In this document: one piece after another, positions 1-64,000 of the stretch
Numbering within the stretch: position 1 is the first letter of the stretch
How the letters are laid out: each line of letters begins with the position of its first letter
NCBI GenBank assembly: GCA_947623745.1
Contig: CANQHN010000008.1
Location: forward strand, 1,387 to 65,386
Direction: 5' to 3'
Length of the DNA stretch: 64,000 nucleotides
Source: an uncultured Oscillospiraceae bacterium
Lineage (GTDB): Bacteria; Bacillota; Clostridia; Oscillospirales; Oscillospiraceae
The notes under the pieces: generated by a model
What the model was told of the DNA's origin: nothing
Databases searched by the model: none
Seen by the model: the letters and a program-made list of their open reading frames with translations, nothing else
Made by a program: the position numbers and the translations under genes

Positions 1-441
1 CCCTGCCGTCTCAGCAGGAGATGATGCCACATCGTCACAGGCCAAGACGGTTTCTGTCCTGATGTCGTCGAACTCAGCCATCTCGCAGGCGAGGCTGAAA
101 TTGAGCTTGTCGCCGCCATAGTTGCCTAACAAACAGAGAACACCGCTTCCATGGTCACAAGCCCTGATCATTTCAGCCATTTTTTGCGCCGAGGGGGAGG
201 CAAAAACATTGCCAGCTGTGCATCCGTCAAGCATTCCCTGACCTACATAGCCAAGGAAGAGTGGTAGATGGCCGCTTCCTCCGGCAGTAACTATGCCAAC
301 TTTACCATTAGAAACGGGATATTTGGAAAGTAAGATACGCCGATCCCCGTCAAGGAACCGAATCCTGTCGCCATAAGCTAACTCGATACCCTCCATGACC
401 TCGCTAACAAAGTCTTCGGGCCTGTTAATGACTTTCTTCAT
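1..441 (-). CDS. dhaK: Dihydroxyacetone kinase subunit DhaK (3' end outside window)
   Basis: Manual translation from ATG at 441: MKKVINRPEDFVSEVMEG...GIVTAGGSGHLPLFLGYVG...GNVFASPS...LGNYGGDKLNF (DhaK motifs); GGAGG RBS upstream. Confidence 0.88.
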   Translation of the reverse strand, partial: MKKVINRPEDFVSEVMEGIELAYGDRIRFLDGDRRILLSKYPVSNGKVGIVTAGGSGHLPLFLGYVGQGMLDGCTAGNVFASPSAQKMAEMIRACDHGSGVLCLLGNYGGDKLNFSLACEMAEFDDIRTETVLACDDVASSPAETAG

Positions 442-507
442 AGTTGACCTCCGAAGTTTTACTTATAGTTTTCCAAATAAATGGAGGAGGAATTGTTCGG
501 CGTTTCA

Positions 508-1458
508 CTAAAGTAGGGACTGCTCCTGCTCAAAGAATTCTTGCAGAATATGAATAAATTCTGCGGCTGGCAGAGACAGCGAACGTCTTTTTAGAAAAAA
601 GGCGTACAGGTAATCAGTGCTTTCCAAATCGGGGAGAGGAAAAGCGTAAACCTTTTTTGAGTATTCGTCTCGCAATTCCTTGGAAATACCAGTATAGAAG
701 AACCTAGAATAGATTAGGCAGCCTACGCCGGAGCAAGCCACATTGAATGCCACATCAATGTTAGTACATTCCATCACAAAACGTGGTTTAATGCCGGACC
801 ACTCACAGTAGGCCTTGATTATATCCCCTGCCCATAATCCTTCACGGATATTCAGAAAAGGAAAACTCTCAAACAGTGTGAGGTCGGCCTTGGCCTGGCA
901 TGTTTCAGCCATGGATTCCGCTTCGTCACCCCAGTAGTTGTCGAAGAGTAGCCTTGGTACGATAAGAAGTTGAGATTTTTTAGCTAGAGGGATAATATGA
1001 TAATTTCCTTCGTCATCTGGCTTAGGGCCAATGGCCAAATCAACTGCGGCATAATCCAGAGATTTGACCGTTTTTTCTGGCTCGCTCTCTTCAAATTTGA
1101 CAGTGACATTTGGGAACTTTGCGAAGAACTTGGGCAGAACAGTTGGCAGAATGCTTCTGGCTGTGGTGTGTTGTATGCCAATATGCAACGATGCCGGCGC
1201 GAGCTTGTGCTGTTGGATATCAATATCGTACTGGTTGCGCAACCGAATAATCTCAGAAGCGGTTTTATAGAACAACACGCCTTCATAGGTCAGAACTAGG
1301 TCACGGCCGCGAATGAAAAGAGAGACACCCAATTCGTCCTCTATCCGAGAAATCTGTGCACTGAGAGTCTGCTGGGTAAGGTACAGCAACTTAGCTGTGC
1401 GCGAGAAGCTACCTTCGTCTGCAAGTGCAATAAAGTTTTCCAGTTCCTTTAATGTCAT
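508..1458 (-). CDS. LysR-family transcriptional regulator
   Basis: N-terminal HTH MTLKELENFIALADEGSFSRTAKLLYLTQQTLSAQISRIEDELGVSLF. Confidence 0.92.
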   Translation of the reverse strand: MTLKELENFIALADEGSFSRTAKLLYLTQQTLSAQISRIEDELGVSLFIRGRDLVLTYEGVLFYKTASEIIRLRNQYDIDIQQHKLAPASLHIGIQHTTARSILPTVLPKFFAKFPNVTVKFEESEPEKTVKSLDYAAVDLAIGPKPDDEGNYHIIPLAKKSQLLIVPRLLFDNYWGDEAESMAETCQAKADLTLFESFPFLNIREGLWAGDIIKAYCEWSGIKPRFVMECTNIDVAFNVACSGVGCLIYSRFFYTGISKELRDEYSKKVYAFPLPDLESTDYLYAFFLKRRSLSLPAAEFIHILQEFFEQEQSLL

Positions 1459-1480
1459 GATCAATGCCCTATAATTAAGG

Positions 1481-2239
1481 TCAGTATCCTAAACTGAAGG
1501 TTTCATAATTCTTTTTGAGGCCCTTTGCCAGCATATCCAAATCATACCCGATAAGCATAATTCGTACACCCTGGTTCCAGAGTTCCTGTGCACGTTGCCT
1601 GTTGGGGACGAGTATGGCGGGGGTTTTACCAGCGGCTAAAACCTTTTTTATAATGCGATTTTCCTGCTCGAAGACGGCAGCGCTGGTGTTCTGTCCCAAA
1701 AGGCCCATAGACTGAGAGAGATCACCTCTCCCTGTGGCAATCATATCCACACCGTCCAACTTCAGAATCTCATCCAGATTACGGATACCAGACAGACTTT
1801 CTATCTGTAGAGTGACTGTGACATTCTCATTGGCATCGGAAAGGTAAGGGACAATTGAATCTATACCAAACTTATTTTCAGGCATCATGCTGTACATGCC
1901 CCGCATTCCACACGGGGCATATTTTGTGTATTTTATGACCTCCTTAGCTATCTCAGGAGTATCCACATTGGGACACACTATACCGTTGGCTCCCATGTTG
2001 AGAATTTTGGTGATGTCGGTGACACTGGAAACGCGGACTTCTGTCCTCAAACCACACAGTCTGGCAATTCTCAGCATATCGCCCAGTTTATCATAACTGA
2101 ATGTGTGATGTTCCATATCTATCCGAATGAAATCATAACCAGAGGCTGCGGCCAGTTCAATCACTGTTGGATCCGGCAGTACAATGTACAATCCAAGGTA
2201 TGGAGTGTCTCGCTGGGCAATTATTTCCTTGAGCTTCAT
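1481..2239 (-). CDS. HpcH/HpaI class II aldolase family protein
   Basis: GYDFIRIDMEH, ILNMGANGIVCP, LQIESLSG, GRGDLS motifs; start reassigned to ATG 2239 with GGAG RBS. Confidence 0.85.
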   Translation of the reverse strand: MKLKEIIAQRDTPYLGLYIVLPDPTVIELAAASGYDFIRIDMEHHTFSYDKLGDMLRIARLCGLRTEVRVSSVTDITKILNMGANGIVCPNVDTPEIAKEVIKYTKYAPCGMRGMYSMMPENKFGIDSIVPYLSDANENVTVTLQIESLSGIRNLDEILKLDGVDMIATGRGDLSQSMGLLGQNTSAAVFEQENRIIKKVLAAGKTPAILVPNRQRAQELWNQGVRIMLIGYDLDMLAKGLKKNYETFSLGY

Positions 2240-2269
2240 TGTAAACTCCTTTTTACACAAATGTAAGGA

Positions 2270-2286
2270 GCTTTGTTCTATCACAA
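2270..2286. promoter_or_regulatory. Operator candidate GCTTTGTTCTATCACAA, copy 1
   Basis: Identical 17-mer at 2508-2524 in the same divergent intergenic region. Confidence 0.5.
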
Positions 2287-2507
2287 TCAGCAATATATCA
2301 TAAGAAAGATTCCTTTTCAAGTAAGACACTCAGAGGCGACAAATCGTCATTGAAGTCGAGCTTTTTTTGATGGCTGAAAAAATTGCACGTGTTAATTAGC
2401 ATATGGAGGAAAAGAAACTTTTTGAGCAAAATAAAATAATATTTGTATGTAATACCACAATTATTTGTTTGATTTTGACATAATTTAAAGCTACCCTATT
2501 ATTGGGT

Positions 2508-2524
2508 GCTTTGTTCTATCACAA
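2508..2524. promoter_or_regulatory. Operator candidate GCTTTGTTCTATCACAA, copy 2
   Basis: Identical to 2270-2286; contains TTGT-N6-ACAA dyad. Confidence 0.5.
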
Positions 2525-2567
2525 GACTGAGCACATCAATTAATTTATACTAGAAAGGAAGAGAGAC

Positions 2568-3665
2568 ATGAAAAATCTGAAAAAGATTGTAGCGTTTATC
2601 CTCTGCCTGAGCATCGTGGCGGTGTTCATGACCGCCTGTGGCCAGGCTAGCCCCAGCGCTGCGGCCTCCAACCCAGGGCCGGTATCAAGTTCCACCACTG
2701 ATGAACAAACCAATAAGCCCGCATCCGAAGATGGAGAGGTAGATTTGACTCAGGGTGACAAAGTCACGCTGAGATTTGCTACGGACCTAATTGACGCTAA
2801 CCCTGGCCAGCTTGCTTTGAACGATATTTGCGATGAGATATCTGAGCTCACCGGTGGCCGTATCACCATTGAGATGTACGGCAACTCACAACTGGGTACT
2901 GCCCCCGAGCAATTAGAGCAGTGCAATAATGGACTTATCGATATGCACTATGCTACTGGTATCTCTAACTATTGCCCGGAGTACGGCGCGTTGCAGCTCC
3001 CCTATATGTTCATGAACTATGATCATGCCAGAGCAGTGTTCACCGGCGAGATTGGCGAGTACTTCAAGCAACTTGTCGCTGACAACACTAACATGTATGC
3101 CATCCAGTTTGGTGCTATCGGCTACCGGAATCTAACAGCCAACAAGCTGATAAAGACCCCCGATGATATGAAAGGCTTGAAGATTCGCACGAGAGAGATA
3201 CCTGCGGATGTAGCCGCCTTTGAAGCACTCGGCGCTGTTCCCACGCCTATGGCTTTCTCCGAACTGTATACGGCACTGCAGCAGGGCACTGTTGATGGGC
3301 ATGATAACACGGTCACTGTTATCTTGAACAATAACCTCGATAGCGTACAGAAATACATCTACCTCAGCGAGCACACGCTGGATTCGGGAATCATTGTCAT
3401 GAACAAAGATTCTCTGGACAATCTATCTGAGACTGATCGTGAATTCATCCTCAGCGAGTTTGGCACTATGCTAGAGCGCAGCATCGCTAAGACGGAAGCC
3501 TCCGAAGAAGATGTGCTCCAGCAGATTATTGATAGGGGAAATGCTGAGGTCATCAGAGATTTTGACAAGCAGGCGTTTGCAGATGTCATGCGCACCATCT
3601 ATGTGGATTATGAGGAAGCTTATGGAAAGGAACTTCTGGATAGCATTGTCAACTGCGAATACTGA
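2568..3665 (+). CDS. dctP: TRAP transporter substrate-binding lipoprotein DctP
   Basis: Lipobox (FMTAC), DMKGLKIR, PTPMAFSELYTALQQGTVDG. Confidence 0.92.
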   Translation: MKNLKKIVAFILCLSIVAVFMTACGQASPSAAASNPGPVSSSTTDEQTNKPASEDGEVDLTQGDKVTLRFATDLIDANPGQLALNDICDEISELTGGRITIEMYGNSQLGTAPEQLEQCNNGLIDMHYATGISNYCPEYGALQLPYMFMNYDHARAVFTGEIGEYFKQLVADNTNMYAIQFGAIGYRNLTANKLIKTPDDMKGLKIRTREIPADVAAFEALGAVPTPMAFSELYTALQQGTVDGHDNTVTVILNNNLDSVQKYIYLSEHTLDSGIIVMNKDSLDNLSETDREFILSEFGTMLERSIAKTEASEEDVLQQIIDRGNAEVIRDFDKQAFADVMRTIYVDYEEAYGKELLDSIVNCEY

Positions 3666-3762
3666 TATCAATATGGTCTAGCAAAAATGTTGTCCTCTTC
3701 AATTCAACTAGTTGAAAAAAGACGATACCTCTGACTTCTATTAATAGAAAGGGGGAATCTAT

Positions 3763-4227
3763 TTGTTTAAAATTTTTGATAAGTGCCTAAAGACTGTTCT
3801 GGCCCTCATGGGCCTTACGATGATCGTCGTTGGCTTTATGCAAGTGTTTTGGCGTTATGTGCTTCACCACTCGCTGACTTGGTCGGAGGAACTGCTCCGT
3901 TATCTTTTCGTCTGGATTGTACTCGTGGGTGCACCCACGGGCATACCGACCGGATCACATGTATCGTTTGACTTAATACAGAAAAAAATACCGAATAAAT
4001 ATCACGGGTATTACCAGATATTTCTGTATGTATTAATCTTGGCCGGGTTCATGTTCATGGCAATCTGGGGTATGCCTTATGCGCTATCAAACTTTGATCA
4101 TGTTTCCCCCGCCATGCAGATCCCGTTCGGTTGGGTCATACTTGCTGTCCCGGTGGGCGGAATAGTTGGCATCGCGTATACCGTATACGCAATTACGCAA
4201 CAGGTGAAAAAGAACAGGGAGGTGTGA
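3763..4227 (+). CDS. dctQ: TRAP transporter small permease DctQ
   Basis: QVFWRYV...LTWSEELLRYLFVW, 4 TM segments, between dctP and dctM. Confidence 0.9.
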   Translation: MFKIFDKCLKTVLALMGLTMIVVGFMQVFWRYVLHHSLTWSEELLRYLFVWIVLVGAPTGIPTGSHVSFDLIQKKIPNKYHGYYQIFLYVLILAGFMFMAIWGMPYALSNFDHVSPAMQIPFGWVILAVPVGGIVGIAYTVYAITQQVKKNREV

Positions 4228-4228
4228 T

Positions 4229-5512
4229 ATGTCGACTGCCGCGATTCTCCTTATCGTTACAATGCTGGTATTCATGTTCTTAGGTGCGCCGATTTATCTC
4301 GCCATACTCTTTGCAAGCGTGGCCAGCGCGTTTGTCAAGGGCATCGATCCGTCCATCATCATACAGCGCATGTATGCCGCAAATGACAGCTTCTCCCTGC
4401 TGGCTGTCCCGTTCTTCTATATGGCGGGTGACCTGATGGTTCAGGGGGGTATTGCTAGGCGCCTTGTCGCTCTGGCAAAAAGCCTGCTGGGCCGCCTGAG
4501 AGGTGCGCTCACCATTATCGACTTTGTAGCCTGTGCTTTTTTTGGCGCTATCAGCGGCTCATCTTATGCTACCACTGCCTCAATAGGAAAGCTGATGTAC
4601 CCTGAGATGCTGCATGACGGCTATGAAAAAGGTTTTGCTGCAGTGCTCCAAGCTGTGGGAGGTACGTTGGGAGTACTTATACCGCCAAGTATTCTATGCG
4701 TTCTGTATGGCGTTGCAACGGGTACCTCCGTTGGCGATATGTTACTGTATATCGCACCTGTGGGTATAGCTACCACCCTGGCGTATATCCTTACGGCACA
4801 AGTTATGATTACCGACAAAAAGAAGGGCTATTACGACACAAGCAAAGAGAAAAAAACGGAGATTTCTAGTAAAGATATTTGGGTAAGCTTAAAGGATGCC
4901 TTTTGGGCCATACTCTCCCCGGTAATCATCCTGGGCGGTATCTATTCCGGCGTCTGCACTCCCACAGAATGTGCGGCCATCGCCTGTGTCTATGCGCTGG
5001 TCATTGGACTGTTCGTATATAAGGAACTCAATTTCAAGATCATATTTAGGTCAATAATGAGTTCGATTCTTGGTACTGCCTGCGTGACGCTGATATTTGA
5101 TTCCGCCACAGCATTCAGCTATATGATGACAGTTAACCGTATCGCCGCAAGCGTGGCTAGTTGGGTCAACAGCACGATGTCCTCCGTGGTGGTATTCTGG
5201 CTTATGGTCAATTTGGTGTATGCAATTGCCGGCATGTTTGTCGAGGGTAGCGTCACCATTACTGTCATTACACCACTGCTCTTCCCGATTGCTATGTCCT
5301 TTGGTATCAATCCTGTACACTTCGGGGTGGTTACGATTCTAAACTGCATCATAGGGACACTTACACCGCCCTTTGGCGGCGCACTTTTCATTGCCTCTAG
5401 TGTGACGGAGGTTCCAGTGACAACCTTGGTCAGGCGTGTCTGGCCATTCGTACTTGCCGGCTTTGCCCTGTGCCTAGCTATCACCTATGTGCCGTTCGCA
5501 TGGCTATACTGA
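4229..5512 (+). CDS. dctM: TRAP transporter large permease DctM
   Basis: LLAVPFF, FFGAISGSS, LIPPS, GTLTPPFG motifs; 427 aa hydrophobic. Confidence 0.93.
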   Translation: MSTAAILLIVTMLVFMFLGAPIYLAILFASVASAFVKGIDPSIIIQRMYAANDSFSLLAVPFFYMAGDLMVQGGIARRLVALAKSLLGRLRGALTIIDFVACAFFGAISGSSYATTASIGKLMYPEMLHDGYEKGFAAVLQAVGGTLGVLIPPSILCVLYGVATGTSVGDMLLYIAPVGIATTLAYILTAQVMITDKKKGYYDTSKEKKTEISSKDIWVSLKDAFWAILSPVIILGGIYSGVCTPTECAAIACVYALVIGLFVYKELNFKIIFRSIMSSILGTACVTLIFDSATAFSYMMTVNRIAASVASWVNSTMSSVVVFWLMVNLVYAIAGMFVEGSVTITVITPLLFPIAMSFGINPVHFGVVTILNCIIGTLTPPFGGALFIASSVTEVPVTTLVRRVWPFVLAGFALCLAITYVPFAWLY

Positions 5513-5569
5513 GTTACTCTGAACAAATTGGGGAGCACGCAGAGCGGGATAAAAGGAAAGGAGTATATT

Positions 5570-6331
5570 ATGGCGAAATATAAGATTTATCCTATCAGAT
5601 TAGGTATGCAGGAGGCCCGGGACAAGTCTGGCGGTACTTATCTCCAGAACTCTGGGGTGAAGGTGCCTTCGGCTATTATGGGATTCGTTATAGCCGGTGA
5701 AGGACGGCATATTATGGTCGACGTGGGCTGTGGACCAGCCCAGTGGAGCATTGAAAAACATAATTTTCATCTAACAGAGTGGTATCCATTGCCCGAGGCA
5801 CTAGAAAAGGCCGGCTTCAGTGTAAAGGACATCGACGCCGTGGTCCTGACCCATCTACACCACGACCACTGCTGGAATCTAGCAGACATTCCAAATGTGC
5901 CGGCCTATGTCCAGAAGGAAGAGGTACTCTTCGCCCTGGACCCGTTGCCTTATCAGTGGTACTACTATGAGGTGGCCCAGGTGGGAATGACACCTAGATG
6001 GTATGCGGAAATGTACCGCTTCAAGTATGTTGAAGGAGATTACGAGATATTTGACGGTATAAAACTCATTAAATTCTGCGGACATACTGCCGGTTCCCAG
6101 GGCGTCCTGGTAGACACGGAGTCGGGCAGGATTCTGATTGCCGGCGACACCGTGAATCTTTACGACAACTGGGAAGGAAAGGGCGTGTGGAAACACATCC
6201 CCAATACGATACACATCAACGTCGAGGATATGTACAAAGATTTTGAAAAGATAGAAGCTCTCAACTGCACACATATTCTACCAGGCCATGATATCCGCGT
6301 TCTCGACCACAAAGTATACCCCGTAGAATAA
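5570..6331 (+). CDS. Metallo-beta-lactamase-fold hydrolase (AHL-lactonase-like family)
   Basis: THLHHDH, GHTAGSQ, AGD, PGHD metal ligands; AAGGAG RBS before ATG 5570. Confidence 0.85.
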   Translation: MAKYKIYPIRLGMQEARDKSGGTYLQNSGVKVPSAIMGFVIAGEGRHIMVDVGCGPAQWSIEKHNFHLTEWYPLPEALEKAGFSVKDIDAVVLTHLHHDHCWNLADIPNVPAYVQKEEVLFALDPLPYQWYYYEVAQVGMTPRWYAEMYRFKYVEGDYEIFDGIKLIKFCGHTAGSQGVLVDTESGRILIAGDTVNLYDNWEGKGVWKHIPNTIHINVEDMYKDFEKIEALNCTHILPGHDIRVLDHKVYPVE

Positions 6332-6492
6332 TACTGCCTGAGTCCGTAAATTGTAAATCCCATGTGCTTTATGCTGCTTAACATAGATGAGCGCCTGCGC
6401 ATGGGATTTTTTTCGCCAAAATTGCCGCCCACATGGTAAAAACAATATGTTTACACTATAAAAAAGTTGTAGAAATAACGGAGGACAAGTAG

Positions 6493-7659
6493 ATGCAGAG
6501 TTTTACTTACAATACCCCCACACGAATGGAGTTTGGCCCTGGAAAAGAGAGCGAAGTCGGCGCACTACTGAAGGAATTTGGAGCGAAGAAGGTCCTGATA
6601 CACTACGGAGGCGGCAGTGCTGTTAGAAGTGGCTTGCTGGACAAAGTGACTGAGTCTGTGAGGAGTATCGGTCTGGACTATGTGAAAAAGGGTGGTGTAC
6701 AACCTAACCCGCGTCTATCCGAGGTTCGTGAGGCGATAGACCTGTGCAGAGCGGAAAAGGTGGACTTTATTCTTGCCGTTGGCGGCGGCAGTGTGATTGA
6801 TGCCTCCAAGGCGGTGGGATATGGGTTGGCCACCGAACGAGATATTTGGGACTTTTTCGTTGGAGAAGCGGTACCAACCGCCTCCTATCCTGTAGGCTGT
6901 ATCCTTACGCTGTCAGCTGCCGGCAGTGAGATGAGCAATTCCTGCGTCATTACAAATGACATTACTGGGCAGAAACGTGCCTGTGACAACGAATACGGCA
7001 GGCCGAAGTTTGCAGTGTTGAACCCGGAGCTTACATATTCCCTTCCAGCATATCAGACCTCCTGCGGTTGCGCTGACATTATCATGCATACCCTTGAACG
7101 CTATTTCCACAACGGCACCACACTGGATATCACCGACGGCATAGCTCAGTGTCTCCTACGCAACATGATGAAAGTTGCTCAGGAAGTACTCGAAAAACCT
7201 AACGATTACAACATAAGAGCCGAAATCATGTGGTGTGGTAGCCTCTCCCACAATGGTCTCACAGCATGTGGTGGAGGAAATGGTGACTGGGCCGTGCATC
7301 TGATTGAACATGAACTAGGTGGAAAATATGACGTCGCTCATGGCGCAGGACTCACGGCAGTATGGGGCACTTGGGCGAGGGCTGTCTGTTCCAAGCACAA
7401 GGAGCGCTTCATCAAATTGGCAAAGACTGTGCTTGATGTGGAACTTGACGGGGATGAAGCTGTAGAAGAGGGAATTCACCGTATGGAGGAATTCTTCCGC
7501 TCCATCAATATGCCTGTCTCTATCCGCGACCTTGGGATCAATCCAACGGACGAGGATCTATGGGATATGGCCAAAAAATGTACGAGATATGGCAGCGTAG
7601 GTGGTATGGAGCCGCTAGACGAGGTCGGAGTATACGAGATATACAAAACAGCGCTATGA
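6493..7659 (+). CDS. Iron-containing alcohol dehydrogenase (BdhA-like)
   Basis: GGVQPNP, AVGGGSVIDASK, AAGSEMS, HLIEHELG...HGAGL. Confidence 0.9.
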   Translation: MQSFTYNTPTRMEFGPGKESEVGALLKEFGAKKVLIHYGGGSAVRSGLLDKVTESVRSIGLDYVKKGGVQPNPRLSEVREAIDLCRAEKVDFILAVGGGSVIDASKAVGYGLATERDIWDFFVGEAVPTASYPVGCILTLSAAGSEMSNSCVITNDITGQKRACDNEYGRPKFAVLNPELTYSLPAYQTSCGCADIIMHTLERYFHNGTTLDITDGIAQCLLRNMMKVAQEVLEKPNDYNIRAEIMWCGSLSHNGLTACGGGNGDWAVHLIEHELGGKYDVAHGAGLTAVWGTWARAVCSKHKERFIKLAKTVLDVELDGDEAVEEGIHRMEEFFRSINMPVSIRDLGINPTDEDLWDMAKKCTRYGSVGGMEPLDEVGVYEIYKTAL

Positions 7660-7829
7660 GATGAGTATTTCTAGCACGAAAAAGATCTTCGCTCTGGAAA
7701 AAATGCGGTAGATAGGCATGAAGAATATATTTGAACTACAAGGGAAAATGTAAAGTATAAGAACGCTTTCCCCTTTTTCCACAACTGCATCCATTCCGCC
7801 GACCCAACGGCCCTCGAATAAACTTGCGG

Positions 7830-7858
7830 TTGAATTTTGCATGGTATTAAGATATACT
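7830..7858 (+). promoter_or_regulatory. Sigma-A-type promoter for the HipA-like gene
   Basis: TTGAAT-17-TATACT. Confidence 0.5.
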
Positions 7859-7938
7859 GTGTATTGAAAAACCGCGATGATAAGGCCAATTTCGACCTGT
7901 GAATTGTGGTGAAGCACCACGAGAGAGGGGGGGCCAGA

Positions 7939-9051
7939 ATGCTGCGGCCAAATATGAGTAACCACTATGTCCTGCTGAACCGGGACGAGCCGGTACTGGA
8001 TTTCCTATGTCGCAGGAATGAGTTCAACGAGCCGGAGTTCTTTGAACTCCAGTGGCATACGGATATCCGGCCCATTGGCTACCTTAACCTGGACTCCTTC
8101 TTGGAGCGCCGAAAAGCGCCAAAGCACCGCCGACATATCCAGCAGCTTCTAGAGCAATACGGCTGCGACGACCTAGAGGGCTTTATCCAGGTCACTTACG
8201 CGCTCTCCCTCAACGACACCTTTTGGGTGCGTCAGGATGGTTCGCCTATGGCCTGGACTGACATCTCCCTCTACACCAACGATTTCAGTGAATTAATCAG
8301 CCAGGCCGCCTTTGACGGGACGGTCAGCGAGACGGACCTGTCCTCTACCTCTCCAGAGTTTGGAACGGACGGCTACTACGCCAAGTGCTGGGTGCGGGAG
8401 GAGTCCGGGATCTGTCTTTATAAGAGCGGCAGCGCTTACTATGAGATTGAGCCCCTATCCGAGTTCCTGGCCTCTCAACTGGCAGCGGAGCTGTGTCCCC
8501 AGGCGGTCCGCTATGACATGGGCTGGTACCATGGAAAGCTCATCAGCAAATGCCCTCTGTTTACCAGCGAAGCGGTGGGACTGGCCAAGGCCAGCGCGGT
8601 GTTCGGCGGCGTTGAGCACACCATCCCGGAACTGTTGCGCTACTTCACCGAGATTGGCAGCGGGGATGCCTTCCGGCGTATGTGTGTGCTGGATGCATTG
8701 ATTCTGAACCCGGACCGGCACTATGGGAATTTCGGTGTGCTGTTTGACACCGAGACTATGGACGTCCTGGGGATGGCCCCGGTGTTTGACCACAACAGGA
8801 GCCTGTTCCCGGAGCTGGACAACGACCAGCTGGCATCGCCGGAGCGGTATCTGAACCACTGTCGGCCCCGGCTGGGCGCGGACTTCCTGCTGACGGCCAG
8901 GGGACTGCTGACCGAGGAAATCCGCAGGGACCTGGAGCGGCTGGACGGCTTCACCTTCCGCCAGCACCCCACCATCCATGCCGAGCAGGAGCGTCTGGAC
9001 GCCCTGAGCGCCATCGTCCAGAATCAGATCCGAAAAATACTGGACAAGTGA
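7939..9051 (+). CDS. HipA/CtkA-like kinase domain protein
   Basis: GTDGYYAKCW, LYK, DALILNPDRHYGNFG, APVFDHNRSL kinase motifs; start 7939 or 7954. Confidence 0.75.
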   Translation: MLRPNMSNHYVLLNRDEPVLDFLCRRNEFNEPEFFELQWHTDIRPIGYLNLDSFLERRKAPKHRRHIQQLLEQYGCDDLEGFIQVTYALSLNDTFWVRQDGSPMAWTDISLYTNDFSELISQAAFDGTVSETDLSSTSPEFGTDGYYAKCWVREESGICLYKSGSAYYEIEPLSEFLASQLAAELCPQAVRYDMGWYHGKLISKCPLFTSEAVGLAKASAVFGGVEHTIPELLRYFTEIGSGDAFRRMCVLDALILNPDRHYGNFGVLFDTETMDVLGMAPVFDHNRSLFPELDNDQLASPERYLNHCRPRLGADFLLTARGLLTEEIRRDLERLDGFTFRQHPTIHAEQERLDALSAIVQNQIRKILDK

Positions 9052-9137
9052 TTATAAAGAGGACCGACACCGCGAGAGCGGTGCCGGTCCTTCCTTTATA
9101 TATTGTTACTCATCGGGGCTAAGTGGGACCCATCCGC

Positions 9138-9770
9138 TTACCGAATAAAGTTAGTGGACTGCCGCGGCTCCTTTTCCGGCAGCCCAAATTTCTCTTTGCC
9201 TAGGGCGATGCTCCGCATCAGGAAGGTCATGTTCCAGGCCAGGGTCCGCATGGTCTGCTTGCCCTCCTCGTCCATCTCGGCGTCGCCCTTGTCCAGACCG
9301 TGGATGGAGTTCCAGTACTGGCTGGAGGCGATGGGCATCCCGCTGATGGTGAAGAACTTGTTCAGCTCATCAAAGGTGGCGGAGCAGCCGCCCCGGCGGG
9401 CGCAGGCGATGCTGGCCCCCACCTTCATGGTCTTGTCGAAGGGCGTGCTGTAGAACAGACGGGTCAGACACGCCACCAGTGTGGCGTTGGCGGAGGCATA
9501 GTAGACCGGGGAGGCCACGATCAAACCGTCGGCGGCCTCGAACTTGGGGGCCAGCTGCTGGTTCACCACGTCGTCAAACACACACTTGCCCCGCTCGAAG
9601 CAGGTGTTGCAGCCGATGCAGCCGCGGACGGCCATGGCGCCGACTTGGACGGTGTCCACCTCCACGCCGCTCTCGGTGAAGATGTGCTCCAGCTCTCTGA
9701 CAGCGATCGAGGTGTTCCCATTCGCACGGGGACTTCCATTGATGATAAGGACCTTCAACTTTTCAGACAT
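9138..9770 (-). CDS. Flavodoxin family / iron-sulfur flavoprotein
   Basis: INGSPRANGNT, CIGCNTC...C, ASPVYYAS, RRGGCS. Confidence 0.88.
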   Translation of the reverse strand: MSEKLKVLIINGSPRANGNTSIAVRELEHIFTESGVEVDTVQVGAMAVRGCIGCNTCFERGKCVFDDVVNQQLAPKFEAADGLIVASPVYYASANATLVACLTRLFYSTPFDKTMKVGASIACARRGGCSATFDELNKFFTISGMPIASSQYWNSIHGLDKGDAEMDEEGKQTMRTLAWNMTFLMRSIALGKEKFGLPEKEPRQSTNFIR

Positions 9771-9912
9771 TTCAAAACTTCCTCTCTCAGTTATCTGTCC
9801 GGCAAAACAGGTTGGATTCAGCTTACCGCATTCCAGGGGCAAAGTCAAGCCGCACGGATACGCCGCGCTGTGCAAACTCCTGATGGGCGGCAGGGTCAAC
9901 GGCGGCCCACAG

Positions 9913-10887
9913 TCAGGACCTGATCAGCCAGTCGGAAAACTCCTCCAGGGTGATCTCGCCGTCGTCGCACCGCTGTTTCTCCCGCCGGGCCTGTTCGCTC
10001 CAGGTGTAGAACTCCTCCTGGGTGACCCGCCCAGCCTTGATCCAGGCAAAGCGCTTCTTGTATTCCCGGCGGTAAATCTTGAAAATTTCGTCGCTGCTGC
10101 GCTTCCGGGTCCATTGGGCGATAGAACCCACATCCTTACAAGTGCGGCCCTTGTTGTCAATGACCCGGTCACAGTACTCCGCGCTGCTCCGGCCCAGGAT
10201 GGCAAACCAGCGGCCGCAGTTTTTGCACACCCGCATCCGTACCTCACGCCGGACACACTCCCGCAGAGCGTAGTCGGCCAGGTCATAGATGGTCTTGGGA
10301 TACAGAACCTCGGTAAAGGTCTCCTCGTCGATGGCCTCGAAACAGAGAGGCAGCGGCTGGAACTGGAAGGTGTGCAGTGTGTCCTCCCCATGGGCGCGGT
10401 AGTATGCCGCCATCCGTTTGGAGACAGACCTTTTTTCGCTGATACCGTCTATGTCCAGTACGGCGGCGAACAGGTTCCTGATCTGCTTCTGCATCGTGTC
10501 AATATTGCTGGGAATGTGCGAGATCTCCTTGTGGGGCAGCAGGTCCTGGACGGTTTCATACTTCTGCCTTTGGGCCTGCTCCAGACGGTGGGTCCAGTCC
10601 AGGCGCAGGAATTGAAAATAGATGTGCACCGGCGCCAGCTCATCCAGAACAGACTGGACCTCCACTGCCCATGCCTCGTCCCGGCTGCTGTACAGGCTGA
10701 GCAAAGCGCGGTCCATCTTTTTGAACAGCGGCTCCAGCGCCCAGATATCCAAGTCAAGAAATGCCATCAGACTTTCCGGAAACGGGAAGTCTTTTTTTAT
10801 TTCCGCATCGCCGCTGATCTCCTGTTCCCCAAACAGGAAGTACTCCTTGCCTTCGGAGATGTAGGTTCGAAATGTGTAACCGACCAT
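9913..10887 (-). CDS. Zn-finger protein of Firmicutes mobile elements (DUF6076-like)
   Basis: CKNCGRWF...YCDR...TC near C-terminus; GGGGAGG RBS before ATG 10887. Confidence 0.6.
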   Translation of the reverse strand: MVGYTFRTYISEGKEYFLFGEQEISGDAEIKKDFPFPESLMAFLDLDIWALEPLFKKMDRALLSLYSSRDEAWAVEVQSVLDELAPVHIYFQFLRLDWTHRLEQAQRQKYETVQDLLPHKEISHIPSNIDTMQKQIRNLFAAVLDIDGISEKRSVSKRMAAYYRAHGEDTLHTFQFQPLPLCFEAIDEETFTEVLYPKTIYDLADYALRECVRREVRMRVCKNCGRWFAILGRSSAEYCDRVIDNKGRTCKDVGSIAQWTRKRSSDEIFKIYRREYKKRFAWIKAGRVTQEEFYTWSEQARREKQRCDDGEITLEEFSDWLIRS

Positions 10888-10930
10888 AGTATCCTCCCCT
10901 GGAATAGACCAAGCGTAAAATATTTTTAAA

Positions 10931-11003
10931 TTTAGTCTTGACAAAACAGCGGAGTAGAGTTAGACTAAAGACAAACCATAATTCTAATATGGTATTAGTC
11001 TAA
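10931..11003 (+). promoter_or_regulatory. Promoter of the rep gene with repeated TTAGTCT/AGACTAA boxes
   Basis: TTGACA(10938)-17-TAGACT(10961); boxes at 10931-10938, 10960-10969, 10995-11003. Confidence 0.6.
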
Positions 11004-11024
11004 CAGAAAGGAGAAGAAAAGTCA

Positions 11025-12053
11025 ATGACAAGTTTGACACAAGGGCAGAAAAACCTGCACACCATCGACGCAGACACCCTCACCGCCACACCGCTGCCTG
11101 CGTTGCGGTATGTGGTGGACCAGCTGATTCCTCAGGGGCTGCACATCCTGGCGGGCGCACCAAAGGTGGGAAAGTCCTGGCTGGCCCTGTGGCTGTGTCT
11201 CCAGGTGGCCGAGGGAAAACCGGTGTGGGAGTTCCCCACAACACAGAGCACCGTGCTCTACCTCTGCCTGGAGGACAGCTACACAAGGATCCAGCGCCGG
11301 CTGTTCCAGCTCACCGAGGACGCCCCCGCGACACTCCACCTGGCCAACCTCTCCGAGCGCATCGGCAGCGGACTGGAGGATCAGATCAGGCAGTTCCTCC
11401 GGGAGCATACGGACACGGCTCTGGTGGTCATCGACACGCTGCAAAAGGTCCGGGGAGCGTCGGTGGACTCCAGCGCCTACGCAAGCGACTACCGCGATCT
11501 CTCAGCACTGAAGCAGCTGGCCGATGAACAGCGCGTGGCGGTCCTGCTCATCCACCACCTGCGCAAGACCGCAGACGAGGATCCGCTGAATATGATCTCC
11601 GGCACGACGGGCATCAGCGGCGCAACCGACTCCAGCTTCGTGCTGAAGGGTCAGCGGGGCAGCCGGTCGGCGACCCTCTACTGCACCGGCCGGGACATCG
11701 AGTACCGGGAGCTGCCGCTCTGGTTCTCTGGAGAGACACACACCTGGGAGCTGACCGAGCAAGCGGAGGAGGAGCAGGAGCCCGTGGACCCAAAGCTGGT
11801 TTCCCTCTCTGAATTTCTCAAAGCCCTCTCCATCTTCGACGGAACGGCTACGCAGCTCAGCGAGCTGTGGGAGCGACAAAAAGGAGAACAGATCACGCCC
11901 AGCGTTCTGGCCAAGCGGATGGTGCGGTACGCCGGAGAACTGGAGAGCGAGGGCATCCACTTTACCACCAGTCGGACGCGGGAAGTACGGCATATCCACA
12001 TCCAGTGTGACGGGAGTGACGGCAGTGACGGGAAAAATAGGACAGGGGCCTAG
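11025..12053 (+). CDS. AAA_25/RepA-like helicase-type ATPase
   Basis: Walker A GAPKVGKS, LVVIDTLQ, LLIHHLRK, ISGTTGISGATD. Confidence 0.8.
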   Translation: MTSLTQGQKNLHTIDADTLTATPLPALRYVVDQLIPQGLHILAGAPKVGKSWLALWLCLQVAEGKPVWEFPTTQSTVLYLCLEDSYTRIQRRLFQLTEDAPATLHLANLSERIGSGLEDQIRQFLREHTDTALVVIDTLQKVRGASVDSSAYASDYRDLSALKQLADEQRVAVLLIHHLRKTADEDPLNMISGTTGISGATDSSFVLKGQRGSRSATLYCTGRDIEYRELPLWFSGETHTWELTEQAEEEQEPVDPKLVSLSEFLKALSIFDGTATQLSELWERQKGEQITPSVLAKRMVRYAGELESEGIHFTTSRTREVRHIHIQCDGSDGSDGKNRTGA

Positions 12054-12100
12054 TGCTAAATTTGCTGTCACAGCCGTCACAGCCGTCACAGGTGTCACGG
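12007..12100. repeat. Convergent 9-bp tandem repeats (iteron-like)
   Basis: GTGACGG(G/C)A x3 at 12007-12033 and (C/G)(C/T)GTCAC(A/G)G x4 at 12065-12100 in opposite orientation. Confidence 0.8.
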
Positions 12101-12233
12101 GGCGGAAGATCATGCAGTGTTTTGAGGTAAAATTTCCACCGTGTAATATGAACAAATTAGAGGCCTTGGACCGGGGGAGCGATTGGTACGGGTTTCGTTT
12201 GAGCAGAAAGCCAGCATCGCGTTTGTCTGGACA

Positions 12234-12260
12234 TGGGGCGGCCGCCCCAGCCCTGCCAAA
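12234..12260 (+). other. Candidate oriT (palindrome plus nic-like site)
   Basis: Perfect 16-bp palindrome TGGGGCGGCCGCCCCA followed by GCCCTGCCAAA, upstream of mobC. Confidence 0.45.
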
Positions 12261-12311
12261 CACCGTTTTGCGGGGCGCTGCCCCACACCCGGTAGGACGG
12301 AGGGGAAGATT

Positions 12312-12650
12312 ATGAGAAGGAAGGACACCACATTCAGCATCCGGATCTCGACTGAGGACCTGGAGATCATCAAGCAAAAAGCGGAGCAGGCGCACCTGTC
12401 TCAGAGCGACTACGTCACCCGCTGCTGTCTCGGCCGGCAGGTGGTGGTCATTGACGGACTCAAAGATGTGCTGAAACAGCTGCGGGCCATCGGCAACAAC
12501 CTGAATCAGTTGGCGGTGCTGGCCAATATGGGCCGGCTCAAGCTGGTGGGCCTGGAGAAAACCGCGCGGGAGCTAGCCGGCATCGGCGCTGAACTGCGGG
12601 AGCTCCAGGAGCGGGGGAGGTGGCCGGAATATCAATCATCCATTTCGTGA
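12312..12650 (+). CDS. mobC: MobC relaxosome accessory protein
   Basis: RHH-like N-terminus; LRAIGNNLNQLA MobC signature. Confidence 0.88.
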   Translation: MRRKDTTFSIRISTEDLEIIKQKAEQAHLSQSDYVTRCCLGRQVVVIDGLKDVLKQLRAIGNNLNQLAVLANMGRLKLVGLEKTARELAGIGAELRELQERGRWPEYQSSIS

Positions 12651-13969
12651 ACGCACCCAAGGGACAGAGCCGAGACGGCATGGCGGGAGTTATGCGGTAC
12701 GCAGAGGGGGAGGAGAAAACCATGTGGAAGGGTCAGCGATTGGTGAGCGGATACAACTGTCGGCCGGAGAGTGTCTACGACGACTTCATGCGCACAAAGC
12801 TGCTCTACCACAAGGCGGACGGGCGGATGTACTACCACATGGTCCAGTCCTTCCCCAAGGACGCGCAGGTGGATCCAGTCCAGGCTCATGCGGCGGCGCT
12901 GAAGCTGGCGGAGTGGTTCAAAGACCGGGAGGTGCTGGTCTGTACCCACATAGACCGGGAACACATCCACTCACACTTCGTGATCAACAGTGTCAGCTTG
13001 GAGGATGGGAAGAAGCTGCACATCGCGGACCCGGAGCTGGAGGAGCTGAAAAAACTCAACGACCAGATCTGTCTGGAGTTCGGTCTGCCAGTGTTCCAGC
13101 CACAGGAGAAGAAGCGGCGCAAGACCGTCTCCAACGCGGAGTATCACTCAGCGGTCAAGGGCGAGAGCTGGAAGTTCCGTCTGATGAACACCATCGACAG
13201 CTGCATGAAGTACGCGGGAAACCGTGACGAGTTCATCTCCCTGATGCGCGGCGAGGGGTACGACGTGAAGTGGACCGACACGCGAAAGAACATCACCTAC
13301 ACCACGCCCGAGGGCAAGAAGTGCCGGGACACGAAACTGCACGACGAGAAATATGGAAAGGAGGTCATGGAACGTGAGTTCAGAATTCGACAAGAGATTA
13401 TCGCTGGAGGAGCTGAAGCGGTTGAATCAGCCGCAGGCACAGCCGCCGGAGATGCTGGATATGGAACCCACCGCGGAGGAGACACATCCCACTGCCGAGG
13501 AGTGGGAAGAACTGTTGGCCTGCATCAGCGCTCAGTACAAAGTGACGATGGCGATATACGACTGGACGAAACGGCAGTGGGTGAGCGCGGAGCTGGACAG
13601 CATGGAGAAGCAGCTGGAGGAACTGACGCAGGAAGTGAAGCTGGTCAGCGAGACGCTGGAACAGGTTGGGAAGAAGAGAGAGCGGCGTTTCTCAATTCCC
13701 AGGATCACGCTTCCCCGCATACCGCTGCCTCACCTGGACGGGTTCGAGTGGTTCTGTCTGCTGACAGTGCCGCCAGCCTTGGGAGTGCTCTGGTGGAGCT
13801 TGGGAAAACTCTCGAGCGCTCTGGCGATGATACTCCCGTGAGGGACAGCACCACGATGCCCGGTCACGCCGACCGCAAGACCTTGGCCAGGGAGAGGGAG
13901 AAGAAGATCGCCATGGGCCACAAGCCGGACGACCATGAGGACCAGCCTACCTGGCAGCAGACCATGTGA
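12620..13969 (+). CDS. Relaxase/mobilization nuclease (MOBP-type)
   Basis: YYHMVQSFP and THIDREHIHSHFVINS HUH motif; GTG start overlapping mobC. Confidence 0.88.
   Translation: MAGISIIHFVNAPKGQSRDGMAGVMRYAEGEEKTMWKGQRLVSGYNCRPESVYDDFMRTKLLYHKADGRMYYHMVQSFPKDAQVDPVQAHAAALKLAEWFKDREVLVCTHIDREHIHSHFVINSVSLEDGKKLHIADPELEELKKLNDQICLEFGLPVFQPQEKKRRKTVSNAEYHSAVKGESWKFRLMNTIDSCMKYAGNRDEFISLMRGEGYDVKWTDTRKNITYTTPEGKKCRDTKLHDEKYGKEVMEREFRIRQEIIAGGAEAVESAAGTAAGDAGYGTHRGGDTSHCRGVGRTVGLHQRSVQSDDGDIRLDETAVGERGAGQHGEAAGGTDAGSEAGQRDAGTGWEEERAAFLNSQDHASPHTAASPGRVRVVLSADSAASLGSALVELGKTLERSGDDTPVRDSTTMPGHADRKTLAREREKKIAMGHKPDDHEDQPTWQQTM
13374..13841 (+). CDS. Overprinted coiled-coil protein with C-terminal TM helix, inside the relaxase gene
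   Basis: +1 frame ORF; AAGGAGG (13358-13364) 9 nt before GTG 13374; heptad-like SMEKQLEELTQEVKLVSETLEQ; hydrophobic tail. Confidence 0.6.
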   Translation: MSSEFDKRLSLEELKRLNQPQAQPPEMLDMEPTAEETHPTAEEWEELLACISAQYKVTMAIYDWTKRQWVSAELDSMEKQLEELTQEVKLVSETLEQVGKKRERRFSIPRITLPRIPLPHLDGFEWFCLLTVPPALGVLWWSLGKLSSALAMILP

Positions 13970-14028
13970 ATAAATCAAAGGGAAAAACAGGAAACTAGGA
14001 CGGCCCGAGGAAGGAGGAGGATAACGTC

Positions 14029-14304
14029 TTGGAGATCAACGTCAGGGACGACTTGAAGATCGTGGAGGTATGGCTCACCCAGGAGGAAAAACGGGACGCC
14101 GCCCTCCGGGAACAGCTGAAACCTCTCTATCAAAAGTTCAAAGCGGAGAAGTATGTGGTTGCCGTGTTTGAATCCGGCACCGAGGACCTGTGGGAGAACA
14201 CCAGCGCACTGCTCATCTACAACCGCAGGCGCGCAGCTCGGTTGGAAGTGGAGCGCGAGAAACAGCAGAGCATGACAATGGCGATGGGGCAGGCTCAAAA
14301 CTGA
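14029..14304 (+). CDS. Small hypothetical protein of the element backbone
   Basis: Strong AAGGAGGAGG RBS, TTG start, protein-like composition. Confidence 0.65.
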   Translation: MEINVRDDLKIVEVWLTQEEKRDAALREQLKPLYQKFKAEKYVVAVFESGTEDLWENTSALLIYNRRRAARLEVEREKQQSMTMAMGQAQN

Positions 14305-14530
14305 ATCACTGAATTTGAAAACAACCGCAAGACAGCGGACGGCGCGGAGGGCGCGCCGCCCCTGTCCTGCGCCTGAGATACATATGCGCAGACGGCCTGT
14401 GCTGCGCCCGATGATATTGTGCTGTCTTTTTTCAAATTCTGGTTGCGTTTTGAAAAAGGCTGTGATACAATATTATCTGCAAATACAAAACGAAAACGAA
14501 AATATATTGATAGAACAAGGAGGCGACTGC

Positions 14531-15562
14531 ATGGGGCATGAGTTGATGCCAAGCGGGGAGATCCTGCTGTACAGCAGCGACACCGATAAGGTGTACGTGG
14601 ATGTGCTGTTCAGCGAGGAGACCTTCTGGCTGACGCAGAAATCGATGGCGGAGCTGTTCGGCTGTACGGCCGACAACATCTCCCAGCACCTGAAGAACAT
14701 CTATGAGGAAGAGGAGCTTTCAGCGCAGGCAACTACCGAGAAATTCTCGGTAGTTCGAAAAGAGGGGGCGAGGGACGTCCGCCGCACCCTGGACTTCTAC
14801 AACCTGGACGCCATCATCGCTGTGGGCTACCGGGTGAACTCCAAGAAGGCCACCCGGTTCCGCCAGTGGGCCACCAAAACGCTGAAAGAGTACATCCAGA
14901 AAGGCTTCGTCCTCAACGACGAGCTGATGAAGAACGGCCGGCCCTTCGGGAAGGACTACTTCGACGAGCTGCTGGAGCGCATCCGGGAGATCCGCGCCAG
15001 CGAGCGCCGGGCCTATCAGAAGATCGCGGACATCTTTGAACAGTGCAGTTACGACTACGACAAGAACAGCGAGACCACAAAGGCCTTCTACGCCTTCGTC
15101 CAGAACAAGCTCCACTTCGCCGTTACGGGAAAGACGGCGGCGGAGCTCATCAGCGAGCGCTCTGACCTGGACAGCCCCACCATGGGCCTGACCACCTGGA
15201 AGGGCGCGCCGGACGGGAAGATATTAAAGAGCGACACGCTGGTGGCAAAGAACTACCTGAATGAAAAGGAAATCTCCCGGCTCAACCGGCTGGTCACCAT
15301 GTTCATCGACTACGCCGAGCTGATGGCGGAGGACGAGCAGCTGATGAGTATGCAGGACTGGCTGGACGAGACGGACCGGTTCCTGACTAACAACCGCCGG
15401 AACGTGCTGGAGGGCAAGGGCAGCATCTCCCGCGACGAGGCGGTAAAAAAGGTGAGCGAGGTCTATGAGCAGTTCCGCAGGCGGCAGGACGCGGCGTACA
15501 TCTCCGAGTTCGACCGCCAGGCGGCCAGATATCTCAAGGGCGAAGGAGGCGGAGAAACATGA
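14531..15562 (+). CDS. rhuM: RhuM family protein
   Basis: WLTQKSMAELF, YNLDAIIAVGYRVNS, RIREIRASERR, VQNKLHFA. Confidence 0.88.
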   Translation: MGHELMPSGEILLYSSDTDKVYVDVLFSEETFWLTQKSMAELFGCTADNISQHLKNIYEEEELSAQATTEKFSVVRKEGARDVRRTLDFYNLDAIIAVGYRVNSKKATRFRQWATKTLKEYIQKGFVLNDELMKNGRPFGKDYFDELLERIREIRASERRAYQKIADIFEQCSYDYDKNSETTKAFYAFVQNKLHFAVTGKTAAELISERSDLDSPTMGLTTWKGAPDGKILKSDTLVAKNYLNEKEISRLNRLVTMFIDYAELMAEDEQLMSMQDWLDETDRFLTNNRRNVLEGKGSISRDEAVKKVSEVYEQFRRRQDAAYISEFDRQAARYLKGEGGGET

Positions 15563-17715
15563 TCGAGCGCTATGACATCGCCGGCTACTGCCGCATCTCC
15601 GTGGACGAGGAGCTGGACCGGGACAATGTGTCCATCGAGAACCAGAAGGCCATCATCGAGGACTTCGTGAAGCAGCGGTTCCCCAACAGCACCCTCACCT
15701 TCTACGAGGACCGGGACCGCTCGGGCTACACCTTCGAGCAGCGGGAGGGTTATCAGGCCATGCGCCGGGGGCTGATGTCCCACAAGTACGACATCCTGGT
15801 GGTGAAGGACTTCTCCCGGTTCTCCCGGCGCAACAGCCGGGGGCTGGTGGAGCTGGAGGACCTGCGGGACGCAGGGGCCCGGATCATCTCCATCGGGGAC
15901 GGTATCGACTTCCCCAACGACGACGACTGGCTGAAGATCCAGTTCCAATTCCTCATCAACGAGATGCCGGTGACCGACACCAGCAAGAAGGTGAAGTCGG
16001 TCATCAAGCGCCGGCAGAAGGACGGCAAGTGGATCTGCGCCGCCCCCTACGGCTACATCGTCAACAAGCGCCAGGAGTTTGAGCTGGTACCCACCGAGGC
16101 GGAGGTGGTGCGGGAGATCTTCCGGCTCTACCTGGACGGGTGGGGCTACAAGAAGATCGCCAACTACCTCACAGACCAGAAGATCCCCACCCCCCGCATG
16201 TCGGAGCGGGAGCGGAAGGAGGCCGCCGGAGAGGACAGCCGCCGGGTGGCCAAGCAGGCCTGGGCCATCGCCACAGTCCAGGGTATCCTGGACAACGACT
16301 TCTACATCGGCACCCTGCGCCAGGGCAAGTACACCCGGAAAAAAATCAACGGCAGCGAGGAGAAGCGGGACGAGACGGAGCACCTGGTGTTTGAGAAGCA
16401 CCACCAGGCGATCATCGACTACCGCACCTTCGCCACGGTCCGGGCCCTGCGGGACAAGCGCTCCACCGCCCACTACCGGGGAGTGAAAAAGAACGAGAAC
16501 GTGTACTCCGGGTTCCTGGAGTGCGGCGACTGCGGCTCCCCCATGTTCGCCATGAGCCGCGCCGACTTGAAGGACGCCTACCGCTGCGGGCTGTACCACC
16601 GCCGTGGCCTGAAGGCCTGCACCAGCCACCACATCCGGGTGGACAAGCTGGATGAGCTGCTCAAGCTCTATGTCCGTAAGGTCCGGGACAGCTCCACGGA
16701 GATGCTGGAGCGGCTCAACTCCGACCTGACCAGGGAGGCGCAGGATGTGGCCGAGACGGAGCAGAGCGCGGCCAATCTGGAGGCGGTGCTGGCCGACCTC
16801 CAGGAGGAGCTGAAAATCACCAAGCGCCAGCGGGTCCGGGACCTGATGAAGCACCCGGGTCAGGAGAGGACCCTGGAGGAGACCTACGACGAGTTGGAGA
16901 GCGACCTGCTGCGGCGCATCGACGGCCTGCAGAACCAGATCCAGATGACGGTGGACAAGCGCAACACCATCATCCGGGTCAACCGGGCGGCTAGGACGGC
17001 GCTGGAGGTGTTCGACGACATCCTGAGCAAGGACAAACTGGACCGGAATGACCTGGAGCTCATCATCGAGAAGATCAAGGTCTACGAGGACCACCTGGAG
17101 ATCCAGCTGAAACCGGACGTGGACAGCCTGCTGCGCTGTGGGGAGCTCCCGGGGGAGAACGCCGCAAATTTTAACTCGGGCATGGGAGATATCGAGCCTG
17201 TCACCATCGTTCAGGGGTCGGAAAAGCACCTGGACAAGGTCTTTCATGCCAATATTATCAGTGACGGTGACCCGCTGGAGATATTCACAGATAAGGACGG
17301 CGGCGTGATTTTTAAGAAGTATTCCCTGATGGGCGGGCTGACGGAGTTTGCCGGCCAGCTGTGCGACTCGCTCAACCGCACCACCGGCGAGGTGGCGGTG
17401 ATCACCGACCGGGACAACTGCATCGCCGTGGCGGGCAACGCCCGGCGGGAGCTGCAGGACAAGCGCATCTCCCCCGAGCTGGAGCGGCTGATGGAGGGCC
17501 GGCAGATCTACCAGCACAAGTCCGGCGCCGAGCGCATCCCGCTGTGCGCCGAGGACGGCTCCCACTACGTGTGGACCGCCGCCCCCATCCTGTCCGAGGG
17601 GGACGTGCTGGGCTGTGTGCTGTTCACCGGCAGCGGGGAGAACGACGGCAGCGAGGTGGACTACAAGCTGGTCCAATCCACGGCGGGATTCCTCGGCCGC
17701 CACATGGAGAGCTGA
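15559..17715 (+). CDS. Large serine recombinase fused in frame to the SpoVT C-terminal 149 aa
   Basis: YCRIS...DRSG...DFSRFSRR catalytic domain, APYGY recombinase domain, CGDCGSPM Zn ribbon, coiled coil, then GDPLEIFTDKDGGVIFKKYS...AAGFLGRHMES-like SpoVT tail. Confidence 0.88.
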   Translation: MIERYDIAGYCRISVDEELDRDNVSIENQKAIIEDFVKQRFPNSTLTFYEDRDRSGYTFEQREGYQAMRRGLMSHKYDILVVKDFSRFSRRNSRGLVELEDLRDAGARIISIGDGIDFPNDDDWLKIQFQFLINEMPVTDTSKKVKSVIKRRQKDGKWICAAPYGYIVNKRQEFELVPTEAEVVREIFRLYLDGWGYKKIANYLTDQKIPTPRMSERERKEAAGEDSRRVAKQAWAIATVQGILDNDFYIGTLRQGKYTRKKINGSEEKRDETEHLVFEKHHQAIIDYRTFATVRALRDKRSTAHYRGVKKNENVYSGFLECGDCGSPMFAMSRADLKDAYRCGLYHRRGLKACTSHHIRVDKLDELLKLYVRKVRDSSTEMLERLNSDLTREAQDVAETEQSAANLEAVLADLQEELKITKRQRVRDLMKHPGQERTLEETYDELESDLLRRIDGLQNQIQMTVDKRNTIIRVNRAARTALEVFDDILSKDKLDRNDLELIIEKIKVYEDHLEIQLKPDVDSLLRCGELPGENAANFNSGMGDIEPVTIVQGSEKHLDKVFHANIISDGDPLEIFTDKDGGVIFKKYSLMGGLTEFAGQLCDSLNRTTGEVAVITDRDNCIAVAGNARRELQDKRISPELERLMEGRQIYQHKSGAERIPLCAEDGSHYVWTAAPILSEGDVLGCVLFTGSGENDGSEVDYKLVQSTAGFLGRHMES
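17266..17715 (+). pseudogene. spoVT: 3' part of interrupted spoVT (end of AbrB-like domain plus GAF domain)
   Basis: GDPLEIF..D..VIFKKYS, ITDRDNCIAVAG, APILSEGDVLG, STAGFLGRHMES follow the known SpoVT sequence from about residue 31; the MKATGIVRR N-terminus was not found in the window. Confidence 0.82.
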
Positions 17716-17718
17716 TCC

Positions 17719-17997
17719 TGTCCAAAAAGGCCACAGGCCTTTTTGGACAAAGGGTGCGGCCTGCGGCAGCGCGCGTCGTCGCAAGCTCCATATCCTTCAC
17801 TTCCGCCTGCGGCGAAAGCTCACTCATTACGCTGCTCCTCCTTTCCCAGCCGAACCCGCTGCGCTGGGCTTCGGCCGGGGCCCCATTTTGCTCGCACGTT
17901 TGCAGGCCGAGAGGAATTTTTCCCGACGTACGCGCCGCCGGGAAAAATGAATCATATTATATTCGCGCCTGCGGGCGCGAACTCTGCGAGGCTTTTC
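17719..17997 (+). repeat. Palindrome-rich dispersed (MITE/REP-like) repeat, copy 1
   Basis: 17890-17997 matches the reverse complement of 20268-20375 with few mismatches; extra hairpins upstream (17719-17749). Confidence 0.75.
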
Positions 17998-18005
17998 AAG
18001 CAGAT

Positions 18006-18033
18006 ACGCCGGCCCTTCCGGGCCGGCGTTTTT
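18006..18033 (+). terminator. Rho-independent terminator
   Basis: ACGCCGGCCC-TTCC-GGGCCGGCGT followed by T run. Confidence 0.75.
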
Positions 18034-18176
18034 ATGAAAATTTATCGGTTTCAGGCAAAAAAGTGGTTGTCAGTTTGACGGCTTTGCGGTATAATGGCTA
18101 ACAGCATGTAATATTGCCCGCTGTGTCCTTCGGCGGCGGGCGGACAATAGGTATCAACATAAGGAGTGGAACGACT

Positions 18177-20207
18177 ATGAGCTATCCCGTAGAAAAGATC
18201 CGCAATATCTGCCTGCTGGGCCACAGCGGCAGCGGCAAGACGACCCTGGCCGCCAGCCTTCTGTATCTCACCGGCGCCATCGACCGCATGAGCGTTGCCG
18301 AGCTGGACTATGACCCGGAGGAGATCAAGCGCCAGATCTCCATCTCTCTGGCTGTGGCCCCCGTGGAATATAACGGCTGCAAGATCAACGTGCTGGACAC
18401 CCCGGGCGCTTTCGACTTTGCCGGCGAGGCCATGGAGGCCCTGAAGGCCGCCGACGCCGCCATTCTGGTCTGCTCCGCCAAGGACGGCGTGTCCGTGGGT
18501 CTGGAGAAGGCCTGGAAGTACTGCGAGGAGCGCAAGCTGCCCCGGTTCCTCTACATCTCCAAGACCGACGAGGAGAACGCCGACTTCACCGGCACCCTGG
18601 AGGCCCTGCGGGAGAAGTACGGCAACAGCATCGCCCCCGTGTCCGCCCCCGCCGCCGACGGCAAGACCGTGGTGGACCTGGTGCTCAACAAGGCCTATGA
18701 GATGGGCAAGGGCAAGCGGGTGGAGCGCGCCATCCCCGGCGACATGGCCGACGAGGTGGAGAACCTCCGCGCCGAGCTGATGGAGGCCGCCGCCGGCACC
18801 GACGAGGAGCTGATGGAGAAGTTCTTCGACACCATGGAGCTCACCTCCGACGAGATCGCCAAGGGCATGGGCATCGGCGTGCTGGATGGCAGCGTGGTCC
18901 CCGTGCTGTGCGGCTCCGCCATCACCGGCCTGGGCAGCCTGATGCTGCTGGACAACGTCATCGCCATGGCACCCAACCCCGCCCAGGGCAAGCCCATGCC
19001 CGCCGAGGAGGGCGAGGTGAAGGTGGACCCCGCCGGCGCCCCCGTGGCCTTCGTGTTCAAGACCGTGGCCGACCAGTACGGCAAGTACACCCTGGTCAAG
19101 GTGGTCTCCGGCACCATCACCTCCGACCTGACCCTGTATAACCCCCGCACCAACTCCAGCGAGAAGCTGGGCCGCCTGTACACCATGAAGGGCAAAAAGA
19201 CCGAGGAGATCAAGGAGATCACCTGCGGCGACATCGGCGCCATCGGCAAGATGGACAAGGTCAAGACCTCCGACACCCTGTGCGCCCCCGGCAGCGGTGT
19301 GGAGCTCAAGGGCGTGCCCTTCGCCGAGCCCTGCTACTCCGTGGCCATCGCCCCCAAGACCCGCGGCCAGGAGGACAAGGTGGCCCAGGGCCTGTACCGC
19401 CTGAACGAGGAGGACCCCTCCTTCAACCTGGTCAACAACGCTGAGACCCACCAGATGGTGCTCACCGGGGCCGGCGACATCCAAGTGGACGTGCTGGTGT
19501 CCAAGCTGAAGAGCCGCTTCAACGTGGAGGCCGAGCTGTCCGAGACCCGGGTGGCCTACCGGGAGAAGATCCGCAAGACCGTCTCCAAGCAGGGCCGCCA
19601 CAAGAAGCAGACCGGCGGCAGCGGCCAGTTCGGCGACGTGTGGGTCCGCTTTGAGCCCAACCCCGAGGAGGAAGAGATGGTCTTTGCCGAGGAGGTGTTC
19701 GGCGGCTCCGTGCCCAAGAACTTCTTCCCCGCGGTGGAGAAGGGCCTGCGCGAGGCCTGCATCCACGGCCCGCTGGCCGGCTACCCCGTGGTCAACCTGA
19801 AGACCGTGCTGTACGATGGAAGCTACCACCCGGTGGACTCCTCTGAAATCGCCTTTAAGACTGCCGCTCAGCTGGCCTACAAGGCCGCCATGCCCGAGGC
19901 CAACCCCGTCCTGCTGGAGCCCATCGGCGAGCTGAAGGTCACCATCCCCGACAACTACATGGGCGACGTGATGGGCGACATCACCAAGCGCCGCGGCCGC
20001 GTCATGGGCATGAACCCCACGGGCGACGGCGAGCAGGTGCTGGAGGCCGAGGTGCCCATGGCCGAGATGACCTCCTACGCCATCGACCTGCGGGCCATGA
20101 CCCAGTCCCGCGGCTCCTTCACCTTCCACTTCATCCGCTATGAGGACTGCCCTCCCGCCGCCCAGGCCAAGGCCATTGAGGCCGCCAAGGCTCTGAACGA
20201 GGAGTAA
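18177..20207 (+). CDS. fusA: Elongation factor G paralog (EF-G2-like)
   Basis: GHSGSGKTT, DTPG, SKTD; HKKQTGGSGQFGDV, GSYHPVDSSEIAF; RQISI in place of RGITI. Confidence 0.9.
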   Translation: MSYPVEKIRNICLLGHSGSGKTTLAASLLYLTGAIDRMSVAELDYDPEEIKRQISISLAVAPVEYNGCKINVLDTPGAFDFAGEAMEALKAADAAILVCSAKDGVSVGLEKAWKYCEERKLPRFLYISKTDEENADFTGTLEALREKYGNSIAPVSAPAADGKTVVDLVLNKAYEMGKGKRVERAIPGDMADEVENLRAELMEAAAGTDEELMEKFFDTMELTSDEIAKGMGIGVLDGSVVPVLCGSAITGLGSLMLLDNVIAMAPNPAQGKPMPAEEGEVKVDPAGAPVAFVFKTVADQYGKYTLVKVVSGTITSDLTLYNPRTNSSEKLGRLYTMKGKKTEEIKEITCGDIGAIGKMDKVKTSDTLCAPGSGVELKGVPFAEPCYSVAIAPKTRGQEDKVAQGLYRLNEEDPSFNLVNNAETHQMVLTGAGDIQVDVLVSKLKSRFNVEAELSETRVAYREKIRKTVSKQGRHKKQTGGSGQFGDVWVRFEPNPEEEEMVFAEEVFGGSVPKNFFPAVEKGLREACIHGPLAGYPVVNLKTVLYDGSYHPVDSSEIAFKTAAQLAYKAAMPEANPVLLEPIGELKVTIPDNYMGDVMGDITKRRGRVMGMNPTGDGEQVLEAEVPMAEMTSYAIDLRAMTQSRGSFTFHFIRYEDCPPAAQAKAIEAAKALNEE

Positions 20208-20227
20208 AGAAATACAAAATGTAAAAG

Positions 20228-20255
20228 GCCTCCGCCCCACCGGGGCGGAGGCCTT
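20228..20255. terminator. Terminator hairpin, duplicated at 20444-20471
   Basis: GCCTCCGCCCCACCGGGGCGGAGGCCTT. Confidence 0.75.
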
Positions 20256-20443
20256 TTACGCTTGTTGGAAAAGCCTCGCAGAGTTCGCGCCCGCAGGCGC
20301 GAATCAAGTGTGATTTATTTTTCCCGGCGGCACGTACGTCGGGAAAAATTCCTCTCGGCCCGCAAACGTGCGAGCGCAGCGATGTGCGCTGCAGCGGGCC
20401 GCAATATTTTGTGGGGAAAAGCTGTGCTTTTCCCCACATATTC
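20256..20443 (-). repeat. Dispersed repeat, copy 2, between two copies of the 28-bp terminator
   Basis: 108-bp core 20268-20375 plus hairpin 20410-20438. Confidence 0.75.
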
Positions 20444-20480
20444 GCCTCCGCCCCACCGGGGCGGAGGCCTTCTTATGTTG

Positions 20481-21398
20481 TTATGGTTCCAATCGGACCT
20501 CCAGCGTCTGTCCGTCCTCAAAACCGGCGTCCACCTGGGCCAGGATGAGCCAGGCGCTCCTGTCCCCGGCGTCCGTCTCCGGGACCTCCCGCCGGATGGT
20601 CACCTGCTCCCCGTCCACAGATAGGAGCTCGTGGCCGATGGACCCGCTGGGCTCCTCCAAAACGACAACTAAAAGTCTATTTTCCTCGAAAAATTCCGGA
20701 TCGTATTCGCTCTTGACCTCCGAGAGGTCGTCCTCCGGGAACTGGGCCAGGAATCGCTCCAGGCTGTCCGCGCTGCCCATGATCTGAGCGGAGGGGGCCG
20801 CCGGGGTGCTCCCCCAGGTCACCCGGAGAAACTGGACCTTGTCAAAACCGGCCTGGGCGGCCTCCGGGGCGGCCAGGGCCAGGCCGTCCTCGGGTGCGGG
20901 CTCCGCGTCTGCCTCCGCGTCCGGGGGCAGGGCGCAGACCATGGGGACCTCCTCCGCCGCGGCCCGGCTGTAAAGGGCCGGCTCCTCCGCCTGATCCGAC
21001 GCGGCGGAGAGGCTGCCGGCGCTCTGGACGGTCATGACGTCGCTGCCGCCGCCGGCCCCTCTTGTGAGCGCGCCCCACAGGCCGATGCACACCGCCGCGC
21101 AGGCGGCCAGCCCCGCCAGGGCCCGGACCTGGGGCCTGCGCCACAGGGGGACCACCTTGGGCCTCTGCTCTCCGCGCACCCGCTCCATTACCCCGGCCAG
21201 CAGCTCCGCCGGGGGCTCCTCGTCCGCCCAGGCGGAGAACCCCTCCCGCAGCTGGGCCAGCTGCCCCGCCAGCTCCCGGCACTTCGGACACTGGGCCAGG
21301 TGGGCGTCCAGGGCGCTCTGCTCCCCGGGGGACAGGGGCCCGTCCAGGGACTGGCTGAGCAGCGCTTCATAACAGGCGCAGTCCTCCATGCCGGTCAC
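20481..21398 (-). CDS. Anti-sigma factor (zf-HC2)
   Basis: HLAQCPKC, TM helix; ATGA overlap with the sigma gene. Confidence 0.85.
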   Translation of the reverse strand: MTGMEDCACYEALLSQSLDGPLSPGEQSALDAHLAQCPKCRELAGQLAQLREGFSAWADEEPPAELLAGVMERVRGEQRPKVVPLWRRPQVRALAGLAACAAVCIGLWGALTRGAGGGSDVMTVQSAGSLSAASDQAEEPALYSRAAAEEVPMVCALPPDAEADAEPAPEDGLALAAPEAAQAGFDKVQFLRVTWGSTPAAPSAQIMGSADSLERFLAQFPEDDLSEVKSEYDPEFFEENRLLVVVLEEPSGSIGHELLSVDGEQVTIRREVPETDAGDRSAWLILAQVDAGFEDGQTLEVRLEP

Positions 21399-22003
21399 TT
21401 CCTTTCCGCTTGTTCTGCTGGTATAGACGACGGGGCATCAAAAAAGTTCCCGTCCCGCAGCAAAATATTTTTCAGGGCCAGCCGCCCCCTGGTCAGCCGG
21501 GATTTCACCGTGCCCATGTCCAGCCCCAGATACTGGCTGATCTCCTGGTAGCTCAGTCCCGACAGCTCCCGCAGGACCAAAATCTGCCGCTGGTGCTCCG
21601 GGAGGGTGTCCAGGGCCCGGCGCAGGGCGGCGGCGCGCTCCTTCCGCTCCAGCCGCTCCTCCGGCCCCAGCTCGGCGGAGAGGGGAACGGGGACCTCCTC
21701 CTGCTCCAGGGAGGCAGGAACGCCTACCGCCGCCTGGCGGCGCTTCCGGGCGCGGAGAAAGTCCAGGCACACGTTGCTGGTCAGGCGGTAGAGCCAGGTG
21801 GAGAAGCTGCTGCCCCCCTGGAAGGAGCCAAGGGCCCGCCAGGCGTTGAGAAAGGCCTCCTGGGACAGGTCCAGGGCGTCCTCCGGGCTGCCCGTCAGCC
21901 GCAGGGCCAGGTTGTAGACCCACTTCTGGTTAGCCCGCACCAGTTCTTCAAAGGCGTCCGCGTCCCCTTTCCGGGCCGCGGCCACCAGCTCCTGCTCCGT
22001 CAT
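21395..22003 (-). CDS. ECF RNA polymerase sigma factor
   Basis: DALDLSQEAF...SFSTWLYRL, LSYQEIS...GTVKSRLTRGR. Confidence 0.92.
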   Translation of the reverse strand: MTEQELVAAARKGDADAFEELVRANQKWVYNLALRLTGSPEDALDLSQEAFLNAWRALGSFQGGSSFSTWLYRLTSNVCLDFLRARKRRQAAVGVPASLEQEEVPVPLSAELGPEERLERKERAAALRRALDTLPEHQRQILVLRELSGLSYQEISQYLGLDMGTVKSRLTRGRLALKNILLRDGNFFDAPSSIPAEQAERK

Positions 22004-22036
22004 AGGCGTCCCCCCTCTCTCACAAGCTGCAAAAGT

Positions 22037-23008
22037 TCAGCACAGGTCCCGCTTGATCCCCGCGGTCACCCGGTACACGTCCTCCAGGGTGGTGATCTTG
22101 ACGATCTGCTCCTTGTAATACCCCGCGTGGGGGACCCCCTTCAAATACCAGGCGTAGTGCCGCCGGGCCTCCAGGCAGGCGATCTTCTCCCCCTTCTGGG
22201 CGGCGGACAGCTCAAACTGCCGCACCGCCGTGTCGCACCGCTCCGCCAGGGGCGGGATGGGGGGGATGGGCCGGCCCTCCAGGGCGGCCCTGCACTGGGC
22301 GAACAGCCAGGGGTTGCCGAACACCCCCCGGCCGATCATGGCCATGTCCGCCCCGGTATACTTCAAGATTCGAGGGGCGTCCTCCGGCTTGAACACGTCC
22401 CCGTTGGCGATGACGGGGATGGACACCGCCTCTTTCACCGCCCGGATCCAGTCCCGGTTGGCGCTGCCGGCGTACATCTGGGTGCGGGTGCGGCCGTGGA
22501 CCGCCACGGCGGCAATGCCGGCCCCCTCCATGGCCTTGGCGAACTCCACGCAGTTGATGCTGCCCTTGTCCCAGCCCAGGCGGAACTTTACCGTCACCGG
22601 GCACCGGGCCCCCCGGATGACCGCCTCGGCCACCCGCACCGCCCGGTCCGGGTCCCGCATCAGCCCGCAGCCGTCTCCGGAGTTGGCCACCTTGGGCACC
22701 GGACAGCCCATGTTGATGTCGATGAAGTCCGCCCCGGACACCTCCCGGGCGATGGCGGCGGCCTCCTCCATGCACACCGGGTCGCTGCCGAAGATCTGGG
22801 CGGCGGCGGGGTGCTCGTCCTCCCCCAGCTTCAGCAGGGGGATGGACTTCTTGTCCTGGTAGCCCAGGGCCTTGGCGCTGACCATCTCCGTACAGGTCAA
22901 CCCCGCCCCCTGCTCCCGGCACACAGCGCGGAAGGCGATGTCGGTCACCCCGGCCATGGGGGCCAGGGCCAGGGGGATCTCGATTTTGACGCCGCCGATG
23001 GTGACCAT
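22037..23008 (-). CDS. dusB: tRNA-dihydrouridine synthase DusB
   Basis: LAPMAGVTD, DINMGCP, VHGRTR, IANGD, MIGRG. Confidence 0.92.
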   Translation of the reverse strand: MVTIGGVKIEIPLALAPMAGVTDIAFRAVCREQGAGLTCTEMVSAKALGYQDKKSIPLLKLGEDEHPAAAQIFGSDPVCMEEAAAIAREVSGADFIDINMGCPVPKVANSGDGCGLMRDPDRAVRVAEAVIRGARCPVTVKFRLGWDKGSINCVEFAKAMEGAGIAAVAVHGRTRTQMYAGSANRDWIRAVKEAVSIPVIANGDVFKPEDAPRILKYTGADMAMIGRGVFGNPWLFAQCRAALEGRPIPPIPPLAERCDTAVRQFELSAAQKGEKIACLEARRHYAWYLKGVPHAGYYKEQIVKITTLEDVYRVTAGIKRDLC

Positions 23009-23087
23009 AGCAGACCTCCGCTGACCGCCCGCCGCGCGGAAGAGCGGCGGGCGCATGATGTTATGATTCTATCACGGCTGTCCCGTC

Positions 23088-23116
23088 TTGACAAGGCCGG
23101 GTCCAGACAGTAAAAT
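23088..23116 (+). promoter_or_regulatory. Sigma-A promoter
   Basis: TTGACA-17-TAAAAT. Confidence 0.6.
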
Positions 23117-23155
23117 TGGGAAAAACCCTTTTCTGCGACCAAAGGAGGAACCGGG

Positions 23156-24355
23156 ATGAACCTGAACATCCTGCGGGCGGCCCTGCGGGGCACATCCGCC
23201 TACTATGAGATCATGCAGCAGCCCGTGATGGTCCAGACCACCGCTCTGCTGGACGCCATCGGCGCCCGGGAGGGGGAGCGGGCCGTGGAGGCCTATGCCA
23301 AGCTGTTCTACACCCTGCGCCAGGAGGGCTTCCAGGGCCTGGGGGACTGGCTGTGGGACGCGCTGCGCTACACCGAGACGCCCTACGGCAAGCTGTGTGA
23401 GACCGGCGGGATCGACCCCGCTCTGGAGAACGCCGCGTGCCGGGGGATCGAGACCTTCGTGCTCCTGGCCCGGACCGACTGCGACGAGTTCGTAGACGCC
23501 ATAAGGGCCTTGCTCCCGCCGGAGTACGGCCCGGTGCTGGCCGGCCTGCCCCGGTGGCGGGCCGCCGCCCCCTTCGATTTCGCCGCTCTGACGGAGTTCT
23601 ACCGGGCCAACGGCTGCGGCCTGTTCGGCCGCTACCGGGCCTTCGTTTGGGACAAGGGGGAGCTGATCCCCGTCCAGGACCCGGACTGCCCCCACCCGGA
23701 GGAGCTGCTGGGCTACGAGCAGCAGAGGAACCAGGTGATCGCCAACACCCGGGCCATGCTGGAGGGGCACCAGGTCAACAACGTGCTGCTCTTCGGCGAC
23801 GGCGGCACCGGCAAGTCCGCCACCGTCAAGTCCATGCTCTACCTGCCCGGCTTTGAGGACCTGCGGCTCATCGAGGTGCAGAAGCAGGGCCTGGCCGACA
23901 TGCCCACCCTGATCCGCACCCTGGCCGGCCGGCGGCAGAAGTTCATCCTGTTCATCGACGACCTGTCCTTCGACCAGGACGACAACACCTACTCGGTGAT
24001 GAAAACCATCCTGGAGGGCGGGCTGGAGCGCCGTCCGGACAACGTGGCGGTGTATGCCACCTCCAACCGGCGGCACCTGGTGCGCCAGACCTTCTCCGAC
24101 CGGGCGGGGGACGAGGTGGACGCCTTTGAGACCATCTCCGAAAAGACCGCCCTGGCCGAGCGGTTCGGCCTGCGCATCCCCTACCTGACCATGAGCAAGA
24201 GCGACTACCTGGCCCTGGTGGACCACCTGGCCCGCCGGGCGGGGATCGAGAAGGACCCGGAGTGGCTCCACGCCCAGGCCATGACCTGGGAGATCCGCCA
24301 CTCCGGCCGCACCCCCCGCACCGCCCAGCAGTTCATCGCCAGCCTGAAGCTGTGA
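23156..24355 (+). CDS. ATP-binding protein (DUF815 family AAA+)
   Basis: NNVLLFGDGGTGKS, FIDDLSF, YATSNRRHLV, ERFGL. Confidence 0.82.
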   Translation: MNLNILRAALRGTSAYYEIMQQPVMVQTTALLDAIGAREGERAVEAYAKLFYTLRQEGFQGLGDWLWDALRYTETPYGKLCETGGIDPALENAACRGIETFVLLARTDCDEFVDAIRALLPPEYGPVLAGLPRWRAAAPFDFAALTEFYRANGCGLFGRYRAFVWDKGELIPVQDPDCPHPEELLGYEQQRNQVIANTRAMLEGHQVNNVLLFGDGGTGKSATVKSMLYLPGFEDLRLIEVQKQGLADMPTLIRTLAGRRQKFILFIDDLSFDQDDNTYSVMKTILEGGLERRPDNVAVYATSNRRHLVRQTFSDRAGDEVDAFETISEKTALAERFGLRIPYLTMSKSDYLALVDHLARRAGIEKDPEWLHAQAMTWEIRHSGRTPRTAQQFIASLKL

Positions 24356-24446
24356 AGGCGCCGCCAAATCTTGGGATATTCTCTGGCTATTTGGGAACAG
24401 CTGTGGTACAATCATAAGATAGATAAGAATGCAGGAGGGACCTGTG

Positions 24447-24995
24447 ATGGACCTGACCGAAAAGACGCTGACCTCCGACACCCTCTTCGAGGGACGGATC
24501 GTGACCCTGCAGAGAGACACGGTGGAGCTCCCCAACGGACACACCTCCGTCCGGGAGGTGTGCCGGCACCCCCAGGGCGTGTGCGTGCTGCCTCTGCGGG
24601 CGGACGGCACGGTGAGCCTGGTGCGCCAGTACCGCTACCCCATGGGCCGCACCCTGCTGGAGCTGCCCGCGGGCAAGCTGGACATGGGGCCCGAGGAGCT
24701 GGAGGCCGCCGCCCGGCGGGAGCTGGGGGAGGAGACCGGCCTGGAGGCCGGGGAGATGATCTACCTGGGGAAGATCTACGCCTCCCCCGGGTTCTGCGAC
24801 GAGGTGCTGCACATGTACCTGGCCCGGGACCTGCGGCAGTCCGCAGCCCATCCGGACGAGGACGAGTTTCTGGACGTGGAGTATATGTCCCTGGACGAGC
24901 TGACCGACAAAGTGATGGCCGACGAAATCAGCGACGCCAAGACCGTGGCCGCCGTGCTCAAAACCAGGCTGTTCCTGGAGCGGGAGCGGCACTGA
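24447..24995 (+). CDS. NUDIX hydrolase (ADP-ribose pyrophosphatase-like)
   Basis: LELPAGK...AARRELGEETG Nudix box. Confidence 0.9.
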   Translation: MDLTEKTLTSDTLFEGRIVTLQRDTVELPNGHTSVREVCRHPQGVCVLPLRADGTVSLVRQYRYPMGRTLLELPAGKLDMGPEELEAAARRELGEETGLEAGEMIYLGKIYASPGFCDEVLHMYLARDLRQSAAHPDEDEFLDVEYMSLDELTDKVMADEISDAKTVAAVLKTRLFLERERH

Positions 24996-25018
24996 ACGAA
25001 AAAAAGGAGGGGACCCAG

Positions 25019-25729
25019 ATGGGAAAGAAGATCCTCATCGTGGAGGATGAGCAGAACATTGTGGATATCCTGTCCTTCAACCTGGCCCGGGACGGCTATG
25101 ACACCCTGGAGGCATACGACGGCCCCACCGGGCTGCACCTGGCCCTGGAGGAGGACCCGGACCTGATCCTGCTGGACCTGATGCTGCCCGGGATGGACGG
25201 CTTCGACGTGTGCAGGCAGGTGCGCAGCAGCGGGAGCGCCGTGCCCATCATCATGCTCACCGCCCGGGAGGAGGAGGCCGACAAGGTCCTGGGGCTGGAG
25301 CTGGGGGCGGACGACTATATCACCAAGCCCTTCTCCATGCGGGAGCTGCTGGCGCGGGTGAAGGCCAACATCCGCCGCTCCTCCATGACGGCCGTCGCCC
25401 CGCCGGAGACGGAGGACGGCGAGCGCACCAAACTGGGCCGGGTGACGGTGGACGCCGAGCAGATGACCGTTTTCAAGGACGGCAAGCCCCTGGAGCTGTC
25501 CCAGCGGGAGTACGACCTGATCTGTTTCCTCATCTCCCGCCCGGGCAAGGTGTTCTCCCGGGAGGCCCTGATGGAGAACGTGTGGAACTACGAGGGCTAC
25601 ATGGGCGACGTGCGGGCCGTGGACGTGGCGGTGCGCCGCCTGCGCGAGAAGATCGAGGACGACCCGGCCAACCCCACCTTCATCATTACCAAGCGGGGCA
25701 TGGGCTACTACTTCGGCAGTCAGAACTGA
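25019..25729 (+). CDS. OmpR-family response regulator (WalR/YycF-like)
   Basis: ILLDLMLP, GADDYITKPF, VDVAVRRLREKIEDDP. Confidence 0.92.
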   Translation: MGKKILIVEDEQNIVDILSFNLARDGYDTLEAYDGPTGLHLALEEDPDLILLDLMLPGMDGFDVCRQVRSSGSAVPIIMLTAREEEADKVLGLELGADDYITKPFSMRELLARVKANIRRSSMTAVAPPETEDGERTKLGRVTVDAEQMTVFKDGKPLELSQREYDLICFLISRPGKVFSREALMENVWNYEGYMGDVRAVDVAVRRLREKIEDDPANPTFIITKRGMGYYFGSQN

Positions 25730-25784
25730 GACGCGCCGCCGCGCAGACCCCGTAGAACGATAAAACAGAAAGGAGGCGCCCGCC

Positions 25785-27545
25785 GTGCTGCGCAGCCTGC
25801 ACACCAAGCTGGTGATGATCCTGGTCCTGCTCATCCTGTCTTTGATGACGGTGGTGGGCGCGTTCCTGCTCAACTCCGTGGAGGCCTTCTACCTGGAGGA
25901 CTTCTACAGCCGGGTGGCCACCCGGTTCAGCGACCCGGAGATGGTCTCCGACCTGCGCACCGCCGCGGAGGGGGAGGAGAACGGGGCTGAGATGCTCCAG
26001 CGGGTACTGTCGGCCTACTCCGGCGAGCTGGGCCTGGACGGCGTGAACCGCCGGCTCTACATCCTGGACGAGACGGGCAGCTACCTGGCCGGGGACGACC
26101 CGGAGGCGGGCACCCAGCTGGAGTACACAGAAAACCTCACCGCCGCCGTCCGGGGCGAGGTGGGGGACGAGACCAACGTGGCCGCCGACTATATGGACGT
26201 GGCCATCCCCATCCAGCGGGGGGACTCCAACTACATTATTTACATCACCGACAACAAAGCCACCGCCTCCAGCCTGACCAACCAGATGCTGATCCTGATC
26301 CTGGAGGCCCTGGCCTTTGGCCTGCTGATCTCGATCCTGCTGTCCTTCCTGCTGTCCAAAACGATGGTCACCCCCATCCAGCGGCTCACCGAGGGCGCCA
26401 TGCGGGTGGCCGAGGGGGACTTCTCCCGGAAGATCGAGGTGGACTCCCGGGACGAGATCGGTGTGCTCACCGACACCTTCAACGACATGGCCGGCCAGCT
26501 GCGCCGCACCCTGCGCCAGGTGGAGAACGAGCGCAACAAGCTGGACACCCTGTTCCTGCACATGACCGACGGCGTGGTGGCCTTCGACAAGGACGGCCGG
26601 CTCATCCACGCCAACCCCGCCGCCGCCCGGATGCTGGGCCGCTCCATCGGCCCGGAGACCACCTACGACCAGCTCTTTGGGGGCCTGGCCCCTTTGGAGG
26701 AGGCCCTGTCCACCCCGGACCACCTCAGCGGCGAGCTACGGGAGGAGGACCGGTATATGCAGCTGCTGCTGGCCCCCTTCGACCGGGAGAGCCAGGGCGG
26801 CGTGCTGGTGGTCATCCACGACATCACCGAGCAGCAGAAAAACGAGGAGATGCGCCGGGAGTTCGTGGCCAACGTCTCCCACGAGCTGCGCACCCCCCTG
26901 ACCAACATCCGCTCCTACGCTGAGACCCTGTCCGACAGTGCGGGGGACATCCCGCCGGAGATGGAGAAGAAGTTCCTGGGCGTCATCCTCAACGAGAGCG
27001 ACCGCATGACCCACATCGTCCAGGACCTGCTCACCCTGTCCCGGTTCGACTCCGGCAAGGGCGAGCTGAAGCTGGCCCGGTTCCCCTTCGCCGAGGCGGT
27101 GCAGGACCTGTACAACGCGGTATACATGGAGGCCCAGCGCCACAGCCACACCCTGAACCTGGAGATCCAGCCCAACATGCCCGAGATCATGGCCGACCGG
27201 GAGCGGGTGGTGCAGGTGATGATGAACATCGTCTCCAACTCCATCAAATATACCCCCGACGGCGGTGTCATCAATATCTACGCCGGGCATAAGAAAGATA
27301 GAGTGTGGATGGTGGTGGACGACAACGGCATCGGCATCCCGGAGAAGGACCGCTCTCGGATCTTCGAGCGGTTCTACCGGGTGGATAAGGCCCGCTCCCG
27401 CCAGTCCGGCGGCACCGGCCTGGGGCTGTCCATCGCCATGGAGATCATCCAGCGCCACGAGGGCGAGCTGGCCATTGTGGAGAAGGAGGGCCCCGGCCTA
27501 GCCGTGCGCATGGAGTTGAAGATCGAGGGGCCGGCCCATGGATAA
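25785..27545 (+). CDS. Sensor histidine kinase with HAMP and PAS (WalK-like)
   Basis: SHELRTPLT, NSIKYT, GGTGLGLSI. Confidence 0.92.
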   Translation: MLRSLHTKLVMILVLLILSLMTVVGAFLLNSVEAFYLEDFYSRVATRFSDPEMVSDLRTAAEGEENGAEMLQRVLSAYSGELGLDGVNRRLYILDETGSYLAGDDPEAGTQLEYTENLTAAVRGEVGDETNVAADYMDVAIPIQRGDSNYIIYITDNKATASSLTNQMLILILEALAFGLLISILLSFLLSKTMVTPIQRLTEGAMRVAEGDFSRKIEVDSRDEIGVLTDTFNDMAGQLRRTLRQVENERNKLDTLFLHMTDGVVAFDKDGRLIHANPAAARMLGRSIGPETTYDQLFGGLAPLEEALSTPDHLSGELREEDRYMQLLLAPFDRESQGGVLVVIHDITEQQKNEEMRREFVANVSHELRTPLTNIRSYAETLSDSAGDIPPEMEKKFLGVILNESDRMTHIVQDLLTLSRFDSGKGELKLARFPFAEAVQDLYNAVYMEAQRHSHTLNLEIQPNMPEIMADRERVVQVMMNIVSNSIKYTPDGGVINIYAGHKKDRVWMVVDDNGIGIPEKDRSRIFERFYRVDKARSRQSGGTGLGLSIAMEIIQRHEGELAIVEKEGPGLAVRMELKIEGPAHG

Positions 27546-28929
27546 GAAAAAGATCACCCGCTGGGTGGAGGCGCTCAAAAGCGTACTGATCGTCCTGCTG
27601 GCTGTCAGCGCCGTCTACCTGGCCTACCGCACCCTGCTTATGAGCGGCCTGGAGGGCTTTTGGAGCGGGAGGAACCAGGGCGCCTCCGCGGAAGTGGGGG
27701 ACCAGGCCCAGTCCGAGACCGCTTGGCCGGTGCGCATCGCGGTCACCGGGTGGACGGAGAACAATACGGCCCGGTACGGCGTGCAGTACGACCGGGAGAC
27801 CTGCGACGAGCAGTTCCGCCAGGTGGCCAATCTGCTCCGGGAGGCCCTGGGCGGGCTGTGCGAGGCCCGGCAGGTGGACAGCTCGGAGTGGGAGCGGGCC
27901 CTCGGCGTGTCCGGCGGGGCGTACCCCGGCCAGGAGGCCGGCGGCGGGCAGCCCTATGCCAGTCTGTATTTCGACCTGCTGGGCAGCGTGCCCCTGTCGG
28001 TGCTGTCCGGCTGGCTGTCCGGGGAGGACAGCGCCCCGGATATCGCCGTGCGACGGCTGATCCTGGCCGCGGACGGGGAGGGGGCGGCGCTGTACTACCG
28101 CAACGAGGCCGACGGGGCCTGCTGGGCCTGCCGGACAGAGGTGGTCAGCGCCCAGCAGCTGTACGCCGCCGTCCAGAATGTCACCGACAACGGCGCCATC
28201 TTCGCCTTTGAGCAGGAGCAGTACGCCGGCCTGGCCGGGGACACCATGATCCTCACCAGCCAGCCCCAGCCCCGGATCTACTCCAGCGCCAACCCCCTGG
28301 GGCAGACGGAGGAGGGCGGCCGGAACAATCTTCTGCGGGAGCTGCTGACCGCCCTGTCCTTCCCGGACAGCAGCAGCATCTACCCCGGCACCGACCGGGA
28401 CCAGGTCATCCGCAGCGGAGGCGACACCCTGCGCATCTCCGCTGGGGGCGTGGTGAGCTATAAGTGTACCCAGGGGGAGAGCTCCCGTTATCAGGTGGCG
28501 TCCGAGGCCGCCCGCCCCACTCTGTATGAGGCGGCGGAGGCCTGCCGGGCCCTGGCCGACGGCACCGCCGGGGCGATGGCCGGCTCCGCCCGGCTGTACC
28601 TGCGCAGGGCCGTCCAGACCCAGACGGGCTGGGAGATCGAGTTCGGCTACTGCCTGGACGGCGCCGCCGTCCAGGTGGGGGACGAGGGCTACGCCGCCCG
28701 GTTCGTCGTGGAGGGGAGCGAGATTACGCAGTTTGTCCTCCAGCTGCGCACCTATGCCGACACCGGAGAGCGCTCCGCGGTCCTGCCCGAGGAGCAGGCC
28801 ATGGCCGCCATGGCCGCCATGGGGTGCGAGGGCGGCGAGCTGGAGCTGGCCTACCGGGACGTGGGAGCGGAGAGCGTCACCGCCGGGTGGGTGACCCCTC
28901 CCGCCGCAACTGCCCAGTCGAAGAATTAA
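27538..28929 (+). CDS. YycH-like two-component accessory protein
   Basis: N-terminal TM, position after the kinase. Confidence 0.55.
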   Translation: MDKKKITRWVEALKSVLIVLLAVSAVYLAYRTLLMSGLEGFWSGRNQGASAEVGDQAQSETAWPVRIAVTGWTENNTARYGVQYDRETCDEQFRQVANLLREALGGLCEARQVDSSEWERALGVSGGAYPGQEAGGGQPYASLYFDLLGSVPLSVLSGWLSGEDSAPDIAVRRLILAADGEGAALYYRNEADGACWACRTEVVSAQQLYAAVQNVTDNGAIFAFEQEQYAGLAGDTMILTSQPQPRIYSSANPLGQTEEGGRNNLLRELLTALSFPDSSSIYPGTDRDQVIRSGGDTLRISAGGVVSYKCTQGESSRYQVASEAARPTLYEAAEACRALADGTAGAMAGSARLYLRRAVQTQTGWEIEFGYCLDGAAVQVGDEGYAARFVVEGSEITQFVLQLRTYADTGERSAVLPEEQAMAAMAAMGCEGGELELAYRDVGAESVTAGWVTPPAATAQSKN

Positions 28930-28963
28930 AAACTACTGCCGGGCGAAAGGCGGGTGACGGCGC

Positions 28964-29800
28964 ATGGCCTGGCCCAAGCTGAAAAATATCATCATCCTCC
29001 TGCTGCTGGGGGTCAACCTGTGCCTGCTGGCCGTGCTGGCCGGGCGGGAGCTGAGCGCCAGCCGGATCGAGGGCCGGGCCCTGGCCGACGCGGTGGCCTA
29101 CCTCCGGGAGCAGGGCGTCCAGGTGGACGAGGGGCAGCTGCCTGACGCGGCGGCCCTCCAGCCGCAGAATGTCTCCCGGGATATCCAGCAGGAGCAGGCC
29201 CTGGCCGCCGCCCTGCTGGGGGGAGAGGTCTCCGCCCAGGCCCGGGGCGCCGGAGTTTACCGCTACTACAACAGCAGCGGCTCTGTCCAGTTCCACAGCA
29301 GCGGCGAGTTTTCCGCCCAGTTCTCCGACGGGGCCTTCCCCCTCGGGGAGCGGGAGCCCCAGGACCACGCCGGGGATATCCTGAGCCGGCTGGGGTTCCA
29401 GGGAGAGCTGATCGCCCGGCTGGGGGCCGACGGGGAGGAGTCCCAGTCCCTCACCTTCCGCCAGATCTGGCAGGGCATCCCGCTGCTCAACTGCCAGGCC
29501 ACCCTCAACTATGAGGGGGGCAGCCTGGTCAGCATCACCGCCGGCCGGCGCCTGTTCGGCCAGCCCCAGCCCGATGCGGCCCAGGCGCCCATCACCGCCG
29601 CCACCGCCCTGATGCGCTTTTATACCGGGCTCAACGCCCTGGGCGACGTGTGCAGCCAGGTGAACGCCGTCACACAGGCGTATACCGTCACCGCCACCCT
29701 GGCCGACCCCGCGCCGCTGACCCCCGTATGGTACATCGACACGGATACCGGGGCCTACCAGCTGGATATGCTGACCGGAGCGCTGAGCCGGGCACAGTGA
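28964..29800 (+). CDS. YycI-like two-component accessory protein
   Basis: W.KLKNIIILLLL.VNL N-terminus, L.PVWYI near C-terminus. Confidence 0.65.
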   Translation: MAWPKLKNIIILLLLGVNLCLLAVLAGRELSASRIEGRALADAVAYLREQGVQVDEGQLPDAAALQPQNVSRDIQQEQALAAALLGGEVSAQARGAGVYRYYNSSGSVQFHSSGEFSAQFSDGAFPLGEREPQDHAGDILSRLGFQGELIARLGADGEESQSLTFRQIWQGIPLLNCQATLNYEGGSLVSITAGRRLFGQPQPDAAQAPITAATALMRFYTGLNALGDVCSQVNAVTQAYTVTATLADPAPLTPVWYIDTDTGAYQLDMLTGALSRAQ

Positions 29801-29942
29801 GAGCCTACGTGAGAGATATCGCGCCCTTTGCCCCTTCGGGCCGGGACAGAACGGTCCGGAGGGGCGCGCCGCGCCGCGCGGAGAGCGACCAAAAAATCGG
29901 ATGGCCCGTCTGCGGCAGGGCGGAAATGAGGAGTACAGTTCT

Positions 29943-30785
29943 ATGCACAGCAAAACAAGCCCCATCGGCATCATCGACTCCGGGATCGGCGGGTACAGCG
30001 TGACCCGCCGGGTCCAGTCCATCCTGCCCCATGAGGATCTGCTCTACCTGGGGGACGGGGCCAACAACCCCTACGGCAACCACACCGAGCAGGACATCCT
30101 CACCATGACCCGCTATATGCTGCGCTTCATGGAGGAGAAGCAGGTCAAGATCCTCCTGGTGGCCTGCAATACCATCTCCTGCCTGATCCGGCAGTACGAG
30201 GGCGACATGAGCTGCCCCGTGCTCAGCGTGGTCCAGGCCGGCGCCGACGCGGTGCGGGAGGAGGACTTCCACCGGGTGGGGGTCATCTCCACCGTCTTTA
30301 CTGCCCGCCACGGCAGTTACCCCAGGACCATGGCCCAGACGGTCCCGGAGGTGGAGGTGGTCAGCCACGGCTGCAAGAACCTGGCCAGCATGGTGGAGCG
30401 CCACGCCTGGGACCCGGACGTGACCCCCATCATCGACGCGGAGCTGAAAAAGGAGTTCAACACCCTGCTGTCCCAGAATGTGGAGGCCTGTGTGCTGGGC
30501 TGCACCCACTTTCCTCTGGTGGAGGAGAACATCCGCCGCCTGTTCCCCGACCTGTACCTGATCGACCCCGCCCTGAAGATGGCCCAGGCCGCCCGCGGCT
30601 ACCTGGAGGAGAACGGCCTGCTCAACGACTCCAACCGGCCCGGCCGGCTGGACATCTACACCACCAGCAGCGTGGAGGAGTACACCGTCCGGGCCGCCCG
30701 GATGGGGCTCCGGCCCGTCTCGTCGGTGCAGTTCTACCCCCCCATGCGGCTGGAGACGGTCCCCGCCCGGCCGAACGGGAGCTGA
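29943..30785 (+). CDS. murI: Glutamate racemase
   Basis: DSGIGG, PYG, VACNT, LGCTHF. Confidence 0.9.
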   Translation: MHSKTSPIGIIDSGIGGYSVTRRVQSILPHEDLLYLGDGANNPYGNHTEQDILTMTRYMLRFMEEKQVKILLVACNTISCLIRQYEGDMSCPVLSVVQAGADAVREEDFHRVGVISTVFTARHGSYPRTMAQTVPEVEVVSHGCKNLASMVERHAWDPDVTPIIDAELKKEFNTLLSQNVEACVLGCTHFPLVEENIRRLFPDLYLIDPALKMAQAARGYLEENGLLNDSNRPGRLDIYTTSSVEEYTVRAARMGLRPVSSVQFYPPMRLETVPARPNGS

Positions 30786-30845
30786 AAACAGAACAAAACA
30801 GACCGCCCCCGGAAAACGGGGGCGGTCCGTTCGTTTTGAGAGGTC

Positions 30846-31910
30846 TTACAGCTTGGTGATCCAATTGTGGGGATCGGCCACCCGGCCCCACTGGATGCCG
30901 GTGAGCTCGTCGTAGAGCTTCTGGGTGACGGGGCCGATCTTGTTGCCGCTGACGGTGACTTCCTCGCCGGTGCGGGCCAGCTCGCCGATGGGGGAGACCA
31001 CGGCGGCGGTGCCGGTGCCCCAGGCCTCCTCCAGAGCTCCGCTCTCGGCGGCGGCGAACAGCTCGTCCACGTCGATGCGGCGCTCCTCCACCTCGTAGCC
31101 CCAGTCCTTCAGCAGCTGGATGCAGGAGCGGCGGGTGATGCCGGGCAGCACGGAGCCGTTCAGGTCGGGGGTGACGATCTTGCCGTTGATCTTGAACATG
31201 ACGTTCATGGAGCCCACTTCCTCAATGTAGCGGTTGTGGACGCCGTCCAGCCAGAGGACCTGGGTGAAGCCGGCCTTCTCGGCCCGGTCGCTGGCGCGGA
31301 CGGAGGCGGCGTAGTTGCCGCCGGTCTTGGCCATGCCGGTGCCGCCCTTGACGGCGCGCACGTCCTCGGACTCCACGAAGATCTTCACGGGATTGAGGCC
31401 CTCGGGGTAGTAGGCGCCCACGGGGCAGACGATGACGATATACTGCACGTGCTTGGAGCTGTGCACGCCCAGAGCGGCGTCCAGGCCGATCATGAACGGG
31501 CGGATATACAGGGAGGTGTCCTTCTCATAGGGGACCCAGTCCTGCTCCAGCTTGACCAGCTCCACGATGCCGGCGGTGGCCAGGTCCTCGGGGATCTTGG
31601 GCAGGGCCATGCGCTCGGCGGAGTTGTTCAGGCGCTCGATGTTGTCCTTGATGCGGAAGAGCTGGATGGAGCCGTCGGCGGTGCGGTAGGCCTTCAGGCC
31701 CTCGAAGATCTCCTCGGCGTAGTGGAGCACCTTGGCGGCGGGGTCGATCTGCAGGGGGCCGTAGGGGACGATGCGGGGGTCGTGCCAGCCCTGGCCCTGG
31801 TCGTAGTCAACGATAAACATGTGGTCGGTCATGTTCTTGCCGAATACCAGCTTGGAGGAGTCGGGTTTCTCCTTCAGGGTGGCGGCGCGGGTGATTTTGA
31901 TTTCTTCCAT
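30846..31910 (-). CDS. ilvE: Branched-chain amino acid aminotransferase
   Basis: LHYAEEIFEGLKAY, AKTGGNY, EEVGSMN, GTGTAAVVSP. Confidence 0.95.
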   Translation of the reverse strand: MEEIKITRAATLKEKPDSSKLVFGKNMTDHMFIVDYDQGQGWHDPRIVPYGPLQIDPAAKVLHYAEEIFEGLKAYRTADGSIQLFRIKDNIERLNNSAERMALPKIPEDLATAGIVELVKLEQDWVPYEKDTSLYIRPFMIGLDAALGVHSSKHVQYIVIVCPVGAYYPEGLNPVKIFVESEDVRAVKGGTGMAKTGGNYAASVRASDRAEKAGFTQVLWLDGVHNRYIEEVGSMNVMFKINGKIVTPDLNGSVLPGITRRSCIQLLKDWGYEVEERRIDVDELFAAAESGALEEAWGTGTAAVVSPIGELARTGEEVTVSGNKIGPVTQKLYDELTGIQWGRVADPHNWITKL

Positions 31911-32219
31911 GGCGGATTCCTCCTGTTCCTGTTCCTAACGGTTTCGGTATGATTTACCGCGCGAATAAACCGCAAGCGGTTTGTTCAGTACCCTTTATTA
32001 TAGCAGTGTAAAACAGCGGACGCAACGGGTCAGAGGCAGTTTTTTTCCGATTTCCGGCAAAAAAGCGGGCCGGACGGGCGGCAAGGGAAAAAATCCGGGG
32101 CTGCGGCTCTCCCGCTATTGTGTTTCCCGCCGGAGTTTGCTATAATAATTGACTAAAGTGGGTATTTATCGCCCCGGTTCCCGGGGCATCCAGGAGAACG
32201 TCAAGGGGGGCTGTGTCCC

Positions 32220-34211
32220 ATGAAGAAAAAGAAACCTGCTCTGCTCTCCCAGCCCGGTTTTCACCTGTATTTCCTCTGCCTGATCCTCTTCACCGCGGCG
32301 ACCGCCGTGTTCAGCATCCCCGTGGCGGCGGTGGAGGCGGTGTGCGTGGTGGTGCTGGCCCTCTACCACCGGGAGAACAGCCGCCGGCGCCAGCGCGAGG
32401 TGGACAAGTTCATCGAGAATATGGCCGGCAGTATGGACGTGGCCGCCAAGGACACCATGGTAAACGCCCCGCTGCCCATGGTCATCTTCCGCCCGGAGAG
32501 CGGCGAGATCGTCTGGACCAACGACCGCTTCCTCAAGCTCACCGGCCAGACCGAGATGCTCTTCGACGGCAAGCTGTCCGCCGTGGCCCCCGGCTTCGAC
32601 TCCCGCTGGCTGATGGAGGGCAAGACCGAGTGCCCCGGCGAGGTGGAGTACGGCGGCCGCCGGTTCCTGGTCTTTGGCCACCTGGTGCGCACCGGGGAGA
32701 AGAAGGGCGGGTTCCTGGCCACCACCTACTGGGTGGACATCACCGAGCTGAGCAGGGTCCGGGAGCAGTATCGGCAGACCCGGCCGGTGACCGCGGTGCT
32801 GCTGATCGACAACTACGACGACCTGATGAAAAACCTCTCGGACAACGAGCAGTCTATCATCCTGGCCGAGATCGACAAGCAGCTGGACGCCTGGGTGGCC
32901 GGCACGGGCTGCCTGCTGCGCCGCTACCAGCGCGGGCGCTACCTGCTGATCTTTGAGGAGCGCTACCTCCAGGGCTTTGTGGAGAAGAAGTTCGACGTGC
33001 TGGACGCGGTGCGCCGGATCAAGAGCCCCAGCGGCATCACCGCCTCTCTGTCCATCGGCATCGGCAAGGACGGCGAGTCCTTCCAGGAGCTGCTGCAGTT
33101 CGCCAACCTGTCGGTGGATATGGCCCTGTCCCGGGGCGGCGACCAGGCCGTGGTGCGCAACAAGTTCACCTTTGAGTTCTACGGCGGCCGGGCCAGCGAG
33201 ACGGAGAAGCGCACCAAGGTGAAGAGCCGGGTCATGGCCAACGCCCTGTCCTCCCTGCTCTCCGACTCCTCCCACATCTTCATCATGGGCCACAAGTTCC
33301 CGGACATGGACGCCACCGGCGCCGCGGTGGGCATCTGCGCCGCCGCCCGGAAGCGGGGCGTCCCCGCCCACATCATCAAGGAGGCGTCCTCCGGCAACCC
33401 CTCCAAGCCCATCATCGACAAGCTGCTCCAGTACCCGGAGTACAGGGACGCCTTCCTCTCCCCCCAGGACGCCCTGCTGGCCATGGACAACCGCTCCCTG
33501 GTGGTGGTGGTGGACACCAACCGCCCCGAGCAGGTCCAGGCCAGGGAGGTGCTGGAGTCCTGCAACCGGGTGGCCGTCATTGACCACCACCGCCGGGCCG
33601 CCACCTATATCGACGCCGCCGCCCTCAACTACCACGAGCCCTATGCCTCCTCCGCCTCCGAGCTGGTGACTGAGCTGCTGCAGTACATCATGGAGCCGGC
33701 CGACCTGATGCGCATCGAGGCCGAGGCCCTGCTGGCCGGCATCGTGCTGGACACCAAGAACTTCACCATGCGCACCGGCGCACGCACCTTTGAGGCCGCC
33801 TCCTTCCTGCGCCGCTCCGGGGCGGACACCGCCGAGGTCAAGCGCCTGTTTCAGAACGACCTGGCCGGCACCATCGCCAAGTACGACATCATCCAGAACG
33901 CCCGGCTCTACCACGAGCACATCGCCGTGGCCGCCGTGGACCACACGGTGGGCCGGGTCACCGCCGCCCAGGCCGCCGACGAGCTGCTCAACATCATGGG
34001 CATCCACACCTCCTTTGTCCTCTTCCCCGACGGGGACCGCATCATCATCTCCGGCCGCTCCATGGGGGAGACCAACGTGCAGGTCATCCTGGAGAAGCTG
34101 GGCGGCGGGGGCAACGCCGCCACCGCCGGGGCCCAGGTGCCCAATATGACCTTGAGCCAGGCCAACATCGCCCTGGCCCAGGCCATCGACCAGTACCTGG
34201 CGGAGGAATGA
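32220..34211 (+). CDS. gdpP: c-di-AMP phosphodiesterase GdpP (DHH family)
   Basis: 2 TM, degenerate GGDEF (SRGGDQ), DHH (VIDHHRR), DHHA1 GGGG; upstream of rplI-dnaB. Confidence 0.9.
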   Translation: MKKKKPALLSQPGFHLYFLCLILFTAATAVFSIPVAAVEAVCVVVLALYHRENSRRRQREVDKFIENMAGSMDVAAKDTMVNAPLPMVIFRPESGEIVWTNDRFLKLTGQTEMLFDGKLSAVAPGFDSRWLMEGKTECPGEVEYGGRRFLVFGHLVRTGEKKGGFLATTYWVDITELSRVREQYRQTRPVTAVLLIDNYDDLMKNLSDNEQSIILAEIDKQLDAWVAGTGCLLRRYQRGRYLLIFEERYLQGFVEKKFDVLDAVRRIKSPSGITASLSIGIGKDGESFQELLQFANLSVDMALSRGGDQAVVRNKFTFEFYGGRASETEKRTKVKSRVMANALSSLLSDSSHIFIMGHKFPDMDATGAAVGICAAARKRGVPAHIIKEASSGNPSKPIIDKLLQYPEYRDAFLSPQDALLAMDNRSLVVVVDTNRPEQVQAREVLESCNRVAVIDHHRRAATYIDAAALNYHEPYASSASELVTELLQYIMEPADLMRIEAEALLAGIVLDTKNFTMRTGARTFEAASFLRRSGADTAEVKRLFQNDLAGTIAKYDIIQNARLYHEHIAVAAVDHTVGRVTAAQAADELLNIMGIHTSFVLFPDGDRIIISGRSMGETNVQVILEKLGGGGNAATAGAQVPNMTLSQANIALAQAIDQYLAEE

Positions 34212-34280
34212 ATCCGACCGAAGGCGGCGGAGGGCCGCCGGACCACATTTTGAAATCCACTGAGAAAGGACGAACAGACG

Positions 34281-34730
34281 ATGAAAGTGATCTTACAGCA
34301 GGACGTGAAGGGCCAGGGCAAGAAGGGCCAACTGGTGGACGTGTCCGACGGGTACGCCCGCAACTTCCTCCTCCCCCGCAAGCTGGCAGTCCTGGCCAGC
34401 GCCGAGAACCTGAACACCATGAAGCTCCAGGACAAGGCCAAGAAGGCCCGGGAGGCCGCCGAGAAGGCCCAGGCCGAGGAGACCGCCAAAAAGCTGGAGG
34501 GCATTCTGATCAAGGTGCCCGCCCGGGCGGGGGAGGGCGGCAAGCTGTTCGGCGCCGTCACCACCAAGGAGATCTCCGACGCCCTCGCCGGCCAGCACGG
34601 AATCGACGTGGCCAAGACCAAGATCGTCCTGGACGAGCCCATCAAGGCCTGCGGCTCCTACCAGCTCAAGTGCAAGCTGGGCTATGAGGTCACGGGCACC
34701 CTGAACGTGCTGGTGGTGGAGGCGAAGTAA
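34281..34730 (+). CDS. rplI: 50S ribosomal protein L9
   Basis: MKVILQQDVKGQGKKGQLVDVSDGYARNFL. Confidence 0.97.
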   Translation: MKVILQQDVKGQGKKGQLVDVSDGYARNFLLPRKLAVLASAENLNTMKLQDKAKKAREAAEKAQAEETAKKLEGILIKVPARAGEGGKLFGAVTTKEISDALAGQHGIDVAKTKIVLDEPIKACGSYQLKCKLGYEVTGTLNVLVVEAK

Positions 34731-34766
34731 TCCGCCCCACCCTGATTTCCATCAAGGAGGTGCCCC

Positions 34767-36122
34767 ATGCCGCCGGAAGACGAAGAATTACTGCTCAAAC
34801 AGCTCCCCCACTCCATCGAGGCCGAGCAGGCCGTGCTGGGGTCCATCCTCATCGACCCCCGGTGTCTGCCGGAGGTCATCGAGCTGCTGCGCCCCGAGGA
34901 CTTCTACCTGCGCCAGAACCGGGAGATCTACGAGACAGTCTACTCCATGTTCAACTACTCCATGACCATCGACCCGGTCACGGTGCTGGACAACATGCGC
35001 CAAAACGGGGTGTACGACGAGAACACCTCCCGGGGCTACCTGCTCCAGCTCATGGACACCACCCCCACCGCCGCCAATGTCAAGGAGTACATCGGCATTA
35101 TGAAGGACAAGGCCCTGCTGCGCAGCATCGCCCAGGCGGCGGGAGAGCTGTCCAGCATGGCCCGGGACGGGACGGATACCGGCCAGGACGTGCTGGAGGC
35201 GGCGGAGCAGCGCATCTACGCCATCCGCCAGGGCCGGGCCAACCGGGGCCTCACCCCCATCTCCACCGTGCTTCTGGACGTGTACGACCGGCTCAACGAG
35301 CTGGCCGCCAGCGACAGCGCGGTGCCCGGCCTGTCCACCGGCCTGGCCGACCTGGACCGGGCCATCGCGGGGCTGAACAAGTCGGACCTCATCCTGCTGG
35401 CCGCCCGGCCGGGCATGGGCAAGACCTCTATGGCCTTGAACATCCTGCTCCACGCCGGAAAGTTCTCCGGCAGGAGCGTGGCCTTCTTCTCCCTGGAGAT
35501 GAGCCGGGAGCAGCTGGCCCTGCGTCTCATTTCCAACGAGTCCTTCGTGGACCTGAAAAAGCTCATCACCGGCAAGCTCAATGAGGACGACTGGGAGAAG
35601 GTGGCCGCCGCCGCCGACGCCCTCAACCGCACCCGCATCCTCATCGACGACGACTCCACCGTCACCGTGGCGGACATCAACGCCAAGTGCCGCCGGGTGG
35701 AGGACCTGGGGCTGGTGGTCATCGACTACCTCCAGCTGATGCAGTCCGCCGGCGGGCGGCAGTACGCCGGGGAGAACCGCCAGCAGGTGGTGTCCGATAT
35801 CTCCCGGGCGCTGAAGATCATGGCCAAGGAGCTCAATGTGCCGGTGCTGTGCCTGTCCCAGCTTTCCCGGGCCAACGAGGCCCGCACCAACAAGCGCCCC
35901 ATGCTCTCCGATCTGCGGGAGTCCGGGGCCATCGAGCAGGACGCGGATATCGTTTTGTTCCTCTACCGGGAGGACTACTACGACAAGGAGAGCGAGAACC
36001 ACAACCTGGCCGAGTGCATCATCGCCAAGAACCGCCACGGCGAGACCGGCACGGTGGAGCTGCAGTGGCTGCCCGAGTTCACCACCTTCTCCTCCATCGA
36101 GCGCCGGTACGAGGAGTATTAA
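34767..36122 (+). CDS. dnaB: Replicative DNA helicase
   Basis: PHSIEAEQAVLG, AARPGMGKT, IDYLQL, LRESGAIEQDAD. Confidence 0.97.
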   Translation: MPPEDEELLLKQLPHSIEAEQAVLGSILIDPRCLPEVIELLRPEDFYLRQNREIYETVYSMFNYSMTIDPVTVLDNMRQNGVYDENTSRGYLLQLMDTTPTAANVKEYIGIMKDKALLRSIAQAAGELSSMARDGTDTGQDVLEAAEQRIYAIRQGRANRGLTPISTVLLDVYDRLNELAASDSAVPGLSTGLADLDRAIAGLNKSDLILLAARPGMGKTSMALNILLHAGKFSGRSVAFFSLEMSREQLALRLISNESFVDLKKLITGKLNEDDWEKVAAAADALNRTRILIDDDSTVTVADINAKCRRVEDLGLVVIDYLQLMQSAGGRQYAGENRQQVVSDISRALKIMAKELNVPVLCLSQLSRANEARTNKRPMLSDLRESGAIEQDADIVLFLYREDYYDKESENHNLAECIIAKNRHGETGTVELQWLPEFTTFSSIERRYEEY

Positions 36123-36149
36123 ACTGTCGTTAGATTCCGGAGAGTTTCC

Positions 36150-37553
36150 ATGCTGGACAACATGATCCAACTGATCGAGGACTTTGATATGATCCCCCCC
36201 GGCTCCACGGTGCTGTGTGCCGTGTCCGGCGGGGCGGACTCCGTCTATCTGCTGCACCGGCTGCACCTTCTGCGGCTGGGGCGGCCTTTCACCCTGTACG
36301 CCGCCCACTACAACCACAATCTGCGGGGGGCGGAGTCCGACCGGGACGAGCAGTTCGTCCGGGACTTTGTCCGGGGCTGGTGCGGACAGGAGCGGGTGGG
36401 CAGGACAGACGGCGGCGAGGACCTGTACCCCCCGGTGGAGCTCATCGTGGGCTCCGGCGACGTGGCGGGGGAGGCCCGGCGGCGCCGGCTTGGGTTGGAG
36501 GAGACCGCCCGGGAGATGCGCTACGCCTTCCTCCGGGAGACGGCGGAAAGGGTGGGGGCCGACCGGATCGCCACCGCCCACAACGCCGACGACAATGCCG
36601 AGACCCAGCTGCTGCACCTGCTGCGGGGCAGCGGCCTGCGGGGCCTGGGGGGCATCGCCCCCAGGCGGGGGGAGCTGATCCGCCCCCTGCTCACCACCAC
36701 CAGGGCGGAGATCGAGGAGTATCTGCGCCTGTACAGCATCCCCCACGTGGAGGACAGCTCCAACGCGGAGGACGGATTCCTGCGCAACCGCCTGCGCCAT
36801 CAAGTCCTTCCCCTGCTGGAGAAGCTGGCCCCCGGTTTTACCGGGAGGAGCCGGGAGAGCATCGCCCGCCTGCGCGCCGACGAGGACTATCTCACCGCCC
36901 AGGCGGAGGATATCGCCGCCCAGGCGGCGGGGGACAGCGGCGGGCTGCGCATCCCGGCCGCCGCCGTGGCCAAAGCTCCAGATTCTCTAGCCGCCCGCGC
37001 GGTGCGCTGCCTCATCGGGCGGCTCAACGGCGGGGACCAGGACTGCGCCGCTGTCCACCTGGAGACGGTGGTCCGGATCTGCCGGGGGAGCGACCCCTCG
37101 GCCCAGGTCAGCCTGCCCTACGGCCTCACCGCCCGCCGGGAGTACGAGGCCCTGGTGCTGACCCGCCGGGCGGCCCCGGCGCCCCTCCCCGAGACGGTGC
37201 TGACCCTGCCGGGGGAGACGGCGGCGGGGGAGTGGCACATCCTGTGCGAGAACGAAGTTTATCAGGGACAGCGCCAGGGGACCTTCGAGTTCTGGCTGGC
37301 CCAGGCTGGCCCCCTGCTGGTCCGGCCCCGCCGGACGGGGGACGCCCTGCGGCGGCCCGGGCGGCCTCTGCGCACCCTGAAAAAGCTGATGATCGACGAA
37401 AAGATCCCCCGCTGGCAGCGGGATTCCCTGCCGGTGCTGGAGTGCGCCGGGCAGGTCGCCGCGGCAGCGGGGCTGGGCTCGGACGCCGCTTTCGCGGCGG
37501 AGCCGGGCGGCCCGGCCTGGCACGTCCGTATCCGGCCCGGGAGAATGACCTGA
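36150..37553 (+). CDS. tilS: tRNA(Ile)-lysidine synthetase
   Basis: SGGADS, ARxxRY, HNADDNAET, RNRLRH. Confidence 0.95.
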   Translation: MLDNMIQLIEDFDMIPPGSTVLCAVSGGADSVYLLHRLHLLRLGRPFTLYAAHYNHNLRGAESDRDEQFVRDFVRGWCGQERVGRTDGGEDLYPPVELIVGSGDVAGEARRRRLGLEETAREMRYAFLRETAERVGADRIATAHNADDNAETQLLHLLRGSGLRGLGGIAPRRGELIRPLLTTTRAEIEEYLRLYSIPHVEDSSNAEDGFLRNRLRHQVLPLLEKLAPGFTGRSRESIARLRADEDYLTAQAEDIAAQAAGDSGGLRIPAAAVAKAPDSLAARAVRCLIGRLNGGDQDCAAVHLETVVRICRGSDPSAQVSLPYGLTARREYEALVLTRRAAPAPLPETVLTLPGETAAGEWHILCENEVYQGQRQGTFEFWLAQAGPLLVRPRRTGDALRRPGRPLRTLKKLMIDEKIPRWQRDSLPVLECAGQVAAAAGLGSDAAFAAEPGGPAWHVRIRPGRMT

Positions 37554-37580
37554 CCAAGAGACAGAGAAAGGGAGATAACT

Positions 37581-38123
37581 ATGATGGAGAATGACATCCA
37601 AGAGGTACTGTTTTCCGAGGAACAGCTCAAAAACCGGGTGAACGAGATCGCCCGCCAGATCGAGCAGGACTACGCCGGCAAAGAGATCATGCTCATCAGC
37701 GTGCTGCGGGGCTCCTTCGTCTTTATGGCCGACCTGTGCCGGGCCATCCACCTGCCCTGCACCATCGACTTCATGTCGGTGTCCTCCTACGGCAAGGGCA
37801 CCAAGTCCAGCGGCCAGGTGCAGATCACCAAGGACTTGTCCGAGGACATCACCGGCCGGCACCTGATCGTGGTGGAGGACATCCTGGACTCGGGCAACAC
37901 CCTGAGCTACCTGCTGAGCATCCTCCAGCACCGCCACCCCGCCTCCGTGCGGCTGTGCACCCTGCTAGACAAGCCGGAGCGCCGGGTCAAGCCGGTGGAG
38001 GTCCACTACTCCGGGTTCACCATCCCGGACGCCTTTGTGGTGGGCTACGGCCTGGACTACGCGGAGAAATACCGCAATCTCCCGTACATCGGCATCCTGA
38101 AGCCCGAGGTGTACGGGGGCTGA
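37581..38123 (+). CDS. hpt: Hypoxanthine phosphoribosyltransferase
   Basis: IVVEDILDSGNTL, FVVGYGLDY. Confidence 0.97.
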   Translation: MMENDIQEVLFSEEQLKNRVNEIARQIEQDYAGKEIMLISVLRGSFVFMADLCRAIHLPCTIDFMSVSSYGKGTKSSGQVQITKDLSEDITGRHLIVVEDILDSGNTLSYLLSILQHRHPASVRLCTLLDKPERRVKPVEVHYSGFTIPDAFVVGYGLDYAEKYRNLPYIGILKPEVYGG

Positions 38124-38235
38124 CCCGGGGCACCGCGGGAGAGGAATTGCTCCGGCCCTCCCGCTGCGATGATTTTTGCGCCCCGTCTGTGCCATACTGA
38201 AAGAGAAGGGCCCCGGCCGGGCCCCGGAAAAGGAA

Positions 38236-40119
38236 GTGGTAGCGCTGAAACGATTTTCCGCCCGCGACGTGGGCTTTTACCTGCTGGTGGTGCTGGTGAT
38301 GGTGTTCGCCTTCACCGCCCTGCAGCGCATGGACCAGGACGAGGAGCCCGCGTACAGCCAGATCCGCCTGCTGTTCGAGCAGGAGAAGGTGCGCTCCTTC
38401 CGCCTGGAGGACAACGTGCTCACCATGGTCATCCGGGGCCAGGGGGAGGGCGAGGACACCACCATGCGCTGCACTCTGGCCGATCCCTCCATCTTTTACA
38501 GCGACATGCACCAGCTCATCGACGCCCAGCACGCCTCCGGCATCTTGGAGGAGTACGACTATCCCCCGGGCTGGCAGGCGCCGGGGTGGTTCATCTACCT
38601 CCCCACCCTGGTGATGGTGCTGGCCTTCGGCATTTTGATCTACACCCTGGTCCTGCGGCAGAACGGCGGCGGGACGGGGGGCGGCGCGGCCGCCAACCGC
38701 TTTGGACACGCCCGCACCCGCACCCTGTCCGACCAGGGACAGAAGGTGTCCTTTGACGACGTGGCCGGGGCCGACGAGGAGAAGGAGGAACTGCAGGAGA
38801 TCGTGGAGTTCCTCCGGGACCCCCAGAAGTTCAACGCCCTGGGCGCCCGCATCCCCAAGGGCGTGCTGCTGGTGGGCCCCCCGGGCACCGGCAAGACCCT
38901 CATCGCCAAGGCGGTAGCGGGGGAGGCGGGGGTGCACTTCCTGTCCATCTCCGGCTCTGACTTTGTGGAGCTCTATGTGGGCGTGGGCGCCAGCCGGGTG
39001 CGCGACCTGTTCGACCAGGCCAAGAAGGACGCCCCGGCCATCGTGTTCATCGACGAGATCGACGCCGTGGGCCGCCAGAGAGGCGCCGGCCTGGGCGGCG
39101 GCCACGACGAGCGGGAGCAGACCCTGAACCAGCTGCTGGTAGAGATGGACGGCTTTGCCGCCAACGAGGGGGTCATCGTCATGGCCGCCACCAACCGGCA
39201 GGACATTCTGGACCCCGCCCTGCTGCGGCCCGGCCGGTTCGACCGGCAGATCTACGTGGGCCTGCCCGACATCAAGGGGCGGGAGGAGATCCTGAAGGTC
39301 CACGCCCGGAGAAAGCCCCTGGGGGAGGATGTGTCCCTGCGGGACATCGCCAAGGCCACCGCCGGGTTCACCGGCGCGGACCTGGAGAACCTGCTCAACG
39401 AGGCAGCCCTTCTGGCCGCCCGGGCCGACCGGCACTTCCTGACCCAGGACGACATACACCAGGCCATGATGAAGGTCATCGCCGGGCCGGAGAAGCGCAG
39501 CCGGGTGGTCACCCCCCGGGCCCGCCGGTTGACGGCCTACCACGAGGCAGGCCACGCCGTGGTCATCCACCAGCTGCCCACCCAGGACCCGGTCCACGAG
39601 ATCACCATCATCCCCCGGGGCGGGGCCGGCGGCATGACCATCTCCCTGCCCCAGGAGGACAGGGCGTACCTGTCCCGCACCGAGCTGGAGGAGCGCATCG
39701 CCGTGTGTCTGGGCGGCCGGGTGGCCGAACAGCTGGTGCTGGGGGACATCTCCACCGGGGCCTCCAACGACATCCAGAAGGCGTCCTCCACCGCCCGGGC
39801 CATGGTCACCAAGTACGGCATGAGCCAGCGCCTGGGCACCATCCACTACGGCAGCGAGAGCGACGAGATCTTCATCGGCCGCTCCATGGCCCAGGCCCGG
39901 CCCTACTCCGAGGAGGTGGCCGGCTGGATCGACGAGGAGGTCAAGTCCATCGTGGACGCGGCCTACCGCCGCTGCGAGGAGATTCTGACCGAGAACCGGG
40001 ACCAGCTGGAGCTCACCGCCCGGTATCTGCTGGAGCACGAGACCATGGATGCGGAGACCTTCGAGAAGGTGTTCTCCGCCCCGGACGACCCGGAGTTCGA
40101 GGGGCTCATGGACGAGTAA
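38236..40119 (+). CDS. ftsH: ATP-dependent zinc metalloprotease FtsH (start uncertain)
   Basis: [21 protein letters not shown]. Confidence 0.95.
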
Positions 40120-40156
40120 ACGACAGGGGCGGGGGCCAGCGGCCCCCGCCCTGTTT

Positions 40157-40369
40157 TTATGCCCGCTTCAACTCCTCCAGCGTCTCGTCGATGGTTTTCT
40201 TCGGTAAGTAGGCCGCCGCCATCTCGGCCAGCTGGGCCAGCGTCAGGGAGTGGGCCGCCCCCACCACCGGGTGGCGCATGAGCTTGCCGAACCGCCGCTG
40301 GAATACCGCCTTGGCCCTAGGATCAGCCAGCAGCTCCCCCACGGTGATGGTGTTGTTTTTCAAATCCAC
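40157..40369 (-). CDS. Small hypothetical protein
   Basis: GGAGGTG RBS, GTG start, flanked by terminators. Confidence 0.6.
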   Translation of the reverse strand: MDLKNNTITVGELLADPRAKAVFQRRFGKLMRHPVVGAAHSLTLAQLAEMAAAYLPKKTIDETLEELKRA

Positions 40370-40427
40370 GAGAGATCACCTCCACACACAGCTTATGCGC
40401 CTCCCGCCCGGAGCTTGACTGGGGCCG

Positions 40428-40457
40428 GTATAGGACCGCCCCGCTCCGGGCATACTG
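40428..40457 (+). promoter_or_regulatory. Sigma-G/F-type forespore promoter candidate
   Basis: GTATA-18-CATACTG. Confidence 0.5.
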
Positions 40458-40486
40458 GACTTATCCAAAAAAGGAGGGTCCAAACT

Positions 40487-40663
40487 ATGAGCGAAAACAA
40501 GGCCAACAGCAACATCCAGTGCAGCGTGAGCAGCTGCGCCTATCACAACCCCAAGAACTACTGCTCCCTCGGCCAGATCCAGGTGGGCTGCTGCGACTGC
40601 GTCCCCACCAGCTGCCGGGGCACTGAGTGTGCCTCCTTCCAGATCTCCCCCAAGGCGAAGTAA
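40487..40663 (+). CDS. Small Cys-rich protein (DUF1540-like)
   Basis: IQCSVSSCAYHN..CS...TECASF. Confidence 0.75.
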   Translation: MSENKANSNIQCSVSSCAYHNPKNYCSLGQIQVGCCDCVPTSCRGTECASFQISPKAK

Positions 40664-40697
40664 AAAAAGGTCCCCCAGCATGAGGCTGGGGGACCTT

Positions 40698-41174
40698 TTA
40701 TATCCTCTTGTAGGTCACGTAGCGGAAGGGCAGGCCGTCGTGCTCCATGGGCTCCGACTCCTCTGTTATGGTCCAGGCCGGGTCGGCGTCCAGGTCGGGG
40801 AACCAGCGGTCGGCGGGGAAGGCGGCGCCGATCTTGGTCACATAGGCGGTGTTACAGTGGGGCAGCAGGGCCCGGTAGACGCTCTCCCCGCCAATGACGA
40901 AGGCGTCCTCCGGGGCGCGGGACAGCAGGACCTCCAGGCTGGGGCAGACCTCCGCCCCCTCCGGGGCGAAGCTGGGGTTGGCGGACAGGATCAGGTTGCG
41001 CCTCCCCTTCAGGGGCCGGCCGCCGGGGAAGGTGGCCAGGGTCTTTCGGCCCAGGATCACCGGGTGGCCCAGGGTGAGGGTCTTGAACCGTTTCAGGTCC
41101 TCCGGAATGTAGGCCAGCTGGTCCCCGCCCTTTCCGATGGCCCAGTTCTGGTCTGCGGCGACGATAAGGTTCAT
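40698..41174 (-). CDS. folA: Dihydrofolate reductase
   Basis: IVAADQNWAIG, DLKRFK, ILGRKT, FVIGGE, ADRWFP. Confidence 0.93.
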   Translation of the reverse strand: MNLIVAADQNWAIGKGGDQLAYIPEDLKRFKTLTLGHPVILGRKTLATFPGGRPLKGRRNLILSANPSFAPEGAEVCPSLEVLLSRAPEDAFVIGGESVYRALLPHCNTAYVTKIGAAFPADRWFPDLDADPAWTITEESEPMEHDGLPFRYVTYKRI

Positions 41175-41190
41175 CGGGCGCGCCCCCTTT

Positions 41191-42021
41191 TCAGACGGCC
41201 ACGGGGATCTTCCCCGGCACCGGGTGGGCTTGGTAGCCCTCCAGCTTGAAGCTGTCGGGGGTGAAGGCGTAGAAGTCGGTGACAGAGGGGTCCATCACGA
41301 ATTTGGGGGCCGGGTAGGGCTCCTTGGCGATGAGCTCCTCCACCATGGGCACGTGCCGGTCGTAGATGTGGGCGTCGGCGATGACGTGGACCAGCTCCCC
41401 GGCCTCCAGGCCGGACACCTGGGCGAACATGTGCAGCAGCACGGCGTACTGCATCACGTTCCAGCCGTTGGCGGTGAGCATATCCTGGGAGCGCTGGTTC
41501 AGGATGCCGTTGAGGGTGTTCCCCGACACGTTGAAGGTCATGGAGTAGGCGCAGGGGTACAGGGCCATCTCGCTCAAATCGTGGTGGTTGTAGAGGCTGG
41601 TCAGGATCCGGCGGGAGGCCGGGTCGTGCTTCAGGTCCCAGAGGGCCTTGTCCACCTGGTCCATGTCGCCCTGGGGGTAGTGGTGCTTGACCCCCAGCTG
41701 GTAGCCGTAGGCCTTGCCGATGGAGCCAGTCTCGTCCGCCCAGGCGTCCCAGATGTGGCTGTTCAGATCGTGGACGTTGTTGGACTTCTTCTGCCAGATC
41801 CACAGCAGCTCGTCCACCGCCGACTTGAGGAACTGCCTGCGGACGGTGAGGATGGGGAACTCCCGGCGCAGGTCGTAGCGGTTGACCACACCGAACAGCT
41901 TGATAGTGTGGGCGGGGGTGCCGTCCTCCCACCGGGGGCGCACCGGCCTGTCGGTGTCCCAGACCCCCCTGGAGAGGATATCTTTGCAGTTCTGGATGAA
42001 AACCTGGTCCGCATAGCTCAT
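41191..42021 (-). CDS. thyA: Thymidylate synthase
   Basis: LYPCAY, NQRSQD, IADAHIYDRH. Confidence 0.95.
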   Translation of the reverse strand: MSYADQVFIQNCKDILSRGVWDTDRPVRPRWEDGTPAHTIKLFGVVNRYDLRREFPILTVRRQFLKSAVDELLWIWQKKSNNVHDLNSHIWDAWADETGSIGKAYGYQLGVKHHYPQGDMDQVDKALWDLKHDPASRRILTSLYNHHDLSEMALYPCAYSMTFNVSGNTLNGILNQRSQDMLTANGWNVMQYAVLLHMFAQVSGLEAGELVHVIADAHIYDRHVPMVEELIAKEPYPAPKFVMDPSVTDFYAFTPDSFKLEGYQAHPVPGKIPVAV

Positions 42022-42142
42022 AAAGACGCCCCCGTTTCGTTTCCTGCCCCAATCATAGCATAAAGCGCCGGACAGGGCAAGTGGCGGTTTTGAGTCCCGG
42101 GACGTGGTCCGGCGCCTCGGGAGGCCCCGGGGCGCCGGATGG

Positions 42143-42391
42143 TCATATCCCCTTGTACTTCTTCCGGGTGGCGATGCCGCCGCGGATGTGCCGCTCGGCC
42201 TTGTTCTCGTCCAGGACCTGCTTGACCTGGAGGTAGAGGGGCCGGTTGTAGACCGGGAGGCGCTCGGCCAGGTCCTTGTGCACAGTGGACTTGCTGATCC
42301 CGAATTTCTGCGCTGCGGCGCGGACCGTGGCCCGGTTCTCTATGATGTAAAGAGCCAGGCGCTCGGCCCGCTCCTCCATGTTCCCTTTCAA
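42143..42391 (-). CDS. spoIIID: Sporulation transcription factor SpoIIID
   Basis: TVRAAAQKFGISKSTVHKDLAERL...RHIRGGIATRKKY. Confidence 0.95.
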   Translation of the reverse strand: MKGNMEERAERLALYIIENRATVRAAAQKFGISKSTVHKDLAERLPVYNRPLYLQVKQVLDENKAERHIRGGIATRKKYKGI

Positions 42392-42421
42392 ACTGCAACA
42401 CTCCCCGCCTCTTGTTGCTTC

Positions 42422-42450
42422 ATCTTATGCGCCGCGGTGGGGGCGTATGC
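42422..42450 (-). promoter_or_regulatory. Sigma-E-type promoter of spoIIID
   Basis: GCATA-16-CATAAGAT on the minus strand. Confidence 0.55.
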
Positions 42451-42609
42451 CAGCGCAGCGCGGGCGGTGGGACGGGGAAAGGGGCGCTGATCTGCCGAAA
42501 ATTGAGGAAACTGCCCCGCAGGCGTTGCTATCGCGCCGGGATTGTGGTATACTTACTGTAATTTTGGCGCCCGGTGTGGTTGGGACGCCGGAATCAGAAG
42601 GAGGAACCT

Positions 42610-43959
42610 ATGAAAAGAATACTGCGAAATCTGAGCAGGCGGGGGCTGTGTGCCCTGCTCCTGCTGGGGATTTTGACGGCGCAGGCGCCCATCGTGGGGG
42701 CGGCGGAGGCGCAGATCTTCTCCGACGTGGCCGCGGGCGGCTGGTACTATGACTTTGTCACCGACCTGAGCAGCCAGGGCGTGATCTCTGGATACCCCGA
42801 CGGCACCTTCCAGCCCCAGCGCAACGTGACGGTGGGGGAGGCCCTGGCCCTGATCCTGATGGCCGCGGGGGTCCCCTCCCAGCAGGCCACCGGCGGCCAC
42901 TGGGCCAGCGGCTTCGCCGACTACGCGGTGGAGAACGGCTATCTGTCCGCCTCCATGCGGGAGGACCTGAACGCGGAGATGCGGCGCCTGGACGTGGCCC
43001 GGCTGGCGGCCCGCGCCCTCAAGCTGGTGCCCCCCAAGGACACGAAATCGCCCTTCTCCGACGTGGACGACGGCTACGCCACGGTGCTGTTCCAGAAGGG
43101 CGTGATCTCCGGCACCCAGGATGGCCGGAAGCGGCTGTTCCACCCGGACGACCCCGTTACCCGGGCGGAGATCAGCTCCATCGTGTGGCAGATGCGCAGC
43201 CTCGATGTGCACGAGGGCCAGATCGGCACGGATTACTATTACGTAGACGTGCTGGAGGACGTGCCCCTCAACGAGTATGACCTGTCCGCCTTCCGCCTGA
43301 GCAGAAAGAGCCGGATGGACTACATCGGCTCCGGTGTGCGGACCAGCCAGGGCGTGGACGTCTCCGCCTTCCAGGGGGAGATCGACTGGAAAAAGGTGCG
43401 GCTGGACGGCATCGACTTCGCCATGATCCGTGTGGGCGGCCGGGACTGCACCGACGGCAGGCTCTACGACGACGTCCGGTTCCAGGAGAACATCGAGGGC
43501 GCGCTGAAGGCCGGTCTCAAGGTGGGGGTCTACTTCTTCTCCCAGGCCGTCACCGAGAAGGAGGCCAGGGTGGAGGCCTACTACGTGCTGGATAAGCTGG
43601 CCCCCTACCGCCGGAGCATCTCCATGCCGGTGGTATTCGACTGGGAGGACCTGGGCGACCCCTCCTACCGCACCTATAAGCTGGACAGCGGGACCCTGAC
43701 CAGGTGCGTGGAGACCTTCTACTCCATTCTGAAAAAGGCGGAGTACGAGCCCATGATCTACTTCAACCGCTACGGCGGCTACCGCAGCTACGACCTGCGG
43801 GAGATGACGGACTATCAGTTCTGGTACGCCCAGTATGTGGACGGCAACGAACCCCCGGAGTTCTACTACAAGTTCGATATGTGGCAGTACACCTCCCAGG
43901 GCAAGGTGAACGGCATCGAGGGCGATGTGGATTTGAATCTGTACATAAAGAAGCGGTAA
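42610..43959 (+). CDS. SLH-domain protein with GH25 lysozyme domain
   Basis: FSDV...ISGYPDGTF SLH repeats; GVDVSAFQG, VYFFSQA, VVFDWE, DMWQYT. Confidence 0.85.
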   Translation: MKRILRNLSRRGLCALLLLGILTAQAPIVGAAEAQIFSDVAAGGWYYDFVTDLSSQGVISGYPDGTFQPQRNVTVGEALALILMAAGVPSQQATGGHWASGFADYAVENGYLSASMREDLNAEMRRLDVARLAARALKLVPPKDTKSPFSDVDDGYATVLFQKGVISGTQDGRKRLFHPDDPVTRAEISSIVWQMRSLDVHEGQIGTDYYYVDVLEDVPLNEYDLSAFRLSRKSRMDYIGSGVRTSQGVDVSAFQGEIDWKKVRLDGIDFAMIRVGGRDCTDGRLYDDVRFQENIEGALKAGLKVGVYFFSQAVTEKEARVEAYYVLDKLAPYRRSISMPVVFDWEDLGDPSYRTYKLDSGTLTRCVETFYSILKKAEYEPMIYFNRYGGYRSYDLREMTDYQFWYAQYVDGNEPPEFYYKFDMWQYTSQGKVNGIEGDVDLNLYIKKR

Positions 43960-44085
43960 GAGGTCCGGCCCGGCGGGGAGTCCCGCCGGGCCGGCTTTTG
44001 TCAACACGCCCGGCACCCCGGTTGACGCCGGGGAGCGGATGGGCTATACTAAACACACACCTTAAAATTGAATGGAGGGATTGCC

Positions 44086-45078
44086 ATGAGCCGTGAAACG
44101 GTCCTCTCCCTGCTCCTGTCCCACCGGGACAGCTACCTGTCCGGCGAGGCCATGAGCCGCAGTCTGGGGATCAGCCGGGCCGCCGTGTGGAAGGCCATCG
44201 AGGCCCTCCGGCAGGAGGGCTATGTGATCCAGTCCGCCCCCAACCGGGGCTACCGCCTGGAGTCCGCCCCCGACCGGGTGCGGGAGGGGGAGCTGTCCGG
44301 CCACCTGGTCGGCTGCCTGGTGGGCAGCTCCCTGCTGTGCCTGGACACCATCGACTCCACCAACACCGAGTGCAAGCGCCGGGCCATGGCGGGCGCCCCC
44401 GAGGGGCTGGTGGTGCTCAGCGAGGAGCAGACCGGCGGCCGGGGCCGGCTGGGCCGGTCCTTCCAGTCCCCCAGGGGCTGCGGGCTGTACCTGTCCGCCC
44501 TGCTGCGCCCCCGGCTGGAGCCGGCCCAGGTGGTGGATTTTACCGCCTGGGCAGCGGTGGCGGTGTGCGACGGCATCGAGGCCGTCTGCGGCGTGCGCCC
44601 CCAAATCAAGTGGACCAACGACATCGTGCTGGGGGGCAGGAAGCTGGTGGGCATCCTCACCGAGCTGGGGCTGGAGAGCGAGACCAACTCCCTGCAGTAC
44701 CTGGTCACCGGCATCGGCATCAACGTCAACCACCGCCCGGAGGACTTTTCCGACGACGTGCGCCCTATGGCAACTTCGCTGGCCATGTACCTGGGGCACC
44801 CGGTGCGGCGGGCGGAGCTGGCCGCCGCCGTCATCCGGGCCCTGGACAGGATGTACGCCGGGTTCCCGGACAACCGGGCGGAGTACCTGGAGCGATACCG
44901 GGCCGGCTGCCTCACCCCCGGCCACCAGGTCCAGCTCATTACCCCCGCCTCCCGCCGGGAGGCCAGGGCGCTGGCCATCGACGACCAGTTCCGCCTGGTG
45001 GTGGAGTTTCCAGACGGCCACCAGGAGGCCCTGTCCGCCGGGGAGGTGTCCGTGCGGGGGATGTACGGCTACGTCTGA
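44086..45078 (+). CDS. birA: Biotin ligase/repressor BirA
   Basis: HTH SRAAVWK, QTGGRGRLGR, IKWTND, GIGINVN. Confidence 0.93.
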   Translation: MSRETVLSLLLSHRDSYLSGEAMSRSLGISRAAVWKAIEALRQEGYVIQSAPNRGYRLESAPDRVREGELSGHLVGCLVGSSLLCLDTIDSTNTECKRRAMAGAPEGLVVLSEEQTGGRGRLGRSFQSPRGCGLYLSALLRPRLEPAQVVDFTAWAAVAVCDGIEAVCGVRPQIKWTNDIVLGGRKLVGILTELGLESETNSLQYLVTGIGINVNHRPEDFSDDVRPMATSLAMYLGHPVRRAELAAAVIRALDRMYAGFPDNRAEYLERYRAGCLTPGHQVQLITPASRREARALAIDDQFRLVVEFPDGHQEALSAGEVSVRGMYGYV

Positions 45079-45096
45079 ACCCCAGGAAACTCCCAG

Positions 45097-45125
45097 GCAT
45101 ACCCCGAACCCCTGTCCCATAGAAT
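45097..45125 (+). promoter_or_regulatory. Sigma-E-type promoter of yabPQ
   Basis: GCATA-16-CATAGAAT. Confidence 0.55.
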
Positions 45126-45155
45126 GGTGGTACAAACTGGGAAAGGGGTGGGCGC

Positions 45156-45446
45156 ATGGCATACGAGGACGGAAAGCTGCGCTCGGAGGGGGCGCACCAC
45201 GTCATTCTGGAGGGGCGGGAGGAGCTGTCCGTCTCCGGGGTGGAGGAAGTGGAGAGCTTCGACGAGGAGACCATCGTCATGGTGACGGTGAAGGGGACCC
45301 TGGTGGTGCGTGGGGAGGACCTGCACATCGAGAAGCTGTCCCTGGACGGGGGCGACCTGCGGGTGGAGGGACTGGTGGAGTCCCTGACCTACGAGGATGA
45401 GGGCCAGGCGCGGGGCGGCTTCTTCGCCCGGCTGCTGCGGGGATGA
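45156..45446 (+). CDS. yabP: Sporulation protein YabP
   Basis: GVEEVESFDE...G.L.VRGEDLHIEKLSL. Confidence 0.9.
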   Translation: MAYEDGKLRSEGAHHVILEGREELSVSGVEEVESFDEETIVMVTVKGTLVVRGEDLHIEKLSLDGGDLRVEGLVESLTYEDEGQARGGFFARLLRG

Positions 45447-46144
45447 CCATCTCGGTGGAGCAGCAGTTCGCCGCCCTGGTCCAGGCCCTGTGCCTGGGAC
45501 TGGCGGTGGGTCTGCTGTACGACCTGCTGCGCATCCTGCGGGTGCGCCTGCGGCTGCCCCTGGTGGAGCCGGTGCTGGATCTGGCCTTCTGGATCGCGGT
45601 GACCGCCGGCCTGTTTGTCTGGTCCCAGGGGGCCTGGGGCGGGCGGGTCCGGCTGTACGGGGCCGCCTTTCTGTTCGCCGGCGGGTGCCTGTATTTCCTG
45701 TGGGTCAGCCGGTGGATGCTGAAGATCGGCTACCGGTTTGCCGATCTGGCGGAGCTGGTTTGGAAAATTTTTACATTTCCACTGGCCCTCCTAAAAAATT
45801 TATCGAAAAAAATACGAAAAAATGCAAAAAAACTCTTTCATTCCGGCGTGAAAAGGGTTAAAATAAACCAGATAACCAAGGAGCTGCAGGCCGCCCAGCG
45901 GCGGCGCGCGGAGCGGGAGACAGGAGGGAGCGCCCATGAAGTTCAAACGCGCGGGTCTGATCACCAAGATCGTGATTACGGTCCTGATGATTTACATGGC
46001 CATCTCCCTGCTGGATCTGCGCGCCCAGATCGACACGGTGCAGGGCGAAAGTCAGGCCCTGGCCGCCCAGATCGCCGAACAGCGGCAGGAGAACCAGCAG
46101 CTGGCCGAGGCCATCGAAAACAGCGACGACCCCGAGATGCTTGA
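45443..46144 (+). CDS. yabQ: Spore cortex protein YabQ (3' end overlaps divIC)
   Basis: GLLYDLLRILR, DLAFW, G.VRLY; located between yabP and divIC. Confidence 0.8.
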   Translation: MTISVEQQFAALVQALCLGLAVGLLYDLLRILRVRLRLPLVEPVLDLAFWIAVTAGLFVWSQGAWGGRVRLYGAAFLFAGGCLYFLWVSRWMLKIGYRFADLAELVWKIFTFPLALLKNLSKKIRKNAKKLFHSGVKRVKINQITKELQAAQRRRAERETGGSAHEVQTRGSDHQDRDYGPDDLHGHLPAGSARPDRHGAGRKSGPGRPDRRTAAGEPAAGRGHRKQRRPRDA

Positions 46145-46211
46145 GTCCGTGGCCCGCAGCAAGGGCTATGTCAAGCCGGGGGAGACGCTGTACATAGACG
46201 TGGCCAACTGA
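45936..46211 (+). CDS. divIC: Septum formation initiator (DivIC/FtsB family)
   Basis: TM, coiled coil, D.EMLESVARSKGYVKPGE. Confidence 0.82.
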   Translation: MKFKRAGLITKIVITVLMIYMAISLLDLRAQIDTVQGESQALAAQIAEQRQENQQLAEAIENSDDPEMLESVARSKGYVKPGETLYIDVAN

Positions 46212-46262
46212 TGCCCGCGGCCCCTGGGGGGAATTTTACAAGGGAGGAAATTTCGGTCAATT

Positions 46263-46727
46263 ATGGAGTTTGGTGTTGGGTCCATCCTGGAGGGGAAAGT
46301 CACTGGGATCACGAAGTTCGGGGCCTTTGTGTCCCTGCCGGAGGGGAGATCCGGCCTGGTACACATCTCGGAGATCGCCTATACCTATGTCAATGAGGTG
46401 TCCGAGTATCTCCACGAGGGCCAGGAGGTCAAGGTAAAGGTCATCGGGATCGACCAGAACAATCGGATCAACCTGTCCATCAAGAAGGTCACGGAGCCGC
46501 CTCCCCGTCCCGCCGGTGCGCCGCGCCCCAGGCAGGGGACCTCTGCGCCGCGGCCGGGCGCCGTGCCCCGCCAGGGCGGCTATGTGCCCCGCCCGGCTCA
46601 GCCGAAAGAGCCCACCGATTTCGAGGATAAGCTCAAGCAGTTCATGCAGTCCTCCGACAGCAAGCTGTCCGAGCTGCGCTACATAGAGAAGAAGGGCAGT
46701 AACCGCCGGGGCGGCAACCGCCGGTAA
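46263..46727 (+). CDS. S1 RNA-binding domain protein (YabR/YugI-like)
   Basis: GKVTGITKFGAFV...GLVHISEI...INLSIKK. Confidence 0.9.
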   Translation: MEFGVGSILEGKVTGITKFGAFVSLPEGRSGLVHISEIAYTYVNEVSEYLHEGQEVKVKVIGIDQNNRINLSIKKVTEPPPRPAGAPRPRQGTSAPRPGAVPRQGGYVPRPAQPKEPTDFEDKLKQFMQSSDSKLSELRYIEKKGSNRRGGNRR

Positions 46728-46782
46728 AGCGAGCGAAGGCCGCGCCGCGTAGACACGCGGCGCGGCCTTTTTCTCGGCGCGG

Positions 46783-46848
46783 AAAAAAAGAGCGCCCCGC
46801 GGCGGGGCGCATGAGGAGAAAGCGCATAGGAAGTTCTGGTGAGCTGCA
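46783..46848 (-). ncRNA. Candidate small RNA
   Basis: Minus-strand TTGACG-17-TAATCT promoter with TG extension, about 65 nt, ending in GCGCCCCG hairpin plus U run. Confidence 0.35.
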
Positions 46849-46919
46849 AAGATAGATTACCATAAAATTCCAATCGCGTCAATGGGAGCTTTTGTCGAAA
46901 GCCCCCGGAAAGGAAAACC

Positions 46920-48080
46920 ATGTTGATTCTTAACGGGACCGTCCACCCCATGGACGCCCCTGTCATTCCCCGGGGCTTTGTGGCGGTCTGCGGCGGGAAG
47001 ATCGCCCAGGTGGGCCCCATGGAGGACTGCCCCGCCGCCTGGGAGGGGGAGAGCTTCGACGCCCGGGGCGGGCACATCGTCCCCGGCTTTGTGGACGCCC
47101 ACTGCCACCTGGGGATGTTTGGGGACGCGCTGGGCTTTGAGGGGGACGACGGCAACGAGGCCACCGACCCCTGCACCCCCCACCTGCGGGCCATCGACGC
47201 GGTGAACCCCCAGGACCGATGCTTTCAGGAGGCCCGGCTGGGGGGCGTGACCACCGTGCTCACCGGGCCGGGCAGCGCCAACCCCATCAGCGGCCAGTTC
47301 GTGGCCATGAAAACCAGCGGCCGCTGGGTGGACGAGATGGTGCTCAAGGCCCCGGCCGCCATGAAGCTGGCCCTGGGGGAGAACCCCAAGGGGGTGTACA
47401 ACGAGCGCCACGAGACCCCGGTGACCCGCATGGCCACCGCGGCCATCATCCGGGAGAACCTGCGCAAGGCCCTGGAGTACGGTGAGCGGCTGGACAAGGC
47501 CGCCGCGGACGAGGAGGAGGACAAGCCTGACTACGACGCCAAGCTGGAGGCCCTGCTCCCCGTGGTGCGGGGGGAGCTGCCTGTCCACATCCACGCCCAC
47601 CGGGCCGACGACATCGCCACCGGGGTGCGCATCTGCAAGGAGTTCGGGCTGAAGTACGTCATCGTCCACGGCACTGAGGGGCACCTGATCGCCCCGCTGC
47701 TGGCCCGAGAGGGGGCGGCGGTGATCACCGGGCCCTGCCTGGGGGACCGCTCCAAGCCGGAGCTGGCCAATATGCGCATGGACGGCCCCTCCCTCCTATT
47801 CCGGGCGGGGGTGAAGATCGCCATCTGCACCGACCACCCGGAGACGCCGGTGCAGCACCTGCCCCTGTGCGCTGCTATGGCTGCCCGGGCGGGCCTGGAG
47901 CCGGAGCAGGCCCTGGCGGCGATCACCCGGTACCCCGCGGAGATTGCCGGGCTAGGGGACCGGCTGGGCACCCTGACGCCGGGGAAGGACGCCGACCTGG
48001 TGGTGACCACCGGCCACCCTTTGGATTGGACAAGCCGGGTGGCTTTGGTGTGCATCGACGGAAAAAAGATAGAGGGATGA
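46920..48080 (+). CDS. Amidohydrolase family protein
   Basis: PGFVDAHCH, KLALGENPK, HIHAHRADD, ICTDHP. Confidence 0.88.
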   Translation: MLILNGTVHPMDAPVIPRGFVAVCGGKIAQVGPMEDCPAAWEGESFDARGGHIVPGFVDAHCHLGMFGDALGFEGDDGNEATDPCTPHLRAIDAVNPQDRCFQEARLGGVTTVLTGPGSANPISGQFVAMKTSGRWVDEMVLKAPAAMKLALGENPKGVYNERHETPVTRMATAAIIRENLRKALEYGERLDKAAADEEEDKPDYDAKLEALLPVVRGELPVHIHAHRADDIATGVRICKEFGLKYVIVHGTEGHLIAPLLAREGAAVITGPCLGDRSKPELANMRMDGPSLLFRAGVKIAICTDHPETPVQHLPLCAAMAARAGLEPEQALAAITRYPAEIAGLGDRLGTLTPGKDADLVVTTGHPLDWTSRVALVCIDGKKIEG

Positions 48081-48202
48081 GCGCACTTTAGAAAAATTTC
48101 ACAAAACCCTATGGATTTTCCCGCAGAGTATGGTATAATAAGAGCACGAAGCGGGGCCTCCCGTTTCCAGAATCAGCCCCCGGGGCGAAAGGAGCGGAAA
48201 CT

Positions 48203-48754
48203 ATGAAATATGTGTTTACGGACAAGAAAGTGAACCTGCCCAATTTCATCCACAACTACGCGGAGAAAAAGGTGGGCAAGCTGGACCGTTTCTTTAGGGA
48301 GGATGCCACCGCCGCAATTACGTTCAGCGTGGAGAAGGACCGGCTCAACAAGGTGGAGATCACCATCCGGTCCAGCGGCACCATCTACCGGGTGTCCGAG
48401 AGCACCTCCGATATGCGCGCCTCGATCGACGCGGCGGTCTCCACCCTGGAGCGCCAGATTCGCCGGAACAAGACCCGCCTGGAGAAGCGCCTGCGCCAGG
48501 GCGCTTTCGAGCGCAGCGTGGACGCGGCGGAGGTCTCCTCCTTCGCCCCCGAGGAGCCGGAGGAGGGCGAGTACCGCCTGGTGCGCAGCAAGAAGTTCCC
48601 CATCAAACCGATGACTCGGGAGGAGGCCATCCTCCAGATGAACCTGCTGGAGCACAGCTTCTTCGCTTTCAAGGACGAGGAGTCCGACGGGGCCTTCGCC
48701 GTGGTCTACCGCCGCAACGACGGCGGCTACGGTCTGATCGAGGACGAGACTTGA
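48203..48754 (+). CDS. hpf: Ribosome hibernation promoting factor (long HPF)
   Basis: YAEKKVGKLDRFF, DMRASID, KPMTREEAILQMNLLEH.FF. Confidence 0.93.
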   Translation: MKYVFTDKKVNLPNFIHNYAEKKVGKLDRFFREDATAAITFSVEKDRLNKVEITIRSSGTIYRVSESTSDMRASIDAAVSTLERQIRRNKTRLEKRLRQGAFERSVDAAEVSSFAPEEPEEGEYRLVRSKKFPIKPMTREEAILQMNLLEHSFFAFKDEESDGAFAVVYRRNDGGYGLIEDET

Positions 48755-48767
48755 GCATAAAATTAAG

Positions 48768-48800
48768 ACAGGGCGCCCGCACAGCGGGCGCCCTGTTTTT
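48768..48800 (+). terminator. Rho-independent terminator
   Basis: ACAGGGCGCCCGC-ACA-GCGGGCGCCCTGT plus T run. Confidence 0.85.
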
Positions 48801-48984
48801 GGATTTGGCAAAAAAATCGGAGCGGCGGAATGAATGAGCTCTGACTTTTAAAAAAAGTCGGAGCGAACGATATGTAGTCCGCTCCGACTTGTGTTCCGTG
48901 GTCAGGTTGGAGAACGCATTTTGCTATATTCTGCCACTAAGTTGACTATGACACGGAAGCACCAATTTTGCGATTTTCTGATGT

Positions 48985-49051
48985 TTCAGTGGAACAGCCT
49001 GCCTGTTGAGAGTTTGCTAAATTTGCACGGATAATTTGAAAATGGGTGCAG
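48985..49051. repeat. 67-bp att-like direct repeat R1
   Basis: 53/67 ungapped identity by hand count to 50973-51039. Confidence 0.75.
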
Positions 49052-49064
49052 GACTCCATCTGTA

Positions 49065-49190
49065 TTAAATCTTCACGGTGATTACCTCGCCATTTGTAAG
49101 ATGAAACTCTGTTTGTCGGTTTTTTGTGGATGATCACTTCCTCCACCGGTTCATACCACAAAGCGTTAATCCGAGAAGTGGTGTGGGCCA
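49065..49190 (-). pseudogene. Remnant 3' end of a serine recombinase gene
   Basis: With one frameshift in an A6 run it reads ALWYEPVEEVIIHK/NRQTEFHLTNGEVITVKI*, resembling RWRETVESVTVYQDQRMVFHFKDGTEAEVHL* of the 52502 recombinase. Confidence 0.5.
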
Positions 49191-49192
49191 TT

Positions 49193-50689
49193 TTATTCAC
49201 GCGCTACGCAGCGAAGCTGATGGCCGTGCGAGCTTCCACTCCATTCATCGGGTATCGCTCTTCTTGTTCCACGTCCGAGTTCTATATCCAATGCGTTTGC
49301 TCCATAGCCATATGAATTCCAGTAAAATCCATAGTTCGCCCATGTCCACGCTCCATCTATTATTACAGCATTAGTATTAAATTGCGGCATGTTATTACTT
49401 CTATCCTCCACAAGTTGCGAAAAATCGTTGCTGTATGCTTCGGCAAGAGCAGTAAATTCTCCGTTTATAGGCAAGCTCCACCCTTTTGGACAGACGGATT
49501 CTTCAGCCGCGCCTTGCTCCGTAAGTTTCTCACTGCTTCCTGCAGTGGCAGCATTCCATGAATAATAAGCATTTCCTTCTTCGGAAATATAGAAATATGG
49601 GTCATGCCACGACGAGTGAAAAGTAAATGCACTTTGAGGTATTTCGAAGGCACAATCCTTAACATCTGAGTCAATTGGCGTCAATTTTCGATCGGTCAAT
49701 TTTTCATCGCCAAATCGCAGGTCTTGTGTCATCCAGCATTTGCCATCTTTCAGTTTTGCCACCGAATAAGTATTGCCGTCTCTCGCATCAACTAGGGTTG
49801 TGAAGCCACCATCCGACAATGAGCTACATTGGAAAGTTTGCATCCATCGTTGACTCCCCTCTGGCTTCCATACGCCGAGCAGTGTAGCTTCATTCTCTCC
49901 GTCGGCCAAAGGATACCCAGTCCCGGCTTTGTAGACAATATTATCTGCGCAAGCGCCGGTCTCAGCATTTTTCTTGCACCATCCTTGAAAAACATAGTTT
50001 GGTTTTTTCTGATTGGTGTTTAGTAACGTTACAGTAGGCTCAGTAGTTGTGCCTTGAGAAGTGTTATCTGTTGTACCACAGTTGCACCCGTCATATGAAA
50101 TGTTATAGTTTACTGTATTTGCTGTGGCAGTTATCGTAAAGGTATTAGAATAATTACCCGCGGGTTGGTTTGTATTCACTTTAGCACCAATAGTAAAGCT
50201 GTAATCATGATTACCACTTGCATTAGTCGTATCTAGCGTTTCCTTCGTTGTGGGTCCAGGTTGAAAATTATTATTGCTTATATTAGCATTATCTTTACCG
50301 AACTTGTAGCCCCAGGCATTATCTGGGAAGTTTGTTTTACTTTTCGCCTCAGTGATAGACGCTATAGTATTGCCTTCTTTGGAGGTTAATACGTTCTTAC
50401 TATTCTTAGACTGAATACTTAAGACATATCCCCAATGTGCATCGCCTTTTACGGATACTTTACCGCTAGCCTCAGAGAACCCACCGGACGCAGAAGCATT
50501 AACTGTGAGTGGATTGGTGGGGATTTCTATGGTGAGCGAGGCGGCGGAGACAGTCTGCGCCCCAAGCGCAGATAATGCAGCCATGACCACCACCCCCACT
50601 AAGCCCCATTTCTGTGCCAACGGGAGAAGTATTGAGCCGCTGGCACAGAGATGACGCTTAGTTTTGATACATTTGGGGATGATTTTCAT
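49193..50689 (-). CDS. Surface protein: N-terminal TM/signal, beta-rich domain, InlB B-repeat-like segment, FISUMP (Fib_succ_major-like) C-terminal domain
   Basis: LVDARDGNTYSVAKLKDGKCWMTQDLR, YYSWNAATAG, SVCPKGWSLP, LRCVA; NYVFQGW. Confidence 0.78.
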   Translation of the reverse strand: MKIIPKCIKTKRHLCASGSILLPLAQKWGLVGVVVMAALSALGAQTVSAASLTIEIPTNPLTVNASASGGFSEASGKVSVKGDAHWGYVLSIQSKNSKNVLTSKEGNTIASITEAKSKTNFPDNAWGYKFGKDNANISNNNFQPGPTTKETLDTTNASGNHDYSFTIGAKVNTNQPAGNYSNTFTITATANTVNYNISYDGCNCGTTDNTSQGTTTEPTVTLLNTNQKKPNYVFQGWCKKNAETGACADNIVYKAGTGYPLADGENEATLLGVWKPEGSQRWMQTFQCSSLSDGGFTTLVDARDGNTYSVAKLKDGKCWMTQDLRFGDEKLTDRKLTPIDSDVKDCAFEIPQSAFTFHSSWHDPYFYISEEGNAYYSWNAATAGSSEKLTEQGAAEESVCPKGWSLPINGEFTALAEAYSNDFSQLVEDRSNNMPQFNTNAVIIDGAWTWANYGFYWNSYGYGANALDIELGRGTRRAIPDEWSGSSHGHQLRCVARE

Positions 50690-50773
50690 GACCTACCTCG
50701 CTTAATATTGTTTGACGCAGGTCATTTCTGTTACTTTTTGCGCTGGTGGGGCTTTCGCCCCATTCACTATAAC

Positions 50774-50927
50774 AAAAATGGCACCGCAAGGGTGCATTAC
50801 TATATTATCTATCGATCAACTCGCCCAAAGGCATGCCGTAAATAGACAACCAGTACCTTGTGGTGCCATTTTTATTTATTTACGGCTATAAATGTGCTGA
50901 TCGTTAATATAAATAATATAGTAATGC
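50774..50927 (-). ncRNA. Candidate structured 5' leader RNA
   Basis: Three interleaved inverted repeats (19+8, 10, 18 bp); begins about 7 nt after TG-n-TATAAT (50934-50942). Confidence 0.5.
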
Positions 50928-50972
50928 TCTTTCATTATAGCACACATTTTTATTTGTGCGAAAAAAACGGCC

Positions 50973-51039
50973 TTCAGTGAGGCGGTCTGGCCGTTGAAGA
51001 TTTGCTAAATTTACATGGATAATTTGAAAATAGGTGTAG
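50973..51039. repeat. 67-bp att-like direct repeat R2
   Basis: TTTGCTAAATTT and GGATAATTTGAAAAT shared with R1. Confidence 0.75.
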
Positions 51040-51096
51040 TTTATACTGCTTCAATGAATGCTGAAACTAAGATCGCTGCGGTATTTTGCTGCATAG

Positions 51097-51128
51097 GAAA
51101 CTCCCCCGGAGAGAGTTGGGGGAGTTTC
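51097..51128 (-). terminator. Terminator-like hairpin after the cell-wall-anchored gene
   Basis: GAAACTCCCCC...GGGGGAGTTTC. Confidence 0.65.
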
Positions 51129-51171
51129 ACAATTTAACCTTTCTAACTCAGAGAGCTAGAAGCTCAGAGAG

Positions 51172-52287
51172 TTAGCGGTTGGATTTCTTGGCTACGAAAG
51201 CGGTAGCACCAAGGCCGAGCAGAGCTACGGTAGCAATTGTCAGGTAAGTGGCAATCGTATCAGCAGTGTTCGGGTTCTCAGCGTCGTCATCGGTTGGGTC
51301 TTCTGGCTCGTCGGTCGGGTCAACAACAGCATCGTCAATGGTGTTGTAGGCAGTCAAAGCCGCCAAATTAGCTTCGGTCGAAGTCTTGCCGTCAACAGAC
51401 CATTCAGCAAAGGTTACTTTGCCATTGTTGTTGTAAACATGCTTATCTTCGCCTTCGGTGGACAAATCAACGTTAGCGAGAACGAAGCTCTTCAGAGCAC
51501 CATACTTCTTTGCATCGTCTTTATTTTTTGGCGAGAGACCAAACACGGCTTTGTAGTCGAGAGGAGCGGTCACTTCTTTACCATCAACAGCGATAGTGTT
51601 ATTCTCTTCACTTGCAAGCGTGCTCTTAGAGACGTTCACGGTAATAGCATTGGCGGGAGCATCAGCAGACTCAATCAACAGAGCATTGCCAGTGCCGGCG
51701 TTAAGGGTAGCGCCTTTAGCAATAAAATCACCACCGGAAACCTTCACAGCATAGCCATCAGTGTCAATGAGACCGTTAACGGTAGTCTTACCGGCGCTCA
51801 TCCAAATACCATTGGCACCATTGATTTCACCATTAACCGTCACTTCGCCGTTGCTGTTGATTGCAAGTGCTTTGCCGCTATCAACAGTAACATTCTCACC
51901 GATAGTAACCGTTGCTTCGTCGCCAACAACCTTAATCGCATCGCCAGTTACATTAGCAAACGACACAAGAGCTTCACTATCGGAAACAATAGTAAGTTTA
52001 CCGTTGATAATCAACGAATGACCTTTGAATTTCAGTTCACCGCCGTTGAGGTCAAGGGTAACATCCTTATTGATGGTTACATCGCCAGAGGCGAATGTAT
52101 CATCATTCTCATTAAAATCGTCGGTAAGCTTGCAGGTCTTTGTTTCTTCTGTTGTCTGAAGACAACCGCGAAGTGTCTGGACTGCATCGTATTGCGTAGC
52201 TGCTTGTTCTTCTGGCGCAGCGAACACGCTTGGTACTATAGCCATACCAGCAATGAATGCCGCTACGGGAATAATAGATTTCTTCAT
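51172..52287 (-). CDS. Secreted beta-helix-like protein with LPXTG-like anchor (NPNTAD)
   Basis: Signal peptide ending VFA; acidic DPTDEPED linker; NPNTAD, TM helix, KKSNR tail. Confidence 0.78.
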   Translation of the reverse strand: MKKSIIPVAAFIAGMAIVPSVFAAPEEQAATQYDAVQTLRGCLQTTEETKTCKLTDDFNENDDTFASGDVTINKDVTLDLNGGELKFKGHSLIINGKLTIVSDSEALVSFANVTGDAIKVVGDEATVTIGENVTVDSGKALAINSNGEVTVNGEINGANGIWMSAGKTTVNGLIDTDGYAVKVSGGDFIAKGATLNAGTGNALLIESADAPANAITVNVSKSTLASEENNTIAVDGKEVTAPLDYKAVFGLSPKNKDDAKKYGALKSFVLANVDLSTEGEDKHVYNNNGKVTFAEWSVDGKTSTEANLAALTAYNTIDDAVVDPTDEPEDPTDDDAENPNTADTIATYLTIATVALLGLGATAFVAKKSNR

Positions 52288-52326
52288 TCATTCTCCTTCA
52301 TGAAGATTATTTGATATTACACATTA

Positions 52327-52379
52327 ATTTTATCAAATTGATATATTATTGTCAATAGCTTTTTGTGCATATTGCACAA
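52327..52379 (-). promoter_or_regulatory. Sigma-70 promoter with upstream palindrome
   Basis: TTGACA-17-TAAAAT (52355-52327); TTGTGCA-N3-TGCACAA at 52363-52379. Confidence 0.65.
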
Positions 52380-52501
52380 TTTTGTCTGCGTTAGGGATTG
52401 TCATATTGGAATAGGGCTTTGCGGTACTTACATTGTGAAAAAGCGCCGCAAAATTGCGACGCTTTGAAAATAAAGTACAGAATGTGCTGGCTCAAATGGT
52501 G

Positions 52502-53782
52502 CTACAGATGAACCTCTGCCTCTGTACCATCTTTGAAGTGAAATACCATCCGCTGGTCTTGGTATACCGTAACGGACTCCACCGTTTCCCGCCAACGCTG
52601 GTCACTGTAGGAACAGTCGGAATCACCGATTATCTTGCGGGCAGCTTCAAATGCGGCCTGTATCTCATGCTCACGCAGAATCGGCGTGGCGCATTTATCG
52701 GTTTTTCCATACCTGTGGTTACAGTACCATACGGTATAGCGATCTGTGTTCCCCCGGTTGTGCCAGACCTTGCTGCCATAGAAGCTTCCGCAGTCTCCGC
52801 AGACGAGTTTTGCGCTAAAGGGATAATCATCCCGGAGCCGCGCAGCATATGGCTTGCGTAAGGCGATCATCTCCTGTACACGCTCGAAAGTTTCCGGGTC
52901 GATGATCGGTTCGTGAGAATTGCGCACGATATACTGTTTCATTTCCCCCCGGTTTTTCCGAACCTTCTTCGAGAGGTAGTCTACCGTATAGGTCTTCTGG
53001 AGGATAGCCTCTCCCTTATATTTCTCATTGGTGAGAATGTTCTCCACGGTAGAGGTGGGCCAAATTGTCCGCCCTTTGGGTGTAGGGATACCGCGCACCG
53101 TCAGAGACTTTGCGATGTGGCGGACCGTCATGCCTGAAAGGAACATATCGTAAATCTCACGCACAATTTTCGCTTCTTCCTCTACGATTTCCGGTCTGCC
53201 ATCCGGCCCTTTCCTGTAGCCGAGGAAAGCAGAGTAAGCAATGTGGACTTTGCCATCCTTCATGCTTTTTTGCTGTCCCCAGCGGACGTTTTCGCTGATA
53301 GAGCGGCTTTCCTCCTGCGCCAATGAGCTCATGATGGTAAGCATCACCTCGCATTTGGGATCGAAGGTGCGGAGGTTTTCTTTCTCGAAAATCACCTCCA
53401 CGCCTGCCTCCTTTAGCTGGCGGACAGTTGAGAGCGTGTCCACCGTGTTCCGGGCAAACCGGGAAATGGATTTTGTCAGGATCAGATCGATCCCGCCACT
53501 TAAGGCAAGGTTGATCATCTGATTGAATCCATCACGGTTTTTGGTATTGGTACCAGTGATCCCGGCATCGGAAAACACGCCAATGAACTCCCAGAGAGGA
53601 TTGCCCTTAATGTACTCGGTGTAATATTGCACTTGCGCTTCATAGCTGTTTTGTTGCTCATCCTGCTCGGTAGAGACACGGGCGTAAGCCGCTACGCGAA
53701 GCCTTTGCGTGACAGGGGAATCAGACCGCTCAACAATCTGTTTGATCGGCTCAATTTCCTCTACTTCTGGCGTATAATTCAC
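52502..53782 (-). CDS. Large serine recombinase 1
   Basis: VAAYARVST, TKSISRFARN, Zn ribbon CGDCGS; GTG start at 53782 in GTGA overlap with AAGGAG RBS. Confidence 0.92.
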   Translation of the reverse strand: MNYTPEVEEIEPIKQIVERSDSPVTQRLRVAAYARVSTEQDEQQNSYEAQVQYYTEYIKGNPLWEFIGVFSDAGITGTNTKNRDGFNQMINLALSGGIDLILTKSISRFARNTVDTLSTVRQLKEAGVEVIFEKENLRTFDPKCEVMLTIMSSLAQEESRSISENVRWGQQKSMKDGKVHIAYSAFLGYRKGPDGRPEIVEEEAKIVREIYDMFLSGMTVRHIAKSLTVRGIPTPKGRTIWPTSTVENILTNEKYKGEAILQKTYTVDYLSKKVRKNRGEMKQYIVRNSHEPIIDPETFERVQEMIALRKPYAARLRDDYPFSAKLVCGDCGSFYGSKVWHNRGNTDRYTVWYCNHRYGKTDKCATPILREHEIQAAFEAARKIIGDSDCSYSDQRWRETVESVTVYQDQRMVFHFKDGTEAEVHL

Positions 53783-55095
53783 TTTAACTCCTTCCGGTGT
53801 TGTTCCAGTGCCTTTTCCCGTGCGGCCTGCCGCATCTCCGGGGTCCAGCTTTCCCGCCTTGAATGGTGTTGCCATATAACGTCAACCTCCTTTCCGTTTT
53901 TTAGATAGTAGACAAGATGATAATGCTCTGGAACTACGATTTTCCAAATACTGGCTTCTACGGTTTCCCAATCCAGATGTTCTGTACCAAGGGTTTCCGC
54001 CGTTTTTTCGATCAGAATCTTCTCGGGGATATTCTGTGCAGGGCATACCTGTTTACCCAGCTTGTTATAACTGGGGCAAACCCATATGTTCCTTTTGCCG
54101 TTCTGTCCACTTGTTTTGCAACGCTGATAGATCCGTCCGCAAAGGCCGCAATGAATCAGCCCCCGAAACAGAGACTGTCCCACCTCATTATTCTGCGTGG
54201 GCTTGTAGTATTGTGATTGGCGTCTTTTCATCTCATTTTGTACTGCATCGAACACCTCCTGTTCAATAATCGGCTCGTGGCTATGCCAAACACGGTACAT
54301 TTTCACCTCCCCATGATTTTCTTTTGTCTTTTTGGTGCGAAAATCTGTACGATAGGTTTTTTGGAGGATCATGTTGCCGGTATAGTCTTCGTTGGTCAGA
54401 ATATGTCGAACCGACGAGATATTCCAAGGCCTTCCCAATTGCGTGGGAACTCCGCGCAACGACAGTTCTTTGGCAATGTGGGTCAATCCGTGACCAGAAA
54501 GGTACTCTGCATAAATCCAGCGTACAATTTCTGCTTCCTCCGGTATAACAGATAATCTGCCATTTTCCAGGTGGTATCCTAACATCCGTCCCACCCACGG
54601 TTCACCTTTCTTGAACTTCTTCTGTATCCGCCATTTCTGGTTTTCACTGGCGGATCTGGCTTCTTCCTCTGCATACATGGCGAGAAGCGTAAGGAGAAGC
54701 TCACCATCCGGGCTGATAGAGTGCATCTGCTCTTTCTCAAAGTAGCAGTCGATGCCGAGGTCTTTCAGTTCCCGAATCGTTTGCAGTAGGATGACCGTAT
54801 TCCGGGCAAACCGGGTGACGGACTTCGTGATCACGAGGTCGATTTTCCCGGCGCGGCAATCTACCAGCATCCGTTGGAACTCCGGACGGTTGATGATCGT
54901 GCCGGAGATCCCGTTGTCTGAATAGATGTTTACCAGTTGCCAATCAGGATGCTTTGCGACATACTTTTCATAATAGTCTATTTGGGCTTCCAGTGAATGA
55001 AAGGCCGCATCCTTATCTGCCGAGACGCGGGCATAAGCCGCGACACGGGTGATCTTACGTTCCTTTGATTTTGCAGGTATCTCAGTGATTTCCAT
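53779..55095 (-). CDS. Large serine recombinase 2
   Basis: VAAYARVS, TKSVTRFARN, IHCGLCG. Confidence 0.92.
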   Translation of the reverse strand: MEITEIPAKSKERKITRVAAYARVSADKDAAFHSLEAQIDYYEKYVAKHPDWQLVNIYSDNGISGTIINRPEFQRMLVDCRAGKIDLVITKSVTRFARNTVILLQTIRELKDLGIDCYFEKEQMHSISPDGELLLTLLAMYAEEEARSASENQKWRIQKKFKKGEPWVGRMLGYHLENGRLSVIPEEAEIVRWIYAEYLSGHGLTHIAKELSLRGVPTQLGRPWNISSVRHILTNEDYTGNMILQKTYRTDFRTKKTKENHGEVKMYRVWHSHEPIIEQEVFDAVQNEMKRRQSQYYKPTQNNEVGQSLFRGLIHCGLCGRIYQRCKTSGQNGKRNIWVCPSYNKLGKQVCPAQNIPEKILIEKTAETLGTEHLDWETVEASIWKIVVPEHYHLVYYLKNGKEVDVIWQHHSRRESWTPEMRQAAREKALEQHRKELK

Positions 55096-55142
55096 GGTTT
55101 ACCCCTCCTTCGTACCATACATCACTCTGTTGAGCAGGAAAG

Positions 55143-55439
55143 TCAACGATGTTTTTCGATGACTCTTCGGTTGTTTTTCCACCACTCTATTCGGCATTCA
55201 TCCGAACAAAACTGGCGGATTCTGCAATCTGTATCCGGTAGGATACGGTGACAATTTCTGCAAAGCTGAACGCTATGTTTCTCAGCTTTGGTTTTGCGCT
55301 TGCCAGAAGCAGGGAATCCCTTTCTCCGGCAAACCGATTTTACGGTGTTGGACGGCAAACCCAGCGCCCGCCCAATAAAGCTGTACGGATAGTTGAGAGC
55401 CCGCAGCTCTGCGATCCGCTCTAGTTGCTGTGCCGTCAT
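55143..55439 (-). CDS. Small HTH plus Zn-ribbon protein upstream of the recombinases
   Basis: IGRALGLPSNTVKSVCRR, CRNC...FCSDECR. Confidence 0.7.
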   Translation of the reverse strand: MTAQQLERIAELRALNYPYSFIGRALGLPSNTVKSVCRRKGFPASGKRKTKAEKHSVQLCRNCHRILPDTDCRIRQFCSDECRIEWWKNNRRVIEKHR

Positions 55440-55447
55440 AACGATGG

Positions 55448-55496
55448 CCTCCTTTCTTTGGTTGATTTAATATTATTTGGTACCCCTTGCGGGGCA
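55448..55496 (-). repeat. Hairpin-plus-RBS leader motif, copy a
   Basis: TGCCCCG-N3/4-GGGGT(A/G)CCA...AATC..AAA.GAA.GGAGG. Confidence 0.65.
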
Positions 55497-55551
55497 TGTC
55501 ATCCCCAGCTCTATGAGAGCTGGGGAGAGTGGTAAAGTGCGTAATGTGCGG

Positions 55552-55785
55552 TTACTTGTCCGTGATTTTACGGACACGATCCTCGCCGTAGGCTATACCG
55601 AGGCCGGAGCCGTAGTCCCAGCGGACGAAAATCGTGCCGATATCGTCCACTGCCGAAACTGTGCCCCGATCCCCGGGCTTCAGCCTGGAATATGGATCGT
55701 TCATGGAGATGAGCTCCACGCGGGTCCCTTGCGGGTACTCCTTCCGCAGACGCTCTACGGTTTCACGGCTGGGAAACTGGTTCAT
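55552..55785 (-). CDS. DUF4314-like protein
   Basis: YPQGTRVELISMNDPY..L.PGDRGTV..VDDIGTIFVRWD.GS.LG. Confidence 0.75.
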   Translation of the reverse strand: MNQFPSRETVERLRKEYPQGTRVELISMNDPYSRLKPGDRGTVSAVDDIGTIFVRWDYGSGLGIAYGEDRVRKITDK

Positions 55786-56108
55786 TCCGAATCCTCCTTT
55801 CCGTCTGGAACAGCGATCTCAGCGATGGGGAAAACGTCATAATTGCCGTTATCGCCCAGCGCCGCTAAGATCTCCCGTTGCTTGGACTCTGTAAGGTCGT
55901 CCCAAAAGATTTGGATTGCCTGCCCGTCTGCCGGGGCAATTTCCTCGGCAACAGCCTGGACACCATCTTGGATATATCCACCGTCCAGTTCAACCTCGCC
56001 ACCCATATAGCGGCAGATGGCTTCGTCCATTGCCTCAACATCCGACTCTGCCTCGATCTCTACCGTGGCAGTGAGCAGTTTGGACAGGGTAACTTTGAAT
56101 TTTTTCAT
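55782..56108 (-). CDS. Hypothetical protein (DpnD/PcfM-like N-terminus)
   Basis: MKKFKVTLSKLLTATVEIEAESDVEA; GGAGG RBS. Confidence 0.55.
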   Translation of the reverse strand: MKKFKVTLSKLLTATVEIEAESDVEAMDEAICRYMGGEVELDGGYIQDGVQAVAEEIAPADGQAIQIFWDDLTESKQREILAALGDNGNYDVFPIAEIAVPDGKEDSE

Positions 56109-56109
56109 C

Positions 56110-57246
56110 TCAGTCCTCCTGTACCGGAGTCTCATCCGGGGTATCGGCATCGGATTCCGCAGGAGCCTCCGATACTGTGTCAGCGGGTTCCTCATCGGGA
56201 ACTGTGGTTGTTTCTTCGTCCGGGGCATCTGCCGTCTCCTCAACGGGAGTGGGATCAGCCTCATCGCCAGAATTGTCCGGCGTTTCCGTATCGGGGGCCG
56301 TCTGCTGGGTGGCAGAGGCAGCCTCCTCGCTGGCAGGTTCCTCCGGCTTCGGCTGTTTCTTCGGCGGAGCGCCAAAGCGCCAGCCGCTGTTGCCAGTAAG
56401 ATCCTGCATCATGAGTTTCCGGGCCAGCGCGAACTGCGCCCCTTTCATACCCATCCGCACCATGAAGATGCGCATGGCAAAACGGTCATTGTCGCCGTCA
56501 TAGGGCTTGTCCAGAATGCGCGTTTGCTCTTTGGCCATCTGGCAGAGCGCCGTGATGAACTGGCCATAGGCAGCCGCCTCGCCGGTCACACCCTTAACAG
56601 GGAACCACGGGAAAGAGATTTTCTCCTCCGTAGCCTCGATGGGCAGTGCCTCGGCAGAGAGCGCCCGCTTAAACAGAACTTCCTTGTTGGCGACGATCTG
56701 CCGCAGTCGCTCCAGCGCACTGTCCGTGAGGAAGCTGCGCGGGATGCTGATAGTGAGATGCGTATCGTCCGCCTCAGAGGAAGCCGTGAGTCCCCCATCT
56801 TCCTTGGCCGGGGCATCAGATACCGGCGTGTTGCCAGTATCCTTTGCTTCGACGGGCTGGGGAGCGGGTTCCTCCGCCGCTTCAGGGCTTTCCGCGCCCA
56901 CGGTGGGCGTTTTGGCCTCGCCTGCGGGTTGGTTATCGGGTTTGGCCTCCGGCGCGATGTCGGCGGTTTCTGCGCCCACGGTGGGGGCATTCTCCTCCGG
57001 GGCCGGGGCATCGTCCACAGCATACGGCGTGAAGCCGCGCTCAGACAGGCCCGAGAGAATCTGCCCGGTAAGGGTCGGGTTGTTCTCGGACCAGCTAATC
57101 ATACCGTTCTTGTCCACGGTGCAGACACCTACGGTATAGCCGTAGGTTGGGGCCCGCATATAAACGGGCTTCTCCTGCAGAACTTCTCCAAGGGCTTGTA
57201 CCAGGCGCTTACGATCTTCGCCGGTCAGGTTGTAACGAATCGTCAT
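56110..57246 (-). CDS. Conserved ICE/prophage protein often labelled virulence-related, with acidic low-complexity inserts
   Basis: MTIRYNLTGEDRKRLV, NDRFAMRIFMVRMGMKG. Confidence 0.7.
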   Translation of the reverse strand: MTIRYNLTGEDRKRLVQALGEVLQEKPVYMRAPTYGYTVGVCTVDKNGMISWSENNPTLTGQILSGLSERGFTPYAVDDAPAPEENAPTVGAETADIAPEAKPDNQPAGEAKTPTVGAESPEAAEEPAPQPVEAKDTGNTPVSDAPAKEDGGLTASSEADDTHLTISIPRSFLTDSALERLRQIVANKEVLFKRALSAEALPIEATEEKISFPWFPVKGVTGEAAAYGQFITALCQMAKEQTRILDKPYDGDNDRFAMRIFMVRMGMKGAQFALARKLMMQDLTGNSGWRFGAPPKKQPKPEEPASEEAASATQQTAPDTETPDNSGDEADPTPVEETADAPDEETTTVPDEEPADTVSEAPAESDADTPDETPVQED

Positions 57247-57291
57247 GTTGTTTACCTCCAATCTAAATTTGTTGACTTTGATTACAGTGGC

Positions 57292-57636
57292 TTATTCGAC
57301 TTCCAGCACGTTTTCCGCATCTACGAAGAAGACGCGCTCCTGTTTAAAGCTCTGCCGCCAGGTCTCCTGCTTGGGGAGACTGGCGGCAAAGCGGAGCAGG
57401 GCTTTTAAGATGCTCTGCTGAAACGGTGTGTGTGGCTTCCTCTCCCAGCCGCGCTCATACGCGAACAGTTCAAGGGAGCTGTTTTTGTCGTTTACATACA
57501 GCTTGATGACGCGCCCGTGCCTGATCCCAAAGCCGGACTTTTTGTCACAGACCTTGATGCCAAACGGGAAATCATCTATGGTGCCGGTGAGCTAGATACC
57601 GTCTCTTGCGGTAGCTTTGATAAAATGCTCAGCCAT
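57292..57636 (-). pseudogene. Small hypothetical gene with in-frame TAG at codon 15
   Basis: GGAGG RBS, ATG 57636, TAG at 57592-57594, frame then open to TAA 57292; similar start to the neighbouring gene. Confidence 0.65.
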
Positions 57637-57649
57637 ATGGTTTCACCTC

Positions 57650-58015
57650 CTACCTCAAAGAATCCATCCAGTCCGTTGACTCGTCGTCGATATCCCCGGC
57701 AAACAGATGAAGCTTGTTTTGAGGTTCCCACCATTCCGCCGGGTTGGGGATAGTGGCGGCAAGGGCCAACAGGGAGTTCAAAATGCGTTTCTCTTCTCCG
57801 GTCAGATACCGGCTCCCAAAGCAGTGCTGAAGAAGCTCCATCCCGTCCAGGCCCAGCCTGCGGTCCCGGAAAAGCTCGAACAAGCGACCTCCTCCGACAC
57901 CGATCTCCGGGTATAAGTCATCTTCCCATATCCGGATGGCAAACGGACGCAGGCCAATCTTCCCAGACAGCCAGAAGCCATCGTTGGTGACGGCAATCAC
58001 AGGTTGTTTTGCCAT
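57650..58015 (-). CDS. Hypothetical protein
   Basis: GAGGTGG RBS; DGFWLSGKIG resembles the start of the adjacent pseudogene. Confidence 0.6.
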   Translation of the reverse strand: MAKQPVIAVTNDGFWLSGKIGLRPFAIRIWEDDLYPEIGVGGGRLFELFRDRRLGLDGMELLQHCFGSRYLTGEEKRILNSLLALAATIPNPAEWWEPQNKLHLFAGDIDDESTDWMDSLR

Positions 58016-58023
58016 AGTCCACC

Positions 58024-58203
58024 TCAGCTTTCCTCGCCGGTCATGATGAAGTGCCAATACTCCTTGGAGTGTTCCTCCAGATAGATGACCAGTTCGTAGT
58101 AGCCTTCACGGTTGGCGATGTACTGTACCATACGGGTGTCGAGCATGTTGGTTTCACCGCTGTCGCGGATCGCCATGATCTGTTCTCTGATTTTCTCAGT
58201 CAT
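58024..58203 (-). CDS. DUF5049-like protein
   Basis: Manual translation MTEKIREQIMAIRDSGETNMLDTRMVQYIANREGYYELVIYLEEHSKEYWHFIMTGEES. Confidence 0.75.
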   Translation of the reverse strand: MTEKIREQIMAIRDSGETNMLDTRMVQYIANREGYYELVIYLEEHSKEYWHFIMTGEES

Positions 58204-58217
58204 TTTCGTATCCTCCT

Positions 58218-59231
58218 TTAAGTGTGTACAGAGTAATAAACATACGGGTAACCATGTTTTTGGCCTTCGTGCAGGATCAGACCGCCGTTTTTGGGACAGC
58301 CGCTCCTTGTCGTGAAGAAGAAACTGTACTGCCCGTCCGGGTAGAGCGTGATATGCTCACCCGGCCAGCAGAAGCAGTCCCGCATTGCCTTTGAGAATGC
58401 GCGGCGGAGTTGCCGGTCCTTTACGATCTCGCGGATCGTGCTGGCGGCGGGGCGGGCGTCGATCTTGGCCTTTGGCTGCGGTGGGATATACAGGTATCTG
58501 AAATCCCGATCCAGTTCGAGCAAAGACCCAACCAGTTGAATGGGTATCACTACATCCTGTTGGAATCCCTTTACGCTGCGATCTCCGTAGGAACTCAGCC
58601 ATGTGAACCGAAAGTGCAGACTGTCCTCCCAGCGCGTGATTGCGAGATAATGCCCACAATCTTCTTCGCGCCGTGAGTCCGCAGATGGTTTTAGCACCTG
58701 TTCCAGCGTTTCCCGAGCGACCAGGAACCGGCCATGTCTGCCATGCAGACGGTCGTAGGTTGTGATGGCGATAAACGGATGATCCCGAGTGAACTTCACC
58801 ATCACATTCTGTGAGAGTCCGGGTGGCTGGACAGTGGCCGAAAACTGTTTGGCAGACTTTGGAGCTTCCCAGCCGGGAATGACCTCATCCGCCGCATCGT
58901 ATTCGTCCGCAATCTGCTCCAGCCAGCGTTCCAGTTCCTCCAGACTGTTGCCAGCCCAGCGGGGAGCGCCAAACGGAGCTTCAGCCGTACCATCCCCGTG
59001 ATCGGTTAGATACAAGCTCTCGTCTGTAACCACAAACTGGCCTTTGTACGCATACAGGAACATTGCGCCCTCAAAATACCGGATCACCCGCCATGCCTTA
59101 TAGCTGAAGGTGTCGGGGAAACGGATCTCGATGGCGGTTGTCGCTGCCTGCGGGTCGTTCCGATCTACGCCGTGGTTGATCTGCTTGGCATAGGGTGTGA
59201 CTTCGTGCTTCAATGATCTCACCTCCTTCAT
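58218..59231 (-). CDS. Hypothetical two-domain protein
   Basis: 337-aa ORF ending NGGLILH...YSVHT; start may be TTG slightly downstream. Confidence 0.65.
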   Translation of the reverse strand: MKEVRSLKHEVTPYAKQINHGVDRNDPQAATTAIEIRFPDTFSYKAWRVIRYFEGAMFLYAYKGQFVVTDESLYLTDHGDGTAEAPFGAPRWAGNSLEELERWLEQIADEYDAADEVIPGWEAPKSAKQFSATVQPPGLSQNVMVKFTRDHPFIAITTYDRLHGRHGRFLVARETLEQVLKPSADSRREEDCGHYLAITRWEDSLHFRFTWLSSYGDRSVKGFQQDVVIPIQLVGSLLELDRDFRYLYIPPQPKAKIDARPAASTIREIVKDRQLRRAFSKAMRDCFCWPGEHITLYPDGQYSFFFTTRSGCPKNGGLILHEGQKHGYPYVYYSVHT

Positions 59232-59283
59232 GTTAAAGTGCGTGTTTTAACCTGTTGCCCGGACAGGTTGAATTTAGGGCTGT

Positions 59284-59329
59284 CCTCCTTTCGTTTGGAT
59301 TGATATTTCTGGTACCCCTGAACGGGGCA
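59284..59329 (-). repeat. Hairpin-plus-RBS leader motif, copy b
   Basis: Near-identical to 60047-60091. Confidence 0.7.
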
Positions 59330-59387
59330 TATGTTTCCTGGGGTATCCCCGGCCCGGTGAGGGCCGGAGATATGTAAGGTGCGGGGA

Positions 59388-59801
59388 TCATCCTCTGCGG
59401 ACAATCTCACCCTCCGGCGTTCTGCTAAAAGCAATACTGCCGAATTCCGAGCAGTCCGGATACTGGTAGTTGACGGTGTAGGTCAGGGCGTAGCCAGCTT
59501 TCAGATCTTCGTGCTCCATTGGCCATTCTTCTTCATACTGGCTGACATAGAACAGAGAGTCCATAACGCAGAATCCGAGATCAGCGCGAACCACCAGAAA
59601 GACCAGGGCATCATGCTCCCGCTCGAAGCGGCGGATCATAGCCATGTCCTTAGCTGTGAGCTCCGGCAGCGTCCCATCTCCCGCAGAGAGATGAATTTTG
59701 CCGTCCTGCTCAAAGTCCCGGATATACTCCTCCCGAAGCCCCATCAGGCGCATCCGGCATAGAGCCTCCTCCTTTTTGCGTTCCATCAGATTATTGTTCA
59801 T
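59388..59801 (-). CDS. Hypothetical protein
   Basis: AAAGGAGA RBS, overlaps the upstream gene. Confidence 0.65.
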   Translation of the reverse strand: MNNNLMERKKEEALCRMRLMGLREEYIRDFEQDGKIHLSAGDGTLPELTAKDMAMIRRFEREHDALVFLVVRADLGFCVMDSLFYVSQYEEEWPMEHEDLKAGYALTYTVNYQYPDCSEFGSIAFSRTPEGEIVRRG

Positions 59802-60036
59802 TTGTAGTGTCTCCTTTCCAGCTAAAATACTGGATGCTTAGAATCTTGATCGTTTGCATTGCCAGATCCACCGGGTAGGTGTGGATCAGCAGTGCGCCTC
59901 CATCGGTGAGCTCAGCACAAAACACAAAGTCTCCGATGTGCTTGAAGCTCTTGATTTGGTAATGTTCCTCCAGAGCCTGTCTCAGCCCTGAACCGTCGTT
60001 TGCGACCTTTCGCCCAATCAGGTCGTGGTTGTCCAT
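59791..60036 (-). CDS. Hypothetical protein
   Basis: GGGAGG RBS from motif copy c. Confidence 0.6.
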   Translation of the reverse strand: MDNHDLIGRKVANDGSGLRQALEEHYQIKSFKHIGDFVFCAELTDGGALLIHTYPVDLAMQTIKILSIQYFSWKGDTTNEQ

Positions 60037-60046
60037 TAGCGGTAAG

Positions 60047-60091
60047 CCTCCCTTCGTTTAGATTGATATTTCTGGCACCCCATACGGGGCA
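60047..60091 (-). repeat. Hairpin-plus-RBS leader motif, copy c
   Basis: Near-identical to 59284-59329. Confidence 0.7.
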
Positions 60092-60183
60092 AGTTGGTTG
60101 TTTTGAGGGGGCGGCGTATGTAAACGGAACCGCCGTCTACATACGCTGGGCCATCAGAGACCTCACATATCCTGTCCCTCCAT

Positions 60184-61236
60184 CTAGCAAAGCTCCTTTG
60201 CGTCAATATATTGCCGGAGCATTTTCTCTATCTGGTCCGGGGTGATCACAAGGAACATCTTGGGGTGGCCTTTGGTATGTTCCGAGATGTACTCCTTTAG
60301 CCGCTGCTTCCGGGCCTCATCTGTAGTGATCCAGACCACCAGCGGAAACATCTGCGTTTCCCGCTGCTCAATCTCGGTGTAGAAGTAACGGAGATAGGCA
60401 TCGCACTTTTCAACCACATCTGCCGGTGATTCGGTGCCGAGATCCATTTCAATGAACCAGCGGTCCTCATAGTTGTCATAGTTGGTGATAACAAAGAGGT
60501 CCGGTTTGAGGTAGCAGAGATGCCCGTCCGCATCCCGGTAGCACCGCCAGCAGGAAGGCTCGGAGTCCACTTGTTCAAGGTCGATGTCGTAGCTGTTGCG
60601 TGAGATGCAAGTCATCTGTATCGCGCATTCCGCTACCGCAAGGGTGTGGTTTAAGAACATGGCAGATGGCTCTTTGGTGCGCTTGCGCGGACCGGCGTCT
60701 GGATCGTTTAGTGTCAGCAGACGGTACCCGGCCTCGGTGAGATGCCAGACCTGCAGGGACGATCCACCGCCTTCGCCGCCGACTCGCCGCTCCAAGGGCC
60801 GGATCAATCCGTAATCGGAGAGCCGCTTCAAGAGCAGGTTCCGGTGGCGGGTCTGAGATGTCTTGGTACTGCAGTTCGTCACATAGAGCGTCCCGATCTG
60901 CGCCGAGGTGAGAAAACGGTACTTGCGGATGGCCTGCAGGACAGCATGGTCGCGGGCGGTAAGGTGGGCCTCGATCTGCTCAAGCTGCGCCCTAGTCAGA
61001 CGGGTATTTTTATAGTGGATGCCCCGCGCCGCTTTGGGTGAAGCTATCCCCGTCAAGGGGATAGAGCCAGCTCCCTTAGTGGCCGAAGCCGCGCCGGGTT
61101 CCGCCGCTTCCTGGCTTTCAAAGTCCTGGCGGTTGGATGGGCGATGGGATGGGTCATTTTCAGGGGTGGCGGCTTGCTTTTCGCTGTCATTATGGTATTT
61201 GTTCTCTGGTTTTTCAGAGTCATAGGATGGGGTCAT
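60184..61236 (-). CDS. Replication-relaxation (Replic_Relax) family relaxase
   Basis: RKYRFLTSAQI, FLNHTLAVAE, LKPDL, WFIEMDLGTES. Confidence 0.8.
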   Translation of the reverse strand: MTPSYDSEKPENKYHNDSEKQAATPENDPSHRPSNRQDFESQEAAEPGAASATKGAGSIPLTGIASPKAARGIHYKNTRLTRAQLEQIEAHLTARDHAVLQAIRKYRFLTSAQIGTLYVTNCSTKTSQTRHRNLLLKRLSDYGLIRPLERRVGGEGGGSSLQVWHLTEAGYRLLTLNDPDAGPRKRTKEPSAMFLNHTLAVAECAIQMTCISRNSYDIDLEQVDSEPSCWRCYRDADGHLCYLKPDLFVITNYDNYEDRWFIEMDLGTESPADVVEKCDAYLRYFYTEIEQRETQMFPLVVWITTDEARKQRLKEYISEHTKGHPKMFLVITPDQIEKMLRQYIDAKELC

Positions 61237-61251
61237 AGTAGTTCTCCTTGT

Positions 61252-63396
61252 TTAACTTTTCTTCTTTCGCCCGATAGGGGCATCATTTATGAGTGAGTCC
61301 GGTGGCGGGGTGGGCGGCATCATCAGTTGGATGAGCGACTGCTCTGTCTTAGCTGCTGGGACTCCGTACCGTTTCATACTCTCGGCCTTGAGCTCCGCTG
61401 CCATGCGAACAAGTTCCGGAGGTGGCAGGGTTCTGGCGCTGATCCAGCCCGTAGCACTGCCATCAGACTGAAAAGCGGTGTAGATTTCGTAGCGGGGCAG
61501 CGTCATGAAGTCCAGCGGTTCCAGTTCCTGTGCTTGGGCCGCCAACGCCTTGGCGTCGTCGCTGTTCAGACCGAAGATGATCTTATTCCGGCAGTTGGCG
61601 TCCACCCCGGCCAGAATATCCGGTGGGAGCTGCCCCCGGTACTGGTGGGCCACAGTATAGGCAACACCCAGCCCTCTGGCCTGTGACAGAGCGTCACTAA
61701 ACGAAGTGGGCAAGGCAAGGTAGTCTTGTAGTTCGTCGATAAAGATGGACACCATGTGTCGTTTCTCCGGTGCGATTTTTGCTCTGGATAGGGCAAGGCT
61801 CCAAGTGAGGCTAACAATGAGGCTCCCTAAGAGCCGTGCGCTCTCTGCGCCGATCATCCCCCGGTTGAGCGGTACCAGCACGATCCGGCGTTTGAGAAAG
61901 AGGTCGGTGAGGGAAAACTTCGGCTCAGACTGCCCAAGGATGCTTCTAAGACCGGGGCGGAAAGTGATCTGCCGGAGCTTGTTGAGGACCGGCGCGATCT
62001 CGGTGCGGCGCTCACTGTCTCGCATCGTCTCGAAGTTTCTCCAAAACGGCTCCAGCGCGATGGGGTCCTTTACCTGTGCGGTGATCTTCTTGCGGAAACT
62101 CTCATCGGTGAGCAGAAACGGTAGCCAGAGCAGGTTCGCCCCCTTGATTTGGGCAAGGGTCAACAGCGCCCCGGACAAAATGTCCGCACTGCGGATGCCC
62201 CAGTTCTGAGAAAACAGTTCCTGAAACACCGCCAGCACCGCATCCGCTGTAAGGGCCGGGTCTTGGTGATAGGCCAGCGGGTTAAATCCCACCGGACAGG
62301 GGTCCGAAGGGTCCAGCACGACCACATCGTCTTTGCGGCTGTCTGGAATGCGCTCCAAAATGTCTGTGACAAGATCGGCCTTGGGATCAATCACCAGAAC
62401 GCTGCGCCCGGCTCGGATGTCTGCAAGGATCAGATGGAGCATGGCAGTGCTTTTACCGGCCCCGGTAGGCCCTAAGAACACCGTGTGCTCCAGAGCATCC
62501 TTGGGGGCAATGCTGAGTGGCTTTTGGGCACTGTCTAAGGCTGTGGCGAAGGTACGCTTTGCGGCACTCGCTTTTGGCTCCCGGTACCACTTCGGCGGCA
62601 GGAGCAGCTTGGGGTGTAGCCCTGGCGTTCCCGGCAGTTCTTCCTCCCCGGCGGGGAGAAGCATAAAACAGGCGGTCTCCTTAACAGACAGGCGGTTCGG
62701 CATCCGCCACGGCAGAGCGGCCAGATCCAAATGGCTCGGCAGGTCCCGCTCCGCATGAATATGTACACCCGCGCTCTCCAAAGTTCGGAGCGCAGAGATG
62801 ATATTGTTGATCCGGGTTTCCAAATGGCCTCCCGAAACACCTACCCGGACGACGGCATCGAAGCGGTACTGGCTGGCCTTATCCCGTGCGGACTTCTGCT
62901 GATCTGCTGTGGCGTTATATACATTTCCGAAAACCGCTCTAAACCATGAAGCAGTGGGGTCCGGCATATTCTTGGGGATACTGCTGGGGGCGTAGGCCGC
63001 CCCCAGCGTCACCTGTACTACGGTTTCTGTATCCGCCCCCGCACCGGTCATGGCGGCGAGAGCGGCCCGGACGGTAGCCGCCGCCACGTCCGTATTAAGT
63101 TGTAAAATTGGCTTTGAGATTTTGAGTTTTCTCGCCACCGATACTTTCTCACGGGGGACACCCTCAACAAACTGCACACTGGTATGGGCCCGCAGGACTT
63201 CCTGCACCCGGCTGACGCTTTTCTTGGGCGTCCCAATGAGATACCGCATCTGCCCATTGCGGCAGCGGGCCTCCCAAACGATCTCCCCGCGGGAAGTCAA
63301 AGCAGCGATGTGGGTGAGGACCGCTTGGATCGTCTCCATCTCATAGGGGCGCTGGATCAACACCTCGCGCCAGACCAGTGTGTTAGTAGTCGTCAT
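61252..63396 (-). CDS. VirD4/TraD-like type IV coupling ATPase
   Basis: HTVFLGPTGAGKS, VIDPKAD, IFIDELQ, ARGLGVAYTVAHQ. Confidence 0.82.
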   Translation of the reverse strand: MTTTNTLVWREVLIQRPYEMETIQAVLTHIAALTSRGEIVWEARCRNGQMRYLIGTPKKSVSRVQEVLRAHTSVQFVEGVPREKVSVARKLKISKPILQLNTDVAAATVRAALAAMTGAGADTETVVQVTLGAAYAPSSIPKNMPDPTASWFRAVFGNVYNATADQQKSARDKASQYRFDAVVRVGVSGGHLETRINNIISALRTLESAGVHIHAERDLPSHLDLAALPWRMPNRLSVKETACFMLLPAGEEELPGTPGLHPKLLLPPKWYREPKASAAKRTFATALDSAQKPLSIAPKDALEHTVFLGPTGAGKSTAMLHLILADIRAGRSVLVIDPKADLVTDILERIPDSRKDDVVVLDPSDPCPVGFNPLAYHQDPALTADAVLAVFQELFSQNWGIRSADILSGALLTLAQIKGANLLWLPFLLTDESFRKKITAQVKDPIALEPFWRNFETMRDSERRTEIAPVLNKLRQITFRPGLRSILGQSEPKFSLTDLFLKRRIVLVPLNRGMIGAESARLLGSLIVSLTWSLALSRAKIAPEKRHMVSIFIDELQDYLALPTSFSDALSQARGLGVAYTVAHQYRGQLPPDILAGVDANCRNKIIFGLNSDDAKALAAQAQELEPLDFMTLPRYEIYTAFQSDGSATGWISARTLPPPELVRMAAELKAESMKRYGVPAAKTEQSLIQLMMPPTPPPDSLINDAPIGRKKKS

Positions 63397-63613
63397 GATG
63401 TTTTCTCCATCTGTACACGCGATAGGAAATGATGGCCACGCCTACCGTCACCGCGATGACAAGCAGCGGTATCTTTACGGACAGCAGCCAGCAGACGCCC
63501 AGACGGATGAGGTAGCAGCAGATAACGAACGCAATGACATCCTCGATGAGCCTTGAAACCAGGCTGCGGGTATCTGGATCGTCCTCGTCCCACGGATCGT
63601 TTTTTTGAGACAT
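63383..63613 (-). CDS. Small two-TM membrane protein
   Basis: Two hydrophobic helices; overlaps the coupling-protein start. Confidence 0.6.
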   Translation of the reverse strand: MSQKNDPWDEDDPDTRSLVSRLIEDVIAFVICCYLIRLGVCWLLSVKIPLLVIAVTVGVAIISYRVYRWRKHHDDY

Positions 63614-63619
63614 TGTGCA

Positions 63620-64000
63620 TCACACCTCCTCCCTGGTATCTGGCTTCACCTCCGACGTAGGCTTAGCGAATTTCTCGTCAGATTTTTCGAAGGAATATTT
63701 TGGAACGGGATAGCCTGGGATAAAGATATCCGCGCCGCCCTCGGTCTCGTTACCCCAACAGTGCCAGTTCTCACGGCTGGCTGGCCGTCTACGGCAGAAA
63801 AGTTCGAGATAGGGTCCAGGGGATACGCGCTCTAAAAGCGGTATGAAGGACCTCGGCTTCTCTGAGTGCTCTGTAGGCGACGCCACCAAAATGTTCATCT
63901 GCGAATGGGTTTTGGGAGGCAGTTTGCCCCTTACACCGAAAAGGCAAAGTTCGGTGGCATTGCGATAGTAATTGCCAAGGCCCGGTCGGAATTTGGCCCA
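63620..64000 (-). CDS. MT-A70 family adenine methyltransferase (5' end outside window)
   Basis: WAKFRPGLGNYYRNATELCLFGVRGK, EHSEKP, YLELFCRR. Confidence 0.82.
   Translation of the reverse strand, partial: WAKFRPGLGNYYRNATELCLFGVRGKLPPKTHSQMNILVASPTEHSEKPRSFIPLLERVSPGPYLELFCRRRPASRENWHCWGNETEGGADIFIPGYPVPKYSFEKSDEKFAKPTSEVKPDTREEV

Follow-up and report, generated by a model that had tools for sequence, protein, structure and literature searches.

A structured 5' leader RNA family, probably acting as a switch, upstream of FISUMP surface-protein genes in gut Saccharibacteria and in a Firmicute-type genome

A leader RNA without a known family

We analyzed a 64,000-nucleotide stretch of DNA from an uncultured Oscillospiraceae bacterium (the window; positions below refer to it). 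Its minus strand at 50688-50962 is best read, with moderate confidence, as a promoter plus the cis-acting structured 5' leader of a FISUMP gene (49193-50689); the leader belongs to an undescribed RNA family and would work by a switch mechanism. The sequence-only reading had suggested an undescribed, attenuator- or riboswitch-like RNA ahead of an adhesin gene, a proposal supported by the lack of an Rfam match, by covariation and strand-specific pairing, by a family-wide promoter and by the FISUMP gene downstream.

A comparison with Rfam using Infernal (c-di-GMP-I/II, c-di-AMP and others) had been suggested at the same time, and no family reached its threshold. With a score at or above the family gathering threshold taken as membership, we ran cmscan against Rfam 15 (4227 models). 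Positions 50300-51400 gave sub-threshold chance matches at E up to 10 (the best was mir-228, 25 bits against a threshold of 45), a Saccharibacteria copy (L028) gave miRNA-hairpin noise only, and six 8-kb loci gave no match at gathering thresholds. No description of this leader RNA was found in the literature on FISUMP and on Saccharibacteria structured RNAs, and the Pam-pilus preprint (PMC13278184) is concerned with other surface filaments.

Architecture of the window copy

The promoter, the leader and the gene consist of the following parts, listed from 5' to 3' on the minus strand:

50934-50962, minus: sigma-70-type promoter (promoter search, 10 of 12 matches, TG present)
50909-50927, minus: P0 5' arm, GCAUUACUAUAUUAUUUAU, at the extreme 5' end of the transcript (inverted-repeat search and folding)
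50896-50903, minus: P1 5' arm, CGAUCAGC, preceded by a 5-nt bulge (50904-50908)
50887-50895, minus: U-rich bulge on the 5' side, separating P1 from P2, ACAUUUAUA (consensus in the family, UUUUUAUA)
50877-50886, minus: P2 5' arm, GCCGUAAAUA (inverted repeat and folding)
50856-50876, minus: element (1), AAUAAAAAUGGCACCACAAGG, located in the P2 apical loop and able to pair with the hub
50835-50844, minus: P2 3' arm, UAUUUACGGC (inverted repeat and folding)
50813-50820, minus: P1 3' arm, GUUGAUCG, pairing with the P1 5' arm
50794-50812, minus: P0 3' arm, AUAGAUAAUAUAGUAAUGC, whose last bases GC(AC) are common to the hub hairpin
50774-50795, minus: hub, or element (2), GCACC CUUGC GGUGC CAUUUUU, terminator-like site and loop partner
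50747-50762, minus: GAAA-tetraloop hairpin, UGGGGCGAAAGCCCCA, an optional insertion
50688-50725, minus: translation-initiation hairpin, AUGACCUGC (50717-50725) with GUAGGUCAU (50688-50696), from folding
49193-50689, minus: proposed regulated gene, whose 498-aa product, secreted or anchored, carries a Listeria-Bacteroides repeat and a FISUMP domain (TIGR02145)

The fold agreed with that described in the sequence-only reading, from the outer stem to the start codon. The outer stem P0 (19 nt, 50909-50927 with 50794-50812, 95% complementary) has a G-U on the minus strand as its sole imperfection, and P1 continues it for 8 bp beyond the 5-nt bulge, again with one G-U. The inner stem P2 (10 bp) was recovered by the inverted-repeat search, and in the contig-2 paralog it is compensated (TCGCAAATAGA / TCTATTTGCGA). 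The apical loop had been described as complementary to a segment outside the outer stem, with an A-C mismatch; we measured this complementarity as 90% over 21 nt (50856-50876 against 50771-50791; duplex -30.6 kcal/mol), and the A-C mismatch on the minus strand falls within the 12-nt core. Both downstream hairpins were also present. The GAAA-tetraloop hairpin is missing from the contig-2 copy, L056 and L063, and the initiation hairpin (9 bp) covers part of the SD (GAGG, 50696-50699) and the AUG (50687-50689). The minimum free energy was -89.5 kcal/mol compared with -54.1 +/- 4.6 for 200 dinucleotide shuffles (z = -7.75), none of which was as good.

The extended -10 that had been read from the sequence at 50942-50934 was found there as TGcTATAAT, with a -35 of TTCGCA at 50962-50957 and a 17-nt spacer. 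Promoter geometry alone places the putative +1 near 50927-50930, and the predicted leader transcript starts at the foot of the rod P0-P1-P2, which is about 134 nt long in this copy. The same arrangement was observed across the family: the extended -10 ends 4-6 nt ahead of P0 in 92 of the 105 members, and in the window copy it ends at 50934 with P0 starting at 50927. A second promoter candidate across the hub, TTGCAC-17-GTTAAT, was dropped for its poor -10-like hexamers.

Distribution of the leader family

Family members share one unit: an extended -10, a 5'-terminal rod of about 127 nt, an apical loop (consensus AAAUGGCRCCGUAAGG), a hub lying immediately 3' of the rod, complementary to the loop and capable as well of folding into a terminator-like hairpin with a U-run (consensus GCACC(C)CUUGCGGUGCCAUUUUU), and then the SD and start codon some 70 nt on. 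The exact hub 18-mer was present in more than 119 loci with this architecture, nearly all of them in Saccharibacteria/Nanosyncoccus MAGs, and the family is typical of one genus of animal-gut Saccharibacteria. A covariance model, R1, found 42-53 matches per 0.8-Mb gut Saccharibacteria genome, some of which are antisense echoes; the copy number in some of these genomes is roughly 40 or more, and 38 at the strictest threshold.

The genome that carries the window (the host genome) has three copies, each in a mobile-element context, and the leader was absent from 36 genomes of the host genus. R1 matched the window copy at 50768-50931 (minus) with 93.9 bits (E = 2e-18, model positions 1-154 of 154) and the host paralogs on contig 2 and at C8:70112-70252 with 107.8 and 95.3 bits, respectively, all three copies having been included in its seed alignment. 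When a metagenome scan with GAGGTAGGTCATGAAAAT was performed for further Firmicute-type copies, it returned 52 unrelated loci, 0 of which matched R1.

The conserved nucleotides are those of the loop, the hub and the U-rich bulge, whose T columns are almost invariant in alignment A1, and the loop and hub together form a plain helix. Among the paralogs of one genome, loop and hub are nearly invariant and the stems have freely diverged; different genomes carry different, matched loop/hub variants. Part of the hub conservation stems from the choice of seed, since R1 was built from copies sharing one exact hub 18-mer.

Covariation and strand specificity

A covariation test on homologous FISUMP leaders had been proposed along with the fold, and it revealed compensatory changes in P0, P1 and the loop-hub helix (>100 leaders). 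MAFFT with RNAalifold on 100 leaders recovered the loop-hub helix alone; because the variable stems were misaligned, the P0 and P1 columns were obtained from a pair-frequency search followed by explicit-structure tests, and P2 was evaluated per sequence only. In the resulting alignment, A4, which comprises the covariation set of 99 non-redundant copies, 95.4% of cells were paired compared with 38-48% when the partners were slid, and both-side changes occurred in 26 of 37 pairs, values reached by none of 500 shuffles.

First, P0 was 97% paired across the family, with both-side changes in 14 of its 16 pairs, and P1 had such changes in all four pairs. Second, the 17-pair loop-hub helix was 94.1% paired, with both-side changes in eight pairs (e.g., GC:84 / AU:13), and each of its 12 core pairs was paired in at least 96 of the 99 sequences. 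Diverged hubs were accompanied by fitting loops, with 14-15 of 15 pairs formed in 17 of 20 cases and 12 of 15 in the remaining three. Finally, the sense rod was more stable than the antisense one in 98 of 99 copies (by 12 kcal/mol on average; Wilcoxon p = 7e-18), and 446 G-U pairs were counted on the sense strand against 16 A-C 1x1 mismatches. This asymmetry argues for RNA structure and not for invertible DNA. The aligned leaders show the marks of compensatory evolution that has kept both the rod and the loop-hub pairing on the sense strand.

Downstream gene and genomic context

The downstream gene had been taken for an adhesin, and the 498-aa product is a FISUMP surface protein, its domain being recognized by TIGR02145 above the cutoff (46.6 bits against 41.65, E = 5.8e-12); PF09479 (25.7 against 27 bits) and PF09603 (22.3 against 33.9 bits) scored under their Pfam curated cut-offs. 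Downstream of family leaders, 33 of 42 proteins were FISUMP proteins. Two large serine recombinase genes (52502-53875 and 53779-55095) lie 1.6-4.2 kb upstream of the window leader and are grouped with a relaxase and a coupling protein, like the integrases of conjugative elements. The window copy shows the gene and its putative switch moving together across phyla on a conjugative element.

A putative two-layer switch

The most likely function of the leader is that of a multi-state on/off switch, which would control both transcription read-through and access to the start codon. Its switch-point would be the hub, choosing between a pseudoknot with the loop and a hairpin of its own. In the window copy the hub is listed as a terminator-like site (50795-50781, GCACCCTTGCGGTGC then CATTTTTGTT), and two features of an attenuator were found: a G+C-rich hairpin followed by a U-run lies between promoter and ORF, and the alternative pairings are exclusive, the 3' arm of the hub being used by the loop and its 5' arm being shared with the base of P0. 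With the pseudoknot held by the loop and P0 fully closed, neither hub hairpin nor U-run terminator would form, and RNA polymerase would read through. With the pseudoknot unformed, the hub hairpin would form at the expense of P0, borrowing GCAC(C) from its base, and transcription would stop.

The hub hairpin itself is weak (5 bp, -7.2 kcal/mol), and two bases separate its stem from the U-run. A U-run of at least 4 was retained in 17 of 18 variant hubs, and compensated hairpin pairs were observed in L146 and L151; in L141 the hairpin is reduced to a shifted 4-bp register and the loop-hub pairing is perfect. Because loop and hub are near-invariant among paralogs while the stems diverge, a shared trans-acting factor, either protein or RNA, appears more likely than a small-molecule ligand.

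A second, translational layer would follow read-through. Most Saccharibacteria copies contain a third element that nearly repeats the loop sequence and may pair either with the hub or with the SD/start-codon region of its own leader. The window copy has no clear third element, and here the equivalent segment, AAAUGACCUGC, is predicted to close the 9-bp hairpin over SD and AUG. This hairpin has a stability of -15.7 kcal/mol, leaves the SD and the A/U of the AUG with an unpaired probability of about 0-0.3 (one SD base excepted), and was retained in all six Firmicute-type copies with wobble-compatible changes only. Plain MFE folds computed with the hub and without it differed modestly and non-uniformly in SD/AUG accessibility (0.51 vs 0.39), and a duplex-energy test took the place of this comparison. 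The platform paired with its own initiation region at -12.8 kcal/mol, compared with -10.6 for the initiation regions of other leaders (p = 1e-6) and -8.7 for shuffles (p = 3e-14). Of the 41 leaders with a strong third element, 39 had this element overlapping the stretch predicted to pair with the initiation region.

Alternative explanations

It is conceivable, though we think it rather unlikely, that the leader is constitutive and purely structural, the rod and pseudoknot compacting the mRNA 5' end or shielding it from 5' exonucleases or endonucleases and the start hairpin damping translation, with no switching at all. Such a role would suit a rod of high stability (-52 kcal/mol in the window copy) that starts at the inferred +1 in 92 of 105 copies and is conserved in total length (interquartile range of the loop-to-hub distance, 47-53 nt), and conserved junctions resembling a ligand pocket do not stand out. 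However, an invariant loop/hub sequence would be superfluous for a plain stabilizer, which also leaves unexplained both the conservation of the U-run beyond its pairing partner and the third element able to pair with the hub or the initiation region.

An improbable alternative is that the main product is a short RNA: most transcription would end at the hub U-run and free a rod RNA of ~150 nt, whose exposed loop would target the hubs of paralogs in trans or titrate a protein and so couple the FISUMP genes. The terminator-like hub fits this idea, and near-identical loops and hubs within a genome, with matched variants between genomes, are the pattern of a shared trans-interaction. On the other hand, L141 of genome G242, which has a different hub from L142-L144, also has its own matching loop, as expected for pairing in cis. 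Moreover, an SD and start codon follow every copy after ~70 nt in the same orientation, and no free-standing copies were seen.

We give very little credence to a selfish MITE- or REP-like repeat that folds by chance and has spread through intergenic regions. The copy number is high and MAG assemblies frequently break at leader copies, as such a repeat would predict, but the context is fixed (promoter upstream, FISUMP-type ORF downstream, one orientation), the divergence of the stems is saturated and compensated, where such a repeat would have left near-identical copies, an unsystematic look noted no conserved terminal repeats or target duplications, and a BLASTN search of plasmid and phage collections gave no match to the leader.

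Interleaved invertible DNA, the other reading offered from the sequence, is scarcely credible: although the two inverted-repeat pairs lie between promoter and ORF, as in the cwpV and flgB switches of Clostridioides difficile, and could in principle be sites for the neighboring serine recombinases to flip, a 12 kcal/mol preference for one strand in 98 of 99 copies is not expected of symmetric DNA repeats, the arms of different paralogs are wholly different in sequence yet complementary, the inner repeat pair is merely 64 bp apart, no flipped arrangement was found among ~100 copies, one independent metagenome assembly of the window locus has identical leader letters in the same orientation, the dozens of copies per Saccharibacteria genome are most unlikely each to adjoin a recombinase gene, and the company of the window recombinases, a relaxase and a coupling protein, is that of conjugative-element integrases.

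Implications for episymbiont surface regulation

Attachment to host bacteria is the way of life of Saccharibacteria and other CPR bacteria, and to our knowledge almost nothing is known about gene regulation in these organisms. In some 0.8-Mb genomes, the leader precedes roughly 5% of the genes. A broader interpretation, which we offer tentatively and would not yet bet on, is a genome-wide regulon in which dozens of FISUMP lectin genes, at least 38 and up to about 50, each with its own promoter and rod-pseudoknot leader, would be read by one trans factor through the loop and hub; this factor would set the choice or the number of host-binding lectins produced, and the gene-plus-switch cassette would have been exported to Firmicutes on conjugative elements. 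If true, this would exceed every known cis-RNA regulon in size relative to the genome and amount to an RNA-based coordination or diversification of the episymbiont cell surface, and it would provide a handle on how the surface molecules probably responsible for host attachment are controlled. To RNA biology, the leader offers a new, well-supported structured RNA with >100 natural variants, in which the tip of a rod pairs with its own foot, and the window copy is a version in a Firmicute-type background that is testable in laboratory strains.

Comparison with known systems

The proposed leader resembles trp and pyr attenuators and preQ1 and SAM-II riboswitches in being a 5' leader with exclusive pairings around a short hairpin and U-run. 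Attenuators and riboswitch platforms likewise have a loop-to-3'-tail pseudoknot that decides a downstream hairpin, and a second layer masking SD and AUG. In contrast to these systems, the FISUMP leader has no leader peptide, no recognizable ligand pocket and no Rfam match, its sensing part is a long rod with stems free to vary, and it occurs dozens of times in a 0.8-Mb genome, amplified ahead of one paralogous gene family.

A resemblance to the T-box sequence, UGGNACCGCG, is seen in (A)UGGCACCGC(A/G), the motif of the FISUMP loop and third element; furthermore, GCCA of the hub could pair with UGGC, as a tRNA 3' end does with the T-box bulge. However, the UGGC partner is encoded in cis in the FISUMP leader, and the genes are surface lectins rather than aminoacyl-tRNA or amino-acid genes. 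A T-box ancestry based on the UGGCACCGC motif was rejected, as the gene class was wrong, neither a Stem I nor a specifier loop was recognized, and RF00230 stayed without a match even at E up to 10; we treat the resemblance as a coincidence.

Inverted repeats between a promoter and a surface-protein gene, with recombinases nearby, are shared with the C. difficile cwpV/flgB and Bacteroides invertons, one arrangement of which contains a terminator, and the FISUMP hub is terminator-like. In contrast with the invertons, the FISUMP repeats are selected as RNA, with strand-specific G-U pairs and compensatory divergence between paralogs. Finally, the stabilizers of E. coli ompA and B. subtilis aprE also place a stable helix within a few nt of +1, but they are short simple hairpins, whereas the FISUMP leader adds a conserved loop, a complementary 3' hub and a U-run.

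Conserved architecture of the leader RNA

The leader of the FISUMP gene (FISUMP being a surface lectin-like protein domain, TIGR02145) contained the following elements, and the promoter, stems, loop complementarity and two downstream hairpins described in the sequence-only reading proved right in every detail:

50962-50934, minus strand: -35 box TTCGCA, 17-nt spacer and extended -10 box TGcTATAAT
50909-50927 with 50794-50812, minus strand: outer stem P0, 19 bp, starting six bases past the -10 box
50896-50903 with 50813-50820, minus strand: 8-bp stem P1, after a 5-nt bulge
50877-50886 with 50835-50844, minus strand: 10-bp stem P2, after a U-rich 9-nt bulge
50856-50876, minus strand: apical loop, complementary to 50771-50791, the stretch after the outer stem
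50747-50762, minus strand: GAAA-tetraloop hairpin
minus strand: 9-bp hairpin, AUGACCUGC paired with GUAGGUCAU, covering the AUG of the 498-aa ORF at 49193-50689 and part of its Shine-Dalgarno (SD) sequence

The minimum free energy of the 251-nt window RNA was -89.5 kcal/mol, compared with -54.1 +/- 4.6 kcal/mol for shuffled sequences (z = -7.75), and the energies of this copy favored the rod (P0-P1-P2; -52 kcal/mol) together with pairing between the loop and the downstream hub (-30.6 kcal/mol) and a masked start (-15.7 kcal/mol). Just upstream of the -35 box, a hairpin ACGGCC...GGCCGT followed by T7 (50961-50995, minus strand) resembles a terminator for the upstream 371-aa gene; it was missed by the terminator pattern scan because of its 16-nt loop. 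A 10-bp hairpin (AAACTCCCCC/GGGGGAGTTT; 51098-51127, minus strand) was also observed ~45 nt past the stop codon of that gene.

Using an 18-mer common to the three host copies (CCTTGCGGTGCCATTTTT) as query, we scanned one genome per prokaryote species and found it at more than 119 loci. Nearly all of them belonged to Candidatus Saccharibacteria/Nanosyncoccus MAGs from ruminant, rabbit and other animal guts, with many loci per genome, and the remainder were a few in Clostridia/Oscillospiraceae MAGs plus a handful of chance matches. All true matches shared one architecture: P0, P1, a U-rich bulge on the 5' side, P2, the apical loop (element 1, containing AAAUGGCRCCGUAAGG), the 3' stem arms and the hub (element 2, GCACC(C)CUUGCGGUGCCAUUUUU, 0-3 nt past P0), followed at a median of 69 nt by the SD sequence and start codon. 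In 92 of 105 copies the extended -10 box (TGnTAnnnT) ended 4-6 nt ahead of P0, so the rod probably forms the extreme 5' end of the mRNA throughout the family. Both the loop-to-hub distance (interquartile range 47-53 nt) and the total helix content (median 28 bp for P0+P1 and 14 bp for P2) were tightly kept. Because P2 plus the 15-17-bp loop-hub helix is about as long as P0+P1, all helices could conceivably, on geometric grounds, coexist in a folded-back "paperclip".

Covariation, which the sequence-only reading had proposed to check in homologous leaders, was found in P0, P1 and the loop-hub helix. In the MAFFT alignment of 100 leaders from which the covariance model R1 was built, P0 (16 pairs) was 93% paired, and changes on both sides occurred in 16 of 16 pairs of P0 and four of four pairs of P1. 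Pairing fell to 35-45% when partners were slid by 1-3 columns, and none of 500 shuffles matched the observed values. After re-alignment of 99 R1 matches, including 18 diverged copies without the exact 18-mer, 95.4% of cells were paired and 26 of 37 pairs had changed on both sides. In the same alignment, compensation was present at eight of the 17 loop-hub pairs; for example, one position was G-C in 84 sequences and A-U in 13, and another was A-U in 74, G-C in 12 and G-U in 11. For diverged hubs such as CCUCGUGGUGCCGUU, CCUUGUGGCGCCAUU, UCUCGCGGUGCCAUU and CCUCGCGGUGCCAAU, the facing loop restored 14-15 of 15 pairs each. One genome (G242) has a locus with a different hub and its own matching loop, which argues for loop-hub pairing in cis. 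P2, judged rod by rod rather than by columns, was formed by every rod, each with a different sequence.

Interleaved invertible DNA, the alternative offered with the original description, was rejected from the strand preference and the assembled copies. The sense rod was more stable than its reverse complement in 98 of 99 non-redundant rods (mean difference 12.0 kcal/mol, Wilcoxon p = 7e-18), and the helices of the 99 rods contained 446 G-U pairs versus only 16 A-C 1x1 mismatches, the appearance expected of a G-U pair on the other strand. No family copy had the arrangement expected from inversion between either repeat pair, and in a second, independent metagenome assembly of the locus the leader was identical letter for letter and in the same orientation. 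The structural conclusions on the leader are firm.

Occurrence and genomic context

Four Saccharibacteria genomes of 0.8-0.9 Mb had 42-53 R1 matches each and two further ones had 19-26; weak antisense echoes account for a few of these. At E <= 1e-8, one genome (G001) had at least 38. The leader was present in 19 of 40 species of the genus of G001, three of 41 genomes of its family and three of 121 of its class, although R1 was seeded on one hub variant and more distant relatives may escape it. Three Clostridia/Oscillospiraceae MAGs had two R1 matches each, and the same search found none in 36 other genomes of the host's genus. TIGR02145 was matched by 33 of 42 proteins encoded downstream. Because of this distribution, centered on Saccharibacteria and absent from those 36 genomes, the window copy is taken to be a gene-plus-leader cassette that belongs to a lineage-specific Saccharibacteria family and has moved horizontally. 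In G001-G005 and other genomes, many R1 matches lay close to contig ends (within ~300 nt). Assemblies of these Saccharibacteria MAGs tend to break at the leader repeat, and their FISUMP gene counts may be underestimated.

The host genome contained exactly three leader copies:

50688-50962, minus strand: window copy
70112-70252 of the same contig (C8), plus strand: second copy, 18 kb from the window copy
contig 2: third copy, adjoining a tyrosine integrase gene

Downstream of each copy lies a paralogous protein gene (32-39% identity to the window protein, which also has a Listeria-Bacteroides repeat). The outer stem differed wholly in sequence among the three copies with perfect complementarity (GCATTACTATATTATTTAT... 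vs GCAACACTTAGTAAAA...), and the inner stem was compensated between the window and contig-2 copies. G+C content was 44-51% at the leader locus versus 61.7% for the whole 3.05 Mb genome. The locus is where an integrative conjugative element ends: the host hpf gene lies on one side, and genes for two large serine recombinases, a relaxase and a type IV coupling protein lie on the other. Another low-G+C stretch (44-50%, vs 58-70% mid-window) at 1-8000 may be a further acquired region.

Some other cargo was observed. The 371-aa protein (51172-52287, minus strand), co-cargo with the FISUMP gene, had no Pfam match; its C terminus ends in an NPNTAD - hydrophobic - KKSNR tail, possibly a signal for anchoring of the sortase-like or another type. 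Around the second paralog, the same mobile element (C8:64000-82000) encodes an NB-ARC/STAND NTPase, an Abi_C protein, a ResIII helicase and an N6/N4 DNA methylase, all defence-type cargo. A 923-aa protein with 11 DUF4379 treble-clef zinc-finger repeats (E = 1.8e-182; 7535-10306 of locus L009) adjoins the contig-2 copy.

Possible mechanism of regulation

The regulatory mechanism is a reasoned proposal, to which we give somewhat better than even chances. A terminator scan revealed a terminator-like site at 50795-50781, where the hub can form a 5-bp hairpin (GCACC/GGUGC, then CAUUUUU; -7.2 kcal/mol). The hairpin takes its 5' arm from the end of P0 and its 3' arm from the loop-pairing part of the hub; therefore, it excludes both a fully closed P0 and the loop-hub helix. 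Among 18 hubs not chosen by the search pattern, 17 were followed by at least four U residues, and the loop A-run that would pair with them was far less constant, so the U-run is conserved beyond the need for pairing. Compensated hub-hairpin pairs were found at two loci (L146 and L151), and a third (L141) had a shifted 4-bp form. We read this as a terminator/antiterminator arrangement with predicted termination, in which the loop-hub pseudoknot would be the antiterminator and the hub hairpin plus U-run the putative terminator. The hub CACCCCUU (50791-50795) also resembles the 16S rRNA 3' tail (CACCUCCUU), and SD-like AAGG(A/G) cores occur family-wide in the loop (50856-50867 in the window) and in a third element; based on these likenesses, the hub could, speculatively, be an internal anti-SD mimic.

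This third element, near-identical to the loop (AAGAUGGCACCGCAAGG and similar), lies 13-32 nt past the hub in most Saccharibacteria copies and can pair with the hub across 9-17 consecutive bases. Complementarity of the platform, the segment linking the hub to the initiation region, reached -12.8 kcal/mol with its own initiation region, versus -10.6 with those of other leaders (p = 1e-6) and -8.7 with shuffles (p = 3e-14). Among 41 leaders whose third element is strong, the segment pairing with the initiation region overlapped that element in 39. Many Saccharibacteria downstream ORFs open with AUGCGG (MR...) or AUGGGCCAC (MGH...). Both openings are complementary to the third element, so the first codons may be constrained at the RNA level. 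A four-element relay could follow: in the masked state the loop would pair with the hub and the third element with the start region, and in the other state the hub would pair with the third element, leaving the start region free. In Firmicute-type copies, including that of the window, the platform has diverged and the third element is replaced by the 5' arm of the SD/AUG hairpin (AAAUGACCUGC; AAAUGGCCUGC in locus L063), whose pairing with the hub is good in L063 and only moderate in the window copy. This hairpin was kept in all six such copies with wobble-compatible changes only, whereas the GAAA hairpin is an optional insert, missing in three of six.

The leader belongs to no Rfam family, as the Rfam check proposed for an undescribed RNA revealed, and the searchable literature yielded no description of it. 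The use of a loop-to-tail pseudoknot, as proposed for it, is also known from some riboswitches. Loop and hub are almost invariant among dozens of copies in one genome while the stems vary freely, and in other genomes most copies have another matched variant of loop and hub, a pattern more suggestive of a common trans-acting factor (protein or RNA) than of a metabolite pocket. The proposed working principle is that of terminator/antiterminator leaders, to which this family would add a start-codon mask. In one Saccharibacteria leader subfamily (L029, L036, L038, L054 and L112), ~220 nt separate the hub from the start codon; a conserved block in this stretch (...GCATAATTCATTATGTTTCGGGAGCTACGTGATGTGATAAT...) may represent a small ORF or an additional RNA element.
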